Assembly: GCA_964588955.1 (NCBI GenBank)
Contig: CAZPQJ010000001.1
Coordinates: forward strand, 10,155 to 74,154
Source of the DNA: an uncultured Gammaproteobacteria bacterium
GTDB lineage: Bacteria > Patescibacteriota > Patescibacteriia > UBA9934 > CAMTUG01
Direction: 5' to 3'
Length of the DNA stretch: 64,000 nucleotides
The notes beneath the pieces are model-generated. The model was not told where the DNA came from and did no database searches. It worked only from the letters and a program-made list of their open reading frames with translations. The position numbers and the translations under genes are program-made. This document shows positions 1 to 64,000 of the stretch, in pieces. Numbering within the stretch: the first letter of the stretch is position 1; each line of letters begins with the position of its first letter.

Positions 1-129
1 ATTTTGCCCGCGTACGCTTGGGCATACCAGGTGCCCGCGCCTAACAAGACGGCTATAGCCAAAGAACATGGCAGTAAGCCGTAAAGGAGAACTTTTTTTG
101 CGGTCGGGTGCAACGGTTGCATAACACGG

Positions 130-513
130 TTATTCTTCGAAGCGAATGGGAATCTTGGTTTCTATTGTCGCTTTTAGCAGTGTAATGGTCAAGACCCCAT
201 TTTTCATCACGGCGTCAGTTGCTTCTGGACGAATATGAGCTGGCAACACGACGGTGCGGGAAAAGTCACCCCAATAGCATTCGCGAAAATGATAGGTTGA
301 ACCGATTTCTTCCTCCTCTTCCAGTCGGCGCGTCCCGCGAATGGTGATCACTTCTTCGCTCACATACAAGTCCACGTCTTCAATGCGGACACCGGCAATA
401 GCTGCACGAACAGTGATTGTGGTTGCTGACTCAATCACATCAACCGAAAGTTGCCCTTCGTTTTGCGAGATCCATTGGTCGGCAGCGTCGTTGGTGAACA
501 GTGGGGCGGACAT
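130..513 (-). CDS. Hsp20/alpha-crystallin family small heat-shock protein
   Basis: 127 aa ORF; alpha-crystallin-domain-like beta-strand pattern and a C-terminal GVLTITL-type motif typical of IbpA/Hsp20. Confidence 0.7.
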   Translation of the reverse strand: MSAPLFTNDAADQWISQNEGQLSVDVIESATTITVRAAIAGVRIEDVDLYVSEEVITIRGTRRLEEEEEIGSTYHFRECYWGDFSRTVVLPAHIRPEATDAVMKNGVLTITLLKATIETKIPIRFEE

Positions 514-515
514 AG

Positions 516-1172
516 CTAGGTGGTTGTTTTGGCGTTACGGACGAATTCATAGAGCGGTCCCAAAACAAATCCTACCACGCCAGAAAACAATAAGGCATCT
601 TTAGGGACCGAGAGGAGGTACGGTGTGACCGTTTCTCCTACGCCTAGGGTGCGAGCGAAGGTGAGCAAATAGAGAAGGTAAAAAACACCGGCCATCAAAA
701 AAGCACTCCAAATAGCGTTCCAAAATAAGTCGCGGCGCCGAGCGATGATATAACTGCCAATCACTAAACCTGCGGCGACGATGCTTTGGCTAGGAGAGGT
801 TTGCAGGAGAAAGATGAGTAGTAGGCTTAGCCACGACCAAGCGATGATGGCGAGAAGAAGTTCCGCAAACCAATGTTCGGCAGGACGGCGGAAAGGGAGA
901 TGGGCGTGGTGGCCGATGCGGTAGTGCTTACCAAACACGTTTTCAAAGATGACGGCGGCGATGCCGGCAAATAAGAACGCAATGAAGAAGTCAAAAATAC
1001 TTAACGAACCGCCCAGTGATTGTTGGGAGAGTGCCACAAAGACGGGGGTGAAGAAAACAGCGATAACACCGAGCAGGACCATTTCGCGCCGTGTGGAGGT
1101 TTGACGCAAAAAAAGATAGAGCCACATGACGCCAAGGAACGCGGTGAATACGGCAAGGGTAGGAGCGATCAT
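516..1172 (-). CDS. hypothetical integral membrane protein
   Basis: 218 aa ORF with several hydrophobic predicted TM segments; no recognisable catalytic motif. Confidence 0.5.
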   Translation of the reverse strand: MIAPTLAVFTAFLGVMWLYLFLRQTSTRREMVLLGVIAVFFTPVFVALSQQSLGGSLSIFDFFIAFLFAGIAAVIFENVFGKHYRIGHHAHLPFRRPAEHWFAELLLAIIAWSWLSLLLIFLLQTSPSQSIVAAGLVIGSYIIARRRDLFWNAIWSAFLMAGVFYLLYLLTFARTLGVGETVTPYLLSVPKDALLFSGVVGFVLGPLYEFVRNAKTTT

Positions 1173-1318
1173 AATGATCGCATTATAGCATATATTCAGA
1201 ACTTTCCTATTTGGTCTATTTTCGATTCACGAGCCTCGGCGACTTCATCAACGTATCAGATCCCTACGTCTCCTCATCGTTACTCCGTTTGTCGAAACTA
1301 GTCTCAAATTGAAAAGTT

Positions 1319-2611
1319 CTACCCGACAAGTCCCCTCCACGATCCTGCGCGGCGCAAACGGGCGGCGGGGTAGCGGATGTAAGTAATATTGAACTGGCCT
1401 TTGAAGCGGGAGAAGCCTTTCCAGGACTCGGGATCACCCTCCATCCAAAAGACGCCAAAGTCCAGGTAGTGAAATCCTTTTTTGATGGCATCTTCATGCC
1501 AGACGCACATGAGCCCCATACCTGCGGCGGTTTCTTTGGAAGTGGGGAGCATGAAGGACATGAGGTGGCGGGACTGTTTGGCTTCGGGAATGTCGTGGCT
1601 CACAAAGCCGGCGACCATTGGACCTTGGGTGCCAATACGTCGGACTCCCCAGAAAACGAGGTCGTTGCCGTGGGTTTGTAAAAGTTGCTTGGTAAGATTG
1701 ATGAAATAAAACTTGAGGAGCACATTTTGTGCGCTTTGACGGTAGGCGCGGAAGAGTTCAGTCGGCGTTGGGTGGTAAATTTCCCATTCGGTTTGTGCGC
1801 GCCACTTTTTGGCTTGCCGTCGGGCGTGTTCAGACCAACGACGTTCATAGTTGCCGTCTTCGGGGAGTGTCTCGAAGCCCGTCATGTGGTTATACTTCAA
1901 CAATTTTGTGCTGACCCAACCACGACTGGCTGGAACTTCCCGCATCGCCTGCCAAATAACCACACGTAATGGACCGTCATTCCCATGAGGCGGCTCTACA
2001 TCACCAAAAAAGTTTTCAAACCAAAACGGACCAAAATGCCAGCGCGTACCATAACAACCCTCACGGCCAACGAGGGAATTCTTGTGCGACTTTTTCATGT
2101 CGCGCAGCAGGAATGCTTTATTTTCAAGGTGACTGTGGTAAGGGGAATCTTTAGAGAGCAAATGTGTTTCGGGGATCGACCCAAAGTAGCCGCGATGTTT
2201 TTTGCGTTCCCGCGTGTCTTTACGGGCGTCAACAAACAAAATGCGTACGCATTTGTACAAAAACCAGATGAGGATACCCATCACGACCAACGTGGCAATG
2301 CGCTGGGCATGGACGGCGTCGAGAATGTTTTCCTCCAGAGCGATGGAATAGAGGAGAGCGCCAAAGAGAAAGAAAAAGGTTTTGTTGAACTTCATGAAGA
2401 CGCCGAGGATCATCAATACGCCGAGGATCATTAATCCATATTCGTTGAAAAAGAGGGTCAGGAGTGTGTCGTAGTGGCGACCGACGATGATGCGATACAG
2501 ACCAAGACAGATCAAAAAAACACCCAAACTAATGCGGGTGGCAGATTTGGCATTGAGGTTTCTGAGCATCATAGACTTGGCCATTTTATGCTCATTTTGC
2601 CGGATCGGCAA
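1319..2611 (-). CDS. membrane-anchored FemAB/MprF-C-like (GNAT-fold) transferase, tentative
   Basis: 430 aa; the N-terminal roughly 120 aa are strongly hydrophobic (3-4 TM); the C-terminal soluble domain by eye resembles the FemAB / DUF2156 aminoacyl-transferase fold; start uncertain. Confidence 0.3.
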   Translation of the reverse strand: MPIRQNEHKMAKSMMLRNLNAKSATRISLGVFLICLGLYRIIVGRHYDTLLTLFFNEYGLMILGVLMILGVFMKFNKTFFFLFGALLYSIALEENILDAVHAQRIATLVVMGILIWFLYKCVRILFVDARKDTRERKKHRGYFGSIPETHLLSKDSPYHSHLENKAFLLRDMKKSHKNSLVGREGCYGTRWHFGPFWFENFFGDVEPPHGNDGPLRVVIWQAMREVPASRGWVSTKLLKYNHMTGFETLPEDGNYERRWSEHARRQAKKWRAQTEWEIYHPTPTELFRAYRQSAQNVLLKFYFINLTKQLLQTHGNDLVFWGVRRIGTQGPMVAGFVSHDIPEAKQSRHLMSFMLPTSKETAAGMGLMCVWHEDAIKKGFHYLDFGVFWMEGDPESWKGFSRFKGQFNITYIRYPAARLRRAGSWRGLVG

Positions 2612-2641
2612 CGCTTCGTGTGCGACGCTATTCGCCTGCTT

Positions 2642-2890
2642 TTATGAGGGGTCTTTTTCGCGTGTAAGCTTGCTGCCAATCCAGGTGGCGATAATCACCA
2701 AAATTGTCACGGCGACGGCGTAAATAAACTTTGCTAATAAGCCTTGGGTGCCAAGGGGAAAGACAAAATCAATCAAGGCTTTAATGGCATCATTCCACGC
2801 CAACCCAGCCACAAACCCAAAGGCGGCTAAAATGTACCCGAACGATTGTCGGCGGATCTCTTTGCGCAGGTCGTTTTGTTGTTGGTTCAT
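2642..2890 (-). CDS. small membrane protein (DUF5654-like)
   Basis: 82 aa; charged N-terminus then two hydrophobic helices; common small protein type in reduced genomes. Confidence 0.45.
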   Translation of the reverse strand: MNQQQNDLRKEIRRQSFGYILAAFGFVAGLAWNDAIKALIDFVFPLGTQGLLAKFIYAVAVTILVIIATWIGSKLTREKDPS

Positions 2891-3063
2891 AGAAGACTAG
2901 TTTACCACGATTGACAAAAGTGGCTTTTTATGCTATATTTTAACGTTATTTTTAGGCTAAAAGTTGTGGTCAGACTGCATCTTTTATGTCCATTCGTGCT
3001 GAAAATGTTTTGTTGTCAGCATAAACGGGCAATCCTGCCCATCGATCAACCCCGGAGCAATCA

Positions 3064-3939
3064 ATGGCACGAAACATCATCGAATCCCGTCGCAACGTAA
3101 CTGGTGTCGCGCTGTTCGTCCGTCACGACGGCAGCACCATCGGTCGCATCGCTGACGACCAGTTGTGGGATCTGTTGAGCCGCAACCTGCTCGCCCGCCA
3201 CGACGACGGCATGCGGTCGGTCATCCGCCATATCGGCAACGCCCTTCATCCGGGCGTCCGGCACTGGAAGGACGACGGCAGCGAGGACAACGCACGAATC
3301 GTGGAGTACGGCGAACCGTGGAAGACGCGCAAGGACGACAAGGACGTCTGGACACTCGACGTTCGGGAGGGTGTGACCCTCACCGTCGGGCGCAACCTCG
3401 ATCCGCACTTCCGCGACCGCGGCCTCGCCGTCAACATCACGTTCACCGACACGCAGGCGGCCACGAACTTCGATCGCACGGTTCGGGACTTCTCCGGACG
3501 CATGCACGGTCTCGGCGCCTACGTCGAGATTGCGAGTGTCACCTACGAGTCGGCGTTCTTTGTCCGCTCCACGGTATCCGGCCACTACACGTTCACACAG
3601 GGCACCCCCGAGCGGCTCGGAACCCGCATCAAGGACGTCAACGGTTGGTACCGCATCGCGCCGCTCGAAGGAGAGACACTCGTGGTGTACGACAACAGCC
3701 TCGGGATCGGCAATGGTCCCGAGTACATCGTCCACCCTGAGCGTGCGTTTGCCTCGGTGGGCCGGCTGTCGTTCCGCCTTGTGCAGGGCACCACCGCGCG
3801 GTTCGGTGGCATGGAGAACCACCGCATCTACGTCTACGAGGACTCGCTGCTGCCGATCGCTCCGCAAGAGCGCAACGGCTACAACCCCGACGACTTCGAC
3901 GATACTCGTTCGTCCTTCGGCTACGAGGACGAGTACTAG
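3064..3939 (+). CDS. hypothetical protein, high-GC orphan
   Basis: 291 aa ORF; strongly GC-biased third codon positions on the + strand; the overlapping 302 aa minus-strand ORF is Val/Arg/Ala-rich antisense; no recognised domain. Confidence 0.55.
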   Translation: MARNIIESRRNVTGVALFVRHDGSTIGRIADDQLWDLLSRNLLARHDDGMRSVIRHIGNALHPGVRHWKDDGSEDNARIVEYGEPWKTRKDDKDVWTLDVREGVTLTVGRNLDPHFRDRGLAVNITFTDTQAATNFDRTVRDFSGRMHGLGAYVEIASVTYESAFFVRSTVSGHYTFTQGTPERLGTRIKDVNGWYRIAPLEGETLVVYDNSLGIGNGPEYIVHPERAFASVGRLSFRLVQGTTARFGGMENHRIYVYEDSLLPIAPQERNGYNPDDFDDTRSSFGYEDEY

Positions 3940-4030
3940 CCACCACCCAGCTAGCAGGGCATCACCCATTCTGGTGAACCTGCTGTGCGGGTGGTGTTTC
4001 TGTTTTTAAAAGGATCATCAACATGTAGAA

Positions 4031-4063
4031 CAAAAAATCCCGTAGCGTTGCTACAGGATTTTT
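4031..4063. terminator. bidirectional rho-independent terminator hairpin
   Basis: AAAAAATCCCGTAGC-GTTG-CTACAGGATTTTTT: imperfect 10-bp stem flanked by A-run and T-run; sits between the + gene ending at 3939 and the minus-strand tRNA-Glu. Confidence 0.6.
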
Positions 4064-4138
4064 TGGTGACCCCAGGGAGAGTCGAACTCCCGTTACAGGC
4101 TTGAAAAGCCCGTGTCCTAACCATTAGACGATGGGGCC
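4064..4138 (-). tRNA. tRNA-Glu (anticodon TTC)
   Basis: Reverse complement GGCCCCATCGTCTAATGGTTAGGACACGGGCTTTTCAAGCCTGTAACGGGAGTTCGACTCTCCCTGGGGTCACCA folds as a cloverleaf; anticodon loop TTTTCAA; encoded CCA. Confidence 0.9.
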
Positions 4139-4234
4139 TTATATTATGGATTCCTGAAATTGGCGAGCTACTCGTCGTCCGCTGCGTGGCTGCGTCAACG
4201 TACTGTCAGTACGTCTCCTTGCCACTTGCTCCAC

Positions 4235-4390
4235 GACTTCGTATTTCATCCAATTTCAGAAATCCACACAGGCTCGAATTTCAACTCATTTCTGCAAACC
4301 TCGTTTCCGAACGACTTCGCATCTCATCTATTTTCAGAAATCCTCACTTTCGACCTGGTCGAGAATTTCATCCAATTTCAGAAATCCTCG
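4235..4390. repeat. three copies of an imperfect 30-bp direct repeat (...TCATCCAATTTCAGAAATCC...)
   Basis: Copies start near 4235, 4313 and 4355 with irregular spacing; noncoding region next to tRNA-Glu. Confidence 0.5.
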
Positions 4391-4667
4391 CTTCCAGATA
4401 GGCCGAATTGTGCCAGCACTCTAATCAATTTGTTGGATTTCGTCAATTGGGGGTGGTATTGTTGGTTTTTAAACCCTATTGACGGCTGACTTGTCCTTAT
4501 TTATGATCCCTTCGCCACGCTGGTGGCCCACTCTTGCCATCCCTGGCGGGATAAGGAGGTGCAATCTTGCGCAACACGTCGTAAAAGGAGCCGAGGCCTT
4601 TCTCCCTCGGCCGTGGTTCACGGGTCGCCCAGTTCTGGCGACCCGTGTTTTGCTTTCAGACAATGCT

Positions 4668-5747
4668 TTAGAAGTTTTTGTATCCCTGATACGCTTCTAG
4701 TTGCGTTGCAAAGACAATCGTACCATTGTCGGCGTAGGGCTTGATGGCTTCGAGAAGTTCTTGGATGAGGGGGAGGTGTTCGTCGAATAAGGTGAGGGGG
4801 ATGTGGATGTTCAGGCGTGCCACGCGGCTGCGATCGCGAATAGTGTCGGCTTGTTTAATGTAATCCACCACGGCGGCGATGTCTGCTTCATCAAATACGC
4901 AATCAGGATTGCAGGTACTACGTCCTTCGGCAATGGATCCTAATTCACCAATCTCTCCACCCATGATGGTCAATACGCCATCGTTATCTGGCACCAAGTC
5001 TGCCGTGTCTTTCAAATCATACAAATACAACCGATCGGCAAAGTCTGGAGGGATACTGTCGTGGTAGGCCACCATGTTGATGTAGACATCGGTGAAGCCT
5101 TCTGGCCGAGCGCTCATAGGCATAGAAAGATAGCCGAGGGCGGTGAGTCCATCGAGAAATTTGAACCCGCCTTGCGCGGCGGCTTGCACCCAGTTGTCTT
5201 CGGCAAATCCGCCAGAGACCCCCTGGTTGTTCTCTGCACCGACGAGCGCGTCGACGTAGGATTTACCTTCAGCGTATAAGGCGGCGTACTCAGGAATCGT
5301 AACCGTCTCACCATCTGGCAAGTGAAATCCCGCATGGGTGCCAACGCCATGCCCGCGGTCGAGCACTTCTTTCATAATATTGACTCCCCAAATGGTATTC
5401 GCTTTGGCGAACGGTTCAGCGCTCTCTACGGTCATTTTGGCACCGAAGGTATCGAACAGATTCATCGCGTTGCGCAAGATGGCTACGTGACGATGGAATA
5501 GGGGTTCGATGGTGTCGTCTTTCCAGTCTTCTTCCATGTGGGTCATGGTGGTGAAGTACAGGGGTGCATCGGTGCGTTGCTGGACTGTTGGAATATTCGC
5601 CGTTGTATTGGTTGTTGAGGTGTTGGTGGAAGGTGTTGATGTCTTCGTAAGCGTAAAAAAGGTGATGCCACCGGCCAAGGCGGCTAGGCCAATGGAGAAG
5701 ATGGCGAGGTTGACGTGTTTGAAATTCATACGTGTGGAGCTTAGCAC
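4668..5747 (-). CDS. hypothetical secreted/membrane-anchored protein
   Basis: 359 aa; N-terminal hydrophobic anchor followed by a Thr/Ser/Asn-rich linker and a globular domain; no motif recognised. Confidence 0.5.
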   Translation of the reverse strand: MLSSTRMNFKHVNLAIFSIGLAALAGGITFFTLTKTSTPSTNTSTTNTTANIPTVQQRTDAPLYFTTMTHMEEDWKDDTIEPLFHRHVAILRNAMNLFDTFGAKMTVESAEPFAKANTIWGVNIMKEVLDRGHGVGTHAGFHLPDGETVTIPEYAALYAEGKSYVDALVGAENNQGVSGGFAEDNWVQAAAQGGFKFLDGLTALGYLSMPMSARPEGFTDVYINMVAYHDSIPPDFADRLYLYDLKDTADLVPDNDGVLTIMGGEIGELGSIAEGRSTCNPDCVFDEADIAAVVDYIKQADTIRDRSRVARLNIHIPLTLFDEHLPLIQELLEAIKPYADNGTIVFATQLEAYQGYKNF

Positions 5748-5798
5748 AGCGGCGTAAAAAAACGAATCAGGAGCCGGCGAGTAGCCAGGCTCCTGCGG

Positions 5799-6164
5799 TT
5801 AGCGGGGGTGGTGACGCGGATGCTTGTCGCGGACGAGGGCGGGGATGGGCTCAAGAGGAGCAAGACGCAGAACAATGAGAATGTGTGATTCCGGGTAGTC
5901 GGCGGCAACACCGTCGGCGAGCTGGTCGAGGGAGTGTTCTTCTTTCAGCGCCTCGAGTGTCGCAAAGCGCCAATGGTCAGCGACACGGAAGCGGCAGGTT
6001 TGCTCCGGGGTGGTGTTGTAAACTACAACAACGTCTCCGTCTTCAAATCCGCCGTAGAATTCGTGAGTGGTTGTTACCACGAAGCACTTTTTTCCGGCTC
6101 GGATCTGCGTGAAGTCTACTGAACTTACACGCACGCGTCGCGCCAATTTTCTTTGTCGGCTCAT
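5799..6164 (-). CDS. ASCH (PUA-like) domain protein, tentative
   Basis: Start refined to the Met preceded by GGAGGA (RC) 4 nt upstream; small beta-barrel-like protein resembling the ASCH fold. Confidence 0.4.
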   Translation of the reverse strand: MSRQRKLARRVRVSSVDFTQIRAGKKCFVVTTTHEFYGGFEDGDVVVVYNTTPEQTCRFRVADHWRFATLEALKEEHSLDQLADGVAADYPESHILIVLRLAPLEPIPALVRDKHPRHHPR

Positions 6165-6208
6165 GGTTTCCTCCAGGCGGCGTATTCTTCCTGTTTTCTG
6201 TTGTTCTG

Positions 6209-7231
6209 TCAAGGCTGGCGCGAGGCTTCGACTGCGGCGATAATCTTTTTGGCAACGGTGACGGCGCGTTCGGGCGTTTCGCTGATGGCCGTTTCTTTAC
6301 AGAGCATCACTGCCGAAGCGCCATCAAGGCAGGTGTTGGTGAGGTCGAGAATATCCGAACGCATCGGTAGGTAGTTTTCTAAAAGCGACTGTAGCATGCC
6401 AGTGGAAACAATCACGTACTTGCCGGCTCTGCGCGCCTTAGCAACAAGCATTTTTTGAATAAGCCCAAGGCGTTCGAACGGTACCGTGAGCGCTAAATCC
6501 CCACGAGCCACCATGATGCCGTGAGCGAGTTTCATAATTTCTTCGATGTTGTCGATCCCGCCCTGAGACTCGATTTTGGCGATGACAAGCGGTTGCCAGT
6601 CAGGTGTTGTTACTCGCGCAAGTTTTTGTATTAAGCGCTCGAGCATGTGCCGGGAGCTCACAAACGAAAAAGCCACCATCTCCGGTTTACTTTTGGGAAG
6701 CTCAGCGAGAATGGCGTCGAGTTCGTCGGTGACGTGATCAAGTTGGTCCGTAAGTTTTTCGCACGTGATGGCACAACGATTGTATAAAGCACCATTGTTC
6801 ATGGCACGAGCATGAAATTGATCGGCATGGTCGGTGGTCGTAACTTCAAATTGCAACTGGCCGTCGCCGGTATAAAAAAGATCGCCCATATTGAGCTGTG
6901 AGGCTAAATGCGGATAGGCAACGGGGATGAATTGTTCTACGTCGTCGGTCGATTGCGCGCTTACAAAGGTGTAAATTTTGTCTTGTACGAGTTTGATACT
7001 GACATCAGGGATTTTGCCAATGCGGATTTTTGCTTCCGGCAAGTCAGCCAACAAGCGCGCACCTTTGCCGTGGGCATCTACTTGCGCCCGGGCGGCTTGC
7101 AGCGAGGCACTAACTTTTGCTAAGTCCGCATGAGAAAACTTCATGCGAAAAACATCAACGCCCGCTTCGAGCATTTTTTGATTGCGCTCGGCGTAGTAAG
7201 GGTCTTTCCAAATGGTGGCGATGACGTCCAT
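6209..7231 (-). CDS. pyk: pyruvate kinase (A+B domains only, C-terminal domain absent)
   Basis: Aligns by eye to PykF: FSHADLAKV.. (NFSHG region), IAKIESQGGIDNIEEI, IMVARGDLALTVP (MVARGDLG), VIVSTGMLQSL, DGASAVMLCKETA (DGTDAVMLSGESA); the ORF ends near the A-domain boundary. Confidence 0.8.
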   Translation of the reverse strand: MDVIATIWKDPYYAERNQKMLEAGVDVFRMKFSHADLAKVSASLQAARAQVDAHGKGARLLADLPEAKIRIGKIPDVSIKLVQDKIYTFVSAQSTDDVEQFIPVAYPHLASQLNMGDLFYTGDGQLQFEVTTTDHADQFHARAMNNGALYNRCAITCEKLTDQLDHVTDELDAILAELPKSKPEMVAFSFVSSRHMLERLIQKLARVTTPDWQPLVIAKIESQGGIDNIEEIMKLAHGIMVARGDLALTVPFERLGLIQKMLVAKARRAGKYVIVSTGMLQSLLENYLPMRSDILDLTNTCLDGASAVMLCKETAISETPERAVTVAKKIIAAVEASRQP

Positions 7232-7354
7232 GGGATTGGATAAAAAAGGAGAAAGGAGGAGAAAAAATAAAAAAGGCATGAGGCCTCCTGAAGACAGTGT
7301 AACAGGGGTGGGTGGCTTGGCAAGAGGATAAAGTCGGGTTAGGATAAGGGAACT

Positions 7355-8404
7355 ATGCGCATATTGGCGATCGAGACAAGTTGTGACGAAACGGCGATGG
7401 CAATTATTGAAGGATCAAAGGATCGGTTGGTTGTGCGCAAGAATATTGTGGCTTCGCAAATGAAGTTGCATGAAAAATACGGCGGGGTGGTGCCAGAAGT
7501 GGCCGCGCGCAAACACGTGGAAACGATCGCACCGATGATTGCGGAGATCGCTCGGCCGGACGGATCCGACATCGATGCCATTGCGGTGACCTATGGTCCG
7601 GGGCTCGTTCCGGCACTGCGGGTCGGCGTGGAGATGGCGCGCACGTTGGCACTGCTCTGGAACAAACCGCTCGTTGGAGTGAATCATTTGGAAGGACATG
7701 TGTATTCCAACTGGCTAGGGCGCACTAAACGATCCAAGCCGATACGTTTTTCGGCGTTAGTGCTTATTGTCTCGGGAGGACATACGGAGATTGTGCTCAT
7801 GAAAGGTCATGGCGACTATACGTTGATCGGGGAGACACGCGATGACGCTGCTGGCGAGGCGTTCGACAAAGTCGCCAAGGTTTTGGGTTTGCCGTATCCG
7901 GGTGGCCCAGCCGTGTCGAGGCTGGCCCAAGAAGGAAATCCGAAGCGATTTGATTTACCGCGCCCGATGCTCGACGCGGCCAATTTTGATTTTAGTTTTT
8001 CCGGACTCAAGACGGCGGTGCTGTATGCGTGGCAGGCAGCATCAAAGTCCCCCTCCGGCTCCCCCTTGGTAAGGGGGAAAGATAAACTCGTGCGAGATAT
8101 GTGCGCGAGTTTTCAAGAGGCGGCGGTGGGAGTGTTGGTGGGTAAAATGACCAAAGCGATTGCCAAAACAAAACCAAAAACGGTCTTGATTGCTGGTGGG
8201 GTGGCAGCCAACGCGCACTTACGTAAATGCCTGGCGCGGGCGATCAAAAAACAATTTCCTAAAGTAACGTTTGTTGTTCCAAAGATGCCATACACCACCG
8301 ACAATGCCGCCATGATTGGGGCGGCGGGTTATTTTCATGCCATCAAAAAAGACGTGATAGATCCTCTTGCGCTCGAAGCCGATCCAAACTTGCGTTTAGT
8401 ATGA
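7355..8404 (+). CDS. tsaD: tRNA N6-adenosine threonylcarbamoyltransferase TsaD (Kae1/Gcp)
   Basis: MRILAIETSCDETAMAII N-terminus, HLEGH motif, conserved C-terminal ASKHSD-like region. Confidence 0.9.
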   Translation: MRILAIETSCDETAMAIIEGSKDRLVVRKNIVASQMKLHEKYGGVVPEVAARKHVETIAPMIAEIARPDGSDIDAIAVTYGPGLVPALRVGVEMARTLALLWNKPLVGVNHLEGHVYSNWLGRTKRSKPIRFSALVLIVSGGHTEIVLMKGHGDYTLIGETRDDAAGEAFDKVAKVLGLPYPGGPAVSRLAQEGNPKRFDLPRPMLDAANFDFSFSGLKTAVLYAWQAASKSPSGSPLVRGKDKLVRDMCASFQEAAVGVLVGKMTKAIAKTKPKTVLIAGGVAANAHLRKCLARAIKKQFPKVTFVVPKMPYTTDNAAMIGAAGYFHAIKKDVIDPLALEADPNLRLV

Positions 8405-8805
8405 CGACGACACATTCAGCCGAAGAGACAAAAGTGATTGCCGCGAACTTTGTGAAGTCACTCAAGGGCGGGGAGTTTATTGCGCTTATCGGAGATTTAG
8501 GATCGGGTAAAACGACGTTTGTGCAGGGAATGGCCGAGGCACTACGTTCACACGCCAAGGTAAAATCACCAACCTTCACCCTCATGAACATTTATCCGAC
8601 GGATCATCCAAAAGTTAAGCAGATTGTGCACATCGACTATTATCGCGTGCCAACAGCCCATGATGATTTAGCTTTGGAAGACTATCGCCGGCCAGACACG
8701 ATTATTGTCGCCGAGTGGCCTACCGGACGAGATTTAAAACAACATCCGATCGTTGTCCGTTTTGCCCACGGATCCCGACCGGATGAACGCACGATTTCTT
8801 TTTAA
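8401..8805 (+). CDS. tsaE: tRNA t6A biosynthesis ATPase TsaE (YjeE)
   Basis: 134 aa; P-loop GDLGSGKTTFVQG; ATGA overlap with tsaD. Confidence 0.85.
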   Translation: MTTTHSAEETKVIAANFVKSLKGGEFIALIGDLGSGKTTFVQGMAEALRSHAKVKSPTFTLMNIYPTDHPKVKQIVHIDYYRVPTAHDDLALEDYRRPDTIIVAEWPTGRDLKQHPIVVRFAHGSRPDERTISF

Positions 8806-8808
8806 TTT

Positions 8809-10548
8809 CTATTCCGCCACGCGGAAGACTTCGTCGACAGAAGTTACCCCGTCGATGGCTTTTAACAAACCATCTTGAACCATCGTCACCATCCCTTGTT
8901 TTAAGGCGATGTCGCGCATTTGATATTCCGAAACGTTGCCGGTGAGTACGGCTTGTTCCACGTCGGCGGCCATTTGTAGTAATTCATAGATGCCGACGCG
9001 GCCTTTGAATCCGCTATTGTTGCAGGCCTCACAGCCTTTGCCGCGATAAAATTTCATCGTTTCCAAGTTGACCACCTCGCCAGAGTTCGCCGGAATTTCT
9101 GACAAGAGTTTTTGCACACGAACAAGTACGTCAGGTTCAAGCGTAACTTCTTCTTTGCAGGCGGTGCAGATTTTGCGCACCAAGCGCTGGCCGATCATGG
9201 CGTTTAAGGCAGGTGCGAGCAAAAACGGCTTGACTCCCATGGAGAGGAAGCGGGGAATGGCTCCGGCGGCGTCGTTGGTATGGATCGTAGAGAGCATCAG
9301 GTGGCCGGTCAGCGAAGCTTGGATGGCGATCTCGGCCGTCTCTAGGTCGCGAATTTCTCCGACCATGACAATGTCTGGGTCTTGGCGGAGAATCGAACGC
9401 AATCCCTTGGCAAAGGTGTAATCTTTGGTGTGGTCAATCTGGCTTTGGTTGATCCCTTCCACTTTGTATTCAATTGGGTCTTCCAAAGTGATAATCTTCA
9501 CGTCTGGCGCGTTGAGTCGTTGGAGTACGGCGTAGAGCGTCGTCGTTTTACCAGATCCGGTTGGACCGGTGGTAATAATCATTCCATGGGGTTTCTCAAT
9601 TTCTTTGCGTAGTTTTTCAAACACGGGCGGTCGTAGTCCTAACTTTTCAAAATCCAATTTTACCGCCCCGGAGCGCAGTACGCGCATCACCACAGACTCG
9701 CCATAAGCTGTCGGCAGGGTAGAAGTACGCACGTCGATTTCTTCATCCTTCAAGTATATAGTAAAGCGCCCGTCTTGCGGTCGGTCGGTGATGTTGATTT
9801 TTAGTCCAGCGATCAATTTGATGCGGCTGACAATGCGCTTCCAGGATTCCGCGGGGAGCATGGCCACGTCTTGCAACAGGCCGTCGACGCGTAGACGGAA
9901 TTTGACTCCTTCTTCCTCGGCTTCAATATGCAAATCACTCGAATCGAGTTCCAAGGCAGCGGAAATCATCACGCTCAACACGTCAGTGGTTGAAGCACTC
10001 GTCAGCAATGTTTGCACGGCGGCAAAATCTTTGACCTGGCTGCGATAGCGCGTCATTTCTGCATCGGTAATTTTTACCCCTTTAATGACCTGCTTAATTT
10101 TTGGTAACGCGGCATACAGAGCTAAAGCTTTTTCTAAACTGTGTTCACTAATCGCGTAGACGGCGGCTGTTGCCTTATTGCGTTCTCCCAGCTGATAAAC
10201 AAGTTCGGTAACCGCCGGATCGTTGGGGGTAAGGGCGCCAACACGAATTTCTGTACCGCTAAAAAGAAAGGGAATGGCTTTGAGTGCCCGCGCTTGCTCT
10301 TCCGGCACCAGTGCCAGTGCTTCCGGGGAGACGGCATAGGAGGTGAGGTCCACATAACCGACCTGAAGTTGGGTGGCCAGATCTTTGGCGATTTTTTCCT
10401 TTTCCCCCGTTTGGATAGCGGTCATCTTTTGCTCAAACTTTTCGGTGGCGCTTGGCGGCGTCAACACAACCGGAGCGGCTTTTTTCGCCGGAACCGGAGC
10501 GGGTTGTTTTTTCAACAAGTCTTCAATGGAGGGGAGATCAGATGGCAC
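8809..10548 (-). CDS. pilB: type IV pilus / type II secretion assembly ATPase (GspE/PilB family)
   Basis: 579 aa; Walker A GPTGSGKTTTLYA; GspE-N-like N-terminal domain; C-terminal CxxC...CxxC zinc-binding motif. Confidence 0.9.
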   Translation of the reverse strand: MPSDLPSIEDLLKKQPAPVPAKKAAPVVLTPPSATEKFEQKMTAIQTGEKEKIAKDLATQLQVGYVDLTSYAVSPEALALVPEEQARALKAIPFLFSGTEIRVGALTPNDPAVTELVYQLGERNKATAAVYAISEHSLEKALALYAALPKIKQVIKGVKITDAEMTRYRSQVKDFAAVQTLLTSASTTDVLSVMISAALELDSSDLHIEAEEEGVKFRLRVDGLLQDVAMLPAESWKRIVSRIKLIAGLKINITDRPQDGRFTIYLKDEEIDVRTSTLPTAYGESVVMRVLRSGAVKLDFEKLGLRPPVFEKLRKEIEKPHGMIITTGPTGSGKTTTLYAVLQRLNAPDVKIITLEDPIEYKVEGINQSQIDHTKDYTFAKGLRSILRQDPDIVMVGEIRDLETAEIAIQASLTGHLMLSTIHTNDAAGAIPRFLSMGVKPFLLAPALNAMIGQRLVRKICTACKEEVTLEPDVLVRVQKLLSEIPANSGEVVNLETMKFYRGKGCEACNNSGFKGRVGIYELLQMAADVEQAVLTGNVSEYQMRDIALKQGMVTMVQDGLLKAIDGVTSVDEVFRVAE

Positions 10549-10559
10549 AGGCGGACAGA

Positions 10560-11561
10560 TTAGCGTTTGAGAAGATGTTTGGCGATCCGTTCGAGTTTGG
10601 AGACAATGCGGGAAGTTTTGCCGAAACGCTCATATAGATGATACCAGGCGGCATAGGTAAAACTGGTGGCAAAACCGAAGAGGGCAAGGACGATGAGACA
10701 CAAGAGGACGGCACCGAACGTGATGGTCAGAATCCACAAGAGGCCGGAACCAACCAAGATGGAAGCTTTAAGAAAAAGGAGATAGGGAACGGCGAACAAA
10801 AGAACAGCGGCAACGACGGCTCCGGAAAATATGGCGTTGATAAAAAAGAGCAGAACAGCCATTTCTGTGATCGGCAGCCAGTGACGAACGAGCACCTCGG
10901 CGCTGGCGCGAATGGATGCCTTCACCGTTTTCTTTTTTGCGATCGTTTCAATGACGCTGAAAATGGAAAGATAACTCACGAGCAATGCCAGGGGGATAAA
11001 CACGATCAGCACACTGAAGTTCACGAGTGCGTTGACGGTGGCGCTTGGGTGCGCGAGAATCGCGAAAAGCAGTGTTGCTCCAAGCGACAGAACAATCAGC
11101 ACTGCGCGAAAGAGCAGATCAATCGCCAGAACTTTTCCCAGTTCCCGTGTAGTACGGGAAAAGAGCGAGGGGATCTTTTTTTTGTGATCGAGCGCTGGAA
11201 TTGCTCCTACCAGTTCCGCTTGAGCGCACAAGGCAAGGACGCTGAGCAGCAACATGGCTAGCAGAATGCAGGTAACGGTAATAGTCAGTCGTGTTGGGGA
11301 CGTAAGAGCGATTTTTTGGACGTAGGCAAAAATCGTGGTGGCACCGGCGACGCTTTGTTCAAGATATCCGCGCAAGCCGGTGTGGAGTGCCTCGCCCTTG
11401 AAGGTATTGGCGACGATTTGAAAGACGGAGCCGCTATTGATAATCCCAGCTAACACACCAAAGATCCACAGTCGTTTGTGGTTCCAGGCGCTTTGCCAAG
11501 CTTGCCGTAAGATCGGCCGGTGCACGGCGAGTGTTTGTTTTCCTCCAGGCATATCCTCCAA
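10560..11561 (-). CDS. hypothetical polytopic membrane protein
   Basis: 333 aa, highly hydrophobic with at least 6 TM; immediately downstream of pilB on the same strand. Confidence 0.5.
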   Translation of the reverse strand: MEDMPGGKQTLAVHRPILRQAWQSAWNHKRLWIFGVLAGIINSGSVFQIVANTFKGEALHTGLRGYLEQSVAGATTIFAYVQKIALTSPTRLTITVTCILLAMLLLSVLALCAQAELVGAIPALDHKKKIPSLFSRTTRELGKVLAIDLLFRAVLIVLSLGATLLFAILAHPSATVNALVNFSVLIVFIPLALLVSYLSIFSVIETIAKKKTVKASIRASAEVLVRHWLPITEMAVLLFFINAIFSGAVVAAVLLFAVPYLLFLKASILVGSGLLWILTITFGAVLLCLIVLALFGFATSFTYAAWYHLYERFGKTSRIVSKLERIAKHLLKR

Positions 11562-11615
11562 AAAAAGATCGGAGCAGATGAAACCATCTGCTCCGCCATT
11601 TTACACTATTTATCC

Positions 11616-13454
11616 TTAAGTTGTCTGCTCGTGATAGTTGGGGTGGCTGGTGAAGAGGGCTTCGAACTCGTCTTTCTCCAGGGTTTCTTTAACCAGCAGT
11701 TCTTTGACAATGGCGTCCAAACGATCGCGTTTTTCGGTGATGATCTTTTTGGCCGTAGCCATGGCGTTGTTGATCATCCCCATGATTTCCTCATCAATCG
11801 CCTCAGCCCACTTTTCCGAGTAATCGCGGTTCTCGTGAATCTCACGACCCAAGAAGACCATCTCATCTGTTTTGCCAAAGGTGCGTGGCCCAAGTTTTTC
11901 ACTCATGCCGTATTTGGTGATGAGCTCTTTAGCCGTTTGGGTGGCACGGCGCAAGTCGTCGGACGCGCCGGTAGTCATGTCGCCAAAGACTAACTTCTCT
12001 GAAGTATAGCCCCCCAAAAGCACGGCCATCTCATCGATGAACTCGGCACGCATGTGCATCTTCTTGTCTTCAATTGGCAACTTCATGGTGTAGCCGGCGG
12101 CGCGACCTCGGCTAATGATGGAGATTTTGTGCACGGGATCGGCGTGAGGGAGTTCATGCGCCACTAAGGCGTGACCGGCTTCGTGATAGGCCGTGACTTC
12201 GCGTTCTTTTTTGGAGAGAATGTGGCTCTTGCGTTCGGGACCCAAAATAACTTTGTCTACCGACTCCAGCACTTCATTGAGTCCGATCGTTTTTTTGTTG
12301 CGGCGGGCGGCTAAGATGGCTGCTTCGTTCAACAAGTTGCCGAGGTCGGCACCAGAGAATCCAATGGTGCGTTCAGCAAGTTTTTTCAAATCAACGTCTT
12401 TGTCCATGGGTTTGTTGGCGGCGTGGATTTCCAAAATAGCCTGGCGATCTTTGAGATCTGGCAAGTCAATCATCACCCGGCGATCAAAACGTCCCGGACG
12501 CAACAAGGCGGGGTCCAGCACGTCGGGGCGGTTGGTGGCGGCAATGACGATGACGCCGAGGTTTGGATCAAAGCCGTCCATCTCCACCAAAATTTGGTTG
12601 AGGGTTTGTTCGCGCTCATCGTGTCCACCGCCTAAGCCCGCGCCACGTTGACGTCCAACGGCATCAATTTCGTCAATAAAGATAATACACGGAGCGGTTT
12701 TTTTGGCTTTGGCAAACAAATCACGCACCCGGCTGGCACCAACGCCTACAAACATCTCTACAAATTCCGATCCGGAAATATGATAGAACGGCACGTCGGC
12801 CTCGCCGGCCACTGCGCGTGTGAGCAATGTTTTGCCTGTTCCTGGAGAACCCATCAATAAGACTCCTTTTGGAATTTTCGCCCCTAATTCGGTGAACTTT
12901 TTTGGGTCACGTAAAAATTCAACGATCTCGGAGAGTTCTTCCTTGGCTTCTTTTACTCCGGCGACGTCTTTAAAGGTTACTTTGTTTTTTGTTTGATCAA
13001 CCTCGCGTGCTCCGGATTGTCCAAAGCTCATCGCCTTTTGATTGGAGCCTTGCAACTGACGCACCATAAACCAAAAGACCACAATCAGAACGAGAAGTGG
13101 CAAAAGAGAAGGGAGGATTGATTTCAAAAAATATTGCTTGCCGCTTAAATCTTTGACGTTGATAGCCACCTTGGAGAGTTCTTCGGGGGTGACTCCGTAG
13201 CTTGTAAGCAGCTCTGGGAGTGATTGCCCCGCTTCTTTTTTGGTGGTTTGTGTCGTGCCATCTGTAAGACTAGTTGTAATCGTGTCTTGCTCGACATCGA
13301 TGTGATCAACGGTGCCGGCATGGATTTCTTCCACCACCACGTTTATCGCCACTTCCGCCGGTTTAGGCGCGGACAAGTTTACCGTGGAAAAAATGGCACC
13401 AATGGCGATAATGGCAATCAGGAAAAGAATGATATTTTTGGATAGTGGTTTCAT
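11616..13454 (-). CDS. ftsH: ATP-dependent zinc metalloprotease FtsH
   Basis: 612 aa; AAA Walker A GSPGTGKT, second region of homology, HEAGHA zinc-binding motif. Confidence 0.95.
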
Positions 13455-13532
13455 AGCCGGAGAAGATTAGGTTGGACTTTAGTATAACACAGGCGGGGTT
13501 CTGCCCCGCCTGTGTCTTCTACCCGCGTATCC

Positions 13533-14672
13533 TTATTCGGTAACTTCTGCCTTTTTTTCGCTTTCTTCCTTTTCGGCGGCTTTTGTTTCCTCAGGTTTTT
13601 CTTTCAAAGCTTTGAGGGAGAGGCCCAAGCGGTGTTCGTTGGGTTCAATGGAGACAATGCGGAATTTGACGGTCTCGCCAATGGTGGCGAACTTGTTTGG
13701 ATCCTCGACGGGGCTGTCGGAGAGCTCGCTGACGTGCGCCAAACCGTGGATTTCGGCATCCAGCTCTACAAACAGGCCGAACGGGTTAATCTTCAAGACC
13801 TTTCCTTCCACCAGATCTCCAACTTTATAGCGGGCGGCTACATCTTTCCATGGATCGGCAATTAGTTTCTTCATCGACAAGAAGATTTTTGATCCTTCAA
13901 TGCCGATGATTTCTGCTTTTACCGTTTGACCAACTTTGACCACGTCTTTGGGGTGATCAATGCGCTGCCAAGCGAGTTCAGAAATGTGTACCAAGCCTTC
14001 GAGTGAGCCGAATTTCACAAAGGCGCCGAAGTCGGCCACGGCCGTGACTTCACCTTCAATCACATCGCCAACTTTGTGTTGAGCAATCACGTGGCGCTGG
14101 CGATCTTCCCACAATGCTTTTTCGGAAACGATTAATTTCTGATCATTTTCGTTAGCGTCGATTAAGCGCACTTCCATGGAAGAGCCAACGTAGGATTTCA
14201 ACTTCTCCAAAATCTTGCCTTTGTCGCCGCCGGTAACGCGCGGGTAGTGCTCCGGAGCCAACTGCGAGACAGGCAAGAAGCCGGTCACGTTTTCCAAGCG
14301 CACAATAAGTCCGCCTTTGTTGGCGTCCAGGATTTTGACACTGACCGCGTCGCCGGTGGCGAACATGCGGCGCAATTCTTCCCAGGCTTTCTTTTGACCC
14401 GCAAAGCGGAAGGAGAGTTCCATCTCGCCGTTCTCGTTTTCCAGTTCAACCACGGTCGCTTCCACGTCGTCACCTGGCTTCAAGGAGCTGTATTCCTTGC
14501 TCTCGGCGTACAGTTCACGCCCGCGGATGACGCCGGTTTTGACGCCGTTAATATCGATACGCACTTCGCGGCGGCTGGAAGAAATAATCGGACCCTTAAC
14601 AACGTCTCCTACTTTAGGAAACACCAGGTAGGACCCGTCTTCGAGCAACTCGGACAACGTTTTGTCGGCCAT
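13533..14672 (-). CDS. rpsA: 30S ribosomal protein S1 (four S1 domains)
   Basis: 379 aa with repeated S1 RNA-binding domain pattern (GxV.G.V..i..fGaFV..g...GLvHiSel). Confidence 0.8.
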   Translation of the reverse strand: MADKTLSELLEDGSYLVFPKVGDVVKGPIISSSRREVRIDINGVKTGVIRGRELYAESKEYSSLKPGDDVEATVVELENENGEMELSFRFAGQKKAWEELRRMFATGDAVSVKILDANKGGLIVRLENVTGFLPVSQLAPEHYPRVTGGDKGKILEKLKSYVGSSMEVRLIDANENDQKLIVSEKALWEDRQRHVIAQHKVGDVIEGEVTAVADFGAFVKFGSLEGLVHISELAWQRIDHPKDVVKVGQTVKAEIIGIEGSKIFLSMKKLIADPWKDVAARYKVGDLVEGKVLKINPFGLFVELDAEIHGLAHVSELSDSPVEDPNKFATIGETVKFRIVSIEPNEHRLGLSLKALKEKPEETKAAEKEESEKKAEVTE

Positions 14673-14890
14673 AAGGATAGGCTTGACTCTGCCTCACCCA
14701 AAACGGGCTCCGGGGAATCAAGAACTAAGGATTAAGTAAGTAGCGGGAGTTTAATAGAAAGCCGGCTTTTTGGCAAGAGCAAGCCAAGGGATGGACATTT
14801 TGTGGGTTTTCGTTTAAGGTGATCCGTCCGGTTCTTGCGTCATCCGACGTTGGAAACACCCAATGGCTTCCGGAAGCCCGAGAATCTCCC

Positions 14891-15370
14891 ATGTCTCTCC
14901 TCCTCCTGTCTTTGTTCGCCTGCGACGGCCTCGCCAACCACCTCAGCACCTCCCCCAAGGGGCCGATCGTCTGCACCTACAGCTGGCGCTTGCCGGCCAA
15001 CGAGGGCGTTCTCGACGATTCCCCCGTCACGTTCACCTATAACAGTCGCAGCCACGACTTCAAGGACAGTTATGGTCGAGGGGATGTGTCGGCACCTATC
15101 AAGTCGGGGGTGGCTTCGTTCGAGTTCTATCTGGTGGACGAGGTCGTCGTGGGCGGGCTCGTCAGGAAGACGGATACAGCGGCCGGGGAATATGACCCGG
15201 AACATCCGGAAGACGTTTTCCTTTGGGTCTGCGAGTTCGGTCGCCTCACGAGCGTGCAGACGGTCACCTGTGTCGACAGTGCCGGCAAGTCTGTTCCGAC
15301 GGCGCGCTCCATCGACATGGAGTTTCGTCACGGGAAGGGATGCGAAGTTGTTGTGAAGTTCGCAGACTAG
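14891..15370 (+). CDS. hypothetical lipoprotein, high-GC orphan
   Basis: Start refined to MSLLLLSLFAC (lipobox LFAC-D); GC-rich third positions; no known domain. Confidence 0.45.
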   Translation: MSLLLLSLFACDGLANHLSTSPKGPIVCTYSWRLPANEGVLDDSPVTFTYNSRSHDFKDSYGRGDVSAPIKSGVASFEFYLVDEVVVGGLVRKTDTAAGEYDPEHPEDVFLWVCEFGRLTSVQTVTCVDSAGKSVPTARSIDMEFRHGKGCEVVVKFAD

Positions 15371-15476
15371 GATTCCGTCTTGTCCCTGCCTACGTCGAAC
15401 CACTCCCGCTCGGAGTGGTTCTGCATTTTTATAAAGTTGTGACCAAGGCTGTCGGGCCTTGGTCGGGGAGAAGGGG

Positions 15477-16046
15477 CTAGTCTTTCCAGTGTTCGCGATC
15501 AATGATTGCGAGGAGTTGGGTAAAAGCCCGGTCGAGGGTGCTGTTGATGATGAAGTAGTCCCAGTTGGCGGCCAGGCGGCGTTTTTCCGCCGCGGCCAGG
15601 AGACGTAATTCGATTTGTTCGTCATCTTCGCTACCACGGGCGCGCAGACGTTCGGCGAGAATCGTATCACTTGGAGCGTCGATGAAGATGCGCACGGCTT
15701 GAGGATACGTTTGCATCACTTGCCGTGCCCCCACGTCATCGACCTCGAGGATGATCGATCGACCCTCGGCAAGAGTGCGAGCGACCGGTTCCGCGGGCGT
15801 GCCATAGTACCGCCCGTAGACCTCGGCATGCTCGAGCAGGGCGCCGCGATCGCGTAGGCACAGAAAGGCCTCGGTCGAAATGAAGGTGAAGTCGACTCCT
15901 GCCACTTCGTTGGGGCGTCGGTTCCTTGTTGTAACCGAGACGGAGTGAGTAATTTCAGGTCGTGCGGTACGGAGTTGCCGCAGGAGGCTCGTCTTACCTG
16001 ATCCGCTCGTGCCATCGAAGACGATGAGTTTTCCGTTGTTGCTCAA
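15477..16046 (-). CDS. gmk: guanylate kinase
   Basis: 189 aa; P-loop GTSGSGKTSL; SVSVTTR..R..E..G.DF.F guanylate-kinase signature. Confidence 0.85.
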   Translation of the reverse strand: MSNNGKLIVFDGTSGSGKTSLLRQLRTARPEITHSVSVTTRNRRPNEVAGVDFTFISTEAFLCLRDRGALLEHAEVYGRYYGTPAEPVARTLAEGRSIILEVDDVGARQVMQTYPQAVRIFIDAPSDTILAERLRARGSEDDEQIELRLLAAAEKRRLAANWDYFIINSTLDRAFTQLLAIIDREHWKD

Positions 16047-16096
16047 GGAACACCTCTAGAATCGGATCGTAACAAGGAAAAGGAGATATTGCCACC

Positions 16097-16804
16097 GTGC
16101 CAAGGCGCAGGTACTATAATCGCCATATGACCCATCCCCACAAAGCCATGCTTGATGAGTTTGCCTACGCTCTTGACCATCTTCCCCTGACTGTTCCCGA
16201 CGCCATTGTGAAAGAAGGTCGTCAACTTCACAAAACGCTGTCTGAGAATCCAGAAGCCACGGCCGAGGAAATCCAGGATGCTATGGTCGCGATTGGGAAA
16301 AAAGAATATCCCTTCCGCAAGGCGTACCAAGACATGATCGGTCAAGTTTCCGAAGAGCGTCACGTGGAGTTGGTGCTGGAACATTTGGAACCCGAGGTGC
16401 GAACGAAAGTGCAGGAGCTGTTGAACTCGGGAGTCAGCCTTGATGCCTTGTGCCGCAGTTCCATGTTTGAAACAGACTTTACTGCTGAAGAGCGCTATCA
16501 AGTGGAAGATGGCATTTTGCACGCTGCGGATCACGTAGCTGAAGAACTGCCGGAAAAAATCGCCGCTGATTCCTCGCGCTACGATGCGTTAGTGGCCGAA
16601 TGGAAAGCTAAACAAGCAAAGATTGAAGAGAAAATCGTCGAGTTGAAAGCGCTGGCCAGTAAGGATCCCAAGTGGTCGGCCGAGATTCTTGATAAGGTTA
16701 AAACGCTGGAGGAAGGTTGGACACTGACCGAACGCGATCCGGAACTACTGGAAGTGGAGAAAGAGATCGAATATTGGATGGGGACGATAGCGGACATTGG
16801 CTAG
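16097..16804 (+). CDS. hypothetical acidic/coiled-coil protein
   Basis: 235 aa, Glu/Lys-rich helical; no motif recognised. Confidence 0.45.
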   Translation: MPRRRYYNRHMTHPHKAMLDEFAYALDHLPLTVPDAIVKEGRQLHKTLSENPEATAEEIQDAMVAIGKKEYPFRKAYQDMIGQVSEERHVELVLEHLEPEVRTKVQELLNSGVSLDALCRSSMFETDFTAEERYQVEDGILHAADHVAEELPEKIAADSSRYDALVAEWKAKQAKIEEKIVELKALASKDPKWSAEILDKVKTLEEGWTLTERDPELLEVEKEIEYWMGTIADIG

Positions 16805-16865
16805 CGCCAGGGGGAGAGGTGTGCTAGAATGAGCCGGCAAAAGAGGAGGATAGCCTATTGAACGT

Positions 16866-17519
16866 ATGCAAATTTCCTGGCACGGACTGAACTGTTTTTC
16901 CATCACCGTTTCCTCGATTAATGGGGAAGCGGCGATTGTTCTCGATCCCTATCAAAACGAAACCGGCTTGCGTTTCCCGCGCACGCTTGGCGCCGATGTG
17001 GTGGCAAGTACGCACGACGGGGAGGATGCCAATAACCGGGAAGCCGTTGGGGAAAACGGCCACGGCAAACCGTTCGTGATCGACATGCCTGGCGAATACG
17101 AAGCCAAAGGCATCTTTGTGCACGCCATTGACGCTAAACGTAAGGAAGACAAGCACAGTCACCACATGCTGTTAGTTGAAGCTGAAGGCATCACCATCGC
17201 TCATTTGGGGGCGATGAATCGTGAACTGAGCAACCAAGAATTGGAAGCTCTCAACAACGTGGATATTTTGTTGGTGCCGGTCGGTGGTGGACGTTATATG
17301 GGTCCAAAGACGGCGGCAGAAGTGATCGCGCAAGTAGAGCCGCGAATTGTGATTCCTTATGCCTTCGACACCGACGGGGTGAAGGAAAAATTGGAGCCGG
17401 TCGACGCGTTTTGCAAAGCGCTCGGCGTATGCAAGCGGGAAGACACCAATAAATTGAAAGTCAGCAAAAAGAATTTACCCGAAGATGAGATGGTTATTTA
17501 CGTTTTAGCTCGCAGTTAA
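16866..17519 (+). CDS. MBL-fold metal-dependent hydrolase (UPF0173-like)
   Basis: 217 aa; HxHxDH-like STHDGED region and overall resemblance to small standalone metallo-beta-lactamase-fold proteins. Confidence 0.6.
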   Translation: MQISWHGLNCFSITVSSINGEAAIVLDPYQNETGLRFPRTLGADVVASTHDGEDANNREAVGENGHGKPFVIDMPGEYEAKGIFVHAIDAKRKEDKHSHHMLLVEAEGITIAHLGAMNRELSNQELEALNNVDILLVPVGGGRYMGPKTAAEVIAQVEPRIVIPYAFDTDGVKEKLEPVDAFCKALGVCKREDTNKLKVSKKNLPEDEMVIYVLARS

Positions 17520-17523
17520 GGCT

Positions 17524-17934
17524 ATGACACGTGTCCAGCATGTAGCGGCAGAAGAACACCACCCGCGCCCGATGACGCATCCGTCAGACGCTACGCGCCG
17601 GCGATGGTTTATTGCTTCCGCTGTGCTTACCGGTGGCTTGGCGCTGATCGGTTGGATGTATTTTTTCTCTGGACAGGTCGCCGCGCTCGCTAACCATCTT
17701 CCTGGTGCTGTTGCTTCCGAAACCCTGAAGCAGTTTGCTACAGAAACACAGTCGCTCGGTGCGGGAGCGGTGGGAGATTTCAAAACCACCTTGGCTCCAG
17801 CGGCCGTGGCCGCCGTGGAAGATGTTCAGGCGGAACTCGAAGCCAAAGCTAAACTGGCCAATGTGGTACAACAAATGACGGCAGAACTTTCCGCGAATAC
17901 GGAGACCACAGCTGATCCTCAAGAATCCAATTAA
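17524..17934 (+). CDS. hypothetical membrane-anchored protein
   Basis: 136 aa; one predicted TM ([20 protein letters not shown]) then a helical Ala/Glu-rich tail. Confidence 0.4.
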
Positions 17935-17939
17935 TACGT

Positions 17940-20432
17940 ATGGCGATCAAACGACCAAAACAGGGGAGTCTTTCTGTAGAAAATAAAGCGCTGTTCGACA
18001 CGATCGGTAAAGTAGATATTCGCCCAATTACCAGCGAAATGGAAACGGCCTACATGAGCTACGCCATGTCGGTGATTGTTTCGCGCGCTTTGCCAGACGT
18101 GCGTGATGGCTTGAAGCCGGTGCATCGTCGTATTTTGTACTCCATGTGGCAAACCGGTTTGCGCGCTGGTTCGCGTTATAAGAAATGTGCCACTGTGGTT
18201 GGAGACGTGCTTGGTAAGTACCACCCGCATGGTGACTCCGCGGTTTACGATTCCTTGGTGCGCATGGCGCAGGATTTTTCTCTGCGCTACCCATTGGTCA
18301 ACGGTCAGGGCAACTTCGGCTCGCTCGACGGCGATTCGGCCGCTGCCTATCGTTACACCGAAGCCAAACTGACTGCCATCTCTGAAGAGATGTTGAATGA
18401 TATTGAAAAAGACACCGTTGATTTCATGCCCAACTTCGACGGCACGCACAAAGAACCGAAAGTGCTGCCGGCCGCTTTTCCTAACTTGCTATTAAACGGC
18501 ACGCTCGGTATTGCTGTGGGCATGGCCACCAACATTCCTCCTCACAACCTCACCGAGTTGTGCGATGGGGTGGAACATTTGTTGGACAATCCAGAAGCTT
18601 CGATTGAAGATTTGATGAAGTTTGTGAAAGCTCCAGACTTTCCCACCGGCGGCATCATCTACAACGTTCGCGACATTCAACAAGCCTATGCCACGGGTAA
18701 GGGATCGGTCGACGTGCGTGCCAAAACGGAGATTGTGGAAGGGAAGAATGGCTGGCAGATTATTGTGTCAGAAATTCCGTATCAGGTGAACAAGGCAACT
18801 TTGTTGGAAAAAATTGCTGAGTGCGTGCAGGAGAAAAAAATTGAAGGCATACGCGACTTGCGCGATGAATCGACTCGCGAAGGGGTGCGCATTGTGGTTG
18901 ATTTGAAGAAAGATGCCTATCCGCAAAAGGTGCTGAATCGTTTGTTCCAATTGACGGCTTTGCAACAGCCGTTCCATTTCAACATGCTGGCCTTGGTTGA
19001 TGGTATTCAGCCGCGCGTGCTCAACTTGAAGATGATGTTGGAGGAGTATGTGAAGCATCGTGAAGTGGTGGTGCGCCGCCGAACCCAGTACGATTTGGAT
19101 CGCGCCAAAGATCGGGCGCACATTTTGGAAGGGTTGCGTATTGCTTTGTTGCAAATCGACAAAATTATCGCCACCATCAAAAAATCCAAAGACAAAGACG
19201 ATGCGCGGGTCAATTTGATGAAAGGATTTAAACTGTCGGAATTGCAGGCGGGCGCCATTTTGGAGATGCGTTTGCAAGCCTTGGCCAACCTAGAGCGCTT
19301 GAAGGTGGAACAGGAATACGAAGAAAAGATGAAGTTGATCAAAGAGCTGGAAGCAATCTTGAAATCGCGTGCCCGCATTTTTGGCATCATCAAGTCCGAA
19401 ATTCAAGATATCAAGAAGCGCTTTGGCGACGAACGTCGTACCGAGATTGTTAAAGCTGGCATTGGTGAGTTCCGCATTGAAGACGTGATTCCTGACTCGC
19501 CAACCATCGTTCTTATTACCCGTGATGGCTATATTAAGCGCTTGCCTCCGGACACTTTCCACACCCAAGCGCGCGGAGGCAAAGGCGTGGCTGGGCTCAC
19601 CACCAAAGAAGAAGATATTGTCGAACATACTTTTTCAACGACGACGCATAAAGATTTAATGTTCTTTACTTCTCGAGGACGTGCCTTCCAACTCAAGGCC
19701 TACGACGTGCCCGAAGCGTCACGCACCGCTAAGGGTCAGGCCTTGGTGAATTTCTTACAGCTGGCGCCAGGGGAGAAGCTTTCTGCTGTGCTCTCGCTCG
19801 ACGACATGGCGAGCATGAAGTATTTGGTGATGGTTACCAACAAGGGAACGGTTAAAAAGACGTCGCTGGAAGACTTTGCCAACGTGCGTCGATCGGGGCT
19901 GATCGCTATAAAGTTGCGCGAAGGTGACAACTTGGAGTGGGTTAAACCATCGACAGGCAAAGATGATGTTATCTTGGTGACTAGCAACGGCCAGTCGATT
20001 CGCATGACTGAAGAAGATATGCGCCCCATGGGACGCGTGGCTTCCGGCACCCGCGGTATTCGTTTGAAGGGATCAGATGAAGTGGTTGGTATGGATGTGT
20101 TGCCGAACAAAACCAAAGATGGGGAGTATCAGTTGTTAGTGGTGATGCAAAATGGTTTTGGCAAACGGACAGACGTGACAGAATATAAAACCCAAGGACG
20201 TGGAGGATCTGGTATTAAAACTGCCGCGGTGACAACGAAGACGGGAAAAGTCGTTTCTGCCTTTGTGGTGCGCGGCAACGACGAACGCGACTTGTTCTGT
20301 GTGAGCGAAGGCGGGCAAGTGATTCGCACGAGCCTCGCTTCCATTAGCGAAGTTGGTCGTGCCACCCAAGGCGTGCGCGTGATGCGGTTCAAAGAGGAAA
20401 ATGACAAAGTCGCATCGGTAGCGATTATCTAA
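17940..20432 (+). CDS. gyrA: DNA gyrase subunit A
   Basis: 830 aa; N-terminal [23 protein letters not shown] with catalytic-Tyr region; C-terminal beta-pinwheel repeats. Confidence 0.95.
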
Positions 20433-20807
20433 CTTGATCGGATCGTACAGGGTCGGCCTTTTAGAGGATCGGGGCGGGTCAGATTATATAGGCGGGAGTC
20501 TTTACTCCCGCCTTGTGTGTTGAAATTGATCGTCCGTCAAAGTACGTGTTTCTAAATCGGTGTCGCACAGATGTATTAGAGATATCATCCGGGAGTCTTC
20601 CACGATATACCTCGTCAAAAGTAGGTTAGAAGCATACCCTCTCCAGAACATCGTTTTTCAAATAGGTGCGTGTTAGGAGGTGTTTTGTATAGATTAAGTT
20701 TATACAAACCACACCTAATCCGAACCTATTCCTAAAACAACTCAATTGGAAGGTATCTTATCCTGGCAGATTATCTAAAACAGCTAGGCGGGGCACAGTG
20801 ACCCCGC

Positions 20808-21047
20808 CTATACAACTCTTAAAAGGATCCCGTCGCGTAAGTTGTTAAAAGCATGACGACCACCCGAGAGAGTGGCCGCCGTGCGTTGGCGAGACCTCGG
20901 ATGGTCGCGTGAGTGGGCTATTGCCAACTCGGCATCGGGTGCGCCGAGCGGATCGAGTTCGAGCTTGTCGCGCTCGACCTCTTTCGCACGTTGGCGGAAG
21001 GCATCGATCAGGGCGTCATCGGACAACTTTTTGGGATCCACGTTCAT
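20808..21047 (-). CDS. hypothetical small protein (doubtful)
   Basis: 79 aa ORF with GC-rich codons; its C-terminus runs through a dispersed repeat and a GC hairpin, so it may be spurious or shorter. Confidence 0.2.
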   Translation of the reverse strand: MNVDPKKLSDDALIDAFRQRAKEVERDKLELDPLGAPDAELAIAHSRDHPRSRQRTAATLSGGRHAFNNLRDGILLRVV

Positions 21048-21243
21048 TTCAGATCAGACTCCGGTTGTGCCTATCCTTTTTGGAGGTAGAGGCGTGTGGA
21101 CGAAGATAGCAGCCTGAAAAGTCGACTTTGACAATCCCTTGACCAAAATCCGACGTTTAGCTATACTCCCAGCGTTCAGAAATCAACGATACGGCATCCA
21201 TGTTTGGTACTTCGGATTTCGTATTTAAGCATTTTCTCAAGCT

Positions 21244-21471
21244 ATGGCACTTCCGATTAAGCATCACAACAAACATTCTAAAGGGAACCGTCGCTCCCAC
21301 CACGCCCTCAAAAAGGTGAACCTCACCAAATGCGGGAAGTGTGGAGAACCGATCAAGCCCCACTACATGTGCAAGGCTTGCGGCAACTACAACGGTCGCA
21401 CGGTGGTCAACACCGGAGCCCGCGCGGAGAAGACCTTGAAGAAAAAGGCTCCTGCCAAAAAAGAAGCCTAA
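21244..21471 (+). CDS. rpmF: 50S ribosomal protein L32
   Basis: 75 aa; RRSHHAL...CxKCGEP...H..C..CG.Y.GR zinc-ribbon pattern of L32. Confidence 0.8.
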
Positions 21472-21505
21472 GCGCTTCTTTTTTGCTATACTTGACTCGT
21501 TCTTT

Positions 21506-21961
21506 ATGTCTAATCGCCATCTTTCGCGTACCATCGCCATGCAGTCACTCTATGAGTGGGATTTTTCCAGCTCGCCCATGGAACGGCTATCAGAAATTGT
21601 CGCCTACAACAAAGCGGAGTTCGCTCCCGATTTTGACGACGGTGGGTATATTTTAGAAACCGTTAATCAAGTTGCTCAACGTCAAAAGGAGTTGGATACC
21701 ATTATTACCCAATTTGCCCCGGACTGGCCGATTGCCAACATGACGGTGATTGATCGCAATATTTTGCGTCTTGGCACCTACGAGCTGAAATATAATTTGG
21801 CTATTCCTTCCAAGGTGGCGATCAACGAAGCGATTGAACTAGGTAAAACGTTTGGGGGAGACGCCTCTGGTAAGTTTGTGAACGGCGTACTCGGAGCGAT
21901 TTTTAAAGACATGGTTGCTAATGGCCAATTGAAAGGGGTCGATGCGGTTAAAGAAGAATAA
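21506..21961 (+). CDS. nusB: transcription antitermination factor NusB
   Basis: 151 aa; [18 protein letters not shown]-terminus and all-helical NusB pattern. Confidence 0.75.
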
Positions 21962-21964
21962 TCT

Positions 21965-22681
21965 ATGGACGAACAAGAAAAAAATCCTATGGAGCGGGAT
22001 TTGAGCGGCTTGGAAGCGGCGATCGGCGTGGCGTTTAAGAATAAGGAATTGATTCGCCAGGCGGTGGTGCATCGCTCGTATTTGAATGAGCACCCCGATT
22101 TTCCGCTAGGTCAAAACGAGCGCTTGGAGTTTTTGGGCGATGCTGTTCTTGAGCTTGTGGTGACGGAGCACTTATTTAACACGTACAACAACCCGGAGGG
22201 GGAGCTCACTAACTGGCGGGCGGCACTGGTCAACGCGGATATTTTGTCGGCCATTTGTAAGGCCATTGGAGTAGAGCCGTATTTGTACTTGTCGCGCGGG
22301 GAACAAAAAGATGCGGAGAGTAAAGCCCGTCGTTACATTTTGGCGAACGCGTTTGAGTCGGTGGTGGGAGCGATTTATTTGGATCAAGGCTGGGAGGCCT
22401 CGAAGACGTTTATCCATCGCTTTGTCCTCGACAAGTTGCCTTACATTATTGAACACAAACTGTACATTGATCCCAAGAGTCGCTTTCAAGAAGCGGCCCA
22501 GTCGCACGCCGGAGTGACGCCGAGTTATCGCGTGATTTCGGAAGAGGGGCCAGATCACCAAAAGTTGTTCGAGGTGGCGGTGATGATCGACAAAGAAGAA
22601 GTGGCTCGAGGCAAAGGCACCAGCAAGCATGAGGCACAAGTCGCCGCCGCCGAAGCCGCGTTGGCGGTGAAGGGGTGGTAA
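21965..22681 (+). CDS. rnc: ribonuclease III
   Basis: 238 aa; RNase III signature ERLEFLGDAVLELVVTEHLF; C-terminal dsRBD. Confidence 0.9.
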   Translation: MDEQEKNPMERDLSGLEAAIGVAFKNKELIRQAVVHRSYLNEHPDFPLGQNERLEFLGDAVLELVVTEHLFNTYNNPEGELTNWRAALVNADILSAICKAIGVEPYLYLSRGEQKDAESKARRYILANAFESVVGAIYLDQGWEASKTFIHRFVLDKLPYIIEHKLYIDPKSRFQEAAQSHAGVTPSYRVISEEGPDHQKLFEVAVMIDKEEVARGKGTSKHEAQVAAAEAALAVKGW

Positions 22682-22724
22682 AAGAAACAAACAAAAAACC
22701 GTCACGACGATCGTGATGGTTTTT

Positions 22725-22801
22725 TGGTGCGGGCGGAGGGATTTGAACCCCCTACCTCCTGGTTCGAAGCCAGGCGCTCTATCCAAATGAGCTACGCCCG
22801 C
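22725..22801 (-). tRNA. tRNA-Arg (anticodon TCG)
   Basis: Reverse complement GCGGGCGTAGCTCATTTGGATAGAGCGCCTGGCTTCGAACCAGGAGGTAGGGGGTTCAAATCCCTCCGCCCGCACCA; anticodon loop CTTCGAA; encoded CCA. Confidence 0.85.
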
Positions 22802-23004
22802 ATGGGCGGAAGGATACGGAAAATCTTGACGCGCGTCAATTATCTTGGCATACTACCCGCGGATTTCGTATTTGTGGTTTGCAGAAAAACTTCAGCTGCA
22901 AGGCACGGGACAGTGAGGGAGGAGACGTACGACCCGTACGTTGACGACCGAGCAGGACCCCGTAACGCAGCAGATGAAGGAATTTCTGCGAACCATCCTA
23001 ATAT

Positions 23005-23079
23005 GCGTCGGTAGCTCAGTGGTAGAGCAGGGGCCTCTTAAGCCCAAGGTCGTGGGTCCGATCCCCACCCGACGCACCA
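23005..23079 (+). tRNA. tRNA-Lys (anticodon CTT)
   Basis: GCGTCGGTAGCTCAGTGGTAGAGCAGGGGCCTCTTAAGCCCAAGGTCGTGGGTCCGATCCCCACCCGACGCACCA; anticodon loop CTCTTAA; 27-43 mismatch and unusual T-loop TCCGATC; followed by a hairpin plus T-run terminator at 23081..23112. Confidence 0.7.
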
Positions 23080-23132
23080 AAAGTCTCTCTGTTTTGACAG
23101 AGAGGTTTTTGTTGCGTACACTGTGCATCATT

Positions 23133-23330
23133 ATGCTAGCGATTTTAATTTTGGCCATTGTTCTTATTGCCGTTCCGGTGCTTGGATTTGTGACGGCTGG
23201 TTGCATCATGCTGTACAAGTGTTTGATGGAAGATGCTCCTGCGGGATTATTTGGCGGACTCATGTTGTCGGTAGGGCTTGGGTTCGTGTTGTTGGGTGTG
23301 TATTTCGGATTGTTGTACGCGCAAGCGTAG
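23133..23330 (+). CDS. small hydrophobic membrane peptide (tentative)
   Basis: 66 aa, two TM helices; the annotated 22941.. ORF is truncated to the first Met after the tRNA because the longer ORF overlaps tRNA-Lys. Confidence 0.3.
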   Translation: MLAILILAIVLIAVPVLGFVTAGCIMLYKCLMEDAPAGLFGGLMLSVGLGFVLLGVYFGLLYAQA

Positions 23331-23374
23331 AAACAAAAAAAGACCGGCGTGATGCCGGTCTTTTTTTGTTTGCG

Positions 23375-24199
23375 TTAGGTGTGCCGTTCGTAACGGTATT
23401 TGGCGGAACCTTTGGCCACAAGGGCACAGATGAGAAAACAAATGATGGCAGAAAGGACAATTGTTCCACCGCTGGCAAGATTGAAGTAGAACGAGGCCAT
23501 AAGTCCCACGATGGTTGAGACGATAGAAAAAGCCACCGCCCATTCCCAGGTTGCTCTAAATCCTAATCGGAATTGCATTGCCGCCAGGACAGGGATCACC
23601 ATTAACGCGCCGATTAATAACACCCCCACGACGTTCATGGAAATGGCGATGGTGGCGGCACCGAGGACGGCGAGAATGCGGTTAAGTGCTTTGACCGGTA
23701 AACCGTTGGCTTCGGCTGTGTCTTCATCAAGACTCACGGAGAATAGCGGGCGCCACAGCAATAAGGTAACAAGAAAAGCCACGCTGCCAATTACAGCCAC
23801 GGAAAGAATATCCGCCGTGCTTACCGTAATAATGTTGCCGAACAAATAGTTGACGACGTTTACATTTTTGCCGTGGCTGAGTCCTAGCATCACTACTCCG
23901 GCGGCCAAACCGCCAAACAAAAACAGAGAGACGATCGTGTCTGGGGGGAGCACACGTTTTTCGCGCAAGTGTTCAATGCCAAGCACAGAGGCGATAGAAA
24001 CAACGAGCGCGGTGGGAATAGCGGCGGTACCGGCCAGTAAGCTGGCAGCCACCCCGGCAAGCGACACGTGGGCTAAGGTGTCGGCCATAGAGGAATAGCG
24101 GCGTACCACAAAGAAGATGCCAATGGTGGGCGCCACCACAGCTACGATGAGGCCGACGGCCAGCGCGCGGCGCATGAAATCAAGAGCGAGGAAATCCAT
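23375..24199 (-). CDS. znuB: zinc/manganese ABC transporter permease (ABC-3 family)
   Basis: 274 aa polytopic membrane protein typical of ZnuB/TroC. Confidence 0.8.
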   Translation of the reverse strand: MDFLALDFMRRALAVGLIVAVVAPTIGIFFVVRRYSSMADTLAHVSLAGVAASLLAGTAAIPTALVVSIASVLGIEHLREKRVLPPDTIVSLFLFGGLAAGVVMLGLSHGKNVNVVNYLFGNIITVSTADILSVAVIGSVAFLVTLLLWRPLFSVSLDEDTAEANGLPVKALNRILAVLGAATIAISMNVVGVLLIGALMVIPVLAAMQFRLGFRATWEWAVAFSIVSTIVGLMASFYFNLASGGTIVLSAIICFLICALVAKGSAKYRYERHT

Positions 24200-24200
24200 A

Positions 24201-24926
24201 TTAGGTGTCGTGATGCGCTAAAATTTCTTCCCGATCCGGGTGGAACAAATCACGTAGTTTTTCTTGCCCGATCACACAGGCTTTGTGGCCGTGGCAGACA
24301 AGTTGGTGTTTCAAACAAATGGCCGAGCGGGCTTCTTCGGCTACCGTGTGCACATCGTGGGTCACAAAAATGATGGTAAGTCCGCTTTGGTTCAATTTGC
24401 GTAACAGGGCGTAGAAGGCATCGCGTGAAGTGGGGTCGAGTCCGTCGACTGGCTCATCTAAAAACAAGATTTTGGGTTCACGGGCGATGGCACGGGTTAG
24501 CAAAACTTTTTGGCGTTCGCCCCCGGAGAGACGGCTCATGGGGCGCTTCATGAGATGCTGGACGTTCATTTCTTTCACGACGCGTTTCATCACCCGCTCG
24601 TTTAATGCGCCTGAGCGAATCACCTCCTCTACCGTGGCTGGAAATTGAGCATCAAGATTACCCCCGCGCTGTGCGACGTAACCAAGCTGTTCGCGTACGC
24701 GGCGATCCGTTGGTGCGCCGCCAAGAATTTCAATGGCACCGTGGGTTGGACGCATGAGCCCGAGTAGTAAACGCAACAAGGTTGTCTTTCCGCCGCCGTT
24801 TGGTCCGATCACGCCCACGTAATCGCCGGCGCGCACGTCAAAAGAGAAGTCGTGGATAATATCCTCGCCGTTGCGTTCGAAGGTGAGATCTTCGACATGA
24901 ATGACAATGCGGTTTTTTACCGACAT
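24201..24926 (-). CDS. znuC: zinc ABC transporter ATP-binding protein
   Basis: 241 aa; Walker A GPNGGGKTTLL, ABC signature LSGGERQ, Walker B ILFLDEP. Confidence 0.85.
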   Translation of the reverse strand: MSVKNRIVIHVEDLTFERNGEDIIHDFSFDVRAGDYVGVIGPNGGGKTTLLRLLLGLMRPTHGAIEILGGAPTDRRVREQLGYVAQRGGNLDAQFPATVEEVIRSGALNERVMKRVVKEMNVQHLMKRPMSRLSGGERQKVLLTRAIAREPKILFLDEPVDGLDPTSRDAFYALLRKLNQSGLTIIFVTHDVHTVAEEARSAICLKHQLVCHGHKACVIGQEKLRDLFHPDREEILAHHDT

Positions 24927-25816
24927 AGCATTCCTATACGTAGGTTATTGAGATTTTCCTCCATAACAGTCAGATAGGTTTTGCCTTGCGCCATTTCGTC
25001 TTCGTTTAATCCTTCAAGAGGATTGAAGACAAGTGTTTGGGCGCCAACTTCACGTGCGAGTGCTTCAGCAAGCTTTGGGCTCACTAATGTTTCAAAGTAA
25101 ATATACTTGATGTTGTGTTCTTTGGCTATTTGGGTGATGTCAGCTAAGCGTCCGGCGGAGGGTTCGTCTTCGGGAGAAAGACCGGTGATGGGCACCACGG
25201 TAAACTGGTATTCATTTGCGAGATAGGTAAGGGCTGCGTGCGATGTGACAACATAGCGATTATCGCAGTCCGCAAGACCCGTACGATAATTATTGTCGAG
25301 CGCGGAAAGATGTTGTGCGTAGGATTGCGCTTGTTCGGTAAATGGTGTTGTTGCAACGGGGTTCGCTTTGATGAACGTGTCGCGAATAATAGTGATTTCT
25401 TGTGTGGCAAGAACGGGATCAAGCCAGAAGTGCGGGTCGTCATAGTGGGCGTCGATGCTCTGAGACATATTCACGACGCGCGTGCCCTTTGCGGCAACGT
25501 CTTCAGCGATTCGTTCTGCCCAAGCATCTACACCGTTGCCGTTGTAGAGAAACACATCGGCAGCATAGATTGCCTGAAGTTGTTGTGCAGTCGGTTCGTA
25601 ATCGTGCGGTTCTGTTCCTGCTGGAGTAATGGTGTTCACGTTGACTGCCTCGCCACCGACCTGACGAGCAAACTCGGCTAGTGGATAGAAGCTGGCCACA
25701 ACACGGATCGTTTCTTTTGCTGGCGCGTTGGTGGTTGTCGTGTTTGGTCTCAGCAACAGAATGATCACGACGATGAGGACACCGAGAGCAGCAAGGAGAG
25801 GGAGATGTCTACGCAT
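24917..25816 (-). CDS. znuA: periplasmic zinc-binding protein (ZnuA/TroA family)
   Basis: 299 aa; N-terminal signal/TM; cluster-9 solute-binding protein pattern with His-rich metal site (HDYEP, HFWLDP). Confidence 0.8.
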   Translation of the reverse strand: MRRHLPLLAALGVLIVVIILLLRPNTTTTNAPAKETIRVVASFYPLAEFARQVGGEAVNVNTITPAGTEPHDYEPTAQQLQAIYAADVFLYNGNGVDAWAERIAEDVAAKGTRVVNMSQSIDAHYDDPHFWLDPVLATQEITIIRDTFIKANPVATTPFTEQAQSYAQHLSALDNNYRTGLADCDNRYVVTSHAALTYLANEYQFTVVPITGLSPEDEPSAGRLADITQIAKEHNIKYIYFETLVSPKLAEALAREVGAQTLVFNPLEGLNEDEMAQGKTYLTVMEENLNNLRIGMLCR

Positions 25817-25827
25817 AAGTCAGAATG

Positions 25828-26229
25828 TTACGAGCACTGTGTGCAGCGTCCTTCAAACAAGAGTTGATGGGCGGTGATTTTAATCGGTATCCTTGATGCT
25901 GGTTTTGGATCGGCACAGGGGACGCACTGATAGGTTCCGCAGTTGGTGCACTTTAGATGATCGTGGTGTTTATCGTTGGCGCGTTCGTAGACAGGTTGCT
26001 TGCCATCGTCGAGGGCGATTTGGATGAGCCCGCGTTCTTTTAGGTGGTTGAGATTACGTCGAAGAGTTGTCATGTTGCCCCATTTTGGACCGAGACTGTG
26101 CCAGAGTTGGTTGGCTGTCCAGGCACGGGTCATGGAGAGGAGTTTTTCTAGAAGGGCGTGTTTTTGTTTGGTGGTGCGCTCTGAAATCTCCGTAAAGAGT
26201 TCTTCAATGTCGCAATAGTGTTGTGGCAT
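25828..26229 (-). CDS. zur: Fur-family metalloregulator, probably Zur
   Basis: 133 aa; winged helix plus HHDHLKCTNCG...C..C Fur-family metal-site motifs; first gene of the znu cluster. Confidence 0.7.
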   Translation of the reverse strand: MPQHYCDIEELFTEISERTTKQKHALLEKLLSMTRAWTANQLWHSLGPKWGNMTTLRRNLNHLKERGLIQIALDDGKQPVYERANDKHHDHLKCTNCGTYQCVPCADPKPASRIPIKITAHQLLFEGRCTQCS

Positions 26230-26256
26230 AGGTATTTGATCGACCGCCTACTGTTT

Positions 26257-26282
26257 CTTATTGCATTTCGAAATGCAATAAG
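26257..26282. promoter_or_regulatory. 26-bp perfect palindrome, candidate Zur operator 1
   Basis: CTTATTGCATTTC|GAAATGCAATAAG, 28 bp upstream of the zur start codon and overlapping the likely promoter. Confidence 0.6.
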
Positions 26283-26412
26283 GGCGGTGGGAAAGGTGAG
26301 CCGTTTTTTGTCCTTTTTGGTCAACTTTATCTCTTAAATTAGACAAAAGATGGCAGTTTGTGACGAAAATGATCTGTTTTGGCCCCCAAAGTGGGGACGA
26401 AATAAGTATACC

Positions 26413-26438
26413 CTTATTGCATTCTGAAATGCAATAAG
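26413..26438. promoter_or_regulatory. near-identical second palindrome, candidate Zur operator 2
   Basis: CTTATTGCATTCTGAAATGCAATAAG (one central mismatch), 156 bp from operator 1 and about 220 bp upstream of proS. Confidence 0.5.
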
Positions 26439-26656
26439 GAGGGTGGGGGTATCAGCCGAAGGGTATCAAATCCATACTGTCCGCGACCTATGCTCTTCCG
26501 ACCAACACGTTTCCGACCAACTGCCACAACAATGACAACCCGCCCATCTCCTAAAAGGATCCCGTCCGACCCCCAGCCTCTAAAAGGCCTCGAACCGACC
26601 CAGTCCGCCAAGCCTGCTTAACAGATCAGCCCCAATACGCTAGACTAGCAATCACT

Positions 26657-27940
26657 ATGAAGTACTCACGTTTCTTCGGAAAAACTAACAAGAATGCCCC
26701 ACACGATGCCGATTCGGCTAATGCGCGTTTCCTTATTCAAGGAGGCTTTGTTAATCAGCTTGCCGCTGGTATCTATACGTACCTGCCACTCGGTCTGCGC
26801 GTCATTACCAAAATCAAACAGATTGTTCGTGAAGAAATGAACGCCATTGATAGTAACGAAATTTTGATGCCGGCACTTATTCCAAAAGACCCCTGGATGA
26901 CCACGGGGCGTTGGGACAAGATCGATGTTCTGTTTAAGCTTGAAGGAGCCGGAGAAAAAGAATACGCGCTTGGACCAACCCACGAAGAAGTCGTCACGCC
27001 ACTTGTTCAGCAGTTTGTGAAGTCGTACAAAGATCTCCCCGTTTCGGTTTATCAGATTCAAGACAAGTTTCGCAACGAAGCTCGCGCCAAGTCTGGTTTG
27101 CTCCGTGGCCGCGAGTTTGCCATGAAGGACATGTACAGCTTTCATCGTACGTCGGAAGACTTAGAGGCTTACTACGAACGAGCCCAGGGTGCTTACGCCA
27201 ATGTATTTGCCCGCCTTGGCCTCAATGCTATTTTGACCGAGGCATCTGGCGGCGTGTTCTCGAAGTATTCGCATGAATATCAAGTGGCCACGCCGTATGG
27301 GGAAGATTTGATTTATGTTTGCGATGCCTGCGGATCTTCGCAGAACCGCGAGATCACTGAGGCTAAAGACGGCGACAGCTGCGGCAAGTGCGGAAAAGGA
27401 ACGATCAAAGAAGTCAAAGCGATCGAGGTGGGTAACATCTTCAAACTCTCCACCCGTTTCGCCGATGACTTCGGATTTACGACCACAGATGAAGAAGGGA
27501 AACAAGGGCAAGTATGGATGGGCTGCTACGGCATTGGCATCTCGCGCCTTGCAGGGTCGATTGTGGAGATCCATCACGATGATAATGGAATCATTTGGCC
27601 AAAGAGCGTGGCGCCGTTTAGTGTACAGTTGGTGAGCTTGCGGTCGAAAGATGAAGCGGTGATGCAGCGCATTTTGGAGACGGCGGAATCGTTGCATGCG
27701 GACTTGGAAAAAGCGGGTGTGGAAGTGCTGTGGGACGATCGCGAAGCGGCTTCACCGGGAGAGAAGTTCGCCGACGCGGATTTAATCGGTATTCCTCTGC
27801 GCATTGTGGTTTCAGAAAAAACCTTGAAAGAAGAGGCGGTGGAATGGAAAGAACGTCATGTGGCAGATTCGATGCTGGTTAAGCTCGACGACGCCATGGA
27901 AAAAATCTTGAGCTTCGTTAACGAACCCGCCGCGGAATAA
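26657..27940 (+). CDS. proS: prolyl-tRNA synthetase (short form without editing domain, with CxxC...CxxC insertion)
   Basis: 427 aa; class II aaRS motifs, ProRS-type catalytic core and C-terminal anticodon-binding domain; CDACG...CGKCGKG zinc-ribbon-like insert. Confidence 0.9.
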   Translation: MKYSRFFGKTNKNAPHDADSANARFLIQGGFVNQLAAGIYTYLPLGLRVITKIKQIVREEMNAIDSNEILMPALIPKDPWMTTGRWDKIDVLFKLEGAGEKEYALGPTHEEVVTPLVQQFVKSYKDLPVSVYQIQDKFRNEARAKSGLLRGREFAMKDMYSFHRTSEDLEAYYERAQGAYANVFARLGLNAILTEASGGVFSKYSHEYQVATPYGEDLIYVCDACGSSQNREITEAKDGDSCGKCGKGTIKEVKAIEVGNIFKLSTRFADDFGFTTTDEEGKQGQVWMGCYGIGISRLAGSIVEIHHDDNGIIWPKSVAPFSVQLVSLRSKDEAVMQRILETAESLHADLEKAGVEVLWDDREAASPGEKFADADLIGIPLRIVVSEKTLKEEAVEWKERHVADSMLVKLDDAMEKILSFVNEPAAE

Positions 27941-27953
27941 ATTGTCGTGTATA

Positions 27954-27980
27954 GGCGGGGCTACCACGCCCCGCTTTTTT
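27954..27980. terminator. GC-rich hairpin plus T6 terminator (member of a dispersed hairpin family)
   Basis: GGCGGGGC-TACCAC-GCCCCGC followed by TTTTTT, 14 nt after the proS stop. Confidence 0.7.
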
Positions 27981-27988
27981 GTATTAGG

Positions 27989-29170
27989 ATGGACCCGCTC
28001 TCTATCGATCGCCCAAGCCCGCCGCCGCCATGTTGGCCTACGCGGATCACCTTGATCGTGCCAGAGCTGGAACCCACCATGCCCCGTCCTGAAAACACCC
28101 GTGATGCCCTGGTTGCCCTTCACCAGATCGGCGACGACGTTCTGGCCCGCGAGCTGCCGACCCGCTCCGACCAGCTCCGGCGCTTCCAGTCCAACCCCGA
28201 CGCCTGTCTGAGTGATCTGTGTCGCGGGGTTGAGTGGATCAACGGCTCCATCCAGGATCTTATGGTCACTCCCGACGGCAGGCCGGCCTGGATCGGAAAG
28301 CACCACGACCTCCTGGTTCTGATGGTCGACGGCAAGCCGTGGCCGCTCAGCTTCGATACCGGCGTAAGTCCCACGAGTAGGACTGATGCCGGTATCGTCT
28401 CAGCTGAACTGTTCGGCTTCACCAGCGTTGCTCCTGTTGGTGAACCGATTGTCCTTCTGCGTCACGAAAGTCGTGGCGCTGTGATCTACATTGGCAACAT
28501 GCCGGTGTGGGATGGAAATCTTCACAATGTCGGTGTTCGGATTCTTCCGCACACCCCCGCTCCGACGCTTGTCATTTGGGGGTTGAAGGACGCTGAAGGT
28601 GGGATTGCTGCCCATGCCGAGGCTTTTCTCTGGAAGCCTGTCGCACTCGGTCAACTCGGCTCCTGGTCGAGCGAGATCCTTTCCTGCTTCGGCCTGAGCG
28701 CGGATGAACTGTTCGTCAAGTTCGAACGCCACCAAGGCCTCGGACCGAAGAACGCGAGCAAGCCCCGCGGCCTCCACTCCCTGCGTTTCGGTCGCGAAGT
28801 ACCCATCGATGCAGACGTCCTCGACATCGTGACGGCGAGGGACGGGAGTATGCGTATTCTTGCGCAGAGCCGTGAGTGTGTTCTGGGGATGTACAATTTC
28901 TTTGTGAGTGATGATGGACCCCAAGTGCGGTTCATTGACGATGTTCGGATCCCCGCGCCGTATCGTGGCGGCTACAAGCATATCGATCGATACCCGGCCT
29001 ACAAAGTCGATCTGCGCCATCAGCAGGTAGCCTGGGTCGTCGGACGCAACGTCGTCCAGCCGGCCATGAACCAGGTGACGGATCTGTTCGAACATCCCAT
29101 GCATGGCTGGTGCTACTGGGGGTCGGTTCGACAGCAACTCTTCCTCATGAAAGTCGACTTCGACGAATAA
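27989..29170 (+). CDS. hypothetical protein, high-GC orphan
   Basis: About 393 aa with GC-rich third positions; start uncertain (27989 or 28079); no recognisable motif. Confidence 0.45.
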   Translation: MDPLSIDRPSPPPPCWPTRITLIVPELEPTMPRPENTRDALVALHQIGDDVLARELPTRSDQLRRFQSNPDACLSDLCRGVEWINGSIQDLMVTPDGRPAWIGKHHDLLVLMVDGKPWPLSFDTGVSPTSRTDAGIVSAELFGFTSVAPVGEPIVLLRHESRGAVIYIGNMPVWDGNLHNVGVRILPHTPAPTLVIWGLKDAEGGIAAHAEAFLWKPVALGQLGSWSSEILSCFGLSADELFVKFERHQGLGPKNASKPRGLHSLRFGREVPIDADVLDIVTARDGSMRILAQSRECVLGMYNFFVSDDGPQVRFIDDVRIPAPYRGGYKHIDRYPAYKVDLRHQQVAWVVGRNVVQPAMNQVTDLFEHPMHGWCYWGSVRQQLFLMKVDFDE

Positions 29171-29252
29171 CCGGCGCCACTTCACGGCGCGCGCGACAAC
29201 AAACGACCGACGGCCGCTCTAGGCCATCGGTCGTCGATTTTTTTGTGACACG

Positions 29253-29588
29253 TTACATTTGGGTGGTTGGAGCGGCGGCGGGAGCGGTGGAGGAAGCGCC
29301 GACTTTGCGTTTGCCTTTCAAGGAATCCTTGAGGGCTTTGCCAGCTTTGAATTTTGGCACGGTGACCGAAGGAATATCGATCGTCTCGCTCGGATTTTGT
29401 GGGTTGACCCCTTTGCGGCCGGCACGCTCTCGTGCGGAGAAAGTGCCAAATCCGGCAATGGTCACTTCGCCGCCAGCCACCAATTCGGCAGTGATGATTT
29501 CTTCAAACAATTCCACTACATCTTCAGCGGTTTTTTTGGGGAGGTTTAAGCGTGCGGCAATGCGATTGGCGAGTTCTGCCTTGTTCAT
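29253..29588 (-). CDS. hup: HU family DNA-binding protein with Lys/Ala-rich C-terminal tail
   Basis: 111 aa; MNKAELANRIA...GFGTFSARERAGRKGVNPQN matches the HU/IHF fold. Confidence 0.85.
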   Translation of the reverse strand: MNKAELANRIAARLNLPKKTAEDVVELFEEIITAELVAGGEVTIAGFGTFSARERAGRKGVNPQNPSETIDIPSVTVPKFKAGKALKDSLKGKRKVGASSTAPAAAPTTQM

Positions 29589-29620
29589 AGTTGTTCATGA
29601 TAATTTCTCCAAGTCTAGCA

Positions 29621-31144
29621 CTAGCGAGCGTACTCGACAACCCGTGTTTCGCGGATCACCGTTACTTTGATTTCTCCAGGATACTGCAGTTCCGATTCGA
29701 TTTTTTGAGCGATATTTTTGGCCAGCTGGAAGGCGCCGTAATCGTCCATGGCGGTTGGTTCTACGAACACCCGAATCTCGCGTCCGGCTTGAATGGCGTA
29801 GGCTTTTTCTACCCCGGTGAATCCGGTTGCGGCCGCTTCCAATTCTTCCAAGCGTTGGATGTATTGTTCGATGGTGTTCTTACGCGCGCCAGGTCGAGCG
29901 CCGGAAATGGCGTCGGCGGCTTTCACGATCACGCCTTCAAGGGTGCGAGGTTTGTCTTCGTGATGGGCAATCGACTGGTAGCACAAGTCTTCCGGGAAGC
30001 CGAACTTTTTCAAAATGTTGTAGCCAATCTCTGGGTGCGCCCCTTGCATGTCGTGGTCAACAGCTTTGCCGATGTCATGGAAGAGTCCGCCTTTTTTACA
30101 TGCGGCCACGTCGGCGCCGAGCTCTTCGGCAATCATTCCAGCCACGGTGGCTACTTCAATCGAGTGCTGCAAGGCGTTCTGACCGTAACTGGTGCGGAAC
30201 TTCATGCGACCCAAAATGGAGGTCAGTTTGGGATCAATCGAAGAGACGGGAATACCAAGAGCATACAACGCTTCATCTCCCGCCTTTTTGATTTCCACGG
30301 CCAAATTTTTCTTGGCTTCGTTGACGGCTTCTTCAATACGCGCCGGATGGATACGTCCGTCAGCGATGAGGGATTCAAGTGTACGGCGGCAGACCTGGCG
30401 ACGAATGGGGGAGAAGCCGCTGATCATGATCGACCCTGGAGTGTCGTCGACAATAATCTCCGTGCCAGTCAAATGCTCCAGCGCTTTGATGTTGCGTCCT
30501 TCTTTTCCAATAATGCGTCCTTTGAGTTCGTCGTTAGGCAATTCCACCATTGTGGTTGTGGCATCCACCACCACCGAACCAGCCATACGCATTACCGCGA
30601 GCGAAAGTACGTCGCGAGCCTTGGTTTGCAATTCCTCTTCACTTACGTCGGCTAATTTGCGAATACGGGAGTTAAGCGCCTCTTGCGAGGTTTCTTCTAC
30701 CATCTTCATGAGCCGCGCTTCGGCTTCCGTTTTACTAAGTCCAGCCACTTCCTCTAATTTTTTCGATTGCTCAGCGCGCAAGGCATCAACTTTGGCGCGT
30801 ACTTCCTCCACTTGTTTGGTCTTCTCTTCCAGTTTGGTTTTTTTGTCTTCAAACTCCAACAACTTGCCATCAAACATGGCTTCGCGTTTTTCCAAACGTG
30901 ATTGCGTTTCGGTTAGTTCTTTTCGGCGATTTGCCTCTTCCTTTTTGGCCTCCTCAACAACCTGGATCGCTTTCTCTTTGGCTTCCAGCATCATCTCCTG
31001 CTGTTTGGTTTTGGCTTCAGCTAAGATTTTCTCCGCTTTGGTCTCGGCTCCGGCCATCTTTTTTTCGGCAGCCAGTTTGCGGAAGAAGTATCCGCCGCCG
31101 GCGCCTAACAAAAGACCCAGGAGCGCGAATGCAATAGTAGGCAT
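29621..31144 (-). CDS. rny: ribonuclease Y
   Basis: 507 aa; N-terminal TM, coiled coil, KH domain (GKEGRNIKALE), HD domain (HSIEVA...LFHDIGK). Confidence 0.9.
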   Translation of the reverse strand: MPTIAFALLGLLLGAGGGYFFRKLAAEKKMAGAETKAEKILAEAKTKQQEMMLEAKEKAIQVVEEAKKEEANRRKELTETQSRLEKREAMFDGKLLEFEDKKTKLEEKTKQVEEVRAKVDALRAEQSKKLEEVAGLSKTEAEARLMKMVEETSQEALNSRIRKLADVSEEELQTKARDVLSLAVMRMAGSVVVDATTTMVELPNDELKGRIIGKEGRNIKALEHLTGTEIIVDDTPGSIMISGFSPIRRQVCRRTLESLIADGRIHPARIEEAVNEAKKNLAVEIKKAGDEALYALGIPVSSIDPKLTSILGRMKFRTSYGQNALQHSIEVATVAGMIAEELGADVAACKKGGLFHDIGKAVDHDMQGAHPEIGYNILKKFGFPEDLCYQSIAHHEDKPRTLEGVIVKAADAISGARPGARKNTIEQYIQRLEELEAAATGFTGVEKAYAIQAGREIRVFVEPTAMDDYGAFQLAKNIAQKIESELQYPGEIKVTVIRETRVVEYAR

Positions 31145-31408
31145 ACGTTTACGCTCTTGGGTTCAACACGAACAACGGCGATGGCTTATCGCTTGCGGTA
31201 CACAGTCGTCAATTGTCCAAAAATCGAGGAAAAATTGATCATACAGCCACATCCGTCTTGTTCGTCTGAACCCTTCGAGAATCAAGTTAAGTAATTCGAT
31301 GGCCTGACTCTACCACACCTGTTTATTTTCTTCAAATCTGGCCTTTTTGGCTGGAATTAGCCTTGAATGATTGAAAAACGAAACTTTTTTGTTCTTTTTA
31401 AAGAGTAG

Positions 31409-32122
31409 TTAGAAAAACTTCGGACCGTCTTTTTGCAATGCTTCCAGCGTTTGCGCGTTTTCCACTTTGTAGGAGCCGATGGAGGTGCGACGGAGTTCAG
31501 AGACATAACCGCCGCAGCCGAGTTTGGCGCCGAGGTCGCGGGCGATGGCACGGATGTAGGTGCCGGAGGAGACGCTTAGGTGGACGTGGATTGAAAGAGG
31601 AAAAGTAGGAGAAAGAGAGAAAGATGGAGAAAGTAGGGTGAACGAATAAATTGTCACCGTGCGGGGTTTGGCTTCGACCACTTTACCTTCGCGGGCGAGT
31701 TCGTACATTTTTTTGCCTTTAATTTTGATGGCGGCGTATTGGGGAGGAATTTGTTGGATTTCGCCGACGAAGGAGCGCATGGCTTCTTCGATCGCAACCA
31801 CCCCTAACCCCTCCTTGGAAAGGAGGGGAGCGCCCGGGGTCGCAGTGATTACTCCCTCCGGATCATCCGTCGTCGAGGTTGCTCCAAGAACAAAAGTGGC
31901 TTCGTACTCTTTCGACAATCCAACAAACTCAAACAACCGCGTGGTCGCTTTGCCGCCGACGGCCACAATCAACAAGCCAGTGGCAAACGGGTCGAGCGTG
32001 CCCGCATGGCCAACACGGCGTTGCCCGGTTACGCGCCGCACGGCATCGACCACGTCATGCGAAGTCATGCCGGCGGGTTTGTCGATCAAGAGAAATCCGC
32101 TAGGTTCCATAGTGGCATTCAT
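31409..32122 (-). CDS. truB: tRNA pseudouridine(55) synthase TruB
   Basis: 237 aa; GFLLIDKPAGMTSHDVV...HAGTLDP catalytic-Asp motif; carries a low-complexity insertion. Confidence 0.85.
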   Translation of the reverse strand: MNATMEPSGFLLIDKPAGMTSHDVVDAVRRVTGQRRVGHAGTLDPFATGLLIVAVGGKATTRLFEFVGLSKEYEATFVLGATSTTDDPEGVITATPGAPLLSKEGLGVVAIEEAMRSFVGEIQQIPPQYAAIKIKGKKMYELAREGKVVEAKPRTVTIYSFTLLSPSFSLSPTFPLSIHVHLSVSSGTYIRAIARDLGAKLGCGGYVSELRRTSIGSYKVENAQTLEALQKDGPKFF

Positions 32123-32150
32123 GTTATCATAATCCTATCATCCTTTTTCT

Positions 32151-32624
32151 ATGCGCAAGATTCTTATTGCTCTGCGACACTTGGATCACTTCACCATCGT
32201 GGTGATGTTGGTCGCTATCGTCACGGTCATCTTTTTTGCCGTGCAGCCGTGGAAAAGGCTGACGTCGTTGCGCGACGAGCGTCGAGCGGAAGATGTTCGC
32301 GGCCTTTTGGCGAGTTTGGTGGAGTACCGTGCGACCCACAACGGGACACTTCCGGCGGCGATGGATACGGATCCTAACACCTATCAGCTCCTGGGCACGG
32401 AAACGTTCGGTTGCGAACAACGGTGTTCCGCGGCTGTTACCCTGAATGCCTGTGTGGATCTTTCTTCCGCGGTCGCTGAGACGGGTTTACAAAATGTGCC
32501 GACCGATCCCGTGGTCGGATCGGATTTTATGACCGGCTATGCGGTCAATGTAACAGTTGATGGCCGCCTGGCGGTGGTGGCTTGCGAAAACGAAAATGGT
32601 CAAAGCATCGAAGTGCGGGAATAA
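32151..32624 (+). CDS. hypothetical membrane-anchored protein
   Basis: 157 aa; single N-terminal TM then a soluble domain with 4 Cys. Confidence 0.4.
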   Translation: MRKILIALRHLDHFTIVVMLVAIVTVIFFAVQPWKRLTSLRDERRAEDVRGLLASLVEYRATHNGTLPAAMDTDPNTYQLLGTETFGCEQRCSAAVTLNACVDLSSAVAETGLQNVPTDPVVGSDFMTGYAVNVTVDGRLAVVACENENGQSIEVRE

Positions 32625-32661
32625 ACGTCCGCATTGACGAATCGCTCTTTGAAGACTACTA

Positions 32662-34695
32662 TTGCGTGGCATGAATATTTCTGAACTTGCCCGCAGATTG
32701 CGCGTCCCAACAGACGACTTACGAGCCAAATTGCCTGAGCTCGGTTTTAGCATTGGACGCCACGCCATTAAAATCAACGACCGTGAGGCCCAACGCATTA
32801 TGGAAGCCTGGGCAGACTATCAGCGCCGGGCACGTTTGACTGCCAAGCGCGACGAGCAGATGGCGCGGGTGGAAGCGCAGCGCAGCGGGGAGAAGCCGGT
32901 GTTGGAAAAGAAGGTCACCTTGCCGGCAGTAATTTCCGTGCGCGATTTTGCTGCCAAATTGGATTTGCCAATTGCCAAAGTGATGCAGGAGTTGTTGCGT
33001 AACGGCATTTTGGCTTCGCTTAATGAACGCATCGATTACGACACTGCGGCCATTGTTTCGGAAGATTTGGGTTACGAAGCGTTGAAGGAAGACGCCTCCA
33101 TCGACACTGAAGCCGATGACGCGGGTAGTAAGCGCCTGGAAGACATGTTGCAAGGCGAAGAAAAGTCGCTCTTGGTTTCTCGTCCGCCGGTAATTGTGGT
33201 GATGGGTCACGTTGACCACGGAAAAACCAAATTGCTCGACGCCATTCGTTCGGCCAACGTGATGGATACCGAAGCCGGTGGCATCACGCAGCATATTGGT
33301 GCGTACCAGGTGGTGCGTAAAGATAAGTTGATTACCTTCATCGATACTCCGGGTCATGAAGCCTTCACGGTGATGCGATCACGTGGTGCCAAAGTCGCCG
33401 ACATTGCCATTTTGGTGGTGGCGGCGGACGACGGTGTGCAACCACAAACGAAAGAAGCGGTGGATATTATCAAAGCCGCTGGATTGCCGTATGTGGTGGC
33501 CATCAACAAAATTGATAAACCCGATGCCAACGTGGAGAAGGTCAAAGGACAGTTGGCAGAACTCAATTTGATTCCGGAAGAATGGGGTGGAAAAACGTTG
33601 ATTGTTCCGGTGTCTGCCAAGGCTGGCACGGGCATTGATGAATTGCTCGACATGTTGCTCTTGGTGAACGACATGGAAAAAGAAAAGATCGCCGCTAACC
33701 CCGACCGCCGTGCCGCCGGAACGATTATCGATTCGCATATCGACAAAGGTGCTGGTCCTGTGGCCACGATTTTGGTGCAATCGGGTACGTTGAAACTCGG
33801 CGACGTGATTGGCGTGCGTGGAGCCATGTATGGCCGCGTCCGTTTCATGAAAGATTGGCGCGGGGAGTCGGTGAACGAAGCGCCGCCGTCGATGCCAGTG
33901 GAAGTGTTGGGATTCAAAGCCGCTCCGGCCGTGGGAGATGTGCTAGAGGTGCCGGAAGACGTGAAGGCACTCGAAAAAATGAAAGACAAACCAATGCGTA
34001 CCGGCGTGGCTCAAACCGTAACCAGCCGTCCGACCGCTGCGGAAAACAAAGAGGGTAAACAATTCCTGAATGTGATGGTACGTGCCGACGTGCTTGGATC
34101 GTTGGAAGCCTTTTTGGGTATGTTGGAAAAGATTAAACATGAAGCGGTGGGAGTAGAAGTGGTGGCCAAAGGGCTTGGTAACATCACCGACGCTGATGTC
34201 TTGAAAGCGGAAGCGACGCATTCGGTGATGTACGCTTTCGGAGTGCGTCCATCGACGACCGCGGAAGAGCTTTCCCGCGACAAGAATGTGGAAATTGTCC
34301 AAAACGACATTATTTATAAATTGTTCGAAGACGTGTTGGTACGTTTGCAGAAAATGTTGCCAAGCGAAGAGATTCTCACAGAGATGGGAAAAATCGAAGT
34401 TTTGGCCGTCTTTAAGAAAACAGACAAAGGCGGTATTATTGGCGGGAAGGTGCTCGGCGACAAAGTGCGTGCTCCGGCCAAGATGCGTATTTTGCGCGCC
34501 GGTGGCGTGGTTGGCGAAGGGGAGATTATTCGCCTGCAGGCGGCCAAGCAAGCGGTGAAAGAAGTCTCTGGTGGGAGCGAATGCGGAGTCGAATTTACTG
34601 GACGCACCAAGATTGAAGTCGGGGACATTTTGGAAACGTACACGGAAGAGTCGAAGACGCGTATCTTGAAGATCGAAGGGGTCGACTTGCGCTAG
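32662..34695 (+). CDS. infB: translation initiation factor IF-2
   Basis: 677 aa; G-domain VIVVMGHVDHGKTKLLD, DTPGHEAF, NKIDK; C-terminal beta-barrel domains. Confidence 0.9.
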   Translation: MRGMNISELARRLRVPTDDLRAKLPELGFSIGRHAIKINDREAQRIMEAWADYQRRARLTAKRDEQMARVEAQRSGEKPVLEKKVTLPAVISVRDFAAKLDLPIAKVMQELLRNGILASLNERIDYDTAAIVSEDLGYEALKEDASIDTEADDAGSKRLEDMLQGEEKSLLVSRPPVIVVMGHVDHGKTKLLDAIRSANVMDTEAGGITQHIGAYQVVRKDKLITFIDTPGHEAFTVMRSRGAKVADIAILVVAADDGVQPQTKEAVDIIKAAGLPYVVAINKIDKPDANVEKVKGQLAELNLIPEEWGGKTLIVPVSAKAGTGIDELLDMLLLVNDMEKEKIAANPDRRAAGTIIDSHIDKGAGPVATILVQSGTLKLGDVIGVRGAMYGRVRFMKDWRGESVNEAPPSMPVEVLGFKAAPAVGDVLEVPEDVKALEKMKDKPMRTGVAQTVTSRPTAAENKEGKQFLNVMVRADVLGSLEAFLGMLEKIKHEAVGVEVVAKGLGNITDADVLKAEATHSVMYAFGVRPSTTAEELSRDKNVEIVQNDIIYKLFEDVLVRLQKMLPSEEILTEMGKIEVLAVFKKTDKGGIIGGKVLGDKVRAPAKMRILRAGGVVGEGEIIRLQAAKQAVKEVSGGSECGVEFTGRTKIEVGDILETYTEESKTRILKIEGVDLR

Positions 34696-34774
34696 TGGCT
34701 GAGTGATTAGTGGCTCGTGGTTAGTAGCTTGTTGAAGCACTAACATCTAGCCACTAGCCACTCAATACTTTTCT

Positions 34775-35086
34775 ATGGATTTCACTCAAGACACGTTCGA
34801 TAGTCACGTTCTTCAATCCGCCACTCCCGTGATTGTGGATTTTTGGGCTCCTTGGTGCGGGCCGTGCAAAGTCATGTCACCAATTGTCGACGAGGTTGCT
34901 GGCGAGATGGGCGGCAAGCTCACTATCGGCAAAGTGAACGTCGACGAGAACTCCGGACTCGCGCAACGTTTCAATGTTTTGTCGATCCCTACGTTTATTG
35001 TGTTCAAGGGCGGACAAGTTGTTGATCAGTTTTCTGGTTCGATGAGTAAAGACGCATTTAAGGCGCGGGTGGAGAAACATCTTTAA
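34775..35086 (+). CDS. trxA: thioredoxin
   Basis: 103 aa; WAPWCGPCK active site. Confidence 0.9.
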   Translation: MDFTQDTFDSHVLQSATPVIVDFWAPWCGPCKVMSPIVDEVAGEMGGKLTIGKVNVDENSGLAQRFNVLSIPTFIVFKGGQVVDQFSGSMSKDAFKARVEKHL

Positions 35087-35233
35087 TAAAAAGACTAAAA
35101 ACTCATCTTGAAAAGACTAAACAAATTCTAAATGTCTAAAATCTAAACCGGTTTAAACCTTTTAGGATTTAGTGACTGCGAGTTTGTTTGGTTCTTAGAT
35201 TTTAAGATTTTAGTTTTTTTACGACAAGCAACT

Positions 35234-36163
35234 ATGTCTGAAAAACTCGTGATTATTGGTTCCGGTCCTGCTGGTTGGACAGCCGCCTTATATGCCGCGC
35301 GTGCCGAGCTTAAACCGGTGGTGATTGAAGGGCGAGAACCAGGCGGACAATTGATGGGCACCACGGACGTGGAAAATTTCCCGGGTTTTCCTAACGGTGT
35401 GTTAGGCCCTGAACTCATGGAGATCATGAAAAAACAAGCGGTGCGATTTGGTACGCATGTCGTGAGTGATTTTGTTGAGTCTGTGGACTTCTCGACGCGC
35501 CCCTTCAAGCTGAAAACAACGAGTAATGGAGAGTTCGAAGCAGAGTCCGTGATTATTGCCACGGGTGCCGCGGCCAAGTGGTTGAACGTGCCGGGCGAAG
35601 ACAAGCTCAAAGGGCACGGTGTTTCCGCCTGCGCCACCTGCGATGGATTTTTCTTTAAGGAGAAAGAGATCGCCGTAGTCGGTGGGGGAGACGCGGCCAT
35701 GGAGGAAGCCAACTTTTTGACTCGCTTTGCCAAGAAGGTACATGTCTTCGTGCGTAGCGATGTGTTGCGCGCATCGAAAATCATGCAGGAGCGAACGATG
35801 AAGAATCCCAAGATCGAATTTGTCTGGAATTCAGAAGTGAAAGAAGTGCTGGGAGAAGAAAAAGTGACCGGGCTCAAGGTCTTCAACAATAAAACCAACG
35901 AGACCCACGAAATGCCAATTGATGGATTATTCGTCGCCATTGGTCACGAGCCCAACACGGAAATTTTCAAAGGCAAGATTGAACTCGACGTCAAAAATTA
36001 CGTCGTTGTGCAATCTGGATCAACCAAAACGAATGTCGAAGGTGTCTTCGCTGCCGGCGACGTCGCTGATCATGTCTATCGTCAAGCTATTAGCGCTGCT
36101 GGCACCGGCTGCATGGCCGCCCTCGACGCGGAGAGATATTTATCCAGTAGGGACAATTCATGA
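35234..36163 (+). CDS. trxB: thioredoxin-disulfide reductase
   Basis: 309 aa; FAD site GSGPAGWTAA, redox CATC, NADPH site GGGDAAMEEA. Confidence 0.9.
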   Translation: MSEKLVIIGSGPAGWTAALYAARAELKPVVIEGREPGGQLMGTTDVENFPGFPNGVLGPELMEIMKKQAVRFGTHVVSDFVESVDFSTRPFKLKTTSNGEFEAESVIIATGAAAKWLNVPGEDKLKGHGVSACATCDGFFFKEKEIAVVGGGDAAMEEANFLTRFAKKVHVFVRSDVLRASKIMQERTMKNPKIEFVWNSEVKEVLGEEKVTGLKVFNNKTNETHEMPIDGLFVAIGHEPNTEIFKGKIELDVKNYVVVQSGSTKTNVEGVFAAGDVADHVYRQAISAAGTGCMAALDAERYLSSRDNS

Positions 36164-36262
36164 ACCTGCCTGCCGGTAGGCAAGTTGTCCAAGATTCTCT
36201 TGATGTAAATTGTTGACGCCCTGGTGGAGTTCCCACCAGGGCGTTCGGCTTGAGAAGAGGTC

Positions 36263-36541
36263 TCACACGGTGAGAGCCCAGTAGATCACGTCGTACCTCG
36301 GTGCGAGTGCCCCTTGGCTGTGCTGGCGAATGACGATCAGGACGTCCGGCGGGTGGGGTTCACTAGCCGGGGGAAGGAGTTCCCCCACGCACTTCGCGGT
36401 TCCCAGTTCGACCGCGATCCAGTCCTTGCGGCCGTATTTGAGCCAGACCTGGATCGTCGATCTGTCCGCTCGCGCGACGCCGATGGGGATGTAGCCGACG
36501 TCTCGGCGCCAGAGCCGAATCCGGCGCACGTCTTCATCCAT
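36263..36541 (-). CDS. hypothetical small protein, high-GC (doubtful)
   Basis: 92 aa ORF in a GC-rich patch with overlapping ORFs on both strands. Confidence 0.2.
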   Translation of the reverse strand: MDEDVRRIRLWRRDVGYIPIGVARADRSTIQVWLKYGRKDWIAVELGTAKCVGELLPPASEPHPPDVLIVIRQHSQGALAPRYDVIYWALTV

Positions 36542-36767
36542 CGTGGGCTCAGGTAGCTGGAGTGACTTGGCGAAGCCGCGGCCCCCGAAGATCGTTTCGC
36601 CGACTTGCCGCAGGCCGTCGGGAAGTCGACGACGTATGTGTATAACACGTGTTCTTCTTCTGCGTCAATTGATCGCTTGTACTCGATCACATATTTGGAT
36701 TATGGTTTACGTGAGAACCCGCCCGGAGCAATGCTCGACAGGCGGGTTTTGGTGAGTGTAGAAGTGT

Positions 36768-37595
36768 TCATTCCGGTTTCTGAAGACAGTAGACTTCGGT
36801 TGTCCTACTCCGCCGAGGGTCAGCACGTTCGACTGTGGCCAGCTTGACGGGGTCACCCATTGCTTGAGCCTGAGTGATCATTGCATCGTACATTGCAACA
36901 TCAAAGAAGACATGATCTCCCAGATCCACAAATCCAATTTCTGCCGCAGGATTGTATTTGAACAAGCCCATGAGGATCATCATCCCGCCCGGACGCAGAC
37001 AGTCGGCGAAGGCGTGCAAATCGCGTGACGTTGCGTAGCCGTTAAGACAGAGAACCATGTCGACAGGATGACGGTCATTCCTTTTGAGTAGATCCAAAGC
37101 CTGTCGATGGCTCCCTACCGACATCCCCACATTGGCGCGGTTGAGCCGAAGCATGCGCGCTTGGGTAACTCCCATAGCTACCTGTGACACGTCGTAGGCG
37201 ATGAAGCCTGTCTTGTTAAATTCGCTGGCCAAGTATCCGAGGGGGAGTCCGGTGCCGCAGGCGGCATCGAGCACCAAGCGCGGATGGTGGTGGCGGATTT
37301 TAGCCGCGCAATAGGCGATGAATTCGGCCGTGCGACGGCGTGTCCTCGAGTGCGCATGCACGAGATCGTTTTTTGCTCCAACATGGTCGTAGATGGCCGC
37401 GAGGACTTTTTCAGGATTGGGCATGAGCGGTGCCAATGCAAGGAGCTCATGGGTTTCTCTGAACACCTCGGCCGGATCGCACGTATCCGTATTGAGGTTG
37501 CCGAATAGCCAGCGCCATTGGGCCATGATGTAGCGGGTGATTGCCGTCACTTCGTTGTGATTAAACAGAGGGGTTGTGTTCGACACGGTGTTCAC
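36768..37595 (-). CDS. class I SAM-dependent methyltransferase
   Basis: 275 aa; motif I LDAACGTGLP and Rossmann-fold pattern. Confidence 0.65.
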   Translation of the reverse strand: MNTVSNTTPLFNHNEVTAITRYIMAQWRWLFGNLNTDTCDPAEVFRETHELLALAPLMPNPEKVLAAIYDHVGAKNDLVHAHSRTRRRTAEFIAYCAAKIRHHHPRLVLDAACGTGLPLGYLASEFNKTGFIAYDVSQVAMGVTQARMLRLNRANVGMSVGSHRQALDLLKRNDRHPVDMVLCLNGYATSRDLHAFADCLRPGGMMILMGLFKYNPAAEIGFVDLGDHVFFDVAMYDAMITQAQAMGDPVKLATVERADPRRSRTTEVYCLQKPE

Positions 37596-37662
37596 CAGGG
37601 TTGTTGCCGATCATGAGCGGTCGGCGTATCCTTACTAACACATCTTTTTAAGCCCATCAACT

Positions 37663-38874
37663 ATGCAAAATCCTTTCGATAACGCCCTCAACCAAATCAA
37701 CCGTGCTGCCGTCCTGTCCACCTTCGATCCAGACTTGCTAGAGTTGATGCGTCACCCCATGCGTCAGGTGAGGATTTCTATCCCCGTGCGTATGGATGAC
37801 GGTTCCCTCAAGGTCTTCGAAGGCTACCGTGTGCAACACAACAACTGGCGCGGACCGTTCAAGGGCGGCATTCGTTATCATCAAGACACCAACATCGATG
37901 AGGTTAAAGCTTTAGCATTGTGGATGGCGATTAAGTGCGCGGTGGCCAACATTCCCATGGGCGGTGGCAAAGGGGGAGTCACCGTTAATCCCAAAGAGTT
38001 GTCCGTGGGCGAGCTAGAACGGTTGACCCGTGGCTGGGCGCGGATGATGAAACCGGTGATTGGACCAGAAGTTGATGTGCCCGCACCAGACGTGAACACC
38101 ACGCCGCGAGAGATGGATTGGATTGCCGATGAGTTTGGGCATCCGGCGGTGGTGACAGGCAAAACTATTTCAGCAGGTGGATCAGAAGGTCGCGGTACGG
38201 CCACAGCGCAAGGCGGATTTTATGTGCTCGAAGCTCTGCGTGAACGACTGTTTTTGGATCCGGAAACAAGCACGGTGGCCATTCAAGGGTTCGGCAATGC
38301 TGGCCAGCATTTTGCCACGCTGTGTCATCGCCATGGCTACAAAGTGGTCGCGGTTTCTGATTCCTCCGGCGCTATTCATAGCGAGGCGGGACTCGACGTG
38401 CCATCGGTCATTGCTCACAAACACACAACCGACTCGGTACAAGGTTTTCCTGGAAGTCGCGATATCACGAACGATGAATTAATCGCCTTAGAAGTGGGCG
38501 TGTTGGTGCCAGCGGCGCTCGAGAATGTGATCACTGCGGAAAACGTCGCGGGAGTGAAAGCTAAGGTGGTGCTCGAGCTTGCTAACGGTCCAACGACTCC
38601 GGAAGCGGATGATGTATTGTTCGGCAAAGGCGTCACCGTAATCCCCGACGTGCTGGCGAACTCCGGCGGAGTCACGGTGAGCTACTTCGAGTGGGATCAG
38701 AATATGAAAAACGAGAAGTGGACGGAAGAAGAAGTTTTTGCCAAGTTGAAGCCCATGATGATGGAAGCAGCGGAAGGGATTTGGCACAAAAAAGAGTCCC
38801 TCAAAACCGACATGCGCCGCGCGGCTTTCGTGGTCGCGCTTGAGCGGATTCAATCAGCGATGCCGAAGATGTAA
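37663..38874 (+). CDS. gdh: Glu/Leu/Phe/Val dehydrogenase family, probably glutamate dehydrogenase
   Basis: 403 aa; KGGIRYH...IPMGGGKGG catalytic-Lys motif; GFGNAGQ NAD(P)-binding site. Confidence 0.85.
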   Translation: MQNPFDNALNQINRAAVLSTFDPDLLELMRHPMRQVRISIPVRMDDGSLKVFEGYRVQHNNWRGPFKGGIRYHQDTNIDEVKALALWMAIKCAVANIPMGGGKGGVTVNPKELSVGELERLTRGWARMMKPVIGPEVDVPAPDVNTTPREMDWIADEFGHPAVVTGKTISAGGSEGRGTATAQGGFYVLEALRERLFLDPETSTVAIQGFGNAGQHFATLCHRHGYKVVAVSDSSGAIHSEAGLDVPSVIAHKHTTDSVQGFPGSRDITNDELIALEVGVLVPAALENVITAENVAGVKAKVVLELANGPTTPEADDVLFGKGVTVIPDVLANSGGVTVSYFEWDQNMKNEKWTEEEVFAKLKPMMMEAAEGIWHKKESLKTDMRRAAFVVALERIQSAMPKM

Positions 38875-38978
38875 GCGGTTATAAAAGTATAGGCGGGGCC
38901 ACTGTGCCCCGCTTTATGTATATTCGAAGACCGCACCTGGAGAGTGGGCCTTCGAGTTGAAGGCCGACCAGATGCGGT

Positions 38979-39299
38979 CTAGCTGGGGATGACGCAGTCT
39001 TCGTCGACTTCGCCATCGCAGTTGTTGTCGACCTCGTCGCAGTACTCGGTGGCGCCGGGGTAGACCGAGCGGTCGAGGTCGTCGCAGTCCTCTTCTTCAT
39101 CTTCATCGGCGGGCGGACGGTAGCATGCACCATCATCCACGATGTATCCGTCCCCATCTTCATCCGAGCAGATCGGTTCGCCCAGCCAGGCGACGCATCC
39201 GCTGAGGTTGGATACCGCGAACAGGAAAAAAATCAGAATCATGCACATGTGCGTTCCTAGGTGGAGAGGAAATATAGCATAAAAACTCGGTTTTGTCAA
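38979..39299 (-). CDS. small secreted lipoprotein with Cys/Asp-rich putative metal-binding motif
   Basis: Signal plus lipobox (..FAVSNLSGC); DCDDLDRSVYPGATEYCDEVDNNCDGEVDEDC matches the D-C-D-D...P-G-A-x-E-x-C-D-x-x-D-N-(D/N)-C-D-G pattern; high-GC codons; start may be the Met at 39248 or 39242. Confidence 0.5.
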   Translation of the reverse strand: MTKPSFYAIFPLHLGTHMCMILIFFLFAVSNLSGCVAWLGEPICSDEDGDGYIVDDGACYRPPADEDEEEDCDDLDRSVYPGATEYCDEVDNNCDGEVDEDCVIPS

Positions 39300-39457
39300 C
39301 CCTCCTTGGCTAGTTTTAGCCCTATTTTACTGATTGCGATGCCTCAGGATTGTGGTAAACTTGTTTGGTTCCTGCCGGATCCGTTTTCCGTTTTTCCCTT
39401 TTCCGGTTAGTATTTGTTTGGAACTTGGTGCTTAGTATTTAGTCTTTTCGCCCCGCT

Positions 39458-41869
39458 ATGTCCTACAACCACAAACACCTCGAACAAAAATGGCAGGAGC
39501 GTTGGGAGCAAGACCAACCCTGGCGGGCGGAAGACGATTCCACGAAGCCGAAGTTTTATTGTTTGATTGAGTTCCCTTATCCATCAGGCGCGGGTTTGCA
39601 CGTTGGACACCCCCGCAGTTATTCGGCGCTTGATGCTGTATGCCGCAAACGTCGTATGGAGGGGTTCAACGTTCTGTATCCAATTGGTTGGGATGCCTTC
39701 GGATTGCCAACGGAAAATTACGCCATCAAAACCGGTCGAAAGCCGCAGGAAATCACCCAAGAAAATACCGATACCTTTCGACGTCAATTAAAAGCCCTCG
39801 GTTTGTCGTTTGATTGGTCACGCGAGGTCAACACCACGGATCCCGCCTATTACAAATGGACGCAGTGGATGTTTTTAGAATTTTTCAAGGCCGGTCTTGC
39901 CTACAAAGCTAAGACGATGATCAACTGGTGCCCTAAAGATAAAATTGGTTTGGCGAATGAAGAAGCGGCCGGGGGAGTCTGCGACCGCTGCGGCGGCGCG
40001 GTAGAGAAGCGCGAGAAAGAACAGTGGATGATCGCCATCACCAAATATGCTGATCGATTACTCAGCGATCTCGACACAGTCAACTATCTGCCCAAAATCA
40101 AAAAGCAGCAGGCTGATTGGATTGGCAAATCTGTAGGAATCAACATCACGTATAAGGTTGAGGGTCTCGATAAGTCCATTACCGTTTTTACCACGCGTCC
40201 AGACACCAACTTTGGGGCAACGTTCGTGGCTGCGGCGCCGGATGGGCAGTTTGTGCGTGACAACATCGATCAGTTTCCACAAAAAGATGCCGTCGCCAAG
40301 TACGTCGCTGAAGCGGCTAAGAAGACAGATGCCGATCGCATGGCCGAAGGTCGAAAAAAGACTGGGGTGTTTACGGGGCTCTATGCCATCAATCAACTCA
40401 CTAATCGCAAGATGCCTATTTGGGTGGCCGATTTTGCTTTAGGGAATGTTGGTACAGGAGCGCTGGTCGGCGTGCCAGGACACGATGTGCGTGACTTTGA
40501 ATTTGCCACTGCGTTTGGGTTGGAGATTGTGCGTGTTGTTGTTGGTTCCGATGGGGACACGTCGCCGATTGGACGTGTCGAACAAGTACAAGAAGAAAAG
40601 GGAACCATGATCAATAGTGGTTTTCTTGATGGGTTAAATATTCACGTTGCCACAGAAACGATCATGGATCATTTGGAAGAGGCTGGTTGGGGCAAACGGA
40701 CGGTGAGCTACAAACTCCGCGATTGGGTTTTTTCACGCCAGCGTTATTGGGGCGAACCAATCCCTCTTGTGCACTGCGAGGATCATGGCTGGGTTGCTAT
40801 TCCCGATGACCAGCTCCCATTGAAACTTCCAGAGGTTGAAAAGTACGAACCGACAGACAATGGTGAGTCGCCACTCGCGACGATTAGCGATTGGGTCAAC
40901 ACACAATGCCCTACGTGTGGCAGACCGGCCAAGCGTGAAACAGACACCATGCCGAACTGGGCCGGATCGAGCTGGTACTTTTTGCGCTACCTTGATCCTA
41001 AAAACGAAATGCAATTTGCTTCGCCGGAAAAATTGAAGCATTGGATGCCGGTGGATTTGTACAATGGCGGGATGGAGCACACCACGTTGCATTTGTTGTA
41101 TTCACGTTTTTGGAATAAGTTTTTGTTTGATCGCGGACTGGTGCCAACGAGTGAACCCTACGCGCGGCGCCACAGTCATGGTTTGGTGATGGCAGAGGAT
41201 GGTACTAAAATGAGCAAGTCCAAAGGCAACGTCATTAATCCAGATGAGATCGTTGATCAATATGGTGCCGACGCCTTGCGCACATACATCATGTTCATGG
41301 GGCCGTTTGAGGAACCGGTACCATGGAGTACGAATGGTCTTATTGGCGTACGCCGGTTTTTGGATAAGGTGATGGCCTTGAGCGACAAGATTGTCCCTAC
41401 CGCTTCCGACGAAGTCGTCCGCATGGTGCATAAAACAATAAAAAAAGTTGGCGAGGACATAGAGGTGATGAAGTTTAACACCGCCATTGCTCAGCTCATG
41501 ATCTGCGTAAATACGATGCAAGAGGCTGGCGGTGTCAGTTCAGAGTTCTTTAATATGTTCTTGAAAGTGCTGTTTCCTTTTGCTCCGCACTTGGCGAGCG
41601 AACTGTGGGAGAAGCTTGGTCACACCAAGTTGCTTGATGCCGAGCGCTGGCCGTCGTTCGACGCGGCGCTGGTTGTTGATGATCTGGTTGCCGTGTCGGT
41701 GCAAGTGATGGGCAAATTGCGTGGAACGATTCAAGCTCCACCAAACGCCAGTCAGGGAGATGTTGAGGCCATGGCCAAAGTCGATCCCAACGTTGCCAAG
41801 TACTTGGAAGGTCAGGCAATCAAAAAAGTGATTTACATTCCCGGGAGAACGATTAACTTCGTCATATAA
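39458..41869 (+). CDS. leuS: leucyl-tRNA synthetase
   Basis: 803 aa; HVGH (HIGH) and KMSKS motifs, CP1 editing domain. Confidence 0.95.
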   Translation: MSYNHKHLEQKWQERWEQDQPWRAEDDSTKPKFYCLIEFPYPSGAGLHVGHPRSYSALDAVCRKRRMEGFNVLYPIGWDAFGLPTENYAIKTGRKPQEITQENTDTFRRQLKALGLSFDWSREVNTTDPAYYKWTQWMFLEFFKAGLAYKAKTMINWCPKDKIGLANEEAAGGVCDRCGGAVEKREKEQWMIAITKYADRLLSDLDTVNYLPKIKKQQADWIGKSVGINITYKVEGLDKSITVFTTRPDTNFGATFVAAAPDGQFVRDNIDQFPQKDAVAKYVAEAAKKTDADRMAEGRKKTGVFTGLYAINQLTNRKMPIWVADFALGNVGTGALVGVPGHDVRDFEFATAFGLEIVRVVVGSDGDTSPIGRVEQVQEEKGTMINSGFLDGLNIHVATETIMDHLEEAGWGKRTVSYKLRDWVFSRQRYWGEPIPLVHCEDHGWVAIPDDQLPLKLPEVEKYEPTDNGESPLATISDWVNTQCPTCGRPAKRETDTMPNWAGSSWYFLRYLDPKNEMQFASPEKLKHWMPVDLYNGGMEHTTLHLLYSRFWNKFLFDRGLVPTSEPYARRHSHGLVMAEDGTKMSKSKGNVINPDEIVDQYGADALRTYIMFMGPFEEPVPWSTNGLIGVRRFLDKVMALSDKIVPTASDEVVRMVHKTIKKVGEDIEVMKFNTAIAQLMICVNTMQEAGGVSSEFFNMFLKVLFPFAPHLASELWEKLGHTKLLDAERWPSFDAALVVDDLVAVSVQVMGKLRGTIQAPPNASQGDVEAMAKVDPNVAKYLEGQAIKKVIYIPGRTINFVI

Positions 41870-42001
41870 AATTCGAAATACGAAATACGAAATCTCAAAC
41901 AAAGGGGAAAGAGAAAAAAGGGAAAGGCAAAAGTCGGTTTTTCGTTTTAGGATTTCGAATTTAGAATTTGTTTCGGATTTGAGATTTCGAATTTCGGATT
42001 T

Positions 42002-43255
42002 ATGAAACTCGTCGTTGTTGGAACAGGATACGTTGGTCTTGCCTGCGTCGGATTTACCGACTGGGGGCACACGGTGGTTGGGGTAGACATCGACGCCCAA
42101 AAAATCGAACAAATCAATCGAGGTGTGCTGCCGATTGTCGAGCCTGGATTGCCGGAGCTCATCGACAAAGCCACGGCTTCGGGACTTTTGTCGTTTACGA
42201 CCGATCTTGCTTCTGCCGTGAAAGACGCTGACGTTTGTTTTATTTGCGTCGGTACTCCGTCACTTGCCGACGGCAGCGCGGACTTGCAATATGTGGAAGC
42301 GGCGGTGGCTTCGGTGCGCACGGTGATGGATCCATCGACGGCGCTGGTTATTAAAAGTACCGTGCCAGTTGGTACATGCGAGCGACTCGGCTGCGCATCA
42401 AACCCTGAGTTTTTGCGCGAGGGGAGAGCCTTGCAGGATTTTTTGCATCCAGATCGTGTTGTTATTGGATCAAACGATCAAGCGACGATCGATGCATTGC
42501 TTAAATTGTATGCCTCGGCCGACGCGCCTAAATTGACGATGGCGCCAGCATCTTCGGAACTCACCAAGTACGCTGCCAACGGATTTTTGGCTACCAAGAT
42601 TTCGTTTGTCAACGAGATCGCGGCGATTGCCGAGAAGGTGGGTGCGGACATTCGTGATGTTACGAAAGCGATCGGACTTGACCCGCGGATCGGTCCACAC
42701 TTTTTGCGCGCCGGCATTGGCTATGGCGGTTCGTGCTTTCCCAAAGACACGGAGGCGCTCATGAAGATTGCTGGGCTTAACGAAGTTGATTTTGAAATGT
42801 TGCGTGCGGCGAGTGTTGCCAACGACCGAGCGCGTGAGCGGTTTGTCGACAAAGTTGTGTCTTCTCTCCCCCTTACCGGCAAGGGGGGGTTGGAGGGGGT
42901 CAAACTCGCCGTCTGGGGACTTGCTTTCAAAGCGCAAACCGACGACGTGCGTAAGTCCGCAGCGATAGATGTGATCGAACTTTTGCTTGTTAGAGGTGCT
43001 TCGGTCACCGCCTTCGATCCAGAGGCGATGGAGAACGCAAAAACTATCTTCGGCGATCGTGTGGTCTACGCCACTTCGGCACGTGACGCACTGACAGACG
43101 CTTCAGCCGTGCTCGTGCTCACCGAATGGTCAGAGTTCGCGGAGGCGGCTAAACAGATTCCGCCGACGATGAAGATTTTTGACGGTCGTAACCTGCTCGC
43201 GGATTTGCATTTGCCAAACTATGTCGGTGTGGGCTTGGGTCAGGCGCATTCCTAA
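42002..43255 (+). CDS. ugd: UDP-glucose/GDP-mannose dehydrogenase family (nucleotide-sugar 6-dehydrogenase)
   Basis: 417 aa; N-terminal GTGYVGL NAD-binding site, catalytic GGSCFPKD Cys motif. Confidence 0.85.
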   Translation: MKLVVVGTGYVGLACVGFTDWGHTVVGVDIDAQKIEQINRGVLPIVEPGLPELIDKATASGLLSFTTDLASAVKDADVCFICVGTPSLADGSADLQYVEAAVASVRTVMDPSTALVIKSTVPVGTCERLGCASNPEFLREGRALQDFLHPDRVVIGSNDQATIDALLKLYASADAPKLTMAPASSELTKYAANGFLATKISFVNEIAAIAEKVGADIRDVTKAIGLDPRIGPHFLRAGIGYGGSCFPKDTEALMKIAGLNEVDFEMLRAASVANDRARERFVDKVVSSLPLTGKGGLEGVKLAVWGLAFKAQTDDVRKSAAIDVIELLLVRGASVTAFDPEAMENAKTIFGDRVVYATSARDALTDASAVLVLTEWSEFAEAAKQIPPTMKIFDGRNLLADLHLPNYVGVGLGQAHS

Positions 43256-44633
43256 ACAGCTCGGGTTGCACACGCGACACCCTTCTTGGCAGTTGAGTTT
43301 TGTTTTACTCGCTTTTTTGCTGGGCATTGGTATCCATTCGTGGATCGTGACGCCGTTGCCATTTTTCCCCATGCTCACCGCCGCGCTTGGCGCGCTCACC
43401 GCGGCAGTATTTTTGCTCGGCCATCATCGCCTCGCTCTCGTGGCGTTTATGATCAGCGCTTGTCTTTTTGGTCTTGCGCGTTACGCGGTGAGTTTTCCGA
43501 GCCAAGGCGCGGACTCCATCGCGGGTGCCATCGGATCGGAAGTGCGTCTTGATGGCACGATCGTCAACGATCCGTCATCTGCCGAAGAACGTCAGGAAGT
43601 GATTTTAGATTACATCAGCGTCAACGACGCTCCGCGACAAAACAAGATCGTTGCCTACTTTGCCCGTTATCCTGATTTGTCGTATGGCTGGCGGCTGTCG
43701 TTTCGTTGTCGGCTAGAGGAACCAAAAGCCATCGAAGGCTTCGACTATCCGCGTTATCTGTTGAAAGACGGTATTGTCGCCATCTGTTTTTCCGGCGATG
43801 AACCCATGGTCGTTTCTCGCGCGGCGGATCATCCTGTCCGTGCCGTTTTGTACGCCTTGCGAGATACGATTGAAGCGTTGTTCCATCGTGCCTTGCCAGA
43901 ACCGGCCGCCAGCATCTCCGCTGGCTTGCTGCTCGGCATCAAAACGCTTCCGGAAAAACTCGACGCCATCTTTCGCGCCGTTGGTGTCAGTCATATTTTC
44001 GCTGCCTCGGGGTCGAATGTTGCCATGGTGTTGATGGTGTTCGCGAGCGCTCTTTCTTATGTGGTTCGTCGGCAAAAAGCTTTTTGGATGCTGCTGCTTT
44101 TAACTGGCGTCTATGTTGTTTTAGCGGGCGCGGAAGCGGCCGTAGTGCGAGCGGGGATTATGGCTGCCGCCGTGCTCATTGCCACTCACACGGGCCGAGC
44201 AACCACGCCGCGCAATCTTATTTTGCTTGCCGCCGCCTTAATGCTCGCCGCAAACCCACGACTGTTGCGCGACGATGTTGGCTTTCAACTATCCGTTCTC
44301 GCTACATCGGGCATGGCCTTGCTTTCCAAGCCCGTTGGTGAGCGCTTGGAGTTTCTCCCTCAAGCATTTGGCGTGCGTGAAGCGCTGGCCACCACCATCT
44401 CCGCGAGCATCTTTACTTTGCCGATTATGATCCTCAACTTCCACCAGTTCAGTCTTGTTTCCCCCATCGCCAATCTGTTGATTCTCCCTCTCGTTCCCTA
44501 CGCTATGGTTTTTTCAACCGTGGCCGCCGCCTTGGTAGCTGTTGTGCCAGCAGCGGGAATCGCGGTCGGCGGACTAGCTTGGGGAGTAGAACGTCTGATT
44601 GTGATAATTGCCACCGCTCTTGCCGCCTTATGA
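43179..44633 (+). CDS. comEC: ComEC/Rec2 competence channel (membrane domain portion)
   Basis: Polytopic membrane protein with DUF4131-like N-terminus and competence-domain TM helices; start uncertain (43221 or 43371 are alternatives); stop overlaps the next ORF. Confidence 0.75.
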   Translation: MTVVTCSRICICQTMSVWAWVRRIPKQLGLHTRHPSWQLSFVLLAFLLGIGIHSWIVTPLPFFPMLTAALGALTAAVFLLGHHRLALVAFMISACLFGLARYAVSFPSQGADSIAGAIGSEVRLDGTIVNDPSSAEERQEVILDYISVNDAPRQNKIVAYFARYPDLSYGWRLSFRCRLEEPKAIEGFDYPRYLLKDGIVAICFSGDEPMVVSRAADHPVRAVLYALRDTIEALFHRALPEPAASISAGLLLGIKTLPEKLDAIFRAVGVSHIFAASGSNVAMVLMVFASALSYVVRRQKAFWMLLLLTGVYVVLAGAEAAVVRAGIMAAAVLIATHTGRATTPRNLILLAAALMLAANPRLLRDDVGFQLSVLATSGMALLSKPVGERLEFLPQAFGVREALATTISASIFTLPIMILNFHQFSLVSPIANLLILPLVPYAMVFSTVAAALVAVVPAAGIAVGGLAWGVERLIVIIATALAAL

Positions 44634-45499
44634 AACACGAGAAACAGCTCGGTGTTGCGGGCACGCTCATCATCACTGCTGCGTTGGTGGTGTTTAGCTG
44701 GCTGCAGGCGGGGCACGCTATTGGTTCACCGCGATTGATCGTGTGGTTTTTTGATGTGGGTCAGGGCGACGCCATTTTTATTGAAAGTCCTACCGGGCAC
44801 CAAGTGCTGATTGATGGTGGACCAAACGATGCTGTGTTGGAAAAGCTTTCCGACGTGATGCCCTTTTGGGATCGTTCGATTGATGACGTCATTAACACCC
44901 ATCCGCATGCCGATCACTTAGACGGTCTGGTTGATGTTGTTGATCGCTACGCGGTTAGTCGTGTTTATCAAACTGGTATCGAATATTACACCCCACTACG
45001 TCCAGAGTTTAATCAACGCACGAGTGATGGGGAAGAGTTGATAGATGTATTGCAACCGACGGATCTCGATCTCGGCGGTGGGGTCGTATTGCACATCATC
45101 TATCCGACGTCGTCATTTGTTGGACAAAAAGTTGACGACCCGAATCAAACATCGATTGTTGCGTTACTCACCTATGGTGACACGTCTGTGTTACTAACGG
45201 GGGACACCACCGCAGAGAACGAACCAGAACTTCAATCACTGCTCACCGATCCTGTCGACGTGCTCAAAGTGGCTCACCATGGCAGTGCCTATTCTTCTAC
45301 CATGCCTTTTTTGCAAACCATCCATCCCCGCTACGCCATCATCTCCTGCGGCGTTAACAATGATTATGGCCATCCCGCCTCGTCTACCTTGGAGCGCCTT
45401 CGAGCCATCGGCGCGCAAACCTTTCGTACAGATTTACAAGGCGATATTCGTTTGATTTCTGATGGGGGAGAGCCGCAGCTGCTTGCGATCCCGCTTTAG
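44630..45499 (+). CDS. ComEC C-terminal metallo-beta-lactamase domain encoded as a separate ORF
   Basis: HPHADHLDG motif (HxHxDH); start ATG overlaps the comEC stop (ATGA). Confidence 0.75.
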   Translation: MKHEKQLGVAGTLIITAALVVFSWLQAGHAIGSPRLIVWFFDVGQGDAIFIESPTGHQVLIDGGPNDAVLEKLSDVMPFWDRSIDDVINTHPHADHLDGLVDVVDRYAVSRVYQTGIEYYTPLRPEFNQRTSDGEELIDVLQPTDLDLGGGVVLHIIYPTSSFVGQKVDDPNQTSIVALLTYGDTSVLLTGDTTAENEPELQSLLTDPVDVLKVAHHGSAYSSTMPFLQTIHPRYAIISCGVNNDYGHPASSTLERLRAIGAQTFRTDLQGDIRLISDGGEPQLLAIPL

Positions 45500-45577
45500 A
45501 GCCCGTTTTCTGGTCGAGCGGCGATCTTGACGAAGAAGCACGAGACTGCTAGGATTAGCCCAATAAAATTTTGTCCT

Positions 45578-46036
45578 ATGGCTCAGACACAGCGCACCCT
45601 CATTTTAATCAAGCCAGACGCGCTCCAGCGCGATTTGGTCGGCGAGATCGTTCACCGTTTTGAGCGTAAAGGGCTCAAAATTGTTGCCATGAAAATGATT
45701 CAGCTTGGCGACGCGGTTTTGGACGTCCACTACGCTCATTTGGCCGATAAACCGTTCTTCCCAGGCTTGAAGGACTTCATGATGTCTTCACCAGTCATTG
45801 CTATGGTGCTGGAAGGTGTGGAGGCCGTTGGAGCTGTGCGCTTGATTTTGGGTCCCACCAAAGCCTACGAAGCCGATGCCGGATCGATTCGCGGCGACTT
45901 GGCCATTGCCGTGGCTTCCAACCTGGTGCACGCTTCCGATTCTGCGGAGTCGGCGGTAGCAGAAATTGATCGATTCTTCGCGCCAAACGAGCTGTTTGCC
46001 TACGAGAAAATCACCGACAAGTTGTTCAACGACTAA
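45578..46036 (+). CDS. ndk: nucleoside diphosphate kinase
   Basis: Start refined to MAQTQRTLILIKPDA; NDK active-site His region (VHASDS). Confidence 0.9.
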   Translation: MAQTQRTLILIKPDALQRDLVGEIVHRFERKGLKIVAMKMIQLGDAVLDVHYAHLADKPFFPGLKDFMMSSPVIAMVLEGVEAVGAVRLILGPTKAYEADAGSIRGDLAIAVASNLVHASDSAESAVAEIDRFFAPNELFAYEKITDKLFND

Positions 46037-46057
46037 TCGACATATCCACACGTCGAT

Positions 46058-46262
46058 TTGACGGTAAAATAGCGCGACCGTATCATAGACTCCGTTATGA
46101 AATCACAAGCCTGGCACACCTTTACGCTTACGACCCGCGCAATTGATTGCGTCGATTTTGCGCTTCCGTATGCGTTAGCGATGGCCAGGATGGGACACTA
46201 AGGTTTCTTAGATCAATTCCAACCGACCATCGCTCGAGAAGAGTGGTGGTCGGTTTCGTTTC
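46058..46262 (+). promoter_or_regulatory. promoter plus leader L0: TTGACG-17-TATCAT, 34-codon upstream ORF (46097..46201), hairpin plus T-rich tract
   Basis: ATGAAATCA start 10 nt after the -10; peptide MKSQAWHTFTLTTRAIDCVDFALPYALAMARMGH; hairpin CCGACCA...TGGTCGG at 46223..46253 followed by TTTCGTTTCG. Confidence 0.45.
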
Positions 46263-46323
46263 GTGGTCGGATTCTGTGGCGAAGGTTGTTGCCGTAGACT
46301 CCGCCCTCTAAACCCAGGGTGGA

Positions 46324-46530
46324 ATGGAGCTGTCGATGACGAATGGTGATCGCACCGCCCCGACGACGGGCACGAACTCCACTTTCCGCTGCGCCGCCCT
46401 GCGTAGTCTTTCCGATGTGATGTTGGGTGACCCGCCGACCCAGCCGCTGCCGGCGCTTCAGCCGCCGCTCGATCGACACATGGTCGGTGTCTGCTGCACC
46501 CCCAATCCGCCCAACCGGCACCGTCTCTAG
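46324..46530 (+). CDS. small high-GC hypothetical protein (sORF1), Pro-rich C-terminus
   Basis: 68 aa; GC3-rich; GGGTGGA just upstream of ATG; followed by a hairpin (46562..46590) homologous to the one after sORF2. Confidence 0.4.
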   Translation: MELSMTNGDRTAPTTGTNSTFRCAALRSLSDVMLGDPPTQPLPALQPPLDRHMVGVCCTPNPPNRHRL

Positions 46531-46665
46531 TCTCTGTTCTTTCCTTCGTTTTCTTCCCGCGCCGGCTCGTCGAGTTTCTCTCCGAGCCGGCCGACCACAC
46601 CTTTGCGACGTGTAACTGTGGATCGGAATCCTCCGATTCATTGAACCCACCGCAGAGGATTCCCC

Positions 46666-47139
46666 ATGCCGAAGTCTCAGCGCCGATACGACTCTCTCGT
46701 GTTTGTGGACGTCTCGTGGTGCGACCCGGACCGTCGCCGTGGACCGAACCGCCTGACCATTTCCCAGAAGGTCGCGGACGAGCTCGGTTTCAGCGCTGGG
46801 TGTACGGTCGTACTGCGTGTCTACACCAGCATGCCTACGAAGACCACTGTCATCCGTCCGTTCCCCGCCTACGATCTCCTGGGCTCATGCCAGGTTGTGG
46901 TCAAGGAACAGATCGATCGCCCGAGGCTTGCTGGGGAGCTTTTGTCCAAAGCCAAGGAACAGGGTGGTGTCATCGTTTCTGCCGTCAGGGTGCGAGACAA
47001 GGGTCGCATCATCTGCTACAGGCACAACGATCAGAAGTTGACGCGTTCCGGAATCAATTCCGTTTCCGTCAGTCGTGCCAACGCCGCCAACGTCGACGAA
47101 AACACGGACAGCTTCGTCCCCATCCCACAGACCGCCTAG
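46666..47139 (+). CDS. small high-GC hypothetical protein (sORF2), possibly with AbrB/SpoVT-like swapped-hairpin segments
   Basis: 157 aa; GAGGA RBS 8 nt upstream; GC3-rich; NRLTISQKVADELGFSAGCTVVLRV resembles a looped-hinge DNA-binding motif (weak, by eye); terminator hairpin at 47162..47192. Confidence 0.5.
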   Translation: MPKSQRRYDSLVFVDVSWCDPDRRRGPNRLTISQKVADELGFSAGCTVVLRVYTSMPTKTTVIRPFPAYDLLGSCQVVVKEQIDRPRLAGELLSKAKEQGGVIVSAVRVRDKGRIICYRHNDQKLTRSGINSVSVSRANAANVDENTDSFVPIPQTA

Positions 47140-47204
47140 TTCGCTCCTTCTTCTTCCTCGTGACTGGCTCGTGAGTTCTCTCCGAGCCAGTCCAGCCCCT
47201 TTTA

Positions 47205-47436
47205 TTGACAATTATTGACCAGTTTTGTATCCTCAACCCATCGCTATGAAATCAATTGCCTTGTACTTTAGCCTCGGCTTTAGCGGGTTTACTCCCGGGG
47301 CGGTTGATGTTGCATAGAAGCTAGATTCTTTGAACATCAGGCCGCCGCAAGGGCGGTTTTTTGGTTGCTGATTTGATCAAGACTTGTCCGAACAAGTCTT
47401 GCAGAGTCTACAACCTTCCGTGCCTCAGGGGTTCCC
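47205..47436 (+). promoter_or_regulatory. promoter plus leader L1 for ATP-grasp 1
   Basis: TTGACA(47205)-N4-TTGACC, 17-nt spacer, TATCCT(47228); uORF 47246..47317 (MKSIALYFSLGFSGFTPGAVDVA); hairpin CCGCC-GCAAG-GGCGG plus T6 (47343..47362); second perfect 9-bp-stem hairpin 47378..47401. Confidence 0.55.
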
Positions 47437-48711
47437 ATGAACGACGATCGCGACGCTGTCTCCTGTTCCGTCGTAGCTGCCAGCGCGTCGACTGCCACCG
47501 TGCGCAAGCCCGTCTGCTGGGCGCATCTGACCGGCGACGTCTGCGACTTCGACACCGGGCATGGTCCGATTCTCTCCGCCCTCTCGGTGCGAGCCCTCCC
47601 GCTCGCTCGCAAGGGCGACATCGTCATCCTGCCCGCGCCTGGCGAGATTCCGCAAGATCTCGGCTACCACCAGAGCTTCGCTCTCGGTCCTGACCCGTTC
47701 GACGTCCACTGGGCGGATCTCACCGGCCACGAGGAGGGGCGTGTCACCGAAGGTCTTCCGATCACGAAGGGAATGTGCATCGACGTCATGTCGGGCACCT
47801 CCCGCGACGTGCGCAAGATCGCCGAACATTACGGCGCTCGGGTCGTTGCTCCGGATCTCGATGTTTGTCGGAATGCCAATTCCAAGAGTTGGCAGCAGGA
47901 GCTCGTGATCAAGATCGGAGGAGTTCCGATCCCTCTCGGCGGTTCCGTTCTCAACGTTGAGGAGGCACGTCGAGTGGTCGATGAACTGCGCACCGCCGGC
48001 TACCCTGTCGTGCGCTTCAAGCCGAAGAACTCGGCCAGTGGCATCGGACAGGTAGTCATCGGCGGCAACTTCGAAAGCTACGGTGACCTCATGTACCCCG
48101 GCGTCGTGCAGGCGCAGATCAACGTTGTGTCCTGCCACAGCGTGCAATTCTTCGTGAACGCTCGGCACCTCGCCGAGTTGGTGCACGAAGGGCCGAAGGC
48201 TCAGGTCTTTGAGGTCATCGATCAGATTGTCGATGGCAACGGCGGCTACGAAGGCTCGGTCTATCCGTCGATGCTGATCGACGATGAGAAGAATCGTCTG
48301 CAGACCATGGCCTGGCGTATCGTCAGTCGTCTGGCCGTGGAAGGATTCAACGGTTACGGCTCGGTCGACTTCATGCGCGATACGAGCGGCAACTTCTGGT
48401 TCGCCGAGGTCAACGGCAGGAAGACCGCTACCTACTACGCGGCGATGATCTCCCGCCGGATCTTCGGCAAGGTCGTGCCGTTCGTCCTGCGTTCTTTCCG
48501 CTTCCCCAAGCACATGCCCTTCCCGGCCTTCGGGAAGCACATGGGTGCCTGGATGTTGCGCCCGGGATCGAGCGAGGGGTTCTTCCCCTTCGCCTACCTG
48601 CCGCGCTTCGGCTTCAGCTACGGCGTGACTTTCAGCCCTGATGCCGAGAAGGTTCGGCGTCTCGACGCCCAGGTTCGCCTCAATATGGCGCCGCTCACGC
48701 GTAGCGCCTGA
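47437..48711 (+). CDS. ATP-grasp superfamily ligase, paralog 1 (subfamily A)
   Basis: 424 aa; flexible-loop motif FKPKNSASGIGQVV (K-P-x-x-x-S-x-G-x-G) and FWFAEVNGRKTA (E-V-N-x-R); N-terminal pre-ATP-grasp-like region; ANSKSW motif shared with paralog 3; GC about 65%. Confidence 0.7.
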   Translation: MNDDRDAVSCSVVAASASTATVRKPVCWAHLTGDVCDFDTGHGPILSALSVRALPLARKGDIVILPAPGEIPQDLGYHQSFALGPDPFDVHWADLTGHEEGRVTEGLPITKGMCIDVMSGTSRDVRKIAEHYGARVVAPDLDVCRNANSKSWQQELVIKIGGVPIPLGGSVLNVEEARRVVDELRTAGYPVVRFKPKNSASGIGQVVIGGNFESYGDLMYPGVVQAQINVVSCHSVQFFVNARHLAELVHEGPKAQVFEVIDQIVDGNGGYEGSVYPSMLIDDEKNRLQTMAWRIVSRLAVEGFNGYGSVDFMRDTSGNFWFAEVNGRKTATYYAAMISRRIFGKVVPFVLRSFRFPKHMPFPAFGKHMGAWMLRPGSSEGFFPFAYLPRFGFSYGVTFSPDAEKVRRLDAQVRLNMAPLTRSA

Positions 48712-48763
48712 GCGCTACTTCAACCGCCGGCCGGGGTACACCCTCGGCCGGCATCATCTTTAT

Positions 48764-49025
48764 TTGACAACTCTTGATCTACTCTTTACGATAAGGATAA
48801 AGCTATGTCATCAATGAATTTCAGCATCGACGTTTCTGAATCGTTGTCTTCAACGCCAAAGGTTGTTGCCGGTTTGCTTTTGAACCTCGACCTTCTTCCT
48901 TAGGGTCGCCTGGTTCCTTGTTACATCATGGAGTTGGACGACCCGATTGAATGGGTCGTTTTTGTTTGTCTGTGCTGTTGACTAGGGGTCTGAATGATCA
49001 GATCTCTTGAAACAGCGGAGTCAAC
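48764..49025 (+). promoter_or_regulatory. promoter plus leader L2 for ATP-grasp 2
   Basis: TTGACA(48764)-N4-TTGATC, 17-nt spacer, TACGAT(48787); AAGGA RBS then uORF 48805..48903 (MSSMNFSIDVSESLSSTPKVVAGLLLNLDLLP); hairpin ACGACCC-GATTGAAT-GGGTCGT plus T5 (48939..48964); long-range stem GTTGACT...AGTCAAC abutting the start codon. Confidence 0.55.
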
Positions 49026-50357
49026 ATGAACCGTACCTGCCTGCTGCACTGCCTTAGCGAATACGGACACGACGCTCAAGGCAGCGTGACGACCTCGATC
49101 GATGGTGTAGGTCTCTATGCCGGCCGTGGACTGGTTGTTCCTGCGCAGCTCAAGATCGTGCCGGATCACCCGGTCCTTTCTGCCGCTTGCGACTACATGC
49201 GGCGTGTAGGGATCGGTCCCAAGCGTATCGTTCACGTCCCGAGCATGGGATCACTCTACGACGGGGTACGTGCCAGTTCTGAAGCACAGCGGGCGATCGT
49301 CGAGCACGTTGCTCAGGACGGAGACGTCGAGTTCTACATCCCTGGCCCGGCAGCATGGGCACTCTGTCACGAGCTCGGTGTTCCTCAGAGTCGGGTGCGC
49401 AATCAACGGCCGGAGCTCGCGCCCGAGACCGACAAGGTGGGGATGCGGCGTTTGGGCGAGCAGCTCGGTTTGCGTACCTGTTTTCCTTCGCACGCATTCT
49501 CGCGTGGCAAGGAGGAAACGATGCGTGTGGCTCGCACGCTGTTCGCTGAGGGTCATGCACGTATCGTCATCAAGCGGCCGGACTTGGCGAGCGGCGAAGG
49601 GCAGCTGGTGATCGGCTCGATTAACGATCTCTCGCAGCAGGAAGGCGTGGCCTTTCTCCATCGCTATGCCGTGGACGGCGTCGAGTTGGTGGTCGAAGCG
49701 TGGTGGGAAGGGGAGGATTTCTCCGCGGTCTTCGAAGTCGATTTCGACGAAGTTCGGCTCATGCACATGAGCGGCCAGTTCATGCGTTCTGCCGATGGCA
49801 AGACCCACATGGGCAACTTTCTCGGTAATCGGCCGAACCAAGTATTTCCCAGTGTCGGGTCCTGTTCTTGGCATAATCGTATGGAGGTGGCTTGCCGACA
49901 GATGATCAGCGTCTGGCAACAGCGTGGCTATCGCGGCAAGATCGGCTTCGACGGCAAGGTGCGTCCTCATGCGGGAGAGTTCGTTCTGCTCGAAGTCAAC
50001 GCGCGTCCGTCGGCGAGCATCTTCGCCCGCTACGTGCTGGAGCAGGTGCGCCGCAGCGATGATGAAGAGATCGGCGTCTCCATGCTGAGTGTCACGCCGC
50101 CGCGCGCTTTCTCGATTGAAGAGATGGTGGCACTTCTCGGAAGTGACGCCTACAATCCGAGTACTCGCCGCGGAGTGATCATCGGCAACCCTGTTCGGAT
50201 GGGCGACATGCGTCATCCCGAGACGCCGATCCATGTGGTCGCTGACTCCGTTTCTCAGTCGATCGAGACCGCGCTTACCATCAAGCGTCGTGTCGAAGGC
50301 GATCGTTTCGACCCGGTAACGGTCCCTGACTTCACCTCTTGGCAGATGGCCAGCTAG
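49026..50357 (+). CDS. ATP-grasp superfamily ligase, paralog 2 (subfamily B)
   Basis: 443 aa; IKRPDLASGEGQLVIG (K-R-P-x-x-x-S-G-x-G) and FVLLEVNARPSAS (E-V-N-x-R-P); clearly similar along its whole length to paralog 4. Confidence 0.75.
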   Translation: MNRTCLLHCLSEYGHDAQGSVTTSIDGVGLYAGRGLVVPAQLKIVPDHPVLSAACDYMRRVGIGPKRIVHVPSMGSLYDGVRASSEAQRAIVEHVAQDGDVEFYIPGPAAWALCHELGVPQSRVRNQRPELAPETDKVGMRRLGEQLGLRTCFPSHAFSRGKEETMRVARTLFAEGHARIVIKRPDLASGEGQLVIGSINDLSQQEGVAFLHRYAVDGVELVVEAWWEGEDFSAVFEVDFDEVRLMHMSGQFMRSADGKTHMGNFLGNRPNQVFPSVGSCSWHNRMEVACRQMISVWQQRGYRGKIGFDGKVRPHAGEFVLLEVNARPSASIFARYVLEQVRRSDDEEIGVSMLSVTPPRAFSIEEMVALLGSDAYNPSTRRGVIIGNPVRMGDMRHPETPIHVVADSVSQSIETALTIKRRVEGDRFDPVTVPDFTSWQMAS

Positions 50358-50410
50358 TTGTCTGCCTCCATTCTCTTACGAACCAGCCGTCGACACGGCT
50401 GGTTCTTGCG

Positions 50411-50626
50411 TTGACAGAGCGTGTTGATTGTGTTAAGTTTCTCTTGTTATGGAATGTATTGTCGCAAACAGCAACAGCTATTATTACGCTCTCGCCACCA
50501 CGAGGGTGCTGATGCGTTAACACATATTTGTGTCGATGCCGCCGCCCTCGGGCGGTTTTTTGTTGTGTGTTTTATGAAGAACGGAAGCGTTCTGTTCTTC
50601 TCAAACCCACAACGTTCGAGGTCAAC
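50411..50626 (+). promoter_or_regulatory. promoter plus leader L3 for ATP-grasp 3
   Basis: TTGACA(50411)-N7-TTGATT, 17-nt spacer, TAAGTT(50434); uORF 50449..50520 (MECIVANSNSYYYALATTRVLMR); hairpin CCGCCC-TCG-GGCGG plus T6 (50541..50561); second hairpin GAAGAAC..GTTCTTC (50576..50600). Confidence 0.55.
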
Positions 50627-51775
50627 ATGTCTGCGTTCTTTCACCTTACCGGTAATGACGTCGCTCTTCCGTCGAGCGACTACAAGGTTCTGCGCCACTA
50701 CGCTCTGCGTGCGCTTCTTCCCGCCGGAGCTGACGACACGGTCATTTTGCACGGTCTGCCGTACCCCACCGATCTGCTCCGCCTGTTCAATCGTCTAGAG
50801 ATCGGACCGCACCCTGATCGTGTCTTCACGCACCTGTCGCGAGCGCGTGGGACGACGCTGCAAACCTTCAGTGGTGCCGCGCCGCGGGTGTGGGCCCTTA
50901 GCGATCAATTCGGTTGCCGCCTCGACGCACCCTCGTTCGAGGTCTGCATCACTGCCAATAGCAAGTCCTGGTTCCAGCGTACCTTCGGTGATAACACGTT
51001 GGCTTCGTTGCCTCCGGGGGCCGTCTGTCGTTTCGCCGACGTACCGATGCGTGCTTCCGCTCTCATGCGTGAGCACGGTCGCGCGGTACGTCTCAAGGAT
51101 CCCCACTCCGCGAGCGGCATCAAGCAGATGGTCCTGCCGTTGGGATCAGACGTGTCTGCCCGCCTGCCGCATGGACGAATGGATCAACAGGTCGTCCTCC
51201 AAGTCGAACAGCATCGCGACGCTGACGCCAGTGTGCAAGGTCATGTTACGCGTGACGGGGAAGTCATCGTGGGACAGGTGACGGGTCAGCACATCAGCGG
51301 ACAGGGAAGTCATGGTGGCAACTTCTTTCCTTCTGGTTTGCCGGAATGGGCGGAAGTGGCCATGCGTGACTCCACGCGCGCGGTGGGCGAAGGACTCGTA
51401 CGTCTCGGCTACTTCGGTCCGTACTCGGTTGACTTCGTCATCGACTTTGAAGCTTGCCGCGTCTACGCCGTGGAGTGCAACGCCCGTGTGACCGCCCCGC
51501 AGTATCCAATCCGTGCCTTGCAGACCTGGTACGGAGAAGCCGAGCATAGGCCGTTCGATCTCTTCAGCGTGCGTGTGGCATCGGGTACGAGTGTCGACGC
51601 AGTCGCGAATGCGCTAAATGGCACGCTCTTCTCGCGCGTGCTCGGCATCGGAGTCGTGCCGTTCGTCGTTCTGCCTCAGTTCGGCCTTGTCGTCTGCACT
51701 GTCTTCGCCACGAGCGAAGCGCATCGCGACTACCTTTCGAGCGAAGTCAGACACCTGCTCTTGCCCCTGCGCTAA
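50627..51775 (+). CDS. ATP-grasp superfamily ligase, paralog 3 (subfamily A)
   Basis: Start refined to MSAFFHL (GTCAACATG context identical to paralog 2); RLKDPHSASGIKQMV loop and YAVECNARVTAPQ (E-C-N-x-R); ANSKSW motif shared with paralog 1. Confidence 0.65.
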   Translation: MSAFFHLTGNDVALPSSDYKVLRHYALRALLPAGADDTVILHGLPYPTDLLRLFNRLEIGPHPDRVFTHLSRARGTTLQTFSGAAPRVWALSDQFGCRLDAPSFEVCITANSKSWFQRTFGDNTLASLPPGAVCRFADVPMRASALMREHGRAVRLKDPHSASGIKQMVLPLGSDVSARLPHGRMDQQVVLQVEQHRDADASVQGHVTRDGEVIVGQVTGQHISGQGSHGGNFFPSGLPEWAEVAMRDSTRAVGEGLVRLGYFGPYSVDFVIDFEACRVYAVECNARVTAPQYPIRALQTWYGEAEHRPFDLFSVRVASGTSVDAVANALNGTLFSRVLGIGVVPFVVLPQFGLVVCTVFATSEAHRDYLSSEVRHLLLPLR

Positions 51776-51821
51776 GTTCTTCCATCGCGCCCTCTTCTCA
51801 GGGGGGCGCGATTTATCGTTC

Positions 51822-52035
51822 TTGACCACTTTCCAGTGGTGTGATAGTTTTTTCTTGTTATGCAGATCGCCTCGAACAATGCACGCCGCGCCGCCACGAG
51901 CTATTGCTTCGCTGCGATTATTATTGATCTCGTTATTGCCTAGGGCCGTGTTCTTTTGTTGAAACGACGAAAGAAGACGGCCCTGCGCAAGCGGGGTCAT
52001 TTTTGTTCCTTCACCCTCATGCATAGGGGAATGCC
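51822..52035 (+). promoter_or_regulatory. promoter plus leader L4 for ATP-grasp 4
   Basis: TTGACC(51822), 17-nt spacer, TAGTTT(51845) with the same TTTCTTGTTATG context as L3; uORF 51860..51943 (MQIASNNARRAATSYCFAAIIIDLVIA); 13-bp-stem hairpin 51942..51984 and T5 at 52001. Confidence 0.5.
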
Positions 52036-53382
52036 GTGAATCTGATCCATCTCTTCGACATGCACTGCTACCAAACCGGTGAAGCCTCAGCTGATGGCCG
52101 TCAGACCCTGGCGGGGATCGACGATCGCATCGGCGACTACGCCGCGCGTGCTCTTCTTCTGCCCGGCAAGGCAGCCATTGTGCCCAAAGATGTGCTCATC
52201 GACGCGAGTGTCGCAGACCTCCGCACCTGGGGAATCGGTCCCCAAGAGATCATTCAAGTGCCTGGTGATCGAGGACTGTACAGCGGCGTTCTCGACTGTT
52301 CGCGCACTACGGCGATTCTTCGTCATCACGTCAACCTGGGTGGCAAGATCCAGGTCTTCAATCCCACGGCGAGTTGCTGGTCCTTTTGCGAGCAGTTGGG
52401 GGTCCACCGAGGCGTCCTGCACAACCGTCCGGAAGATCTAACGGCACTGACCGACAAGATCGGCTTCCGTCGTCTGGCTGCGGAGCTTGGCCTGCGCCGA
52501 GCGTTTCCCGAACATCGCTTCGCGACGCAAGCGGAAGAAGTCCGTGCGGCGGCGCGCGAGCTGTTCCTTCTCGGCCATCGACAGGTGTTCATCAAGCGGC
52601 CGGACCTGGCGAGTGGAACGGGGATGATCAAGGTTGGCGCTCGCGGTCTTAACGGTCGCAAGCTGAATACCTTTCTGTCCCGTTACGCTGGAAGCGTGGA
52701 GTTGATCGTCGAAGCGGCCTGGGGACAGGAAGACTATTCGTTTGTCTTCGACGTAAACGAAACGTCGTGGACGCTCGAGTACGTTACCGGCCAGTTCATG
52801 GAAGCCGACCGTAAGACCCATGCCGGCAACTTCCTTGGAGCAACCCCGAAGGACTGTCTGCCTGCTGATTGGAATAAGATCAAGCGAGGGAAGTTCATCT
52901 GCACGGTTCTTGATTTCATGACGCCGATGATCGACCAGTTGCGTAAGCGCGGTTATCGCGGCAAACTCTGCGTAGATGTGCGCGGCAATCATCGTGGCGA
53001 AGCGCGTCTGCTCGAGCTCAATGCTCGCGCTTCCGCGAGCAACTTCCCGCACGCCGTGCTCGAACAGGTCCGCAATCATTATGGTCACAAAGAGCTCGGT
53101 GCTGTGATGCTCAACGTCTGGCTCCCGAACCAGGTAGAGCGCTACGAAGATCTGCGCGCCCTCATCGGTAACGACTTGTTCGATCCGACCACCGGTTTCG
53201 GAATCGTCCCTGGCAACATCTTGTGTGTGCGCCACCAACGCCCCAAGTTCAGCCCGGTAATGGTGCAACCGAGCGTGGCCGGCGCGGTCGCGGCGCTGCT
53301 CGCGTTCAAACAGCGCATCGAACGCCGGCGTCCGGATCTCATCTACCCCGATCACTTAGCGACCGTCATGGTCGCTAAGTAA
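52036..53382 (+). CDS. ATP-grasp superfamily ligase, paralog 4 (subfamily B), GTG start
   Basis: 448 aa; FIKRPDLASGTGMIKVG and ARLLELNARASAS; AGGGGA RBS 8 nt upstream of the GTG; terminator hairpin GTCGAAGC-TTCGTC-GCTTCGAC downstream. Confidence 0.75.
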   Translation: MNLIHLFDMHCYQTGEASADGRQTLAGIDDRIGDYAARALLLPGKAAIVPKDVLIDASVADLRTWGIGPQEIIQVPGDRGLYSGVLDCSRTTAILRHHVNLGGKIQVFNPTASCWSFCEQLGVHRGVLHNRPEDLTALTDKIGFRRLAAELGLRRAFPEHRFATQAEEVRAAARELFLLGHRQVFIKRPDLASGTGMIKVGARGLNGRKLNTFLSRYAGSVELIVEAAWGQEDYSFVFDVNETSWTLEYVTGQFMEADRKTHAGNFLGATPKDCLPADWNKIKRGKFICTVLDFMTPMIDQLRKRGYRGKLCVDVRGNHRGEARLLELNARASASNFPHAVLEQVRNHYGHKELGAVMLNVWLPNQVERYEDLRALIGNDLFDPTTGFGIVPGNILCVRHQRPKFSPVMVQPSVAGAVAALLAFKQRIERRRPDLIYPDHLATVMVAK

Positions 53383-53483
53383 CCCGTTCTCACTTCGCGG
53401 TCGAAGCTTCGTCGCTTCGACCCTCACCTGTCTTCGTAAGTTTCCTTGCGCATGCAGGTGAGAACTCGTATTATTCCTTCACT

Positions 53484-54254
53484 ATGAAAGTACTCCTCTT
53501 ACAGATTCGTCGCGATGTCATGAAAGAGCATGAACGCAAATGTGTTGTAGCTAAGTCCGGCTTGTCGGAACAAGAGATTGTTGCGTTCGACATCTTTGAG
53601 CGGTTGATCACTGCGGACGATTTGAATGGTTACGATGCCTTGGTTGTCGGGGGTAGTGGTGGATACTGCGTTTCTGAACGTGAGATTCCCGCCGAGATCG
53701 ATGCGATGGAGGGGGTTATTCGTGAAGCACGCCAACGCCGCATGCCTGTGCTCGGTATTTGTTTTGGGCATCATTTGATTGCTGAAGCGCTTGGCGGCGA
53801 AGTACGCCAGGATCGCGATCGTCAGGAAGTGGGAACTTTTGAAGTGGCGCAAACTGCGGAAGCAAAAGTTGATCCAATATTTTCGCACCTACCGGCAAGC
53901 TTTTTGGCACAGGAGGGACACAAAGATCATGTCACGAAATTGCCACCAGGTGCGGTGCATCTTCTCTCAACTCCCACCTCGCCGTTGCAAGCCTTCACCT
54001 TTCCCGGCGAGCCTATTTACAGCATGCAGTTGCATCCAGAGTTGTCGAAAGCAGATGTGTTCGAACGCCTCGATTTTTATCGTTCGTTGTATTTGAAATC
54101 GCAAATGGTCGAAGGGACAACAGATGTGGGTGCGGGGAGTACAGAATTTGACACGATTATGAGTGCTACTATGGACACGCCAGAGGCGGAAAAGATTTTG
54201 CATCTATTTTTTGAAGAAGTTGTTGATAACGGAAAACGTTATCCACACGCGTAG
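53484..54254 (+). CDS. class I glutamine amidotransferase-like protein (standalone GATase1)
   Basis: 256 aa; nucleophile elbow GICFGHHL (Cys), His in MQLHPE, overall GATase1 pattern; GC about 50% (host-like). Confidence 0.7.
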   Translation: MKVLLLQIRRDVMKEHERKCVVAKSGLSEQEIVAFDIFERLITADDLNGYDALVVGGSGGYCVSEREIPAEIDAMEGVIREARQRRMPVLGICFGHHLIAEALGGEVRQDRDRQEVGTFEVAQTAEAKVDPIFSHLPASFLAQEGHKDHVTKLPPGAVHLLSTPTSPLQAFTFPGEPIYSMQLHPELSKADVFERLDFYRSLYLKSQMVEGTTDVGAGSTEFDTIMSATMDTPEAEKILHLFFEEVVDNGKRYPHA

Positions 54255-54629
54255 AGGATAACTTGGGTGTAACTTTTTTGACGCACCCATTGACCGTGCT
54301 ACGCTACTAGTGTCTCAGGGTCAATCGGGTTCGGTCTTGGATCAACGGTTCAGCAACACATTCCTTTAACGCCGCGACTGCGGTTACGGCAAAAGGAATC
54401 GGCACGCACTGACCCGCGGAAACGATCACCACGGATGACTTGGGGGACTGCCCCATGAGAAGTCATAAACAAGGCGTCTGCCTTGATCGTCCGCCCGCGC
54501 GGAACAGCGACAGTAGGATCCTTATCGCCAGACCACCCGATTGAACCCTGGGGCGCAAATTTCGCCTTTGTGTTTCGACACGTTTCGTTTTCGACGTTTT
54601 GCGTCGATTTTTTGTTACAATGGGCATAT

Positions 54630-55274
54630 ATGCTTCGCAGCCACTTTACGAGAACGGAATGGCAAATACTACGGCAACTGAATACTCCCAAAAAGATTCA
54701 GGACTTTTTGAATACCCTGCCGCAAAGTTTTAGTAAGCACGGGCAAGAGTGTCGCTCGCCTCGGCGGGTGTTGCGTGAGGGAAGCGCCTATTGTTTGGAA
54801 GGAGCGATGCTTGCCGTCTTGGCTCTGCGTGTTCATGGACATCGACCACTGCTCTTAGATCTCACCTCGCATGATAGTGATGATGATCACGTTGTTGCTT
54901 TGTTCCAACACAACGGTTGCTGGGGGGCGATTTCCAAAACGAATCACGCGGTCTTGCGCTATCGCGAGCCGATCTACCGATCCGTTCGCGAACTTGTGAT
55001 GAGTTACTTTCATGAATACTTTTTGCAGCGCGGTGGCAGAAAAACTTTACGTTCCTACGCCGTTGCGGATGTGTCTAAATTTGATCGTCGAGGATGGATG
55101 ACCGATGAAGAAGATCTGTGGTACATCGCTGAGCACTTGTGTGACATTCCGCACAAGCAAGTTTTAACGCGATCGCAAATCGCCGGTTTGCGTCCAGCCG
55201 ACGCGATTGAAATCCAAGCGGGGGAGTTGCTTGAGTGGCGAAAGGGTCAGGGATCTTTTAAGAAAAGTGTATAG
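54630..55274 (+). CDS. transglutaminase-like / papain-fold cysteine peptidase domain protein (tentative)
   Basis: Candidate catalytic Cys in GSAYCLEGAMLAVLALRVHG, downstream His (DHVVALFQHNGCW) and Asp; start uncertain (TTG at 54483, or ATG at 54630 directly after an extended -10 TGTTACAAT). Confidence 0.4.
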   Translation: MLRSHFTRTEWQILRQLNTPKKIQDFLNTLPQSFSKHGQECRSPRRVLREGSAYCLEGAMLAVLALRVHGHRPLLLDLTSHDSDDDHVVALFQHNGCWGAISKTNHAVLRYREPIYRSVRELVMSYFHEYFLQRGGRKTLRSYAVADVSKFDRRGWMTDEEDLWYIAEHLCDIPHKQVLTRSQIAGLRPADAIEIQAGELLEWRKGQGSFKKSV

Positions 55275-55295
55275 GCGGGGCTACCACGCCCCGCC
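55274..55295. terminator. GC-rich hairpin identical to the one after proS
   Basis: GTGTATAGGCGGGGCTACCACGCCCCGC is shared as a 28-mer between 27947..27974 and 55267..55294. Confidence 0.6.
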
Positions 55296-55424
55296 GCATA
55301 GGTTTGACCCTTTCGATCGGGCGCGAAAAACAACTCGTTTGAACACAATTTGTGTTCATCCCGTGGCTTTTCTAAAAGGTTCCATTCGGCTATACTCATC
55401 TCGATCGTTTTTCCTAAACATCCT

Positions 55425-56729
55425 ATGAAAAAACTGCTGATTACCGGCGGAAATCCATGTAACGGCGAAGTCCGTGTTTCCGGAGCAAAGAATGCGGCGT
55501 CGAAAATGATGATCGCCAGTTTGCTTACCGATGAACCGGTGACGATTCAAAATATTCCCCGCCAGCAGGAGACAGACATCACCAAAGAAATTTGTGAGCT
55601 GATCGGTACGACGTCCACCTGGGTCGATGAACATACACTGACGTTACAGACAAAGGAAATCAAATCAAATTCCGTTGTTGCTTTGTCGCGCAAAAATCGC
55701 ATCTCTATTTTGGCCACGGCGCCGCTCCTGCATCGCGTCAAAGAAGCTGTTGTGCCAATGCCTGCTGGCGACAAGATTGGTCCGCGACCTGTCAACTTCC
55801 ACATCGACGCCTTGGAAAACATGGAAGCCAAGTTTGAACAAACAGCAGAAGGGTTGCATGCTACGATCGTTGGCAAATTGAAAGGCTCGTTGATTGAGCT
55901 GCCGTATCCATCGGTTGGTGCTACCGAGTCGAGTATCTTAGCAGGCGTGTTGGCCGAAGGGCGCACGGTGATTGTGAATGCCGCCATTGAGCCAGAGATC
56001 ATGGCGCTCATCAAAATGTTACAAACCATGGGAGCGGTTATTGGCGTTGGCGCCGGGCGCGTGATTGAGATTTACGGAGTAGAGAAGTTGCACGGCACAA
56101 CCGTGCGGGTGCTGCCAGATCCGCTCGAGGTGGTCAGCTTTGCTTGTGTGGCGCTTGGTACGGGCGGACAGATTTATGTCAAAGATGCCGTGCATGATCA
56201 TTTAATTACCTTCTTGAACACGGTGCGCCGCATTGGTGGGGATTATGAGGTAAAAGAAGACGGTATTATTTTCAAAGGCGCCAAGTCGTACAAAGGATTG
56301 GAAGTGGAAACCGACACGTATCCTGGATTCCGTACCGATTGGCAACAACCGTTTGTGGCTGTGCTGACCCAAGCCGAAGGCACGTCGGTGGTGCACGAAA
56401 CGGTGTATGAAGATCGATTCGGTTACACCAAAGATTTGAACGCTATGGGAGCAGACGTGACGGTGTTCTCTAATTGTTTGGGAGAAGTTCCTTGCCGATT
56501 CAAAGGGCAAAATCACCGCCACAGCGCGGTCATCAACGGCCCACGTAAATTGCACGCGGCGCACCTTGAGCTGCAAGACATTCGTGCCGGACTCGCCCTG
56601 GTGGTCGCTGCTCTTATCGCCGAAGGAACTTCCGAACTCGTGGTCGGTGAACACCTTGATCGCGGCTACGAAAAGCTCGATGAAAAATTACGCAGCCTAG
56701 GCGCGGACATCAAGGTGGTTAATGAATAA
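55425..56729 (+). CDS. murA: UDP-N-acetylglucosamine 1-carboxyvinyltransferase
   Basis: Start refined to MKKLLITGG; EPSP-synthase-fold repeats; catalytic-Cys loop region conserved. Confidence 0.9.
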   Translation: MKKLLITGGNPCNGEVRVSGAKNAASKMMIASLLTDEPVTIQNIPRQQETDITKEICELIGTTSTWVDEHTLTLQTKEIKSNSVVALSRKNRISILATAPLLHRVKEAVVPMPAGDKIGPRPVNFHIDALENMEAKFEQTAEGLHATIVGKLKGSLIELPYPSVGATESSILAGVLAEGRTVIVNAAIEPEIMALIKMLQTMGAVIGVGAGRVIEIYGVEKLHGTTVRVLPDPLEVVSFACVALGTGGQIYVKDAVHDHLITFLNTVRRIGGDYEVKEDGIIFKGAKSYKGLEVETDTYPGFRTDWQQPFVAVLTQAEGTSVVHETVYEDRFGYTKDLNAMGADVTVFSNCLGEVPCRFKGQNHRHSAVINGPRKLHAAHLELQDIRAGLALVVAALIAEGTSELVVGEHLDRGYEKLDEKLRSLGADIKVVNE

Positions 56730-56737
56730 CGCGTTGT

Positions 56738-57277
56738 ATGAGCAATGCTTCGCCAAAGCTGTATCGTGATCAGTCGGAAAAGAAGTATCCGTCCGTTCGT
56801 CTTGGTGATGAAGAGTACGGCCGAGCCATCCAATCGCTTGTTGTTGTTTGTACAGACATCGTCGTTGTGGATACTCCTACTAAAACGATCTATCTTCCCC
56901 GACGAGCTTCGCGGCCAGCGAGCGGAAAGTGGTGGTTTGTTGGAGGTCGTAGTTTTATCGGAGAAACAGAACAACAGTCAGCTCAGCGTTGTTTCCGACG
57001 CGAAACAGGACTCCTGATTGAAGAGAATCGTTTTGAATTTATTTGCATGAATCGGTATTTCTTCGCAGATCGACAGCAAATTCCACAAGATGTTGGTTGC
57101 GATAGTTTGTGTTATACCTTTTCGCTTCAACTAACGGAGGAAGAACGAAGTCGCGTTGTTCTTGATCCTAAGGAATATCAAGAAGGTGGCCTGCGAGCAT
57201 TTGGACGTGAAGATTTGCAGACCGAGGGGGTTCAGCAATGTGTGCGTGATGTTTACAAGAATATTTTTGGTGACTAG
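56738..57277 (+). CDS. NUDIX hydrolase
   Basis: 179 aa; Nudix box GGRSFIGETEQQSAQRCFRRETGL. Confidence 0.7.
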   Translation: MSNASPKLYRDQSEKKYPSVRLGDEEYGRAIQSLVVVCTDIVVVDTPTKTIYLPRRASRPASGKWWFVGGRSFIGETEQQSAQRCFRRETGLLIEENRFEFICMNRYFFADRQQIPQDVGCDSLCYTFSLQLTEEERSRVVLDPKEYQEGGLRAFGREDLQTEGVQQCVRDVYKNIFGD

Positions 57278-57279
57278 TT

Positions 57280-57684
57280 ATGGAATGCAAGCTCTGTGAA
57301 TCATTAGATCAGCCACGCGTCGTTTGTCAGAATGATGTTGCCTTTGTGGTTATGAACGTGGAGCCACTGAATGACGGACATGTGATGGTGATTCCCAAGC
57401 AGCATGTAGAGACCTTAGGCGAACTCGCCGCAGAAGATGTGAAGGGGCTCATGGAGTTGGTCACCAAGATGGAAAAAACGCTCGCACGAATCTTTCCTAA
57501 TCCGCCAATTATTTTTCTCAACTCGAGCTCGCACAAAACACAGCCCCATGTGCATATCCACGTCCTTCCAAGCAAGGGCGCCCTGCGTGATCTTGTTGCG
57601 GGTTTCGAACAAATTCCACCGCGCGTCCGGCGACCGATGGAAGAACTCGCGTCACTCGCGGACGCAATCCGATCCGCTTTGTAA
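57280..57684 (+). CDS. HIT (histidine triad) family protein
   Basis: 134 aa; HVHIHVLP histidine-triad motif. Confidence 0.8.
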   Translation: MECKLCESLDQPRVVCQNDVAFVVMNVEPLNDGHVMVIPKQHVETLGELAAEDVKGLMELVTKMEKTLARIFPNPPIIFLNSSSHKTQPHVHIHVLPSKGALRDLVAGFEQIPPRVRRPMEELASLADAIRSAL

Positions 57685-57744
57685 AGACAAAACATCCTGG
57701 GTGCGAGGCTCAGGATGTTTTGTGTTATGTTGTAGGTCGGGTTG

Positions 57745-58497
57745 TTAGTCGGTCAATTTCAAAAAGATCGCCGCGGCGCAATGGTCGGCTAAAATGCCGA
57801 CTTTTATGTCTGGAAGATGGAGACGCACGGTGTTATAAATTGTAGGAATGGCTATTAACATTTCTGTAATGTTTGACGGAAGGTGTTTGTAAAAAATGCG
57901 GGTGATGTAGTGGCCGTTTAGCGCGTGATGAGCCCATTGATAATTTGAATCACTTGGAGGGAAGTCTTGCAGAAAGTGTTGATAGAGTTCCTCCACAGAG
58001 TTGAGGCCAAGATACGGCGATGGATCAAAGTTTCGTTTTGATGCTTTATCAGAAGTGCGCCAAGCAATGCGTCGAGCGGCCAGAAGCGAACTGACGGCTT
58101 CTGGTCCATTTGTTTTGACAATGTCGGTTAATCGATCAATAACATCTTCACCATGTGTTAACGTTAGGCGGGCGTGTACGGCGGGGAACATGGCTTCTAA
58201 AAGTCCGAGGGTTAAAAACTTTCCGGAACTAAAACGTGGAACAATTTGCAGGGCATGGATGAACTCTTCAAAACTATTTGTGTGTTCAGGGTGGTCAATA
58301 ATCTTTTCGGCCGTACGATGAAAAAAACGTGAAGCATTGATAGCAGCGATTAAAAAGTCTTGCAGCGGTTTGCCGGGCAAATCAACAAGACGATGCGTGC
58401 AGCCCTGTTTGTAAGAAATCGCTTCTAGGACAAAAGCCATGGTTACGCGATCCGCAATGTCACTGGCTGAGAGCTTCATACGAAGACACCCTAACAA
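57745..58497 (-). CDS. hypothetical protein
   Basis: 250 aa helical protein; no motif recognised; start uncertain. Confidence 0.4.
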   Translation of the reverse strand: MLGCLRMKLSASDIADRVTMAFVLEAISYKQGCTHRLVDLPGKPLQDFLIAAINASRFFHRTAEKIIDHPEHTNSFEEFIHALQIVPRFSSGKFLTLGLLEAMFPAVHARLTLTHGEDVIDRLTDIVKTNGPEAVSSLLAARRIAWRTSDKASKRNFDPSPYLGLNSVEELYQHFLQDFPPSDSNYQWAHHALNGHYITRIFYKHLPSNITEMLIAIPTIYNTVRLHLPDIKVGILADHCAAAIFLKLTD

Positions 58498-58582
58498 AGA
58501 ATCTAACCGATGGACAGAGGTTTATGGACGAGGGTGTTTTCAAACAAAAAAACACCCCGGGATCACCGAGATGCTTTTCGCG

Positions 58583-58867
58583 TTATTTTGTTGGATGGGT
58601 TTTGCGCTTGGTCTGGCTGACGCGCACTTTGGTGGCTTTCTTTTTGTCGCGGCTGGACAAGCGGCGTTCAACTTTTCCTGCTTGCTCGATCAAAGCCGGG
58701 TTTTTGACGAGGGTGCGCAGACAGCGGGTGCAAAGTTTGTAGGCTTTGTTGCCGATGCGTTTGACCTGCAAGTTCACGTACTTGCGGGTTTTGGTTTTGT
58801 TGTTGGCGTGGCTGACCGTATTGGCGCTCATCGCTCCACGGCCACAGGTTTGGCAAAATTGGGACAT
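58583..58867 (-). CDS. rpmB: 50S ribosomal protein L28 with Lys-rich C-terminal extension
   Basis: 94 aa; MSQFCQTCGRGAMSANTVSHANNKTKTRKYVNLQ matches the L28 N-terminal pattern. Confidence 0.75.
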   Translation of the reverse strand: MSQFCQTCGRGAMSANTVSHANNKTKTRKYVNLQVKRIGNKAYKLCTRCLRTLVKNPALIEQAGKVERRLSSRDKKKATKVRVSQTKRKTHPTK

Positions 58868-58938
58868 ACTGTGCGTTTAAGATGTGCCGGCATGCTATCA
58901 GGATCGACGTAAATTGGCAAGAGCGGTAGAATGGGGGC

Positions 58939-59619
58939 ATGTTTTTATCTCTTTTGAGTTACAACCCCGCCATTGCCGTCGCTTGGGTCATCGCCATTAT
59001 CCTTTCCCTCACCATTCACGAGTTCAGCCACGCCCTGGTCGGCAAATGGAAAGGGGATAAGACGGCCGAGCGTGAAGGGCGGTTAACCTTGAATCCCTTA
59101 GCGCATTTAGAGTTGATGGGCTTCGTTGCTTTGCTGTTTTTGGGTTTTGGTTGGGCCAAGCCTGTGCCATATAACCCCTACAATTTGAAAAATCCCAAGT
59201 GGGATGCGGTGTTGATTGCCCTTGCTGGGCCTGGTGCCAACTTCATTATGGCCACAATTGCTGCCGTGGTATTACGGTTTTTGCTGCCGTCGGTGGCAGT
59301 GACGGGATTTACTTTGTTGGATATTTTCCTTCTCTTGGTCGTGATTCTTAACTTGTTTTTGCTCTTTTTTAACGTCATCCCTGTGCATCCGTTGGATGGA
59401 TCTAAGCTGGTCTTCGCCTTGCTCGACAGTCCTAAACACGCCGCCCTGCGTCAGATTATTTTAACCAAAGGTCCTCAATTGTTGATGTTTTTGGTTCTTC
59501 TTTCTCTCGTTACCACTATCGACGTTTTTGGATTTGTGAGTGCCCCAGCTTACGCCGTTTGTTCCTCCCTGGTTGGAGCCTCGTGTCCCAATTTGCTCGG
59601 AGTTGTTTTTGGTGGGTAG
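58939..59619 (+). CDS. site-2 protease family (M50) membrane metalloprotease
   Basis: 226 aa polytopic; HEFSHALV (HExxH) in the first TM region; LDGS motif. Confidence 0.7.
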   Translation: MFLSLLSYNPAIAVAWVIAIILSLTIHEFSHALVGKWKGDKTAEREGRLTLNPLAHLELMGFVALLFLGFGWAKPVPYNPYNLKNPKWDAVLIALAGPGANFIMATIAAVVLRFLLPSVAVTGFTLLDIFLLLVVILNLFLLFFNVIPVHPLDGSKLVFALLDSPKHAALRQIILTKGPQLLMFLVLLSLVTTIDVFGFVSAPAYAVCSSLVGASCPNLLGVVFGG

Positions 59620-59690
59620 GCCATGACGGTAGAACTTGACGGTTTTGGGGGCAAGTGTTAATCTTTCGCCACTTTTGATTCCGCAATATT

Positions 59691-60116
59691 ATGCCAACGA
59701 TTAACCAATTGATCCGTAAAGGCCGCAAGCAAACGACGACCAAATCCAAGTCGCCGGCGATGCAGTTTAAATACGACTCCTTGCACCGCAAGCGCACGGA
59801 ATACAAGCGCGGTTCCGCCTTCAAGCGCGGCGTGTGTGTGAAAGTCACTACCATGACTCCAAAGAAGCCAAACTCGGCTTTGCGTAAGATTGCCCGTATT
59901 CGTTTGAGTAACGGTATGGAAGTCACGGCTTACATTCCTGGCGAAGGACACAACCTCCAAGAGCACTCGATCGTCATGATTCGCGGCGGACGTGTGAAAG
60001 ATCTTCCTGGTTGTCGTTATCACGTGGTGCGCGGTCGTTACGACGCTGTCGGCGTTGAAGCCCGTCGTCGTGGACGCTCCATTTACGGTGCGAAGCGACC
60101 GAAGGTGAAGAAGTAG
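59691..60116 (+). CDS. rpsL: 30S ribosomal protein S12
   Basis: [14 protein letters not shown]-terminus; promoter TTGACG-17-TAATCT upstream. Confidence 0.95.
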
Positions 60117-60192
60117 AATCCCAAAAATTATAAACCGCCTTTCGTAGTACCACACACGCTGGGAATAAACGAAAGAGCGATAACACAAAGCT

Positions 60193-60660
60193 ATGCGTGG
60201 AAAAAAGGCCCCTATTCGTAAGATTGCGGTTGATGGCAAGTATGGAAATCCCATGGTTGCCAAGTTTATTAATTACTTGATGTACGACGGCAAGAAGTCG
60301 ACGGCAGAAGCGGTGGTTTACGACGCCTTCGACCTCATCTCCGAAAAAACCAAGAAAGACGCGGTGGAGATTTTCGATAAAGCCATCAAAAACGTCATGC
60401 CAACGTTGGAAGTGAAGTCTCGTCGCGTGGGAGGAGCCAACTATCAAATCCCGATCCCGGTGCGCGCCGAGCGTCGCCTGTTTTTGGCGTGTAAGTGGGT
60501 GTTGGAAGCGGCACGTTCCAAAAAAGGCCGTCCCATGCACATGCGCTTGGCCGATGAATTGATGGCCGCCGCTGAAGGCACAGGTGACTCCTTCAAAAAG
60601 AAATCCGACGTGCAGCGCATGGCAGAGGCGAACAAAGCTTTTGCCCATTTCGCCCGATAG
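60193..60660 (+). CDS. rpsG: 30S ribosomal protein S7
   Basis: 155 aa; canonical S7 sequence. Confidence 0.95.
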   Translation: MRGKKAPIRKIAVDGKYGNPMVAKFINYLMYDGKKSTAEAVVYDAFDLISEKTKKDAVEIFDKAIKNVMPTLEVKSRRVGGANYQIPIPVRAERRLFLACKWVLEAARSKKGRPMHMRLADELMAAAEGTGDSFKKKSDVQRMAEANKAFAHFAR

Positions 60661-60681
60661 GTCTAACCTTTTTACAACTCT

Positions 60682-62778
60682 ATGCCTCGAGAATATTCTC
60701 TTCAAAACACCCGTAACATTGGGATCATCGCCCACATCGACGCCGGAAAAACCACTACCACTGAGCGTGTGCTTTTCTACACCGGTAAGAAACATAAAAT
60801 CGGGGAAGTGCATGAAGGGGAAGCGACCATGGACTGGATGGAACAGGAGCGCGAGCGCGGTATTACGATTACCGCCGCCGCCACGACCTGTTTTTGGAAA
60901 GGCAACCGCATCAACATTATCGACACCCCTGGCCACGTGGACTTCACGGTGGAAGTGGAGCGTTCGTTACGCGTGCTCGATGGTGGTGTGACGGTGTTTG
61001 ATGGCGTGGCGGGTGTGGAACCACAATCCGAAACGGTTTGGCACCAGGCAGACAAATACGGCGTGCCGCGTGTGTGTTTTATCAACAAACTCGACCGTAC
61101 CGGCGCGGATTTTTATAAAGACTTAGACTCCATCCATGCACGCCTTACCAAGAAGGCCTATCCGATTCAATTGCCGATTGGTATTGAAGACGGATTCAAC
61201 ACGATCATTGATCTGTTGAAGCGCAAGGCCTATGTGTTTAAAGACGACATGGGAAAAGATGTGGAAGAGATCGATATTCCTGCCGACATGAAAGATAAGG
61301 CCGAAGAGTATCGCAAGCGCTTGGTGGAAGCGATCGTGGAAAACGAAGATGCGTTGATGAACAAGTATTTGGCCGGTGAAGAGATTGGTATTGAAGATTT
61401 GAAACGCGCCTTGCGCAAAGGTGTTGTCTCGTTGAACATTTTCCCCGTGTTGTGTGGATCCGCTTTGAAAAACAAAGGGGTGCAAATGATGCTCGACGCC
61501 GTGGTCGACTATTTGCCAAGCCCACTCGACGTGCCGGCGTTGAAAGGTACTGATCCCGATGATCACGAAAAAGTTATCGAGTGTCCTGCCGATGACAACA
61601 AACCGTTTGCCGCCTTGGCTTTTAAAGTCGCCGCGGATCCATTCGTTGGTAAATTGATTTTCTTCCGTGTCTATTCAGGCATGATGAAAGCCGGTTCCTA
61701 TGTGCTAAACACCTCCAATGGAAAAACGGAACGCTTGTCGCGCATCGTGCGTTTGCACGCCAACTCGCGTGAAGACGTGGACGAGGTGTACGCCGGCGAC
61801 ATTGCCGCCGCCGTGGGGTTGAAAGAAACCGTTACCGGAAACACCATGTGTGATCCTGCCCACCCAATCTTGTTGGAATCGATCACCTTCCCAGAGCCGG
61901 TTATTTCCGTGGCTGTGGAACCAAAAACCAAAGCCGACCAAGAAAAAATGGGTATGGCGCTTTCCAAATTGGCGGAAGAAGATCCAACTTTCCACGTGCA
62001 CACTGATCCAGAAACCTTACAGACGATTTTGGCTGGTATGGGTGAGTTACATTTGGAAATTCTCGTTGATCGCATGAAGCGTGAATACAACGTGGAAGCT
62101 AACGTCGGTAAACCACAGGTGGCTTACCGCGAAACGATCAAGAAGCAAGCCGAAGCTGAAGGAAAATATATTCGTCAAACAGGTGGACGCGGTCAGTACG
62201 GTCATTGCTGGTTGCGCGTGGAACCGAACGAACCAGGCAAGGGCTTTGAGTTCTTTGAAGAAATTAAAGGCGGTGTCATTCCAAAAGAATTCATCAACCC
62301 GATTGAAAAAGGCGTTAAAGAAGCAACGGAACGCGGTGTGCTCGCCGGCTATCCGCTGGTGGACATTAAAGCGACTGTGTTCGATGGTAGCTACCACGAT
62401 GTGGACTCTTCGGAAATGGCCTTTAAAATCGCCGGTTCTATGGCCTTCCAAGAGGCGGCCAAGAAAGCCGGGATTTCTCTGTTGGAGCCAATGATGAAAG
62501 TGGAAGTGGTGACTCCAGAAGAATCGATGGGTACGATCATGGGTGATTTGAACTCGCGTCGTGGACAAATTCAAGAAATGGGTGAACGCGGAACGGTCAA
62601 AACCATTCGCGCCTTGGTGCCACTCTCGGAAATGTTCGGCTACGCCACTACCGTGCGTTCGTTGTCCCAAGGCCGCGCTAGCTACTCGATGGAGTTTGCT
62701 CACTACGCCGAAGTTCCTGGCAACGTCGCCAAAGCCATCATCGAAGCCCGCGCCGGCGTTGTGAAGCGCGTCACCTAG
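60682..62778 (+). CDS. fusA: elongation factor G
   Basis: 698 aa; G-domain [22 protein letters not shown]. Confidence 0.95.
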
Positions 62779-62947
62779 TCATCTCCTTCCCTTCGAGCGC
62801 TCCCCCCCTGTCTGAGGGGGAGTTAGAGGGGTGGAAGTTGGGGGGGTCTAAAATTTGTAGAAGCGGGGCCATGCGCCCCGCTTTTCTGTTTGCCTTGACG
62901 TGCGTTGGTTACCAGGGTATTTTGTTCAGTCCATCACGGAGGCACAA

Positions 62948-63406
62948 ATGACTCTCAGCCGCATCTGCATCCTGGTCAGCGACATTCCCAACCAACTCGG
63001 CCACTTCCTGTGGATGGCCATCGTGTTCGCCTTCCCGATCTGGTGGACGGGAAGCTGGTGGCTCGGGAGCTTCCTCCTCGGCCTGGAGCTCCTGAGTTTC
63101 TTCCTCCACGTGGGAGAGCACCATGAGGGTGCCTGGCTGGACTACCCGGGCGTGGGGATGGTGGCCGCCGTGCTCCTCGTACTTTCCCCCGTCGGTGAGT
63201 GCCACCAAAGCGGAGTGATCGCGCTGGGTCTTTATCCGATCATCGGCATCGGAACCCAGATGGTCTCCTACGCCATTCACCGGTTGGTGCACCGCAAGCA
63301 GCGCGACGAGCTTTGGCCCGAGCCCTGGTCGATCGGGCGGTGCCTGGCCATGATCTCCACTGGCCTTGTCGTCGCCTACGTCCCTGTGCTCCTCTATCCC
63401 CGCTAG
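62948..63406 (+). CDS. hypothetical membrane protein, high-GC orphan
   Basis: Start refined to MTLSRIC (GGAGG RBS 5 nt upstream); 4 predicted TM; Trp/His-rich; GC-rich codons; sits directly after fusA. Confidence 0.45.
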   Translation: MTLSRICILVSDIPNQLGHFLWMAIVFAFPIWWTGSWWLGSFLLGLELLSFFLHVGEHHEGAWLDYPGVGMVAAVLLVLSPVGECHQSGVIALGLYPIIGIGTQMVSYAIHRLVHRKQRDELWPEPWSIGRCLAMISTGLVVAYVPVLLYPR

Positions 63407-63542
63407 CGCCTCGCGCCCCGAAGCTCCTCTTGCTTCCTTGGGCTCGAGGCGCTTCGCATTTGTTTCGTCTTGTTTGGTGCTGTGGAAAGGCTGTTTAGAG
63501 AATGGTTGACAGGGGATTTAGCTAGGCTAAGATACAACAACT

Positions 63543-64000
63543 ATGGATCGCCAATTGAAACGCATTTTAGACCTCGTTCGCCGCACAGGGGATCGGATGG
63601 TCGTTACCGACCCGAATGGCACCGATGCCTACGTGATTATGGGTCTGGATCAGTATGAGGACTTAGTTGATTCCAGCTGTCACGGGCACTTTGCTGATGG
63701 TGAGGAAGATTGGGAGCCACCGTTCGGTGACGAGGAAGAGGATGTAAAGCCAGAATGGAATCCAGAAATGGATGGAGATCTTATCTCGGTGGATCAAGAA
63801 CCAGCGCCACATGGGGACGAACTGGGGAAAACTCCGGCTCCTGCCGAGCAAATCCAGCAAGATGATCTCCCAAAAGATCTCCGAGAAGCCGTTGAACATG
63901 ATTTGGCCATTCTGGAATCCTGGCGTAAAGAGAAGGAATCTGAGCCAAAAACGAACACCCAAGAACAAAAAGTTAGCGAAAAAGAGCAAAAAAATGATGA
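63543..64000 (+). CDS. hypothetical protein with acidic C-terminal region (partial, continues beyond the window)
   Basis: Open frame from the ATG at 63543 to the window end without a stop, so it is absent from the ORF track; the N-terminus (KRILDLVRRTGDRMVVTDPNGTDAYVIMGLDQYEDL) loosely resembles Phd/YefM-like antitoxin folds. Confidence 0.35.
   Translation, partial: MDRQLKRILDLVRRTGDRMVVTDPNGTDAYVIMGLDQYEDLVDSSCHGHFADGEEDWEPPFGDEEEDVKPEWNPEMDGDLISVDQEPAPHGDELGKTPAPAEQIQQDDLPKDLREAVEHDLAILESWRKEKESEPKTNTQEQKVSEKEQKND

Follow-up and report, generated by a model that had tools for sequence, protein, structure and literature searches.

The zur-znuACB locus and its regulator

The window (the whole stretch of DNA analysed here, 64 kb in length) contains on its minus strand a four-gene operon that starts with the gene for a Fur-family regulator and continues with the genes of a zinc-type ABC importer; the ProRS gene, proS, is transcribed divergently. 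Gene calls agree with this zur-znuA-znuC-znuB and proS layout, which had been proposed in an earlier reading of the DNA alone (hereafter, the sequence-only reading). The genes are:

23375..24199, minus strand, ABC-3 permease (ZnuB/AztB-like), from gene call and family match
24201..24926, minus strand, ABC ATPase (ZnuC-like), from gene call and family match
24917..25816, minus strand, zinc ABC substrate-binding protein (ZnuA/AdcA/YcdH type; PF01297, 4e-78)
25828..26229, minus strand, Fur-family regulator (Zur-like), 133 aa, first gene of the operon (PF01475, E=1.9e-11)
26657..27940, plus strand, ProRS (proS), divergent, from gene call

The substrate-binding protein has its best PDB matches in Bacillus subtilis YcdH (2o1e, 1e-57) and pneumococcal AdcA (1e-56), whereas matches to Mn-binding proteins are much weaker (1e-24 to 1e-28). 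Its EPH, DPHFW, TSHAA and NPLE motifs align with those of the zinc proteins, with the His3Glu (His/His/His/Glu) ligand pattern.

The regulator has a Fur domain with the HHDH motif and the structural CxxC...CxxC pairs (H88, H89, D90, H91, C94, C97, C129 and C132 are invariant), and its best solved relative is FurB/Zur of Mycobacterium tuberculosis (2o03). It matches neither a curated Zur model nor the known sensing ligands: no NCBIfam equivalog was reached at cut-off, the best being PerR and Fur at ∼ 33 bits, and two of the four site-2 ligands of FurB are replaced (D62 and C76 of the M. tuberculosis protein align with Q70 and A84), the regulator clade having invariant H4, C6, C102 and C105 instead. 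For these reasons we infer a role as zinc sensor, and the identity of the protein as a divergent Zur, from its genomic context, i.e. its encoding in the same operon as a zinc-type importer. The clade comprises three 50%-identity clusters (E<=1e-30) among 1.84 billion protein representatives.

The regulator is a member of a small Fur subfamily of Patescibacteria (P0012–P0022; source names Candidatus Uhrbacteria and Patescibacteria group) whose members share the motif H-x-C-x-[IV]-[ED]-E at the N-terminus. In addition, their first CxxC is followed by an extra C-x-P-C, and their C-terminal domain is shortened. The layout of metal sites may thus be different in this subfamily.

The CxxC...CxxC insert that the sequence-only reading had seen in ProRS is real (CxxC-N16-CxxC) and conserved in the orthologues. 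It probably forms a zinc ribbon, and the gene of this enzyme is next to that of a putative zinc regulator. At residues 222–245 of ProRS (27320–27391), CDACGSSQNREITEAKDGDSCGKC replaces the usual editing insertion and is kept in the related loci L007, L009 and L013. Directly after proS, a 407-aa ORF (27947–29170, plus strand) has no Pfam match; the equivalent place in L001 is taken by a 363-aa gene without a recorded Pfam hit. Two tRNA genes (22728–22801, minus strand, and 23005–23076, plus strand) follow closely on the znuB end of the operon, and a third is found at 4067–4138 (minus strand).

Two palindromic boxes between zur and proS

The intergenic region contains two related palindromes, designated box P and box D for proximal and distal with respect to zur, and the following further features:

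26257..26282, no strand, proximal candidate operator (box P), CTTATTGCATTTCGAAATGCAATAAG, a perfect 13+13 palindrome of 26 bp
26283..26412, no strand, inter-box segment S, AT-rich and length-conserved, with A/T tracts approximately every 10.5 bp
26286..26291, minus strand, CCCACC, 4 nt upstream of box P in the zur orientation, invariant in proS-linked lineages
26391..26397, minus strand, TCCCCAC, 17–22 nt after box D and approximately at the predicted transcript start, invariant in the alignment of proS-linked lineages
26405..26434, minus strand, predicted promoter P1 facing zur, read from the sequence: -35 TTGCAT (26429–26434), 18-nt spacer, -10 TATACT (26405–26410)
26413..26438, no strand, distal candidate operator (box D), CTTATTGCATTCTGAAATGCAATAAG, covering the -35 and spacer of P1
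26618..26646, plus strand, predicted proS promoter, TTAACA-17-TAGACT, conserved

Box P is indeed a perfect 26-bp palindrome, as claimed in the sequence-only reading, although the letters printed there were those of its 24-nt core. Box D, described as a one-mismatch copy, differs from box P by two adjacent central mismatches (TC→CT). The spacing of 156 bp from start to start is exact and box D is separated from the proS ATG (26657) by 218 nt, in agreement with the earlier value of ∼ 220, whereas there are 27 nt, and not 28, between box P and the zur ATG (A at 26229, minus strand). The direct repeat formed by the boxes runs on into a G-rich tail, AAGG[G/A][C/G]GGTGGG, for a total of 35 nt. Both boxes are AT-rich dyads of the kind (∼ 15–25 bp) expected of Fur-family (Zur-type) operators.

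In 100 dinucleotide shuffles, the expected number of chance matches to the box at up to three mismatches was 0.00, and the 64 kb window contains no further copy beyond P and D. A weak third match to the arms at 36878–36901 (three mismatches) was dismissed because it is located inside an ORF and, by our own estimate, about one such match is expected in the window by chance. A small ORF that runs through box P (26248–26346, minus strand) was also rejected, its frame being lost beyond close relatives. Outside box P, the stem can be extended (ACCGCC...GGCGGT) in the window and L004, but this extension is missing in L006 and L007.

Conservation of the box pair in related lineages

Related loci were gathered by exact and homologous protein look-ups and by one metagenome scan that used as the query a degenerate DNA pattern encoding HYCDIEEL, a peptide specific to the clade. 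The resulting set includes 14 contigs from nine lineages, with regulators 45–95% identical to that of the window; L012–L014 come from groundwater (0.2 µm). All nine lineages with an orthologous regulator have two boxes upstream of the Fur-family-znu(A)CB genes. The consensus consists of the arms TTATTGCA-N8-TGCAATAA (N7 in L012, L013 and L015), with the centre free to vary. Box P ends 17–28 nt before the zur ATG in all nine lineages, and the start-to-start distance between the boxes is 155–158 bp in six of them, 168 bp in L012 and L015, and 134 bp in L013.

The only lineage with altered arms, L004 (TTATTGTC/GACAATAA), is also the only one with an altered recognition helix (KTLTRNL vs. TTLRRNL), which is one hint of putative protein–DNA co-variation. 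L006 and L007 have intact outer arms but degenerate inner ones. In these two lineages (L006, 1330–1353 and 1485–1508; L007, 5690–5713 and 5847–5870), the degenerate inner arms and centres mirror each other and the -10 beside box D is missing; they may represent a decaying or re-wired form of the switch.

The sequence-only reading had suggested that the motif might define the Zur regulon of this lineage. Within the sequence covered, no such regulon was found: neither the rest of the 64 kb window nor the related loci (∼ 150 kb of related sequence) had an additional copy, before other zinc-starvation genes or elsewhere. The absence of extra sites does not refute the operator reading because conservation at orthologous loci is independent evidence.

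Two more distant groups, P0010 (L016/L017) and P0011 (L018), were rejected as orthologues and treated as outgroups, with boxes of other sequence. A textbook Fur box, GATAATGATAATGATTATC, is found at the more distant Fur-family gene of L016/L017. Upstream of the outgroup Fur-family gene of L018 (31% identity) lie TGCAAAGAGATTGCA and TTGCAAACACTTTGCG (3540–3605), and the TGCAA/TTGCA dyad there recalls the Zur-box prediction for Desulfovibrio.

Boxes D and P of the same genome are more alike than equivalent boxes of different genomes. Thus, box D is the reverse complement of box P at 26/26 positions in L005, 25/25 in L012 and 25/26 in L006, and is identical to it in direct orientation at 26/26 positions in L003. 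The orientation of this similarity is mixed, inverted in L005, L006 and L012 and direct in L003 and L004, and the central bases of the two boxes differ in five of the nine lineages (the window, L003, L004, L013 and L015). Both observations argue for homogenisation rather than selection for pairing or for recombinase crossover sites. We read the concerted change of the two boxes as the work of selection by a single dimeric protein, to which occasional homogenisation between the near-identical palindromes, through gene conversion or template switching, has been added.

Length and A-tract phasing of the inter-box spacer

The gap between the boxes is 131–134 nt in six lineages despite 55–69% spacer identity (43–69% across the compared lineages). 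In the window, the 10–11 bp periodicity of AA/TT in the spacer (26282–26413) is the strongest anywhere, with a power of 3.37; over 12,774 scanning windows, the median was 0.20 and the 99th percentile 1.08. The 12 best scanning windows all start at 26251–26311, and the best one outside the inter-box region scores 2.1 (start 63866). Power summed over the nine lineages peaks at 10.5 bp, where it reaches 13.06 vs. 2.2±0.5 in shuffles (0/1000). The A/T tracts are centred near positions 13, 24, 34, 45, 55, 66, 76, 86, 96 and 105 after box D, and the phase of AA/TT relative to box D agrees in eight lineages (R=0.89, Rayleigh p∼0.002). The fraction of dinucleotide shuffles that reached the observed power in individual lineages was as follows:

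Window, L003 and L005: 0/2000 each
L006: 0.0035
L012 and L013: about 0.035, marginal
L004: 0.09
L007: 0.14
L015: 0.57

Periodicity of the kind that marks bent DNA is therefore present in the window, L003, L005 and L006 (p<=0.004) and is weak or absent in L004, L007 and L015. A tandem-repeat origin of the periodicity was ruled out, as no tandem repeat was found. This pattern suggests that the spacer is intrinsically curved duplex DNA; the signal is strong in the species of the window and its nearer relatives and weaker further out.

The boxes thus lie 100–200 bp apart (134, 155–158 or 168 bp) around the predicted promoter and transcript start. At 10.5 bp per turn, these distances correspond to 12.8, 14.8–15.0 and 16.0 turns. 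Such values are compatible with both boxes facing one side of the helix, but with only three spacing classes their closeness to whole turns (within 0.25 turn) does not reach statistical significance.

Predicted promoters and the gene probably served by the boxes

The inferred start of P1 is near 26398, which gives a leader of ∼ 170 nt. In the window this promoter scores 8/12, under the threshold of the promoter scan. In both L012 and L015, the region has a single sigma-70-like promoter site, TTGCAA-17-TATAAT (10/12), whose -35 is the right arm of box D. A -10 at the position of P1 reads TATAAT in L005, TATACT in L004 and TACACT in L003 and is absent in L006, L007 and L013; in the window, L003, L004 and L005, the -35 is placed within box D by reading alone. 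Box D thus shows the overlap with a predicted core promoter that is expected of a Zur-type operator. No recognisable promoter is overlapped by box P.

The proS promoter ends 10 nt before the proS ATG and is separated from box D by ∼ 180 bp. In L012/L014 and L015, proS is replaced upstream by a co-directional sulfatase gene with its own terminator, and box D is kept. Control of proS through the distal box, raised in the sequence-only reading, is not supported. Because of the overlap with the -35 of P1, the separate proS promoter and the sulfatase-linked lineages, box D was assigned to the zur operon.

Several other features of the region deserve a record. The -10 of proS, ending 10 nt before the ATG and kept in L004–L007, implies a nearly leaderless mRNA. 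No Shine–Dalgarno sequence was found before zur, znuA or proS (26230–26256, 25817–25836 and 26618–26659), and the start context of zur, CCTATG, is invariant in the proS-linked lineages. An extra CCCACC precedes box D at 26442–26447 (minus strand), likewise in L003 and L013. Neither TCCCCAC nor CCCACC is enriched across the whole window, so they do not represent a general promoter motif. Between box D and the proS promoter, a C-rich stretch of the plus strand (26490–26610) holds repeated short motifs: TTCCGACCAAC occurs twice, 14 bp apart (26497–26507 and 26511–26521), along with more copies of CCGACC, and CTAAAAGG occurs twice, at ∼ 26551 and ∼ 26580. GGTCGG and CCTTTTAGAG-like motifs are found at the same place in L004–L007. 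Another regulator of proS or zur may bind to these repeats. A leader of known type before proS, such as a T-box, was ruled out: no Rfam family matched the proS/zur intergenic region at E<=1, the hits at 22.5–27 kb lying elsewhere.

Alternative explanations

The same boxes could in principle act as nucleic-acid structure, forming in the transcript either a long-range stem between D and P or two local hairpins (a leader structure, an RNase III site or an attenuator). The RNAalifold consensus picks the D:P pairing, for which 95.3% of cells are paired and 12 of the 24 pairs are doubly changed (self-hairpins, 89.4%), the predicted leader folds with z=-3.7, and box D was scored as terminator-like on the minus strand. 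However, covarying dyad halves are equally predicted by a dimeric repressor, and the orientation of D/P similarity is mixed among lineages. Moreover, transcripts from the only credible promoter would include box P but start downstream of box D. The region has no Rfam match, and an A/T periodicity of 10.5 bp points to double-stranded DNA rather than RNA. We consider such a role of the boxes improbable. An alternative that places D and P at the ends of an invertible promoter, which a site-specific recombinase would flip so as to make zinc uptake phase-variable, draws on the inverton-like geometry (inverted repeats of 24–26 bp around 111–145 bp that carry the -10), on the exact or near reverse complementarity of the boxes in L005, L012 and L006, and on the curved spacer, which would aid synapsis. 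Yet the segment has one orientation in 14/14 contigs of the nine lineages, the central bases, where crossover would take place, differ between D and P in five of the nine lineages, the window included, and the A-tract register is fixed relative to box D. There is also no adjacent recombinase gene, the only candidate being an IS-type rve integrase ∼ 4 kb off in L007/L008. Taken together, these data make an invertible promoter very improbable.

It is also conceivable that the boxes bind a different regulator or are the terminal inverted repeats of a small mobile-element remnant, with no relation to zinc. After all, the Fur-family protein is only a putative binder, the motif is unlike the published Zur boxes, and no regulon was found in the window and related loci. 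Against this stand the fixed position of the pair relative to the regulator gene down to 45% protein identity, its staying with the regulator when the upstream neighbour changes, the lack of other copies in the ∼ 150 kb of related sequence, and the coincidence of the arm change in L004 with the change in the recognition helix. We regard an unrelated regulator or remnant as unlikely. Finally, the operator reading could be retained with the true promoter located at box P, in which case the spacer would be upstream curved DNA.

Comparison with known systems

In classic Zur promoters, the core promoter itself is covered by a single box or by two boxes side by side. Predicted Zur boxes of autoregulated zur-znuABC operons have been described in Geobacter sulfurreducens and in Desulfovibrio, the latter being ATGCAACnnnGTTGCAT (PMC545781). 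As in those cases, an AT-rich dyad precedes a Fur-family gene clustered with znuABC, and the TGCAA/TTGCA half-site core is common to the Desulfovibrio box and those described here. In contrast, the arms here are reversed in arrangement (TTATTGCA...TGCAATAA), the core is longer (23–24 bp), and there are always two copies, 134–168 bp apart. B. subtilis yciC and Streptomyces coelicolor znuA have two Zur boxes on the core promoter (-35 and -10) that are thought to be independent (PMC6103462). The znu operon studied here likewise has two operator candidates, one of them over the -35, and its downstream box could, as there, be a back-up or a roadblock; unlike in those promoters, the second box is ∼ 140 nt downstream, with conserved spacing and phased A-tracts in between.

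Helicobacter pylori Fur has been shown by AFM and footprinting to compact the arsR promoter through three operators bound by Fur tetramers in response to iron (PMC5007355). Both systems have a Fur-family repressor and several operators around the transcript start, with metal-dependent looping or wrapping in the H. pylori case; here there are two candidate operators, the metal is presumed to be zinc, the evidence is from sequence, and intrinsic curvature is a candidate helper. Because Fur-family compaction of DNA through multiple operators has been reported (PMC5007355), a loop at the znu promoter would not be without precedent.

Other Patescibacteria provide a nearer comparison. Sister zur-znuACB operons (L019 and L022) encode a regulator of the same Fur subfamily (N-terminal HxC, CxPC) and have palindromes at the promoter, but their intergenic regions are short (∼ 85 bp) and lack a distant second box, the boxes being within or beside strong promoters, TTGACA-N17-(T/C)A(A/T)AAT. 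In L019, a TTGACA...TAAAAT promoter carries two copies of the palindrome TTAGACTGTAGTCTAA in tandem, 18 bp apart (3950–4000); in L022, the spacer of TTGACA-17-CATAAT contains one copy of GCAAATGAATTTGC (3925–3960). By having other palindromes on their promoters, these operons show the general logic of the operator reading; judging from the sequences compared, operator-like boxes turn over quickly among Patescibacteria lineages.

In the gal operon of Escherichia coli, the GalR–HU repressosome joins the operators OE and OI, ∼ 113 bp apart, with HU at the apex. The likeness is that two dyad operators lie around a promoter at a distance below the persistence length of DNA, so that joining them requires the DNA to bend. 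The repressor family is different, and the bend comes from HU there and would come from phased A-tracts here. To our knowledge, the combination of distant paired operators, a length-conserved spacer and phased A-tracts is undescribed for Zur.

Proposed mechanism and implications

We infer that the protein that binds the boxes is the Fur-family regulator and that its binding is zinc-dependent. The palindromes are probably operators of this adjacent, divergent Zur repressor, which would autoregulate zur-znuACB through them, possibly with looping; this reading of an autoregulated Zur-like operator is well supported because the pair is conserved, a predicted promoter is overlapped and the substrate-binding protein is of the zinc type. 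The designation of the site as a classic autoregulated Zur operator holds in part: lineage-specific paired candidate operators are present at nine orthologous operons, with overlap of the -35 and a zinc-type transporter, but the arrangement is not classic, the boxes being 134–168 bp apart around an A-tract-phased segment.

In the proposed autoregulatory mechanism, zinc-bound repressor would occupy box D, covering the -35 and spacer of P1, together with box P, which is part of the leader and 27 nt away from the start codon. The two occupied operators could then interact across the phased spacer of ∼ 130 bp, producing a small loop or wrap that would enclose the -10 and the transcript start, and the intrinsic curvature would pay part of the cost of bending at this sub-persistence-length distance. 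A loop or wrap is suggested by the phased A-tracts and the conserved spacing of ∼ 13, 15 and 16 turns, and an interaction of the two operators as a looped or wrapped complex is a serious possibility that we would not yet call likely. The more specific proposal, that a Zur-type repressor of a Patescibacteria-like bacterium with an ultra-small genome closes a micro-loop or wrap of 13–16 turns on its own zinc importer and that the phased A-tracts evolved to pre-bend the DNA, is a tentative one.

The motif is new, yet it is one more lineage-specific Zur-type box, and the architecture is a variation on the known logic of repression loops. For a metal regulator of a barely studied, uncultured lineage, the box pair provides an operator motif and a promoter architecture that can be tested. 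If the proposed mechanism is true, this would be the first looping Zur, with intrinsic curvature standing in for an architectural protein. The presumably pre-bent cassette of 130 bp is small enough to be synthesised. If the loop is real, a zinc sensor would join H. pylori Fur, the case shown so far, as an example of short-range looping by the Fur family, and the znu promoter would offer a natural case of sequence-encoded curvature tuned to an operator pair.

Follow-up and report, generated by a model that had tools for sequence, protein, structure and literature searches.

Why four related enzymes, encoded one behind the other on the same strand, should each have a predicted promoter of its own is the question raised by a locus of an uncultured groundwater CPR bacterium (Patescibacteria, Uhrbacteria-like). 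In the window, by which we mean the whole 64-kb stretch of DNA analyzed, a sequence-only reading had pointed out four consecutive plus-strand ATP-grasp genes, and all four ORFs were found exactly where it had placed them: G1 (47437..48711, 424 aa), G2 (49026..50357, 443 aa), G3 (50627..51775, 382 aa), and G4 (52036..53382, 448 aa, with a GTG start). The start of G3 was set at 50627, because its attenuator terminator (50542..50565) lies inside a longer TTG-started ORF. The spacers measured 297, 314, 269, and 260 bp, in line with the 260–315 bp given earlier. The coding GC content was above that of the neighboring genes (46–55%), as had been noticed, although it amounted to 59.3–62.2% (GC3 68–79%) rather than 63–65%.

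The identity of the four proteins was examined by motif, profile, and structure comparisons. Both sequence hallmarks that the sequence-only reading had described, the loop K-x-P-x-x-(A)S-G-x-G and the motif E-x-N-x-R, were present and did not vary within either subfamily. The proteins are indeed all related, but they fall into two subfamilies that had escaped that reading, A (G1 and G3, 26% identity) and B (G2 and G4, 38% identity). BLAST detected the relationship between A and B weakly (E = 1e-6), and hhalign aligned them as full-length homologues (probability 100%, E = 7e-40, 345 aligned columns). At the single-sequence level, the ATP-grasp matches of all four proteins were weak and consistent, and no Pfam or NCBIfam model matched G1–G4 at its cutoff. 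A set of 1.84 billion representative proteins contained just 269 relatives of family B. The family B profile matched PGM1 with an E value of 2e-22 and 8ynd with one of 1.4e-21, and the AF2 model of G2 (pLDDT 94.5) gave 8ynd, PGM1, BesA, and LdmS as top Foldseek matches (TM 0.62–0.73). The G2 model, the family B profile, and the A–B homology all agree on the ATP-grasp identity, and an L-amino-acid or peptide ligase was favored over the enzymes of primary metabolism, as first proposed. Among solved structures, the ligases PGM1, 8ynd, BesA, and LdmS come closest, and graspetide maturases do not. A graspetide-like RiPP pathway had been a candidate function but was not supported: TIGR04187 reached 12 bits where its cutoff is 350, and no graspetide ligase was among the 50 Foldseek matches listed. 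The small ORFs also lack Ser/Thr plus Asp/Glu/Lys cores.

Each spacer contains the TTGAC(A/C)-17-TAnnnT site expected from the sequence-only reading, with a further site upstream of the array, and a hairpin follows each stop codon (48726..48752 after G1, GC-rich with a weak T tail; 50380..50405 after G2; 51784..51812 after G3; 53399..53422 after G4), so that one promoter per gene appears, at the sequence level, to be borne out. That reading had rightly seen a terminator and a promoter in each spacer but had overlooked a short leader ORF and an attenuator-type pair of hairpins. Each unit runs in the order promoter, 9–12 nt, leader ORF, antiterminator helix, terminator, gene. The leader ORFs comprise 23–34 codons without a Shine-Dalgarno sequence and start 9–12 nt after the −10 hexamer, suggesting that they are leaderless or nearly so. 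The antiterminator helix starts inside, just before, or directly after the leader stop codon and sequesters the 5′ arm of the terminator. Clustered leader codons specify Thr in the unit upstream of G1, Phe/Tyr (tentatively) in that of G1, Leu in that of G2, Tyr in that of G3, and Ile in that of G4, appearing as runs such as LLLNLDLL, IIIDLVI, and YYY, or as scattered Phe.

The elements of the four ligase units, all on the plus strand, are as follows. The G1 promoter (TTGACA-17-TATCCT, 47205..47233) is followed by a leader ORF, MKSIALYFSLGFSGFTPGAVDVA (47246..47317), with Tyr and three Phe, the assignment to Phe being tentative. Its last codons provide the 5′ strand of the antiterminator helix (47299..47346), whose 3′ strand is the 5′ arm of the attenuator terminator (GGCCGCC-GCAAG-GGCGGTT plus a T-run, 47340..47364). 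The G2 unit consists of the promoter TTGACA-17-TACGAT (48764..48792), the leader ORF MSSMNFSIDVSESLSSTPKVVAGLLLNLDLLP (48805..48903) with six Leu in its last 10 codons, an antiterminator helix starting from the last base of the stop codon (48903..48944), and the terminator GGACGACCC...GGGTCGTTT plus TTGTTTG (48936..48968); the orthologous leader in the related locus L001 reads MNCLTHHSTSLSLNLLLT. In the G3 unit, the promoter TTGACA-17-TAAGTT (50411..50439) precedes the leader ORF MECIVANSNSYYYALATTRVLMR (50449..50520), which has three consecutive Tyr codons. Segments 1 (50488–50494), 2 (50501–50508), and 3 (50543–50550), spanning 50488..50550, can pair in two ways, either as a 1:2 hairpin or as an 8-bp 2:3 antiterminator that was recognized by eye, and the terminator is CCGCCC-TC-GGGCGG plus TTTTTTG. 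The 2:3 helix was missing from the MFE fold, and its duplex energy was not above shuffles (70/500). The G4 unit has the promoter TTGACC-17-TAGTTT (51822..51850), the leader ORF MQIASNNARRAATSYCFAAIIIDLVIA (51860..51943) with four Ile in its last eight codons, an antiterminator helix of about 18 bp starting within the stop codon (51942..51984), and the terminator GGCCCTGC-GCAA-GCGGGGTC plus ATTTTTG (51979..52008); its orthologues end in ...TIINLTIA (L001) and ...TIIILDLVLA (L014).

Upstream of G1–G4 lies a fifth unit, built in the same way, that carries two small ORFs: W68 (46324..46530, 68 aa, GC3 0.78), which comes after the first leader, and W157 (46666..47139, 157 aa, GC3 0.74). The promoter of this unit, TTGACG-17-TATCAT (46058..46086), precedes a leader ORF, MKSQAWHTFTLTTRAIDCVDFALPYALAMARMGH (46097..46201), with the Thr cluster TFTLTT and an ATG 10 nt past the −10 hexamer. 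The terminator hairpin with its TTTCGTTTCG tail occupies 46223..46263, and its 5′ arm can pair alternatively with 46177–46186, inside the end of the leader ORF. This unit is the weakest case, because the terminator formed in every state tested by equilibrium folding. A profile search found no Pfam match for W157. Neither small ORF has a counterpart in any related locus, which speaks against the earlier suggestion that the ligases tag these two proteins.

The switch elements were further examined by RNA folding. When the RNA was folded to the end of the terminator 5′ arm, 12 of 13 leaders from six loci paired 6–10 nt of the arm with a stretch that lay at the leader stop codon or overlapped it, and the duplex energies of these 12 were better than all but 0–40 of 500 shuffles. 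We then folded 11 leaders with a ribosome footprint masked at several positions. In nine of them, including all four ATP-grasp leaders of the window, no terminator was seen when the leader was free or the ribosome was stalled at the first clustered codons, and a complete or near-complete terminator appeared with the footprint on the stop codon. The upstream leader and L016c showed the terminator in every masked state, and L001_T3 was too short to discriminate between the states. Compensatory base changes were found in both alternative helices in related loci: the orthologous Ile-type leaders, a set of three distinct sequences (window, L001, and L014), had four compensatory pairs in the antiterminator and two in the terminator, compared with 0–1 in slid-register controls. 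Two positions of the shared strand covaried with both partners, one partner being the third base of the stop codon.

The bias toward the chosen residue gave post hoc P values of 0.001–0.02 in the window leaders and down to 2e-5 in relatives (FFFGGFPFF, LLGLLSLLDL); that of the G1 leader, with three spaced Phe codons and one Tyr, was not significant unless the residue class was assumed beforehand. Leaders of subfamily A were Phe- or Tyr-rich (G1, G3, L016_396, and L019_399), and those of subfamily B were Leu/Ile/Val-rich (G2, G4, L001 c442 and d436, L014, L016_450, two in L019, L015, L024, and L028). A Phe-rich leader was also found at a GCS2 carboxylate-amine ligase gene located after genes for prephenate dehydratase and prephenate dehydrogenase.

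Candidatus Uhrbacteria and other Patescibacteria showed the same promoter–leader–switch layout in their syntenic loci, where the array occupies the same ndk...GATase slot. The GATase gene (class I glutamine amidotransferase/peptidase C26-like; 53484..54254, plus strand) is the conserved 3′ neighbor of a subfamily B gene in every array-carrying related lineage examined; any functional link is hypothetical, and the gene is present in L008 too, which has neither A nor B genes. Housekeeping genes of the relatives were 70–82% identical to those of the window and the ligases 31–45%, and raised GC3 was common to the orthologues. This synteny argues that the array is not a recent import or foreign island. 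The gene order is A-B-A′-B′ in the window and A-A′-B-B′ in L001, and relatives hold one to four of these ligase genes, at odds with the idea of one fixed four-gene array acting as a stepwise assembly line. The two subfamily A genes of L001 had no leader ORF, and none was detected in L021–L023 by the scan used.

Resting wholly on sequence and RNA folding, the regulatory argument leads us to consider it likely that the locus encodes four PGM1/BesA/LdmS-type ATP-grasp carboxylate-amine ligases, each behind its own ribosome-mediated amino-acid attenuator. Leader-peptide attenuators specific for different amino acids would explain the separate transcription units that seemed odd to the earlier reader. 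When the sensed amino acid is plentiful, a ribosome that has reached the stop codon would mask the antiterminator's 5′ strand, so that the terminator would form and transcription would end short of the ligase gene. Scarcity of the cognate charged tRNA would instead hold the ribosome upstream, on the clustered codons, allowing the antiterminator to form and the ligase gene to be transcribed. Each ligase would thus be switched on by a deficit in one specific hydrophobic amino acid. It is less certain, but probable, that each enzyme couples Asp, Glu, or a similar partner to the amino acid sensed by its leader or to a near analogue of it. One possibility is that the products are dipeptides containing the sensed amino acid, as with LdmS and methionine, which may serve as a protected or trapped pool later freed by a hydrolase. 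Induction of an enzyme that uses up the scarce amino acid is a paradox, which the authors of the LdmS study also raise (PMC9486568). The substrates could instead be of another kind, analogues or precursors for instance. The arrangement suggests a previously undescribed response to amino-acid starvation, and the leader codons provide each orphan enzyme with a testable substrate guess: Phe (questionably), Leu, Tyr, or Ile.

Four other explanations were weighed. The small ORFs might encode ribosomal substrate peptides, RiPP-like or PGM1-like, with the hairpin as a leaky terminator setting the ratio of precursor to enzyme and the ligase acylating or extending its own peptide. PGM1, one of the closest solved relatives, does join an amino-acid-like acid to ribosomally made peptides, and the C-termini of the small ORFs are conserved across orthologous loci (LNL-LL; II(N/D)L(T/V)IA). 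The conserved part, however, is one hydrophobic residue repeated in runs, the ORFs differ in length and at their N-termini (32 versus 18 aa; 27, 17, and 18 aa), several small ORFs have no Ser/Thr, Asp/Glu, or Lys cores, and the L001 subfamily A genes lack any small ORF. Further, a leaky terminator needs no long stop-codon helix sequestering the terminator arm, yet such a helix exists here, shows covariation, and takes in the third base of the stop codon, and the same kind of leader precedes unrelated genes (the GCS2 ligase; a HAD hydrolase with a 422-aa protein; a 374-aa family). We therefore regard this explanation as improbable. The promoter and hairpin scans bear on another explanation, that the short ORFs and additional hairpins arose by chance in long spacers holding only a terminator and a promoter. 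The generic promoter scan showed no excess over chance (5 found, 3.6 ± 1.9 expected), nor was the generic terminator scan, taken alone, above shuffles. In contrast, the composite of a promoter, an ATG 6–14 nt downstream, and a short ORF was enriched (six matches in 64 kb versus 0.95 ± 1.0 in shuffles), all but one of the matches lying in these spacers, and addition of a strict terminator left four matches against none in 40 shuffles. As the geometry also recurs in six or more related loci despite sequence change and the helices covary, coincidence is disfavored as a highly improbable account.

That a horizontally acquired secondary-metabolite island builds a small non-ribosomal peptide by the four ligases in sequence, the promoters being incidental, is suggested by GC and GC3 values exceeding those of the flanking genes and by the L-amino-acid ligases that make peptide antibiotics elsewhere, such as bacilysin and rhizocticin. 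We nevertheless hold it to be distinctly improbable, given the shared slot in several Patescibacteria with the above divergence from its neighbors and shared raised GC3, an order and copy number unfit for a fixed pathway, the lack of tailoring, export, or immunity genes among the immediate neighbors examined, and the tuning of each gene to a different amino-acid signal. Of similarly low probability is a role in the cell envelope, with amino acids added to peptidoglycan or another wall precursor, much as enterococci do with a D-aspartate ligase paired with an aspartate racemase. A subfamily B gene does lie directly after an Asp/Glu-racemase-family gene in three Uhrbacteria-type loci, and murA is located 2 kb downstream in the window; the adjacency of murA, however, is ordinary synteny that persists in L001 without a functional link, the slot holds no Mur or Fem partners, and there is no obvious reason for induction of such enzymes by Leu, Ile, Tyr, or Phe shortage.

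The attenuated-ligase reading can be compared with known systems on both its sides. LdmS of Staphylococcus aureus (SAOUHSC_02373, PDB 7r8p/7r8q) is an L-aspartate-L-methionine ligase that makes Asp-Met, is under S-box/CymR/CodY control and hence induced when Met, its own amine substrate, is limiting, and has its gene paired with the hydrolase gene hmrA (PMC9486568). Its fold is likewise that of an ATP-grasp amino-acid ligase (Foldseek E = 7e-16, TM 0.62–0.70), but it differs in its identity of about 13%, its control by a riboswitch or repressor instead of a leader peptide, its single gene, and its restriction to Firmicutes. The pheganomycin peptide ligase PGM1 (3wvq/3wvr) and the Streptomyces ATP-grasp peptide ligase 8ynd gave the best profile and fold matches (TM about 0.7) and have the same three-domain architecture including the N-terminal domain; they are 16–18% identical and belong to actinomycete secondary metabolism with ribosomal peptide substrates, whereas no biosynthetic cluster surrounds the window genes. 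BesA (L-propargylglycine-L-glutamate ligase, 8yi6), which makes a gamma-glutamyl dipeptide, was the best single-sequence match for G3 (E = 1.9e-7) and among the fold matches of G2, although the match was partial, its 34 bits falling below the NCBIfam cutoff of 750. Graspetide (microviridin-type) maturases have the ATP-grasp fold and a nearby small ORF in common with the window, but sequence membership and a suitable core peptide are lacking.

Classical leader-peptide attenuators occur in Proteobacteria and some other phyla. With trpL, leuL, pheL, ilvL/ivbL, thrL, hisL, and the pheM of pheST, the window units share a short ORF with clustered codons for the sensed amino acid, a terminator before the gene, and an antiterminator exclusive of the terminator, the position of the ribosome presumably deciding between them. 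LLLNLDLL resembles E. coli leuL, which has GLLLLNA, and FFFGGFPFF resembles pheL. Unlike the classical attenuators, those of the window belong to a CPR host, their leaders start 9–12 nt after the −10 hexamer without a Shine-Dalgarno sequence, and most are two-state, the antiterminator starting at the stop codon with no 1:2 helix. Moreover, what each switch would control is one orphan ATP-grasp ligase gene and not a biosynthetic operon, and five differently tuned copies stand side by side.

The four ATP-grasp ligase genes of the array, all on the + strand, were found at precisely the coordinates given by the sequence-only reading: G1 (47437-48711, 424 aa) and G3 (50627-51775, 382 aa), which form subfamily A, and G2 (49026-50357, 443 aa) and G4 (52036-53382, 448 aa), which form subfamily B. 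The spacers ahead of G1-G4 (297, 314, 269, and 260 bp, respectively) share a fixed order of elements, namely a hairpin behind the stop codon of the preceding gene, a promoter of the form TTGAC(A/C)-17-TAnnnT, a leader ORF, an attenuator terminator, and the ligase start. The leader ATG is located 9-12 nt past the promoter and opens an ORF of 23-34 codons without a Shine-Dalgarno sequence; a GC hairpin with a T-run follows 18-36 nt 3' of the leader stop. The ligase start codon, preceded by a Shine-Dalgarno sequence, lies 40-80 nt 3' of this terminator, and an intrinsic terminator is thus placed between leader ORF and structural gene. The earlier claim of a terminator and a promoter in each spacer was borne out at the sequence level for both elements, but the leader ORF and the attenuator structure had been overlooked. 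The leader ORFs, all on the + strand, begin at 47246 for G1 (MKSIALYFSLGFSGFTPGAVDVA), 48805 for G2 (MSSMNFSIDVSESLSSTPKVVAGLLLNLDLLP), 50449 for G3 (MECIVANSNSYYYALATTRVLMR), and 51860 for G4 (MQIASNNARRAATSYCFAAIIIDLVIA), and a fifth begins at 46097 in the unit upstream of G1 (MKSQAWHTFTLTTRAIDCVDFALPYALAMARMGH).

A composite search of both strands of the entire window for the promoter, an ATG 6-14 nt downstream, and an ORF of 8-60 codons returned six sites, five of which were the leaders of the array, compared with 0.95 +/- 1.0 sites in shuffled sequences. Four composite sites were followed by a strict terminator within 75 nt (<=75 nt), a combination found in none of 40 shuffles. Together with the recurrence of the arrangement in relatives, these statistics exclude the explanation that leader ORFs and hairpins are chance features. 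The terminators also bear on gene starts. The start of G3 was placed at 50627 because the terminator at 50542-50565 falls within a longer, TTG-started ORF. In the related contig L001 (9673-9721), the called ATG of a 452-aa gene sits in the attenuator terminator loop; the gene truly starts at 9721 (436 aa), in agreement with the call in another sample (P0009). Frame-preserving indels and the conserved spacing of the ATG suggest that the leaders are translated. At Rfam gathering thresholds, the window yielded three tRNAs only and no known leader RNA or riboswitch, and a permissive search (E <= 10) of 45900-55400 gave no credible match to a T-box, riboswitch, or leader family. Extra hairpins were noted between attenuator terminator and ligase start at 47380-47403, 48985-49007, and 50571-50600 (e.g., CAAGACTTGTCCGAACAAGTCTTG).

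The upstream unit contains two ORFs of 68 aa (46324-46530) and 157 aa (46666-47139) on the + strand, which share a common frame, have GC3 values of 0.78 and 0.74, lie behind a leader with a Thr cluster, and each have a near-identical hairpin behind them (46560-46593 and 47162-47192). Neither had a Pfam match or a counterpart in any related locus. The possibility that they are remnants of a fifth ligase was rejected, as a tblastn search of all ligases against 46037-47436 gave no match.

Minimum-energy folds contained a long helix running from the leader stop codon, or a few bases before it, to the 5' arm of the terminator. We then folded only the RNA made before the terminator 3' arm for 13 leaders from the window and the related contigs L001, L014, L015, and L016. 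In 12 of the 13, 6-10 nt of the terminator 5' arm were paired with a stretch that lay at the stop codon or overlapped it, and the duplexes were more stable than those of the dinucleotide shuffles in all but 0-40 of 500 cases. The exception was the G3 leader, which has the classical 1:2 / 2:3 / 3:4 layout (50488-50494, 50501-50508, 50543-50550), the 2:3 helix having been found by eye and not exceeding shuffles. When a 30-nt ribosome footprint was masked during folding of 11 leaders, nine, including all four ATP-grasp leaders of the window, formed no terminator when free or when the ribosome was stalled on the first clustered codons, and a complete or near-complete terminator when the footprint covered the stop codon. 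The terminator folded in every masked state in the upstream leader and in L016c, and the L001_T3 leader was too short to discriminate. Covariation was analyzed in the orthologous Ile-type leaders of the window, L001, and L014, a set of three distinct sequences only. Of the 14 antiterminator pairs, 4 are compensatory (slid registers gave 0-1), and 96% of the cells are paired; of the 8 terminator pairs, 2 are compensatory, and 94% are paired. On the strand common to the two helices, columns 67 and 70 each covary with both partners, among them the third stop-codon base (UAA/UAG). The two helices are mutually exclusive, dependent on ribosome position in silico in 9/11 leaders, and in the Ile-type leaders both covary. 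GGCGG forms the antiterminator 5' strand, and peptide tails such as GAVDVA*, GAVGIA*, and GGFVMGQG* are therefore most readily accounted for at the level of the RNA.

Single-amino-acid codon clusters were strong in the leaders of G2 (Leu in 6 of the last 10 codons), G4 (Ile, III plus one more), and G3 (Tyr, YYY), and weak in that of G1 (Tyr plus three Phe); the upstream leader reads TFTLTT. Residue-specific P values for the window leaders were 0.001-0.02, calculated post hoc, and a generic "any residue" enrichment test, which is too blunt, was passed by Leu-rich and Phe-rich leaders only. Similar clusters were observed in relatives. The leader of the G2 orthologue in L001 reads SLSLNLLLT, and those of the G4 orthologues read TIINLTIA in L001 and TIIILDLVLA in L014. 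FFFGGFPFF precedes the A gene and IISNVILFVILI the B gene of L016, while in L019 FIFPLFTFGF precedes the A gene, DMIVIMLVIL one B gene, and LLGLLSLLDL the other. Leaders reading LFVFVLFLVL and FVCIIVGLLG were found in L024 and L028, respectively, and FTFTYFFGFW precedes the GCS2 ligase of L015. Across these leaders, subfamily A pairs with aromatic and subfamily B with branched-chain residues. No small leader ORFs were present upstream of the subfamily A genes of L001.

The flexible loop (K-x-P-x-x-(A)S-G-x-G) and E-x-N-x-R motif, on which the ATP-grasp assignment had first been based, proved invariant in the family alignments. The invariant residues are K195, S199-G202, N326, and R328 in family A and K183, S189, G190, G192, E323, N325, and R327 in family B; in a 72-sequence alignment, K137, D309, and R327 were invariant and K183, G192, E323, and N325 were kept in at least 90% of sequences. 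The nucleotide- and Mg-binding residues (central-domain Lys, Gly-rich flexible loop, and E-x-N(-x-R)) are accordingly in place. No curated Pfam or NCBIfam ATP-grasp model matched G1-G4 above its cutoff; all matches scored below the gathering thresholds (Dala_Dala_lig_C, 20.2 vs 24; GARS_A, 20.5 vs 27), and G4 had no Pfam or NCBIfam ATP-grasp match whatsoever. Single-sequence searches gave sub-threshold matches exclusively to ATP-grasp enzymes (Ddl_C, GARS_A, and biotin carboxylases, as well as BesA with G3 as query and an ATP-grasp peptide ligase with G4), and 17 of 52 family B members matched ATP-grasp_3 at E <= 0.01 (best E 1.2e-6). A and B are divergent, uncurated ATP-grasp subfamilies. G1 and G3 are 26% identical (E 6e-25) and G2 and G4 38% (E 4e-85), and the family A and B profiles aligned over 345 columns by hhalign (probability 100%, E 7e-40), indicating that G1-G4 are full-length paralogues of one divergent ligase clade. 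An exhaustive profile search of 1.84 billion representatives with family B recovered 269 relatives at E <= 1e-3, 21 of them at E <= 1e-30. A homologous-protein search with G2, G1, and the family A alignment gave a single homologue beyond the proteins of the window and overlooked even G4, a410, and b392, so that family size was taken from the profile search.

The 52-sequence family B profile matched PGM1 (3wvq, E 2e-22, aligned over positions 71-409) and a Streptomyces ATP-grasp peptide ligase (8ynd, 1.4e-21), followed by PurD, LdmS (7r8p), and BesA. An AlphaFold model of G2 built from 72 sequences (pLDDT 94.5, pTM 0.93) gave 534 Foldseek matches in the PDB at E <= 0.001, and the best 50 of the 534 were all ATP-grasp proteins, with no assignment to another fold among these 50. 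The nearest solved structures were 8ynd, PGM1, BesA, and LdmS (TM 0.62-0.73), and PurK, PurT, PurD, and biotin carboxylases came next. The three-domain ATP-grasp fold was thus found in the G2 model and extends to G4 through 38% identity and to family A through hhalign, on which the homology of family A is based because an AF2 model of G3 from a two-sequence alignment was unusable (pLDDT 47). PGM1/BesA/LdmS-type enzymes are the closest relatives by profile and fold over the full length, the N-terminal domain included, and we predict from these comparisons and the model that G1-G4 are amino-acid or peptide ligases of this type.

To place the array in context, we compared related contigs carrying the same region, in which array-type ligases occur in varying number and order or, in one case, are replaced by other genes. 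Groundwater samples with such contigs include SRR16481186/7, Hainich H41, and JGI 3300000571. L001 (JGI 3300000571) carries ugd-comEC-MBL-ndk-[410, 392, 442, 436 aa]-GATase-murA, its gene order being A-A'-B-B' vs A-B-A'-B' in the window; the housekeeping proteins of the two are 70-82% identical (MBL protein, 53%) and the ligases 31-45%. The same slot contains a 374-aa protein, one A, and one B gene in L016/L020 (Patescibacteria MAG), and one A and two B genes followed by the GATase in L019 (Candidatus Uhrbacteria). L028 has one A and one B gene with six genes of no assigned family between them. In L015, one B gene is preceded by prephenate dehydratase, prephenate dehydrogenase, and the GCS2 ligase; in L021-L023 (Uhrbacteria), the single B gene is accompanied by the 374-aa family and an Asp/Glu-racemase-family gene; and in L024 (Magasanikbacteria), two B genes flank the GATase. 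In L008 (Hainich groundwater), the flanks are kept and the slot is occupied by other genes. The window Ndk and Ugd are 61-64% and 46% identical, respectively, to their counterparts in the Uhrbacteria loci, and these identities together with the synteny indicate that the host is a bacterium of the Candidate Phyla Radiation (CPR) related to Uhrbacteria. As judged from these comparisons, the array has long resided in a variable slot downstream of ndk, where it evolves fast and is rearranged, and it is not a recent import.

The contrast on which the high-GC island had been proposed was confirmed, but it is smaller than the 63-65% figure implied: G1-G4 have a coding GC of 59.3-62.2% (GC3 68-79%), and neighboring genes 46-55%. 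GC3 of the L001 orthologues is likewise above that of their neighbors. The ligase genes favor TTC (85%), TAC (80%), and ATC (87%), vs TTT (67%) and ATT (52%) in neighboring genes, and the leader ORFs mostly use U-ending codons. The C-ending bias fits a starvation-expressed gene set, an as yet unproven alternative to foreign origin for the island; it could reflect selection for translation during starvation. Other GC peaks (60-62%) coincide with ORFs of 291 aa (3064-3939) and 407 aa (27947-29170), the latter coming after a prolyl-tRNA-synthetase-like gene, and no array-type leader was found at either peak.

The product of the GATase gene 3' of G4 (53484-54254) is similar to two kinds of protein, archaeal GMP synthase subunit A and plant gamma-glutamyl peptidase. 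Because the gene also occurs in relatives without the array, its link to the array is unproven, and we do not regard it as an established component; a scan of the genome contigs with the GATase alignment gave no match. An ORF of 214-263 aa with a Cys...His...Asp pattern lies between GATase and murA (54483-55274); it had no Pfam match and is missing in L001, where murA directly adjoins the GATase.

Several relatives carry further genes in the slot. The one in L008 (4079-7205) encodes proteins of 302 aa and 254 aa, a HAD hydrolase, a 422-aa protein, and a serine hydrolase, and three or more leaders of this design are present (e.g., MKHPNNSFTFSFFFTRLKAGAVGIA and MTSRHNLLSIVVIIRLMGGAIDVA); the proposed attenuator regulon thus reaches past ATP-grasp genes. 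In L015 (4854-7274), the GCS2-family carboxylate-amine ligase lies 3' of the prephenate genes behind a Phe-rich leader (MTHRQFTFTYFFGFWLRNAV) and is followed by the B ligase and GATase. A conserved family of about 374-403 aa (L016:5058-6182, L021:5313-6470, L022:4581-5792, and L023:5261-6448) co-occurs with subfamily B, has its own leader in L016 (MSCVCVQPTVKMYVRFLWKQGGFTMDA), and matched nothing in Pfam or, by sequence, in the PDB. Its gene is succeeded in the Uhrbacteria loci by a small ORF, the Asp/Glu-racemase-family gene, and the B ligase, after which a TrpR-like repressor and a GNAT gene come next in L022 and probably L023. L021 (CAYOCD010000001.1), labelled uncultured Gammaproteobacteria, is syntenic with the Candidatus Uhrbacteria contigs L022 and L023, and its B protein is 40.2% identical to L16_450, equal to the L022 and L023 values; the label of this MAG is probably wrong. 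In L028, the six genes between the A and B ligases (2971-7672) encode about 260-300 aa each, and four more genes follow the GATase (10556-14327), with BLAST similarity among these four only. The spacers are short and alike, starting CAAAACCGGTGTTTTT.

We considered whether the small ORFs might instead encode ribosomal substrate peptides of the ligases, in a RiPP- or PGM1-like manner. The homology to PGM1 speaks for this explanation. The small ORFs, however, are single-residue hydrophobic runs of unconserved length, they are absent before the A genes of L001, leaders of the same type precede unrelated genes, and a helix is anchored on the leader stop codon, all of which count against it. The more specific suggestion of a graspetide-like pathway was likewise unsupported: the graspetide model TIGR04187 matched G1 only (E 0.088, 12 bits vs a cutoff of 350), graspetide ligases were absent among the 50 Foldseek matches listed for the G2 model, and no precursor with a Thr/Ser + Asp/Glu (+ Lys) core was found beside the ligases, the small ORFs being hydrophobic runs, several of them devoid of acidic and of hydroxyl-bearing residues where they are conserved. 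Similarly, the synteny of the array in relatives, its variable order and copy number, and its gene-by-gene regulation count against a horizontally acquired assembly line and the stepwise peptide assembly proposed earlier. A role as wall-peptide ligases is suggested by a sole pointer, the racemase gene adjoining in some relatives.

The proposed mechanism is attenuation by leader peptides. A ribosome that reaches the leader stop would block the antiterminator, so that the terminator forms and transcription ends before the ligase gene; when the cognate aminoacyl-tRNA is scarce, the ribosome would stall, leaving the antiterminator intact, and the ligase would be made. The predicted cognate amino acids are Leu for G2, Ile for G4, Tyr for G3, and Phe for G1. 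More speculatively than the switch, each ligase may join an acidic partner to the amino acid that is sensed or to an analogue of it. CPR bacteria are generally unable to make amino acids, and their cells are thought to rely on external sources; the products of BesA and GCS2-type enzymes are gamma-glutamyl amides. A ligase might spend ATP to capture a membrane-permeant amino acid (Phe, Tyr, Leu, Ile, and possibly Thr or Val, one relative using a GCS2 ligase) as an Asp- or gamma-Glu-linked dipeptide, to be released later by a C26-type hydrolase, for which the neighboring GATase-like protein is a possible candidate. Such a cycle is conceivable because the GATase resembles gamma-glutamyl peptidase. 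The full chain, a hitherto undescribed CPR starvation response in which a scarce hydrophobic amino acid acts through its own attenuator on its own ligase, to be trapped as an acidic dipeptide and released by a C26-type hydrolase, seems to us rather improbable as a whole. If true, it would amount to ATP-driven metabolic trapping or hoarding of scavenged amino acids, with each leader peptide marking the substrate of an orphan enzyme.

The attenuator design was found again in loci of Uhrbacteria, Magasanikbacteria, and other Patescibacteria, and through its leaders two ATP-grasp subfamilies that are uncurated and very rare become directly accessible to experiment. A regulon that reads individual tRNA charging and answers with ATP-dependent ligases would point to an unrecognised way to cope with amino-acid scarcity. 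Leader-peptide attenuation and ATP-grasp amino-acid ligases are each of already known kinds; what is new is that they are combined, that the host is a CPR bacterium, that the design is near-leaderless and two-state, and that differently tuned copies lie next to one another, along with the two uncurated ligase subfamilies. In the literature searched, we found no ribosome-mediated attenuation described in the Candidate Phyla Radiation or before ATP-grasp ligases, and no description combining leader-peptide attenuation, ATP-grasp ligases, and CPR. The precedent is LdmS, a structural relative that makes L-Asp-L-Met. Its gene shares an operon with a dipeptidase gene and is controlled by S-box or CymR/CodY, so that it is induced by Met limitation, which its authors termed a paradox (PMC9486568). 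The proposed regulon echoes this unexplained paradox of Staphylococcus.

Follow-up and report, generated by a model that had tools for sequence, protein, structure and literature searches.

Why should an array of ligase genes from a member of the Patescibacteria (candidate phyla radiation) carry, ahead of its paralogs, short open reading frames clustered in codons for one amino acid, and apparently a different one each time? The window, i.e. the whole 64-kb stretch of DNA analysed here, contains five such upstream open reading frames (uORFs), ATG-started and 23–34 codons long, referred to as L0 to L4 (Table 1). The initial annotation had pointed to runs of single amino acids in these peptides and all were present as described: TFTLTT in L0 (codons 8–13, nt 46118-46135), three spaced Phe in L1, LLLNLDLL in L2 (codons 24–31, nt 48874-48897), YYY in L3 (TAT TAT TAC, nt 50479-50487) and III in L4 (three ATT codons, nt 51917-51925). 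The uORFs had also been described as lying just before terminator hairpins and as mostly lacking a Shine–Dalgarno (SD) sequence; a GC hairpin followed by a T-run, typical of an intrinsic terminator, is indeed found 3' of all five, and no convincing SD was seen at any L0–L4 uORF. A sigma70-like promoter of the pattern TTGACx-N17-TAnnnT ends 9–12 nt 5' of each ATG. The composite module of promoter, ATG within 8–14 nt, ORF of 10–45 codons and terminator occurs exactly five times on the two strands of the window, these being L0 to L4. That each leader precedes an ATP-grasp ligase held for L1–L4 but not for L0, which is followed by a 68-aa and a 157-aa ORF, neither of which gave a Pfam or NCBIfam match.

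Table 1. Features of the five leader units and the genes that follow them (positions within the window; p, run enrichment against shuffled sequence)
Feature	Position	Strand	Sequence	Remarks
L0 promoter-like site	46058..46086	+	TTGACG-17-TATCAT	ends 10 nt 5' of uORF ATG
L0 uORF	46097..46201	+	MKSQAWHTFTLTTRAIDCVDFALPYALAMARMGH-stop	34 codons; Thr 4/6, p=0.07
L0 candidate antiterminator 5' arm	46176..46193	+	TAGCGATGGCCAGGATGG	pairs with terminator 5' arm
L0 terminator hairpin	46223..46263	+	CCGACCATCGCTC...GAGTGGTGGTCGG + TTTCGTTTCG	dG -23.6
68-aa ORF	46324-46530			between L0 and 157-aa ORF
157-aa ORF	46666..47139	+		downstream of L0; function unassigned, non-ATP-grasp
L1 promoter-like site	47205..47233	+	TTGACA-17-TATCCT	
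L1 uORF	47246..47317	+	MKSIALYFSLGFSGFTPGAVDVA-stop	23 codons; F8/F12/F15, p=0.37
L1 antiterminator 5' arm	47298..47309	+	GGGCGGTTGATG	near copy of terminator 3' arm GGGCGGTTT
L1 terminator	47339..47366	+	AGGCCGCCGCAAGGGCGGTTT + T-run	
ATP-grasp paralog after L1	47437..48711	+		424 aa, short subfamily
L2 promoter-like site	48764..48792	+	TTGACA-17-TACGAT	
L2 uORF	48805..48903	+	...GLLLNLDLLP-stop	32 codons; Leu 6/8, p=0.02
L2 antiterminator 5' arm	48902..48911	+	AGGGTCGCCT	overlaps stop codon; identical to terminator 3' arm GGGTCG
L2 terminator	48936..48971	+	GGACGACCC...GGGTCGTTT + TTGTTTG	
ATP-grasp paralog after L2	49026..50357	+		443 aa, long subfamily; AF2 model resembles PGM1/BesA/LdmS-type ligases
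L3 promoter-like site	50411..50439	+	TTGACA-17-TAAGTT	ends 9 nt 5' of ATG
L3 uORF	50449..50520	+	...SYYYALATTRVLMR-stop	23 codons; YYY, p=0.005
L3 region 1	50488-50494	+	GCTCTCG	
L3 region 2	50501-50508	+	CGAGGGTG	
L3 region 3	50543-50550	+	CGCCCTCG	
L3 terminator	50538..50566	+	GCCGCCGCCCTCGGGCGGT + TTTTTTG	
ATP-grasp paralog after L3	50627..51775	+		382 aa, short subfamily
L4 promoter-like site	51822..51850	+	TTGACC-17-TAGTTT	ends 9 nt 5' of ATG
L4 uORF	51860..51943	+	...AAIIIDLVIA-stop	27 codons; III + I26, p=0.08
L4 antiterminator 5' arm	51940..51950	+	CTAGGGCCGTG	includes stop codon; pairs with 51976-51986
L4 terminator	51979..52007	+	GGCCCTGCGCAAGCGGGGTC + ATTTTTG	
ATP-grasp paralog after L4	52036..53382	+		448 aa, long subfamily
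Class-I glutamine amidotransferase/peptidase-C26-like gene	53484..54254	+		without attenuator

The runs by themselves are only moderately unusual. When the best single-amino-acid window of each uORF was scored against 3000 dinucleotide shuffles, L0, L1 and L4 were individually non-significant, and Fisher's combined p for the five was 7e-4. The comparative and structural evidence is stronger.

Syntenic islands running from ndk through ATP-grasp genes to a glutamine amidotransferase (GATase) were found at the metagenomic loci L003, L006, L091, L093, L099, L101 and L102, and in four of the seven (L003, L091, L093 and L099) the GATase gene ends the island. The tabulated set comprises 20 leaders from seven genomes; one further leader, L104, with 21 nt between -10 and ATG, stands outside the statistics, and the L098 leader comes from a 2-kb contig without gene context. 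In 19 of the 20 the -10 element is 9–13 nt from the ATG with T at -1, the exception being L093_c at 19 nt, while the peptides vary from 17 to 42 aa. Ile-type leaders are L4 itself (W_L4, AAIIIDLVIA-stop), L003 (TSTIINLTIA-stop) and L098 (YTIIILDLVLA-stop); Leu-type leaders are L2 (W_L2, GLLLNLDLLP-stop), L003 (SLSLNLLLT-stop) and L099 (NLLGLLSLLDLP), whose run ends align as LLLNLDLLP-stop, LSLNLLLT-stop and LLGLLSLLDLP; and Phe-type leaders occur in L091 (PFFFGGFPFF), L093 (PFFFGGFCFF), L099 (FIFPLFTFGF), L102 (FFGFFF) and L101 (FFFF). Homologous leaders had been proposed as a check on the attenuation reading, and across them the reading frame, stop position and amino-acid run are kept despite nucleotide drift. 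Five Leu codons (CTT, CTC, CTA, CTG and TTG) are used in the Leu runs of orthologues, so that the repeated unit is the amino acid and not the nucleotides. In alignment A7, gaps are of 3 or 6 nt in the coding part, i.e. multiples of three, and of 1, 4 or 6 nt in the non-coding part, with synonymous alternations (GAT/GAC, GTT/GTC, GCC/GCG) and a stop that is either TAG or TAA.

The uORF stop coincides with, or comes shortly after, a stretch that closely repeats the terminator 3' arm and is able to base-pair with the 5' arm of that hairpin, giving a predicted antiterminator. This pairing exceeded that of dinucleotide shuffles (p<0.05) in 14 of the 20 leaders, with a Fisher's combined p of 4e-14, although P-values pooled over this set overstate independence since many of the leaders are homologous; in the window, L0 reaches a dG of -16.7 against -10.7 for shuffles (p=0.01) and L4 a dG of -17.8 (p=0.004). 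In 20/20 leaders the ATG frame ends between -2 and +28 nt relative to the first base of the antiterminator arm, compared with 4/40 for the two alternative frames. Covariation was assessed in five Ile/Leu leaders, where the antiterminator helix (columns 36–41 with 72–77) and the terminator helix (73–78 with 91–96) are each 100% paired and each carry two compensatory pairs. Columns 74 and 77 of the shared 5' arm covary with their partners in both of these mutually exclusive helices, and the partner includes the third base of the stop codon. Two compensatory pairs are also present in the L091/L093 terminator. Alternative folds, another check suggested by the initial annotation, yield a covarying antiterminator that overlaps the terminator 5' arm, with the runs just upstream of the point of ribosome occlusion.

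Folding with a masking ribosome places the switch close to the run end in most leaders. In L3 the equilibrium P(terminator) falls to 0.00–0.09 only with the A site on S10–A14, which are the YYY codons plus one flanking codon on each side, and is at least 0.50 at other codons; the corresponding drop occurs at P7–F10 in the FFF leaders and at L24–L25 in L2. In the pre-terminator transcript the terminator 5' arm is sequestered until the ribosome clears the run. The switch boundary lies no more than four codons from the run end in 18 of the 20 leaders (P=8e-7, again over homologous leaders) and in 8 of 10 in a conservative subset (P=0.004). L101 and L102_a have a full four-region design, in which the terminator forms without a ribosome and the antiterminator is freed only if the ribosome halts before or within the Phe run; a halt past the run does not free it. 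Most leaders antiterminate by default in the fold models when no ribosome is present. At equilibrium the terminator prevails throughout in L0, L091_c and L093_c, and for these kinetic control must be assumed.

We consider it likely that each unit is a ribosome-mediated transcription attenuator, and the amino-acid-specific version of this reading, put forward in the initial annotation, is supported by the orthologous leaders and the alternative RNA structure. A sigma70-type promoter would produce an RNA with the uORF ATG in its first few nucleotides and, no SD being present, initiation would be leaderless-like. If the uORF were translated to its end, the ribosome would cover the segment at or before the stop that would otherwise pair with the terminator 5' arm, the terminator hairpin and U-run would form, and the gene would be OFF. 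A stall at the cluster of identical codons just before the switch point would instead allow the antiterminator to form and RNA polymerase to read through, turning the gene ON. Failure of ribosome loading would likewise give ON in most leaders, so what the element reports could be the overall state of translation no less than one particular amino acid. The anatomy of the sequence, its conservation and covariation and the competition between folds are in silico observations, from which we infer the start sites, the translation of the uORFs and a response to starvation. Induction by either starvation or abundance had been envisaged; the geometry fits the former and does not fit the latter.

The units would each monitor how fully a different tRNA is charged. 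L2, L3 and L4 look like sensors of Leu, Tyr and Ile, respectively. L1 is probably a degenerate, weakened Phe-type leader; its uORF has the length of the L099 Phe leader, and support for Phe comes solely from the strong Phe leaders of relatives (FFFGGFPFF, FFGFFF, FFFF and FIFPLFTFGF). L0 is a weak candidate that possibly, if doubtfully, senses Thr: its run sits 12 codons before the switch point, no orthologue was recovered among the related metagenomic loci and what it precedes is no ligase gene. The L3 leader also had no orthologue recovered among these loci.

The genes behind L1–L4 encode ATP-grasp paralogs, carboxylate-amine ligases that resemble the L-amino-acid or peptide ligases PGM1, BesA and LdmS. 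A profile search of the enzymes against the PDB found PGM1/BesA/LdmS relatives (E=3e-15 to 1e-13), and the AF2 model of the 443-aa protein (pLDDT 93) has TM scores of 0.63–0.71 to ligases of this type. Not every gene behind such a leader is an ATP-grasp: GCS2 in L102, a 374-aa ORF in L091 and the 157-aa ORF after L0 have one too. No uORF leader is present at several orthologous ligases (the 392-aa and 410-aa proteins of L003, 402 aa in L006, 403 aa in L101, L092 and L103), and leader type shows no clean match to enzyme clade in a rough NJ tree; for both reasons we only infer that each paralog ligates the amino acid of its leader.

Could the leaders simply be terminators coupled to translation whose read-out is overall translation capacity or coupling, with any slowed or failed uORF translation giving read-through and the runs being side effects of a U-rich or hydrophobic sequence and of constraints on RNA structure? 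The ribosome-free default of most leaders and the antitermination predicted for a ribosome halted at any point ahead of the final few codons would suit this, as would the weak run statistics of L0, L1 and L4 and the mixed Ile/Val/Leu/Met composition of the 36–42-aa leaders L091_c, L093_c, L099_b and L104. We nevertheless regard it as unlikely: same-amino-acid runs persist in orthologues through codon changes and in-frame indels, homologous Ile- and Leu-type leaders differ exactly at the run codons (ATT versus CTT/TTG), YYY is neither U-rich nor driven by hydrophobicity, the run end lies within four codons of the switch point in 18/20 leaders, and L101 and L102_a require a stall no later than the Phe run.

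Two other explanations concern the nature of the ORFs. PGM1 ligates a ribosomal peptide, and the small ORFs might be RiPP-like or pheganomycin-like ribosomal precursors for the adjacent PGM1-like ligases, the hairpin only setting peptide:enzyme stoichiometry. PGM1 and a Streptomyces 'ATP-grasp peptide ligase' are indeed among the nearest relatives of the enzymes with a solved structure, each enzyme adjoins its own small ORF, C-terminal residues are kept between orthologues and some of the ORFs are annotated as genes by gene callers. This is nonetheless improbable to a considerable degree, as the peptides share no leader or recognition motif, have unconserved N-terminal halves and vary from 17 to 42 aa; their conserved C-terminal part is the RNA antiterminator arm, with a stop codon whose third base changes in step with the terminator arm; uORFs of this kind also stand before the GCS2, 374-aa and 157-aa genes and are missing from several orthologous ligases; and the peptides are runs of one hydrophobic or aromatic residue, without graspetide cores of Ser/Thr/Lys plus Asp/Glu. 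Less probable still is that the ORFs are untranslated, with fortuitous ATG frames, and belong to pure RNA elements, whether an undescribed riboswitch, a tRNA-sensing leader or independent small RNAs. The lack of an SD, the predicted status of the start sites, the long conserved antiterminator hairpin with its internal stem and the transcript of ~100–170 nt that a terminated unit would yield are compatible with such elements; against them, Rfam searches relaxed to E=10 matched no T-box, riboswitch or known leader, the spacing between -10 element and ATG is fixed in 19/20 leaders, the ATG-frame stop is locked to the antiterminator arm in 20/20 leaders compared with 4/40 for the other frames, coding gaps are multiples of three, and paralogous leaders are poorly conserved outside the arms (50% column identity), unlike a ligand-binding aptamer.

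No report of such attenuators in this phylum was found in the literature, and the attenuator reading is best placed among better-known systems. The PGM1/PGM2 pheganomycin and graspetide (RiPP) systems also have a ligase of PGM1-like ATP-grasp fold adjoining a small ORF, but here the peptides have no conserved recognition or core motif, the conserved part is an RNA arm and the small ORFs also precede unrelated genes. T-box leaders, which also stand before paralogous genes for amino-acid handling, similarly choose between terminator and antiterminator according to the charging of an amino-acid-specific tRNA; the present leaders have no specifier loop, T-box sequence or Rfam match, and sensing would use the translating ribosome.

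The mycobacterial 'Cys ribulon' consists of leaderless poly-Cys sORF attenuators (bioRxiv 10.1101/834739), and shares with the present units an unannotated short ORF at or near the mRNA 5' end, a one-amino-acid run as sensor and occurrence at several loci. It unmasks a downstream ribosome-binding site and senses Cys alone, whereas the elements here bear intrinsic terminators with U-runs and differ from one unit to the next in the amino acid they are tuned to.

Inducing a ligase that uses up the scarce amino acid is physiologically paradoxical, and the same apparent paradox is found in Staphylococcus hmrA-ldmS, which is derepressed on Met/SAM shortage via S-box, CymR or CodY although LdmS, an L-Asp-L-Met ligase (PDB 7R8P/7R8Q), consumes Met (PMC9486568). 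The solved structure of LdmS is one of those nearest to the present ATP-grasps, with a structural-alignment identity of only ~11–14%, and the M20 peptidase partner of the enzyme has a counterpart in the L102 island. That system is a single enzyme under a riboswitch or protein repressors, while a paralog array under leader peptides is proposed here.

The classical enterobacterial attenuators (trpL, pheL, leuL, thrL, ilvL and hisL) have in common with these units a short leader ORF in which codons of the sensed amino acid are clustered, a following intrinsic terminator, an antiterminator sharing the terminator 5' arm and a uORF stop placed for the terminating ribosome to block the antiterminator. 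L3, L101 and L102_a share the full 1:2, 2:3 and 3:4 layout, and the mixed Ile/Val/Leu leaders of 36–42 aa are reminiscent of ilvL. Unlike the classical cases, initiation here looks leaderless, with no SD and an ATG 9–13 nt past the -10 element; most units have only two competing hairpins and are therefore ON by default without translation; and the genes are ATP-grasp ligases, with GCS2 and unassigned proteins, rather than biosynthetic operons. The host also differs, being of a Patescibacteria lineage that, to our knowledge, is without most amino-acid biosynthesis, and several differently tuned units, matching no Rfam leader family, stand in tandem. The array is probably a variant of classical attenuation, leaderless-like and modular, re-tuned for each paralog.

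The five leader units of the window, L0 to L4, each made up of a promoter, a short ATG-initiated ORF (uORF) and a terminator, are likely to be ribosome-mediated attenuators. They lie in an island of 7.4 kb (about 46.0-53.4 kb of the window), which is bordered by ndk and by a class-I glutamine amidotransferase / peptidase-C26-like gene (GATase), and has a G+C content of 57-60% against about 51% in the flanks; the leaders, at 47-52%, fall below the rest of the island. The units repeat the same order: a sigma70-like promoter, the uORF, one or two hairpins of which the last carries a T-run, a further hairpin, a Shine-Dalgarno (SD) sequence, the gene and a terminator. A search of both strands of the 64 kb for this composite module, defined as a -35 element with at least 5/6 matches, TAnnnT, an ATG 8-14 nt on, an ORF of 10-45 codons and then a hairpin with a T-run, returned five occurrences, all of them L0 to L4. 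The five uORFs and their runs, i.e. codon clusters for one amino acid, were borne out exactly as the initial annotation gave them; these ORFs (23-34 codons) sit in the 5′ leader, separate from the regulated gene, and a further 15 were found in related metagenomic loci (L003, L091 and others, with suffixes for individual leaders), making up the 20 leaders analysed below.

Positions of features in the window and in related loci
Feature	Position	Remark
ndk	45578-46036	left border of island
L0 uORF ATG	46097	
L1 uORF ATG	47246	
L2 uORF ATG	48805	
L3 uORF ATG	50449	
L4 uORF ATG	51860	
GC-rich stretch	46264-46665	about 400 nt, L0 terminator to 157-aa gene
Putative 68-aa ORF	46324-46530	within GC-rich stretch
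Extra hairpin, L0	46273-46323	attenuator terminator to main-gene SD
Extra hairpin, L1	47378-47401	as for L0
Extra hairpin, L2	48984-49007	as for L0
Extra hairpin, L3	50576-50600	as for L0
Weaker stem, L4	52014-52028	CCCT...AGGG, overlaps SD
Pyrimidine-rich motif + GC hairpin	46531-46600; 47140-47200; after stops 51775 and 53382	directly after island-gene stops
GATase promoter and start	53449-53486	
GATase gene	53484-54254	right border of island
GCS2-family ligase, gamma-glutamyltranspeptidase, M20 peptidase	L102 6216-11215	
LysE-type exporter	L093 8233-8988	added to island
HicAB toxin-antitoxin pair	L099 6452-6923	inserted in island
Public start of ATP-grasp	L003 9673-9721	ATG within terminator hairpin
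Leader of 410-aa ligase	L003 5160-5366	
Leader of 407-aa ligase	L103 750-948	
39- and 42-aa leader peptides	L095 6291-6410; L104 2210-2338	annotated as hypothetical proteins

An intrinsic terminator separates uORF and gene in 5/5 units (hairpin dG -12 to -24, followed by a T-run); in L0 the U-run is interrupted (TTTCGTTTCG). Every leader contains a segment, located -27 to +11 nt from the first base of the stop codon, which is complementary to the 5′ arm of the terminator and is typically a near copy of its 3′ arm, e.g. GGGTCG in L2 (5′ arm CGACCC, 3′ arm GGGTCG), GAGGCCG in L003_c (CGGCCTC and GAGGTCG) and GGGCGGTT in L091_b (AACCGCCC and GCGGTTG). This antiterminator pairing beats dinucleotide shuffles in 14 of the 20 leaders (p<0.05; Fisher's combined p=4e-14). 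In an alignment of five Ile and Leu leaders (A7), the antiterminator pairs columns 36-41 with 72-77 and the terminator columns 73-78 with 91-96, each being paired in all five sequences and each helix showing two compensatory pairs; columns 74 and 77 of the shared 5′ arm change together with both partners, and the stop codon supplies one of these partners with its third base. The observed covariation score was reached by only 4 and 8 of 500 shuffles, and slid registers were at most 59% paired. The terminator of L091 and L093 likewise displays two compensatory pairs. In 20/20 leaders the ATG frame stops at a distance of -2 to +28 nt relative to where the antiterminator arm begins, compared to 4/40 cases for the other two frames.

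A plain count of the most frequent residue in eight codons proved too blunt for assessing the runs (YYY p=0.56), and a background-weighted score was used instead, which relates the best single-amino-acid stretch to the amino-acid frequencies of the window itself and is calibrated, for each uORF, on 3000 dinucleotide shuffles. The values obtained were p=0.07 for Thr 4/6 in L0, p=0.37 for Phe 3/8 in L1, p=0.02 for Leu 6/8 in L2, p=0.005 for YYY in L3 and p=0.08 for III in L4, which is kept in three orthologues. Given these individual values and a Fisher's combined p of 7e-4, the runs of the window alone are suggestive and not compelling. The Phe runs of five relatives give p=0.002-0.025, and pooling of the run score over the 20 leaders gives a Fisher's p of 3e-11, which is inflated by homology among the leaders. 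A view of the Phe and Ile runs as mere U-tracts was rejected, as the Leu runs use five codons (CTT, CTC, CTA, CTG and TTG), YYY is not U-rich and, for Phe and Leu, it is the ATG frame that gives the highest run score.

A comparison of homologous leaders, which had been proposed as a check on the amino-acid runs, revealed that both the reading frame and the run are kept in relatives.

Peptides of homologous leaders, each followed by a stop codon (L2: C-terminal part)
Leader type	Locus	Peptide
Ile	window L4	MQIASNNARRAATSYCFAAIIIDLVIA
Ile	L003	MAKMYKNTSTIINLTIA
Ile	L098	MKTIGNTYTIIILDLVLA
Leu	window L2	...VVAGLLLNLDLLP
Leu	L003	MNCLTHHSTSLSLNLLLT
Leu	L099	MHRDFRSNNLLGLLSLLDLPVVRFGRL
Phe	L091	MTRRSLPFFFGGFPFFQKAGGFVMGQG
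Phe	L093	MNRRHTPFFFGGFCFFKKVGGFVVNSR
Phe	L099	MTTQNFIFPLFTFGFPQAGWFRR
Phe	L102	MVYASRSNQFFGFFFCHPRQPR
Phe	L101	MTYSHTATFFFFMTTVVQS

The Ile and Leu types of A7 are clearly homologous, with 69% column identity, and differ precisely at the run codons, which are ATT ATT ATT / ATT in the one and TTG CTT TTG / CTT in the other. Gaps measure 3 or 6 nt in the coding part and 1, 4 or 6 nt in the non-coding part, and codons alternate between GAT and GAC, GTT and GTC, GCC and GCG, and among TAG, TAA and TGA. In-frame gaps, synonymous changes and kept runs are all to be expected if a translated, amino-acid-specific run is under selection. ATP-grasp genes of the short subfamily described below stand behind four of the five Phe leaders, the fifth (L101) being followed by a 59-aa ORF and a 361-aa protein with no BLAST match to the ATP-grasps. 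Window L1 and the L099 Phe leader are of equal length (23 codons) and have F8, L10, G14, F15 and a GG(C/T)GGTT arm in common, so that L1 looks, by its sequence, like a weakened Phe leader. Other long-subfamily genes (behind L091_c, L093_c and L099_b) are preceded by longer leaders (36-42 aa) whose cores mix Ile, Val, Leu and Met, as is a 407-aa gene behind L104, a 21st leader kept outside the statistics; these peptides resemble the E. coli ilvL peptide. Gene callers had annotated two such longer peptides, of 39 and 42 aa, as hypothetical proteins. In both, a polar N-terminus is followed by a core rich in Ile, Val and Leu and by a short tail, so that they could be taken for small membrane proteins.

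Efficient translation to the stop codon would hide the antiterminator arm, allowing the terminator to form and leaving the gene off, and a ribosome stalled at hungry codons would leave the arm free and the gene on. Since full translation would mean OFF and stalling ON, the design would be starvation-inducible; of the suggestion that each unit responds to starvation for, or abundance of, its amino acid, this geometry agrees with starvation and lends no support to abundance. The geometry was explored by folding in silico only, with a ribosome mask of 28 nt (-15 to +12 nt around each A-site codon). At equilibrium, the probability of the L3 terminator falls to 0.00-0.09 only with the A site on S10-Y11-Y12-Y13-A14, being 0.50-0.98 at other codons and 0.62 without a ribosome; the leader has the classical 1:2 / 2:3 / 3:4 layout, in which YYY is immediately followed by region 1 (GCTCTCG). 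In L091_b and L093_b a ribosome on P7-F10 abolishes the terminator, which persists from F13 on; in L2 it is lost at G23-L25 and kept from residue L30, and in L4 and L003_c it forms only with the ribosome on the last 2-3 codons or the stop. For L0, L091_c and L093_c the equilibrium model predicts antitermination at no ribosome position, because their terminators are much more stable and always win. On account of this failure a pre-terminator (kinetic) model was added, in which the transcript is folded up to the terminator loop; here the probability that the terminator 5′ arm is sequestered stays at about 0.8-0.98 as long as the ribosome has not passed the run, and then drops to 0.2-0.6. The switch point, i.e. 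the codon at which the ribosome begins to occlude the antiterminator, falls within four codons of the run's end in 18/20 leaders (P=8e-7), and in 8/10 when one leader per homology group is taken (P=0.004). The exceptions are L091_a (7 codons) and L0 (12 codons), where no link between Thr run and switch point emerged, kinetic model included. Antitermination in L101 and L102_a needs a ribosome at or before the Phe run, the full four-region logic; in the kinetic model the other leaders are antiterminated by default.

The amino-acid assignments differ in strength. Leu, Tyr and Ile specificity is probable for L2, L3 and L4, if somewhat less so than attenuation itself; Phe specificity of L1 is plausible, and that of L0 for Thr is doubtful, no orthologue of this leader having been recovered.

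Initiation at the uORFs may be of the leaderless kind. In 19/20 leaders, the ATG follows the -10 hexamer of the predicted promoter at a distance of 9-13 nt and has a T at -1, without an SD. The AAGGA of L2, once taken for such a sequence, abuts the -10 element and probably lies outside the transcript. The GATase gene has a -35 TTGCGC and a -10 TATTAT ending 8 nt before its ATG, again without an SD, and its mRNA looks leaderless from this spacing, which suggests SD-independent initiation in this organism and makes it more plausible for the uORFs.

Three other accounts of the leaders were weighed. The small ORFs could be RiPP or PGM2-like substrate peptides, a reading that we disfavour: the peptides have no recognition motif in common and their N-terminal halves are unrelated, the conserved part being the run and the RNA arm, uORFs of like kind also precede GCS2 and uncharacterised genes, and the small ORF is absent before some orthologous ligases. 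Untranslated RNA elements, for which the conserved helices might speak, are also disfavoured, given the evidence from frame, stop and indels. Nor is there any Rfam match: a search of the 64 kb at the gathering score gave no T-box, riboswitch or known leader, and one of 46000-52100 with E up to 10 gave no Thr, Leu, His, Trp or Phe leader, T-box or riboswitch. A generic translation-coupling sensor is possible for the default-ON designs, but it leaves unexplained both the conserved, correctly placed runs and the Ile/Leu swap.

The initial annotation had linked each leader to a ligase. This stands for L1 to L4, whose genes encode four divergent ATP-grasp paralogs (424, 443, 382 and 448 aa, 19-28% identical to the first), and fails for L0, which precedes a 68-aa and a 157-aa ORF, neither with a family match; no decayed ATP-grasp gene was found between L0 and the 157-aa ORF. 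There are two subfamilies of these ligases, a short one (382-424 aa) and a long one (436-458 aa). Against the PDB, the family profile ranks 8ynd (a Streptomyces 'ATP-grasp peptide ligase', 3e-15), PGM1 (3wvq, 5e-15), LdmS (7r8p, 4e-14) and BesA (8yi6, 1e-13) above purine and biotin-carboxylase enzymes, and an AlphaFold (AF2) model of the 443-aa protein (pLDDT 93) has 8ynd, 3wvq, 8yi6 and 7r8q as top Foldseek matches, with TM 0.63-0.71. The family also has invariant Lys, Asn and Arg columns. On the strength of these top matches the window ATP-grasps are predicted to be carboxylate-amine (amino-acid or peptide) ligases. LdmS makes L-Asp-L-Met, and its operon is under S-box, CymR or CodY control and thus derepressed when Met is short, which its authors called paradoxical (PMC9486568). 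By analogy, the same paradox, induction by shortage of the amino acid consumed, would apply to the window ligases, and the LdmS precedent for equating the leader's amino acid with that of the ligase is suggestive only. Partner genes in related islands, namely a conserved GATase/C26 gene, the GCS2, gamma-glutamyltranspeptidase and M20 peptidase genes of L102 and the LysE exporter of L093, hint at gamma-glutamyl or dipeptide turnover; the island may have a role in amino-acid capture and release.

The ComEC gene beside the island is 67% and 61% identical to those of two Patescibacteria / Parcubacteria MAGs, on which basis the window was assigned to that group. Its ATP-grasps are rare, with one homologue only above the word-search threshold. 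A scan of one genome per GTDB species found no long-subfamily ATP-grasp, and 80 Patescibacteria loci collected via the neighbouring ComEC gene lacked the window's ligases, which would confine the island to a narrow lineage. An exhaustive profile search recovered 34 relatives with E<1e-30, a number that rises to about 2,250 with E<1e-3; a 29-sequence alignment was too divergent for pattern scanning, and a word-indexed protein search with it gave nothing new. Seven related islands were assembled (L003/L004/L088, L006/L007, L091/L094/L095, L093, L099/L100, L101 and L102), with L098 and L104 as partial loci. UDP-glucose dehydrogenase, ComEC, ndk, ligases and GATase are syntenic in most of the seven, and the slot after ndk holds the island in most related genomes, L099 excepted. 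Gene content is very different between them, and the island behaves like a hypervariable or horizontally exchanged locus.

Several features of these loci deserve mention in their own right. The GCS2-family ligase of L102 stands behind its own uORF leader (MSIIVTQRLTQNAGALILGITLLAEGRFLG, then stop), and L099 has acquired a HicAB pair. Five genes of roughly 290 aa in the L006 island, checked for paralogy, gave one weak pair only. The public call of a 452-aa ATP-grasp in L003 begins within the attenuator's terminator hairpin; homology and an SD back the ATG at 9721 (436 aa). The ligases closest to the window's 424-aa protein (410 aa in L003, 407 aa in L103) share a conserved leader with GGTTTGAGTGTTGCRTAAATCGATT...GAGCCGC as hairpin and a T-run, in which neither a promoter-like site nor a conserved ATG uORF was found; this is a different leader type, possibly served by read-through from ndk. 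A homologue of the 157-aa protein, 87% identical (P0155), occurs in a second sample on a 3.3-kb Logan contig that seemingly also carries ndk and probably an L0 orthologue. The extra stable hairpins of L0 to L3 (region dG -20 to -27 kcal/mol) and the weaker stem of L4 could act as a 5′ stabiliser after read-through, or as a second, translational control. The pyrimidine-rich motif (GTTCTTYCYTTC...) with its GC hairpin also occurs in L003, L097, L098 and L099. Its copies after the 68-aa and 157-aa ORFs are near duplicates (..CGGCTCGTCGAGTTTCTCTCCGAGCCGG.. versus ..TGGCTCGTGAGTTCTCTCCGAGCCAG..), a similarity which points either to duplication of a gene end or to a 3′ element that both have in common.

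As a rule, bacteria of the candidate phyla radiation are unable to synthesise their amino acids, and to our knowledge very little is known of how they sense and manage them. A wider reading, which taken as a whole we regard as possible though rather unlikely, is that the island, in an auxotrophic Patescibacteria symbiont, forms a 'ribulon' whose L-amino-acid (or gamma-glutamyl/dipeptide) ligases are each specific to an amino acid and induced by starvation. Every paralog would stand behind its own leaderless leader-peptide attenuator, re-tuned codon by codon after gene duplication (e.g. ATT ATT ATT to TTG CTT TTG), and the leader peptide would name the amino acid captured or salvaged by the adjacent enzyme. 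The ligases and the C26-type amidotransferase/hydrolase would make up an ATP-driven cycle of amino-acid trapping and release, in which GGT, GCS2 and M20 peptidase would replace the C26-type enzyme in L102. If true, this reading would also account for the induction of LdmS when its own amino-acid substrate is scarce. The tandem array could give a hint, to be read directly in the sequence, at what each enzyme of an uncharacterised ATP-grasp family (about 2,250 relatives) takes as its substrate; it could also provide a natural example of attenuator specificity rewritten after gene duplication, and a second, independent case of the unexplained link, as in LdmS, from amino-acid shortage to L-amino-acid ligase induction. 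With a length of only about 150-190 nt, and being self-contained and apparently independent of an SD, the units lend themselves to tests in cell-free coupled systems, and they are possibly useful as amino-acid-specific sensors.

Full-text searches of the library used brought up no paper on leader-peptide attenuation that concerned Patescibacteria or genes for L-amino-acid ligases. The window leaders follow the same logic as classical leader-peptide attenuation, yet belong to no curated leader family; they differ in being leaderless-like, usually two-hairpin and default-ON, and in standing before another kind of gene, in another phylum, as tandem paralogous units tuned to different amino acids. 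A leaderless-like start, predicted for the window uORFs, is also a feature of the mycobacterial poly-Cys sORFs, which are reported to act on translation by unmasking a downstream RBS (10.1101/834739); unlike these, the window leaders have a hairpin and U-run 70-90 nt before the SD in L1 to L3, and about 30 nt before it in L4.
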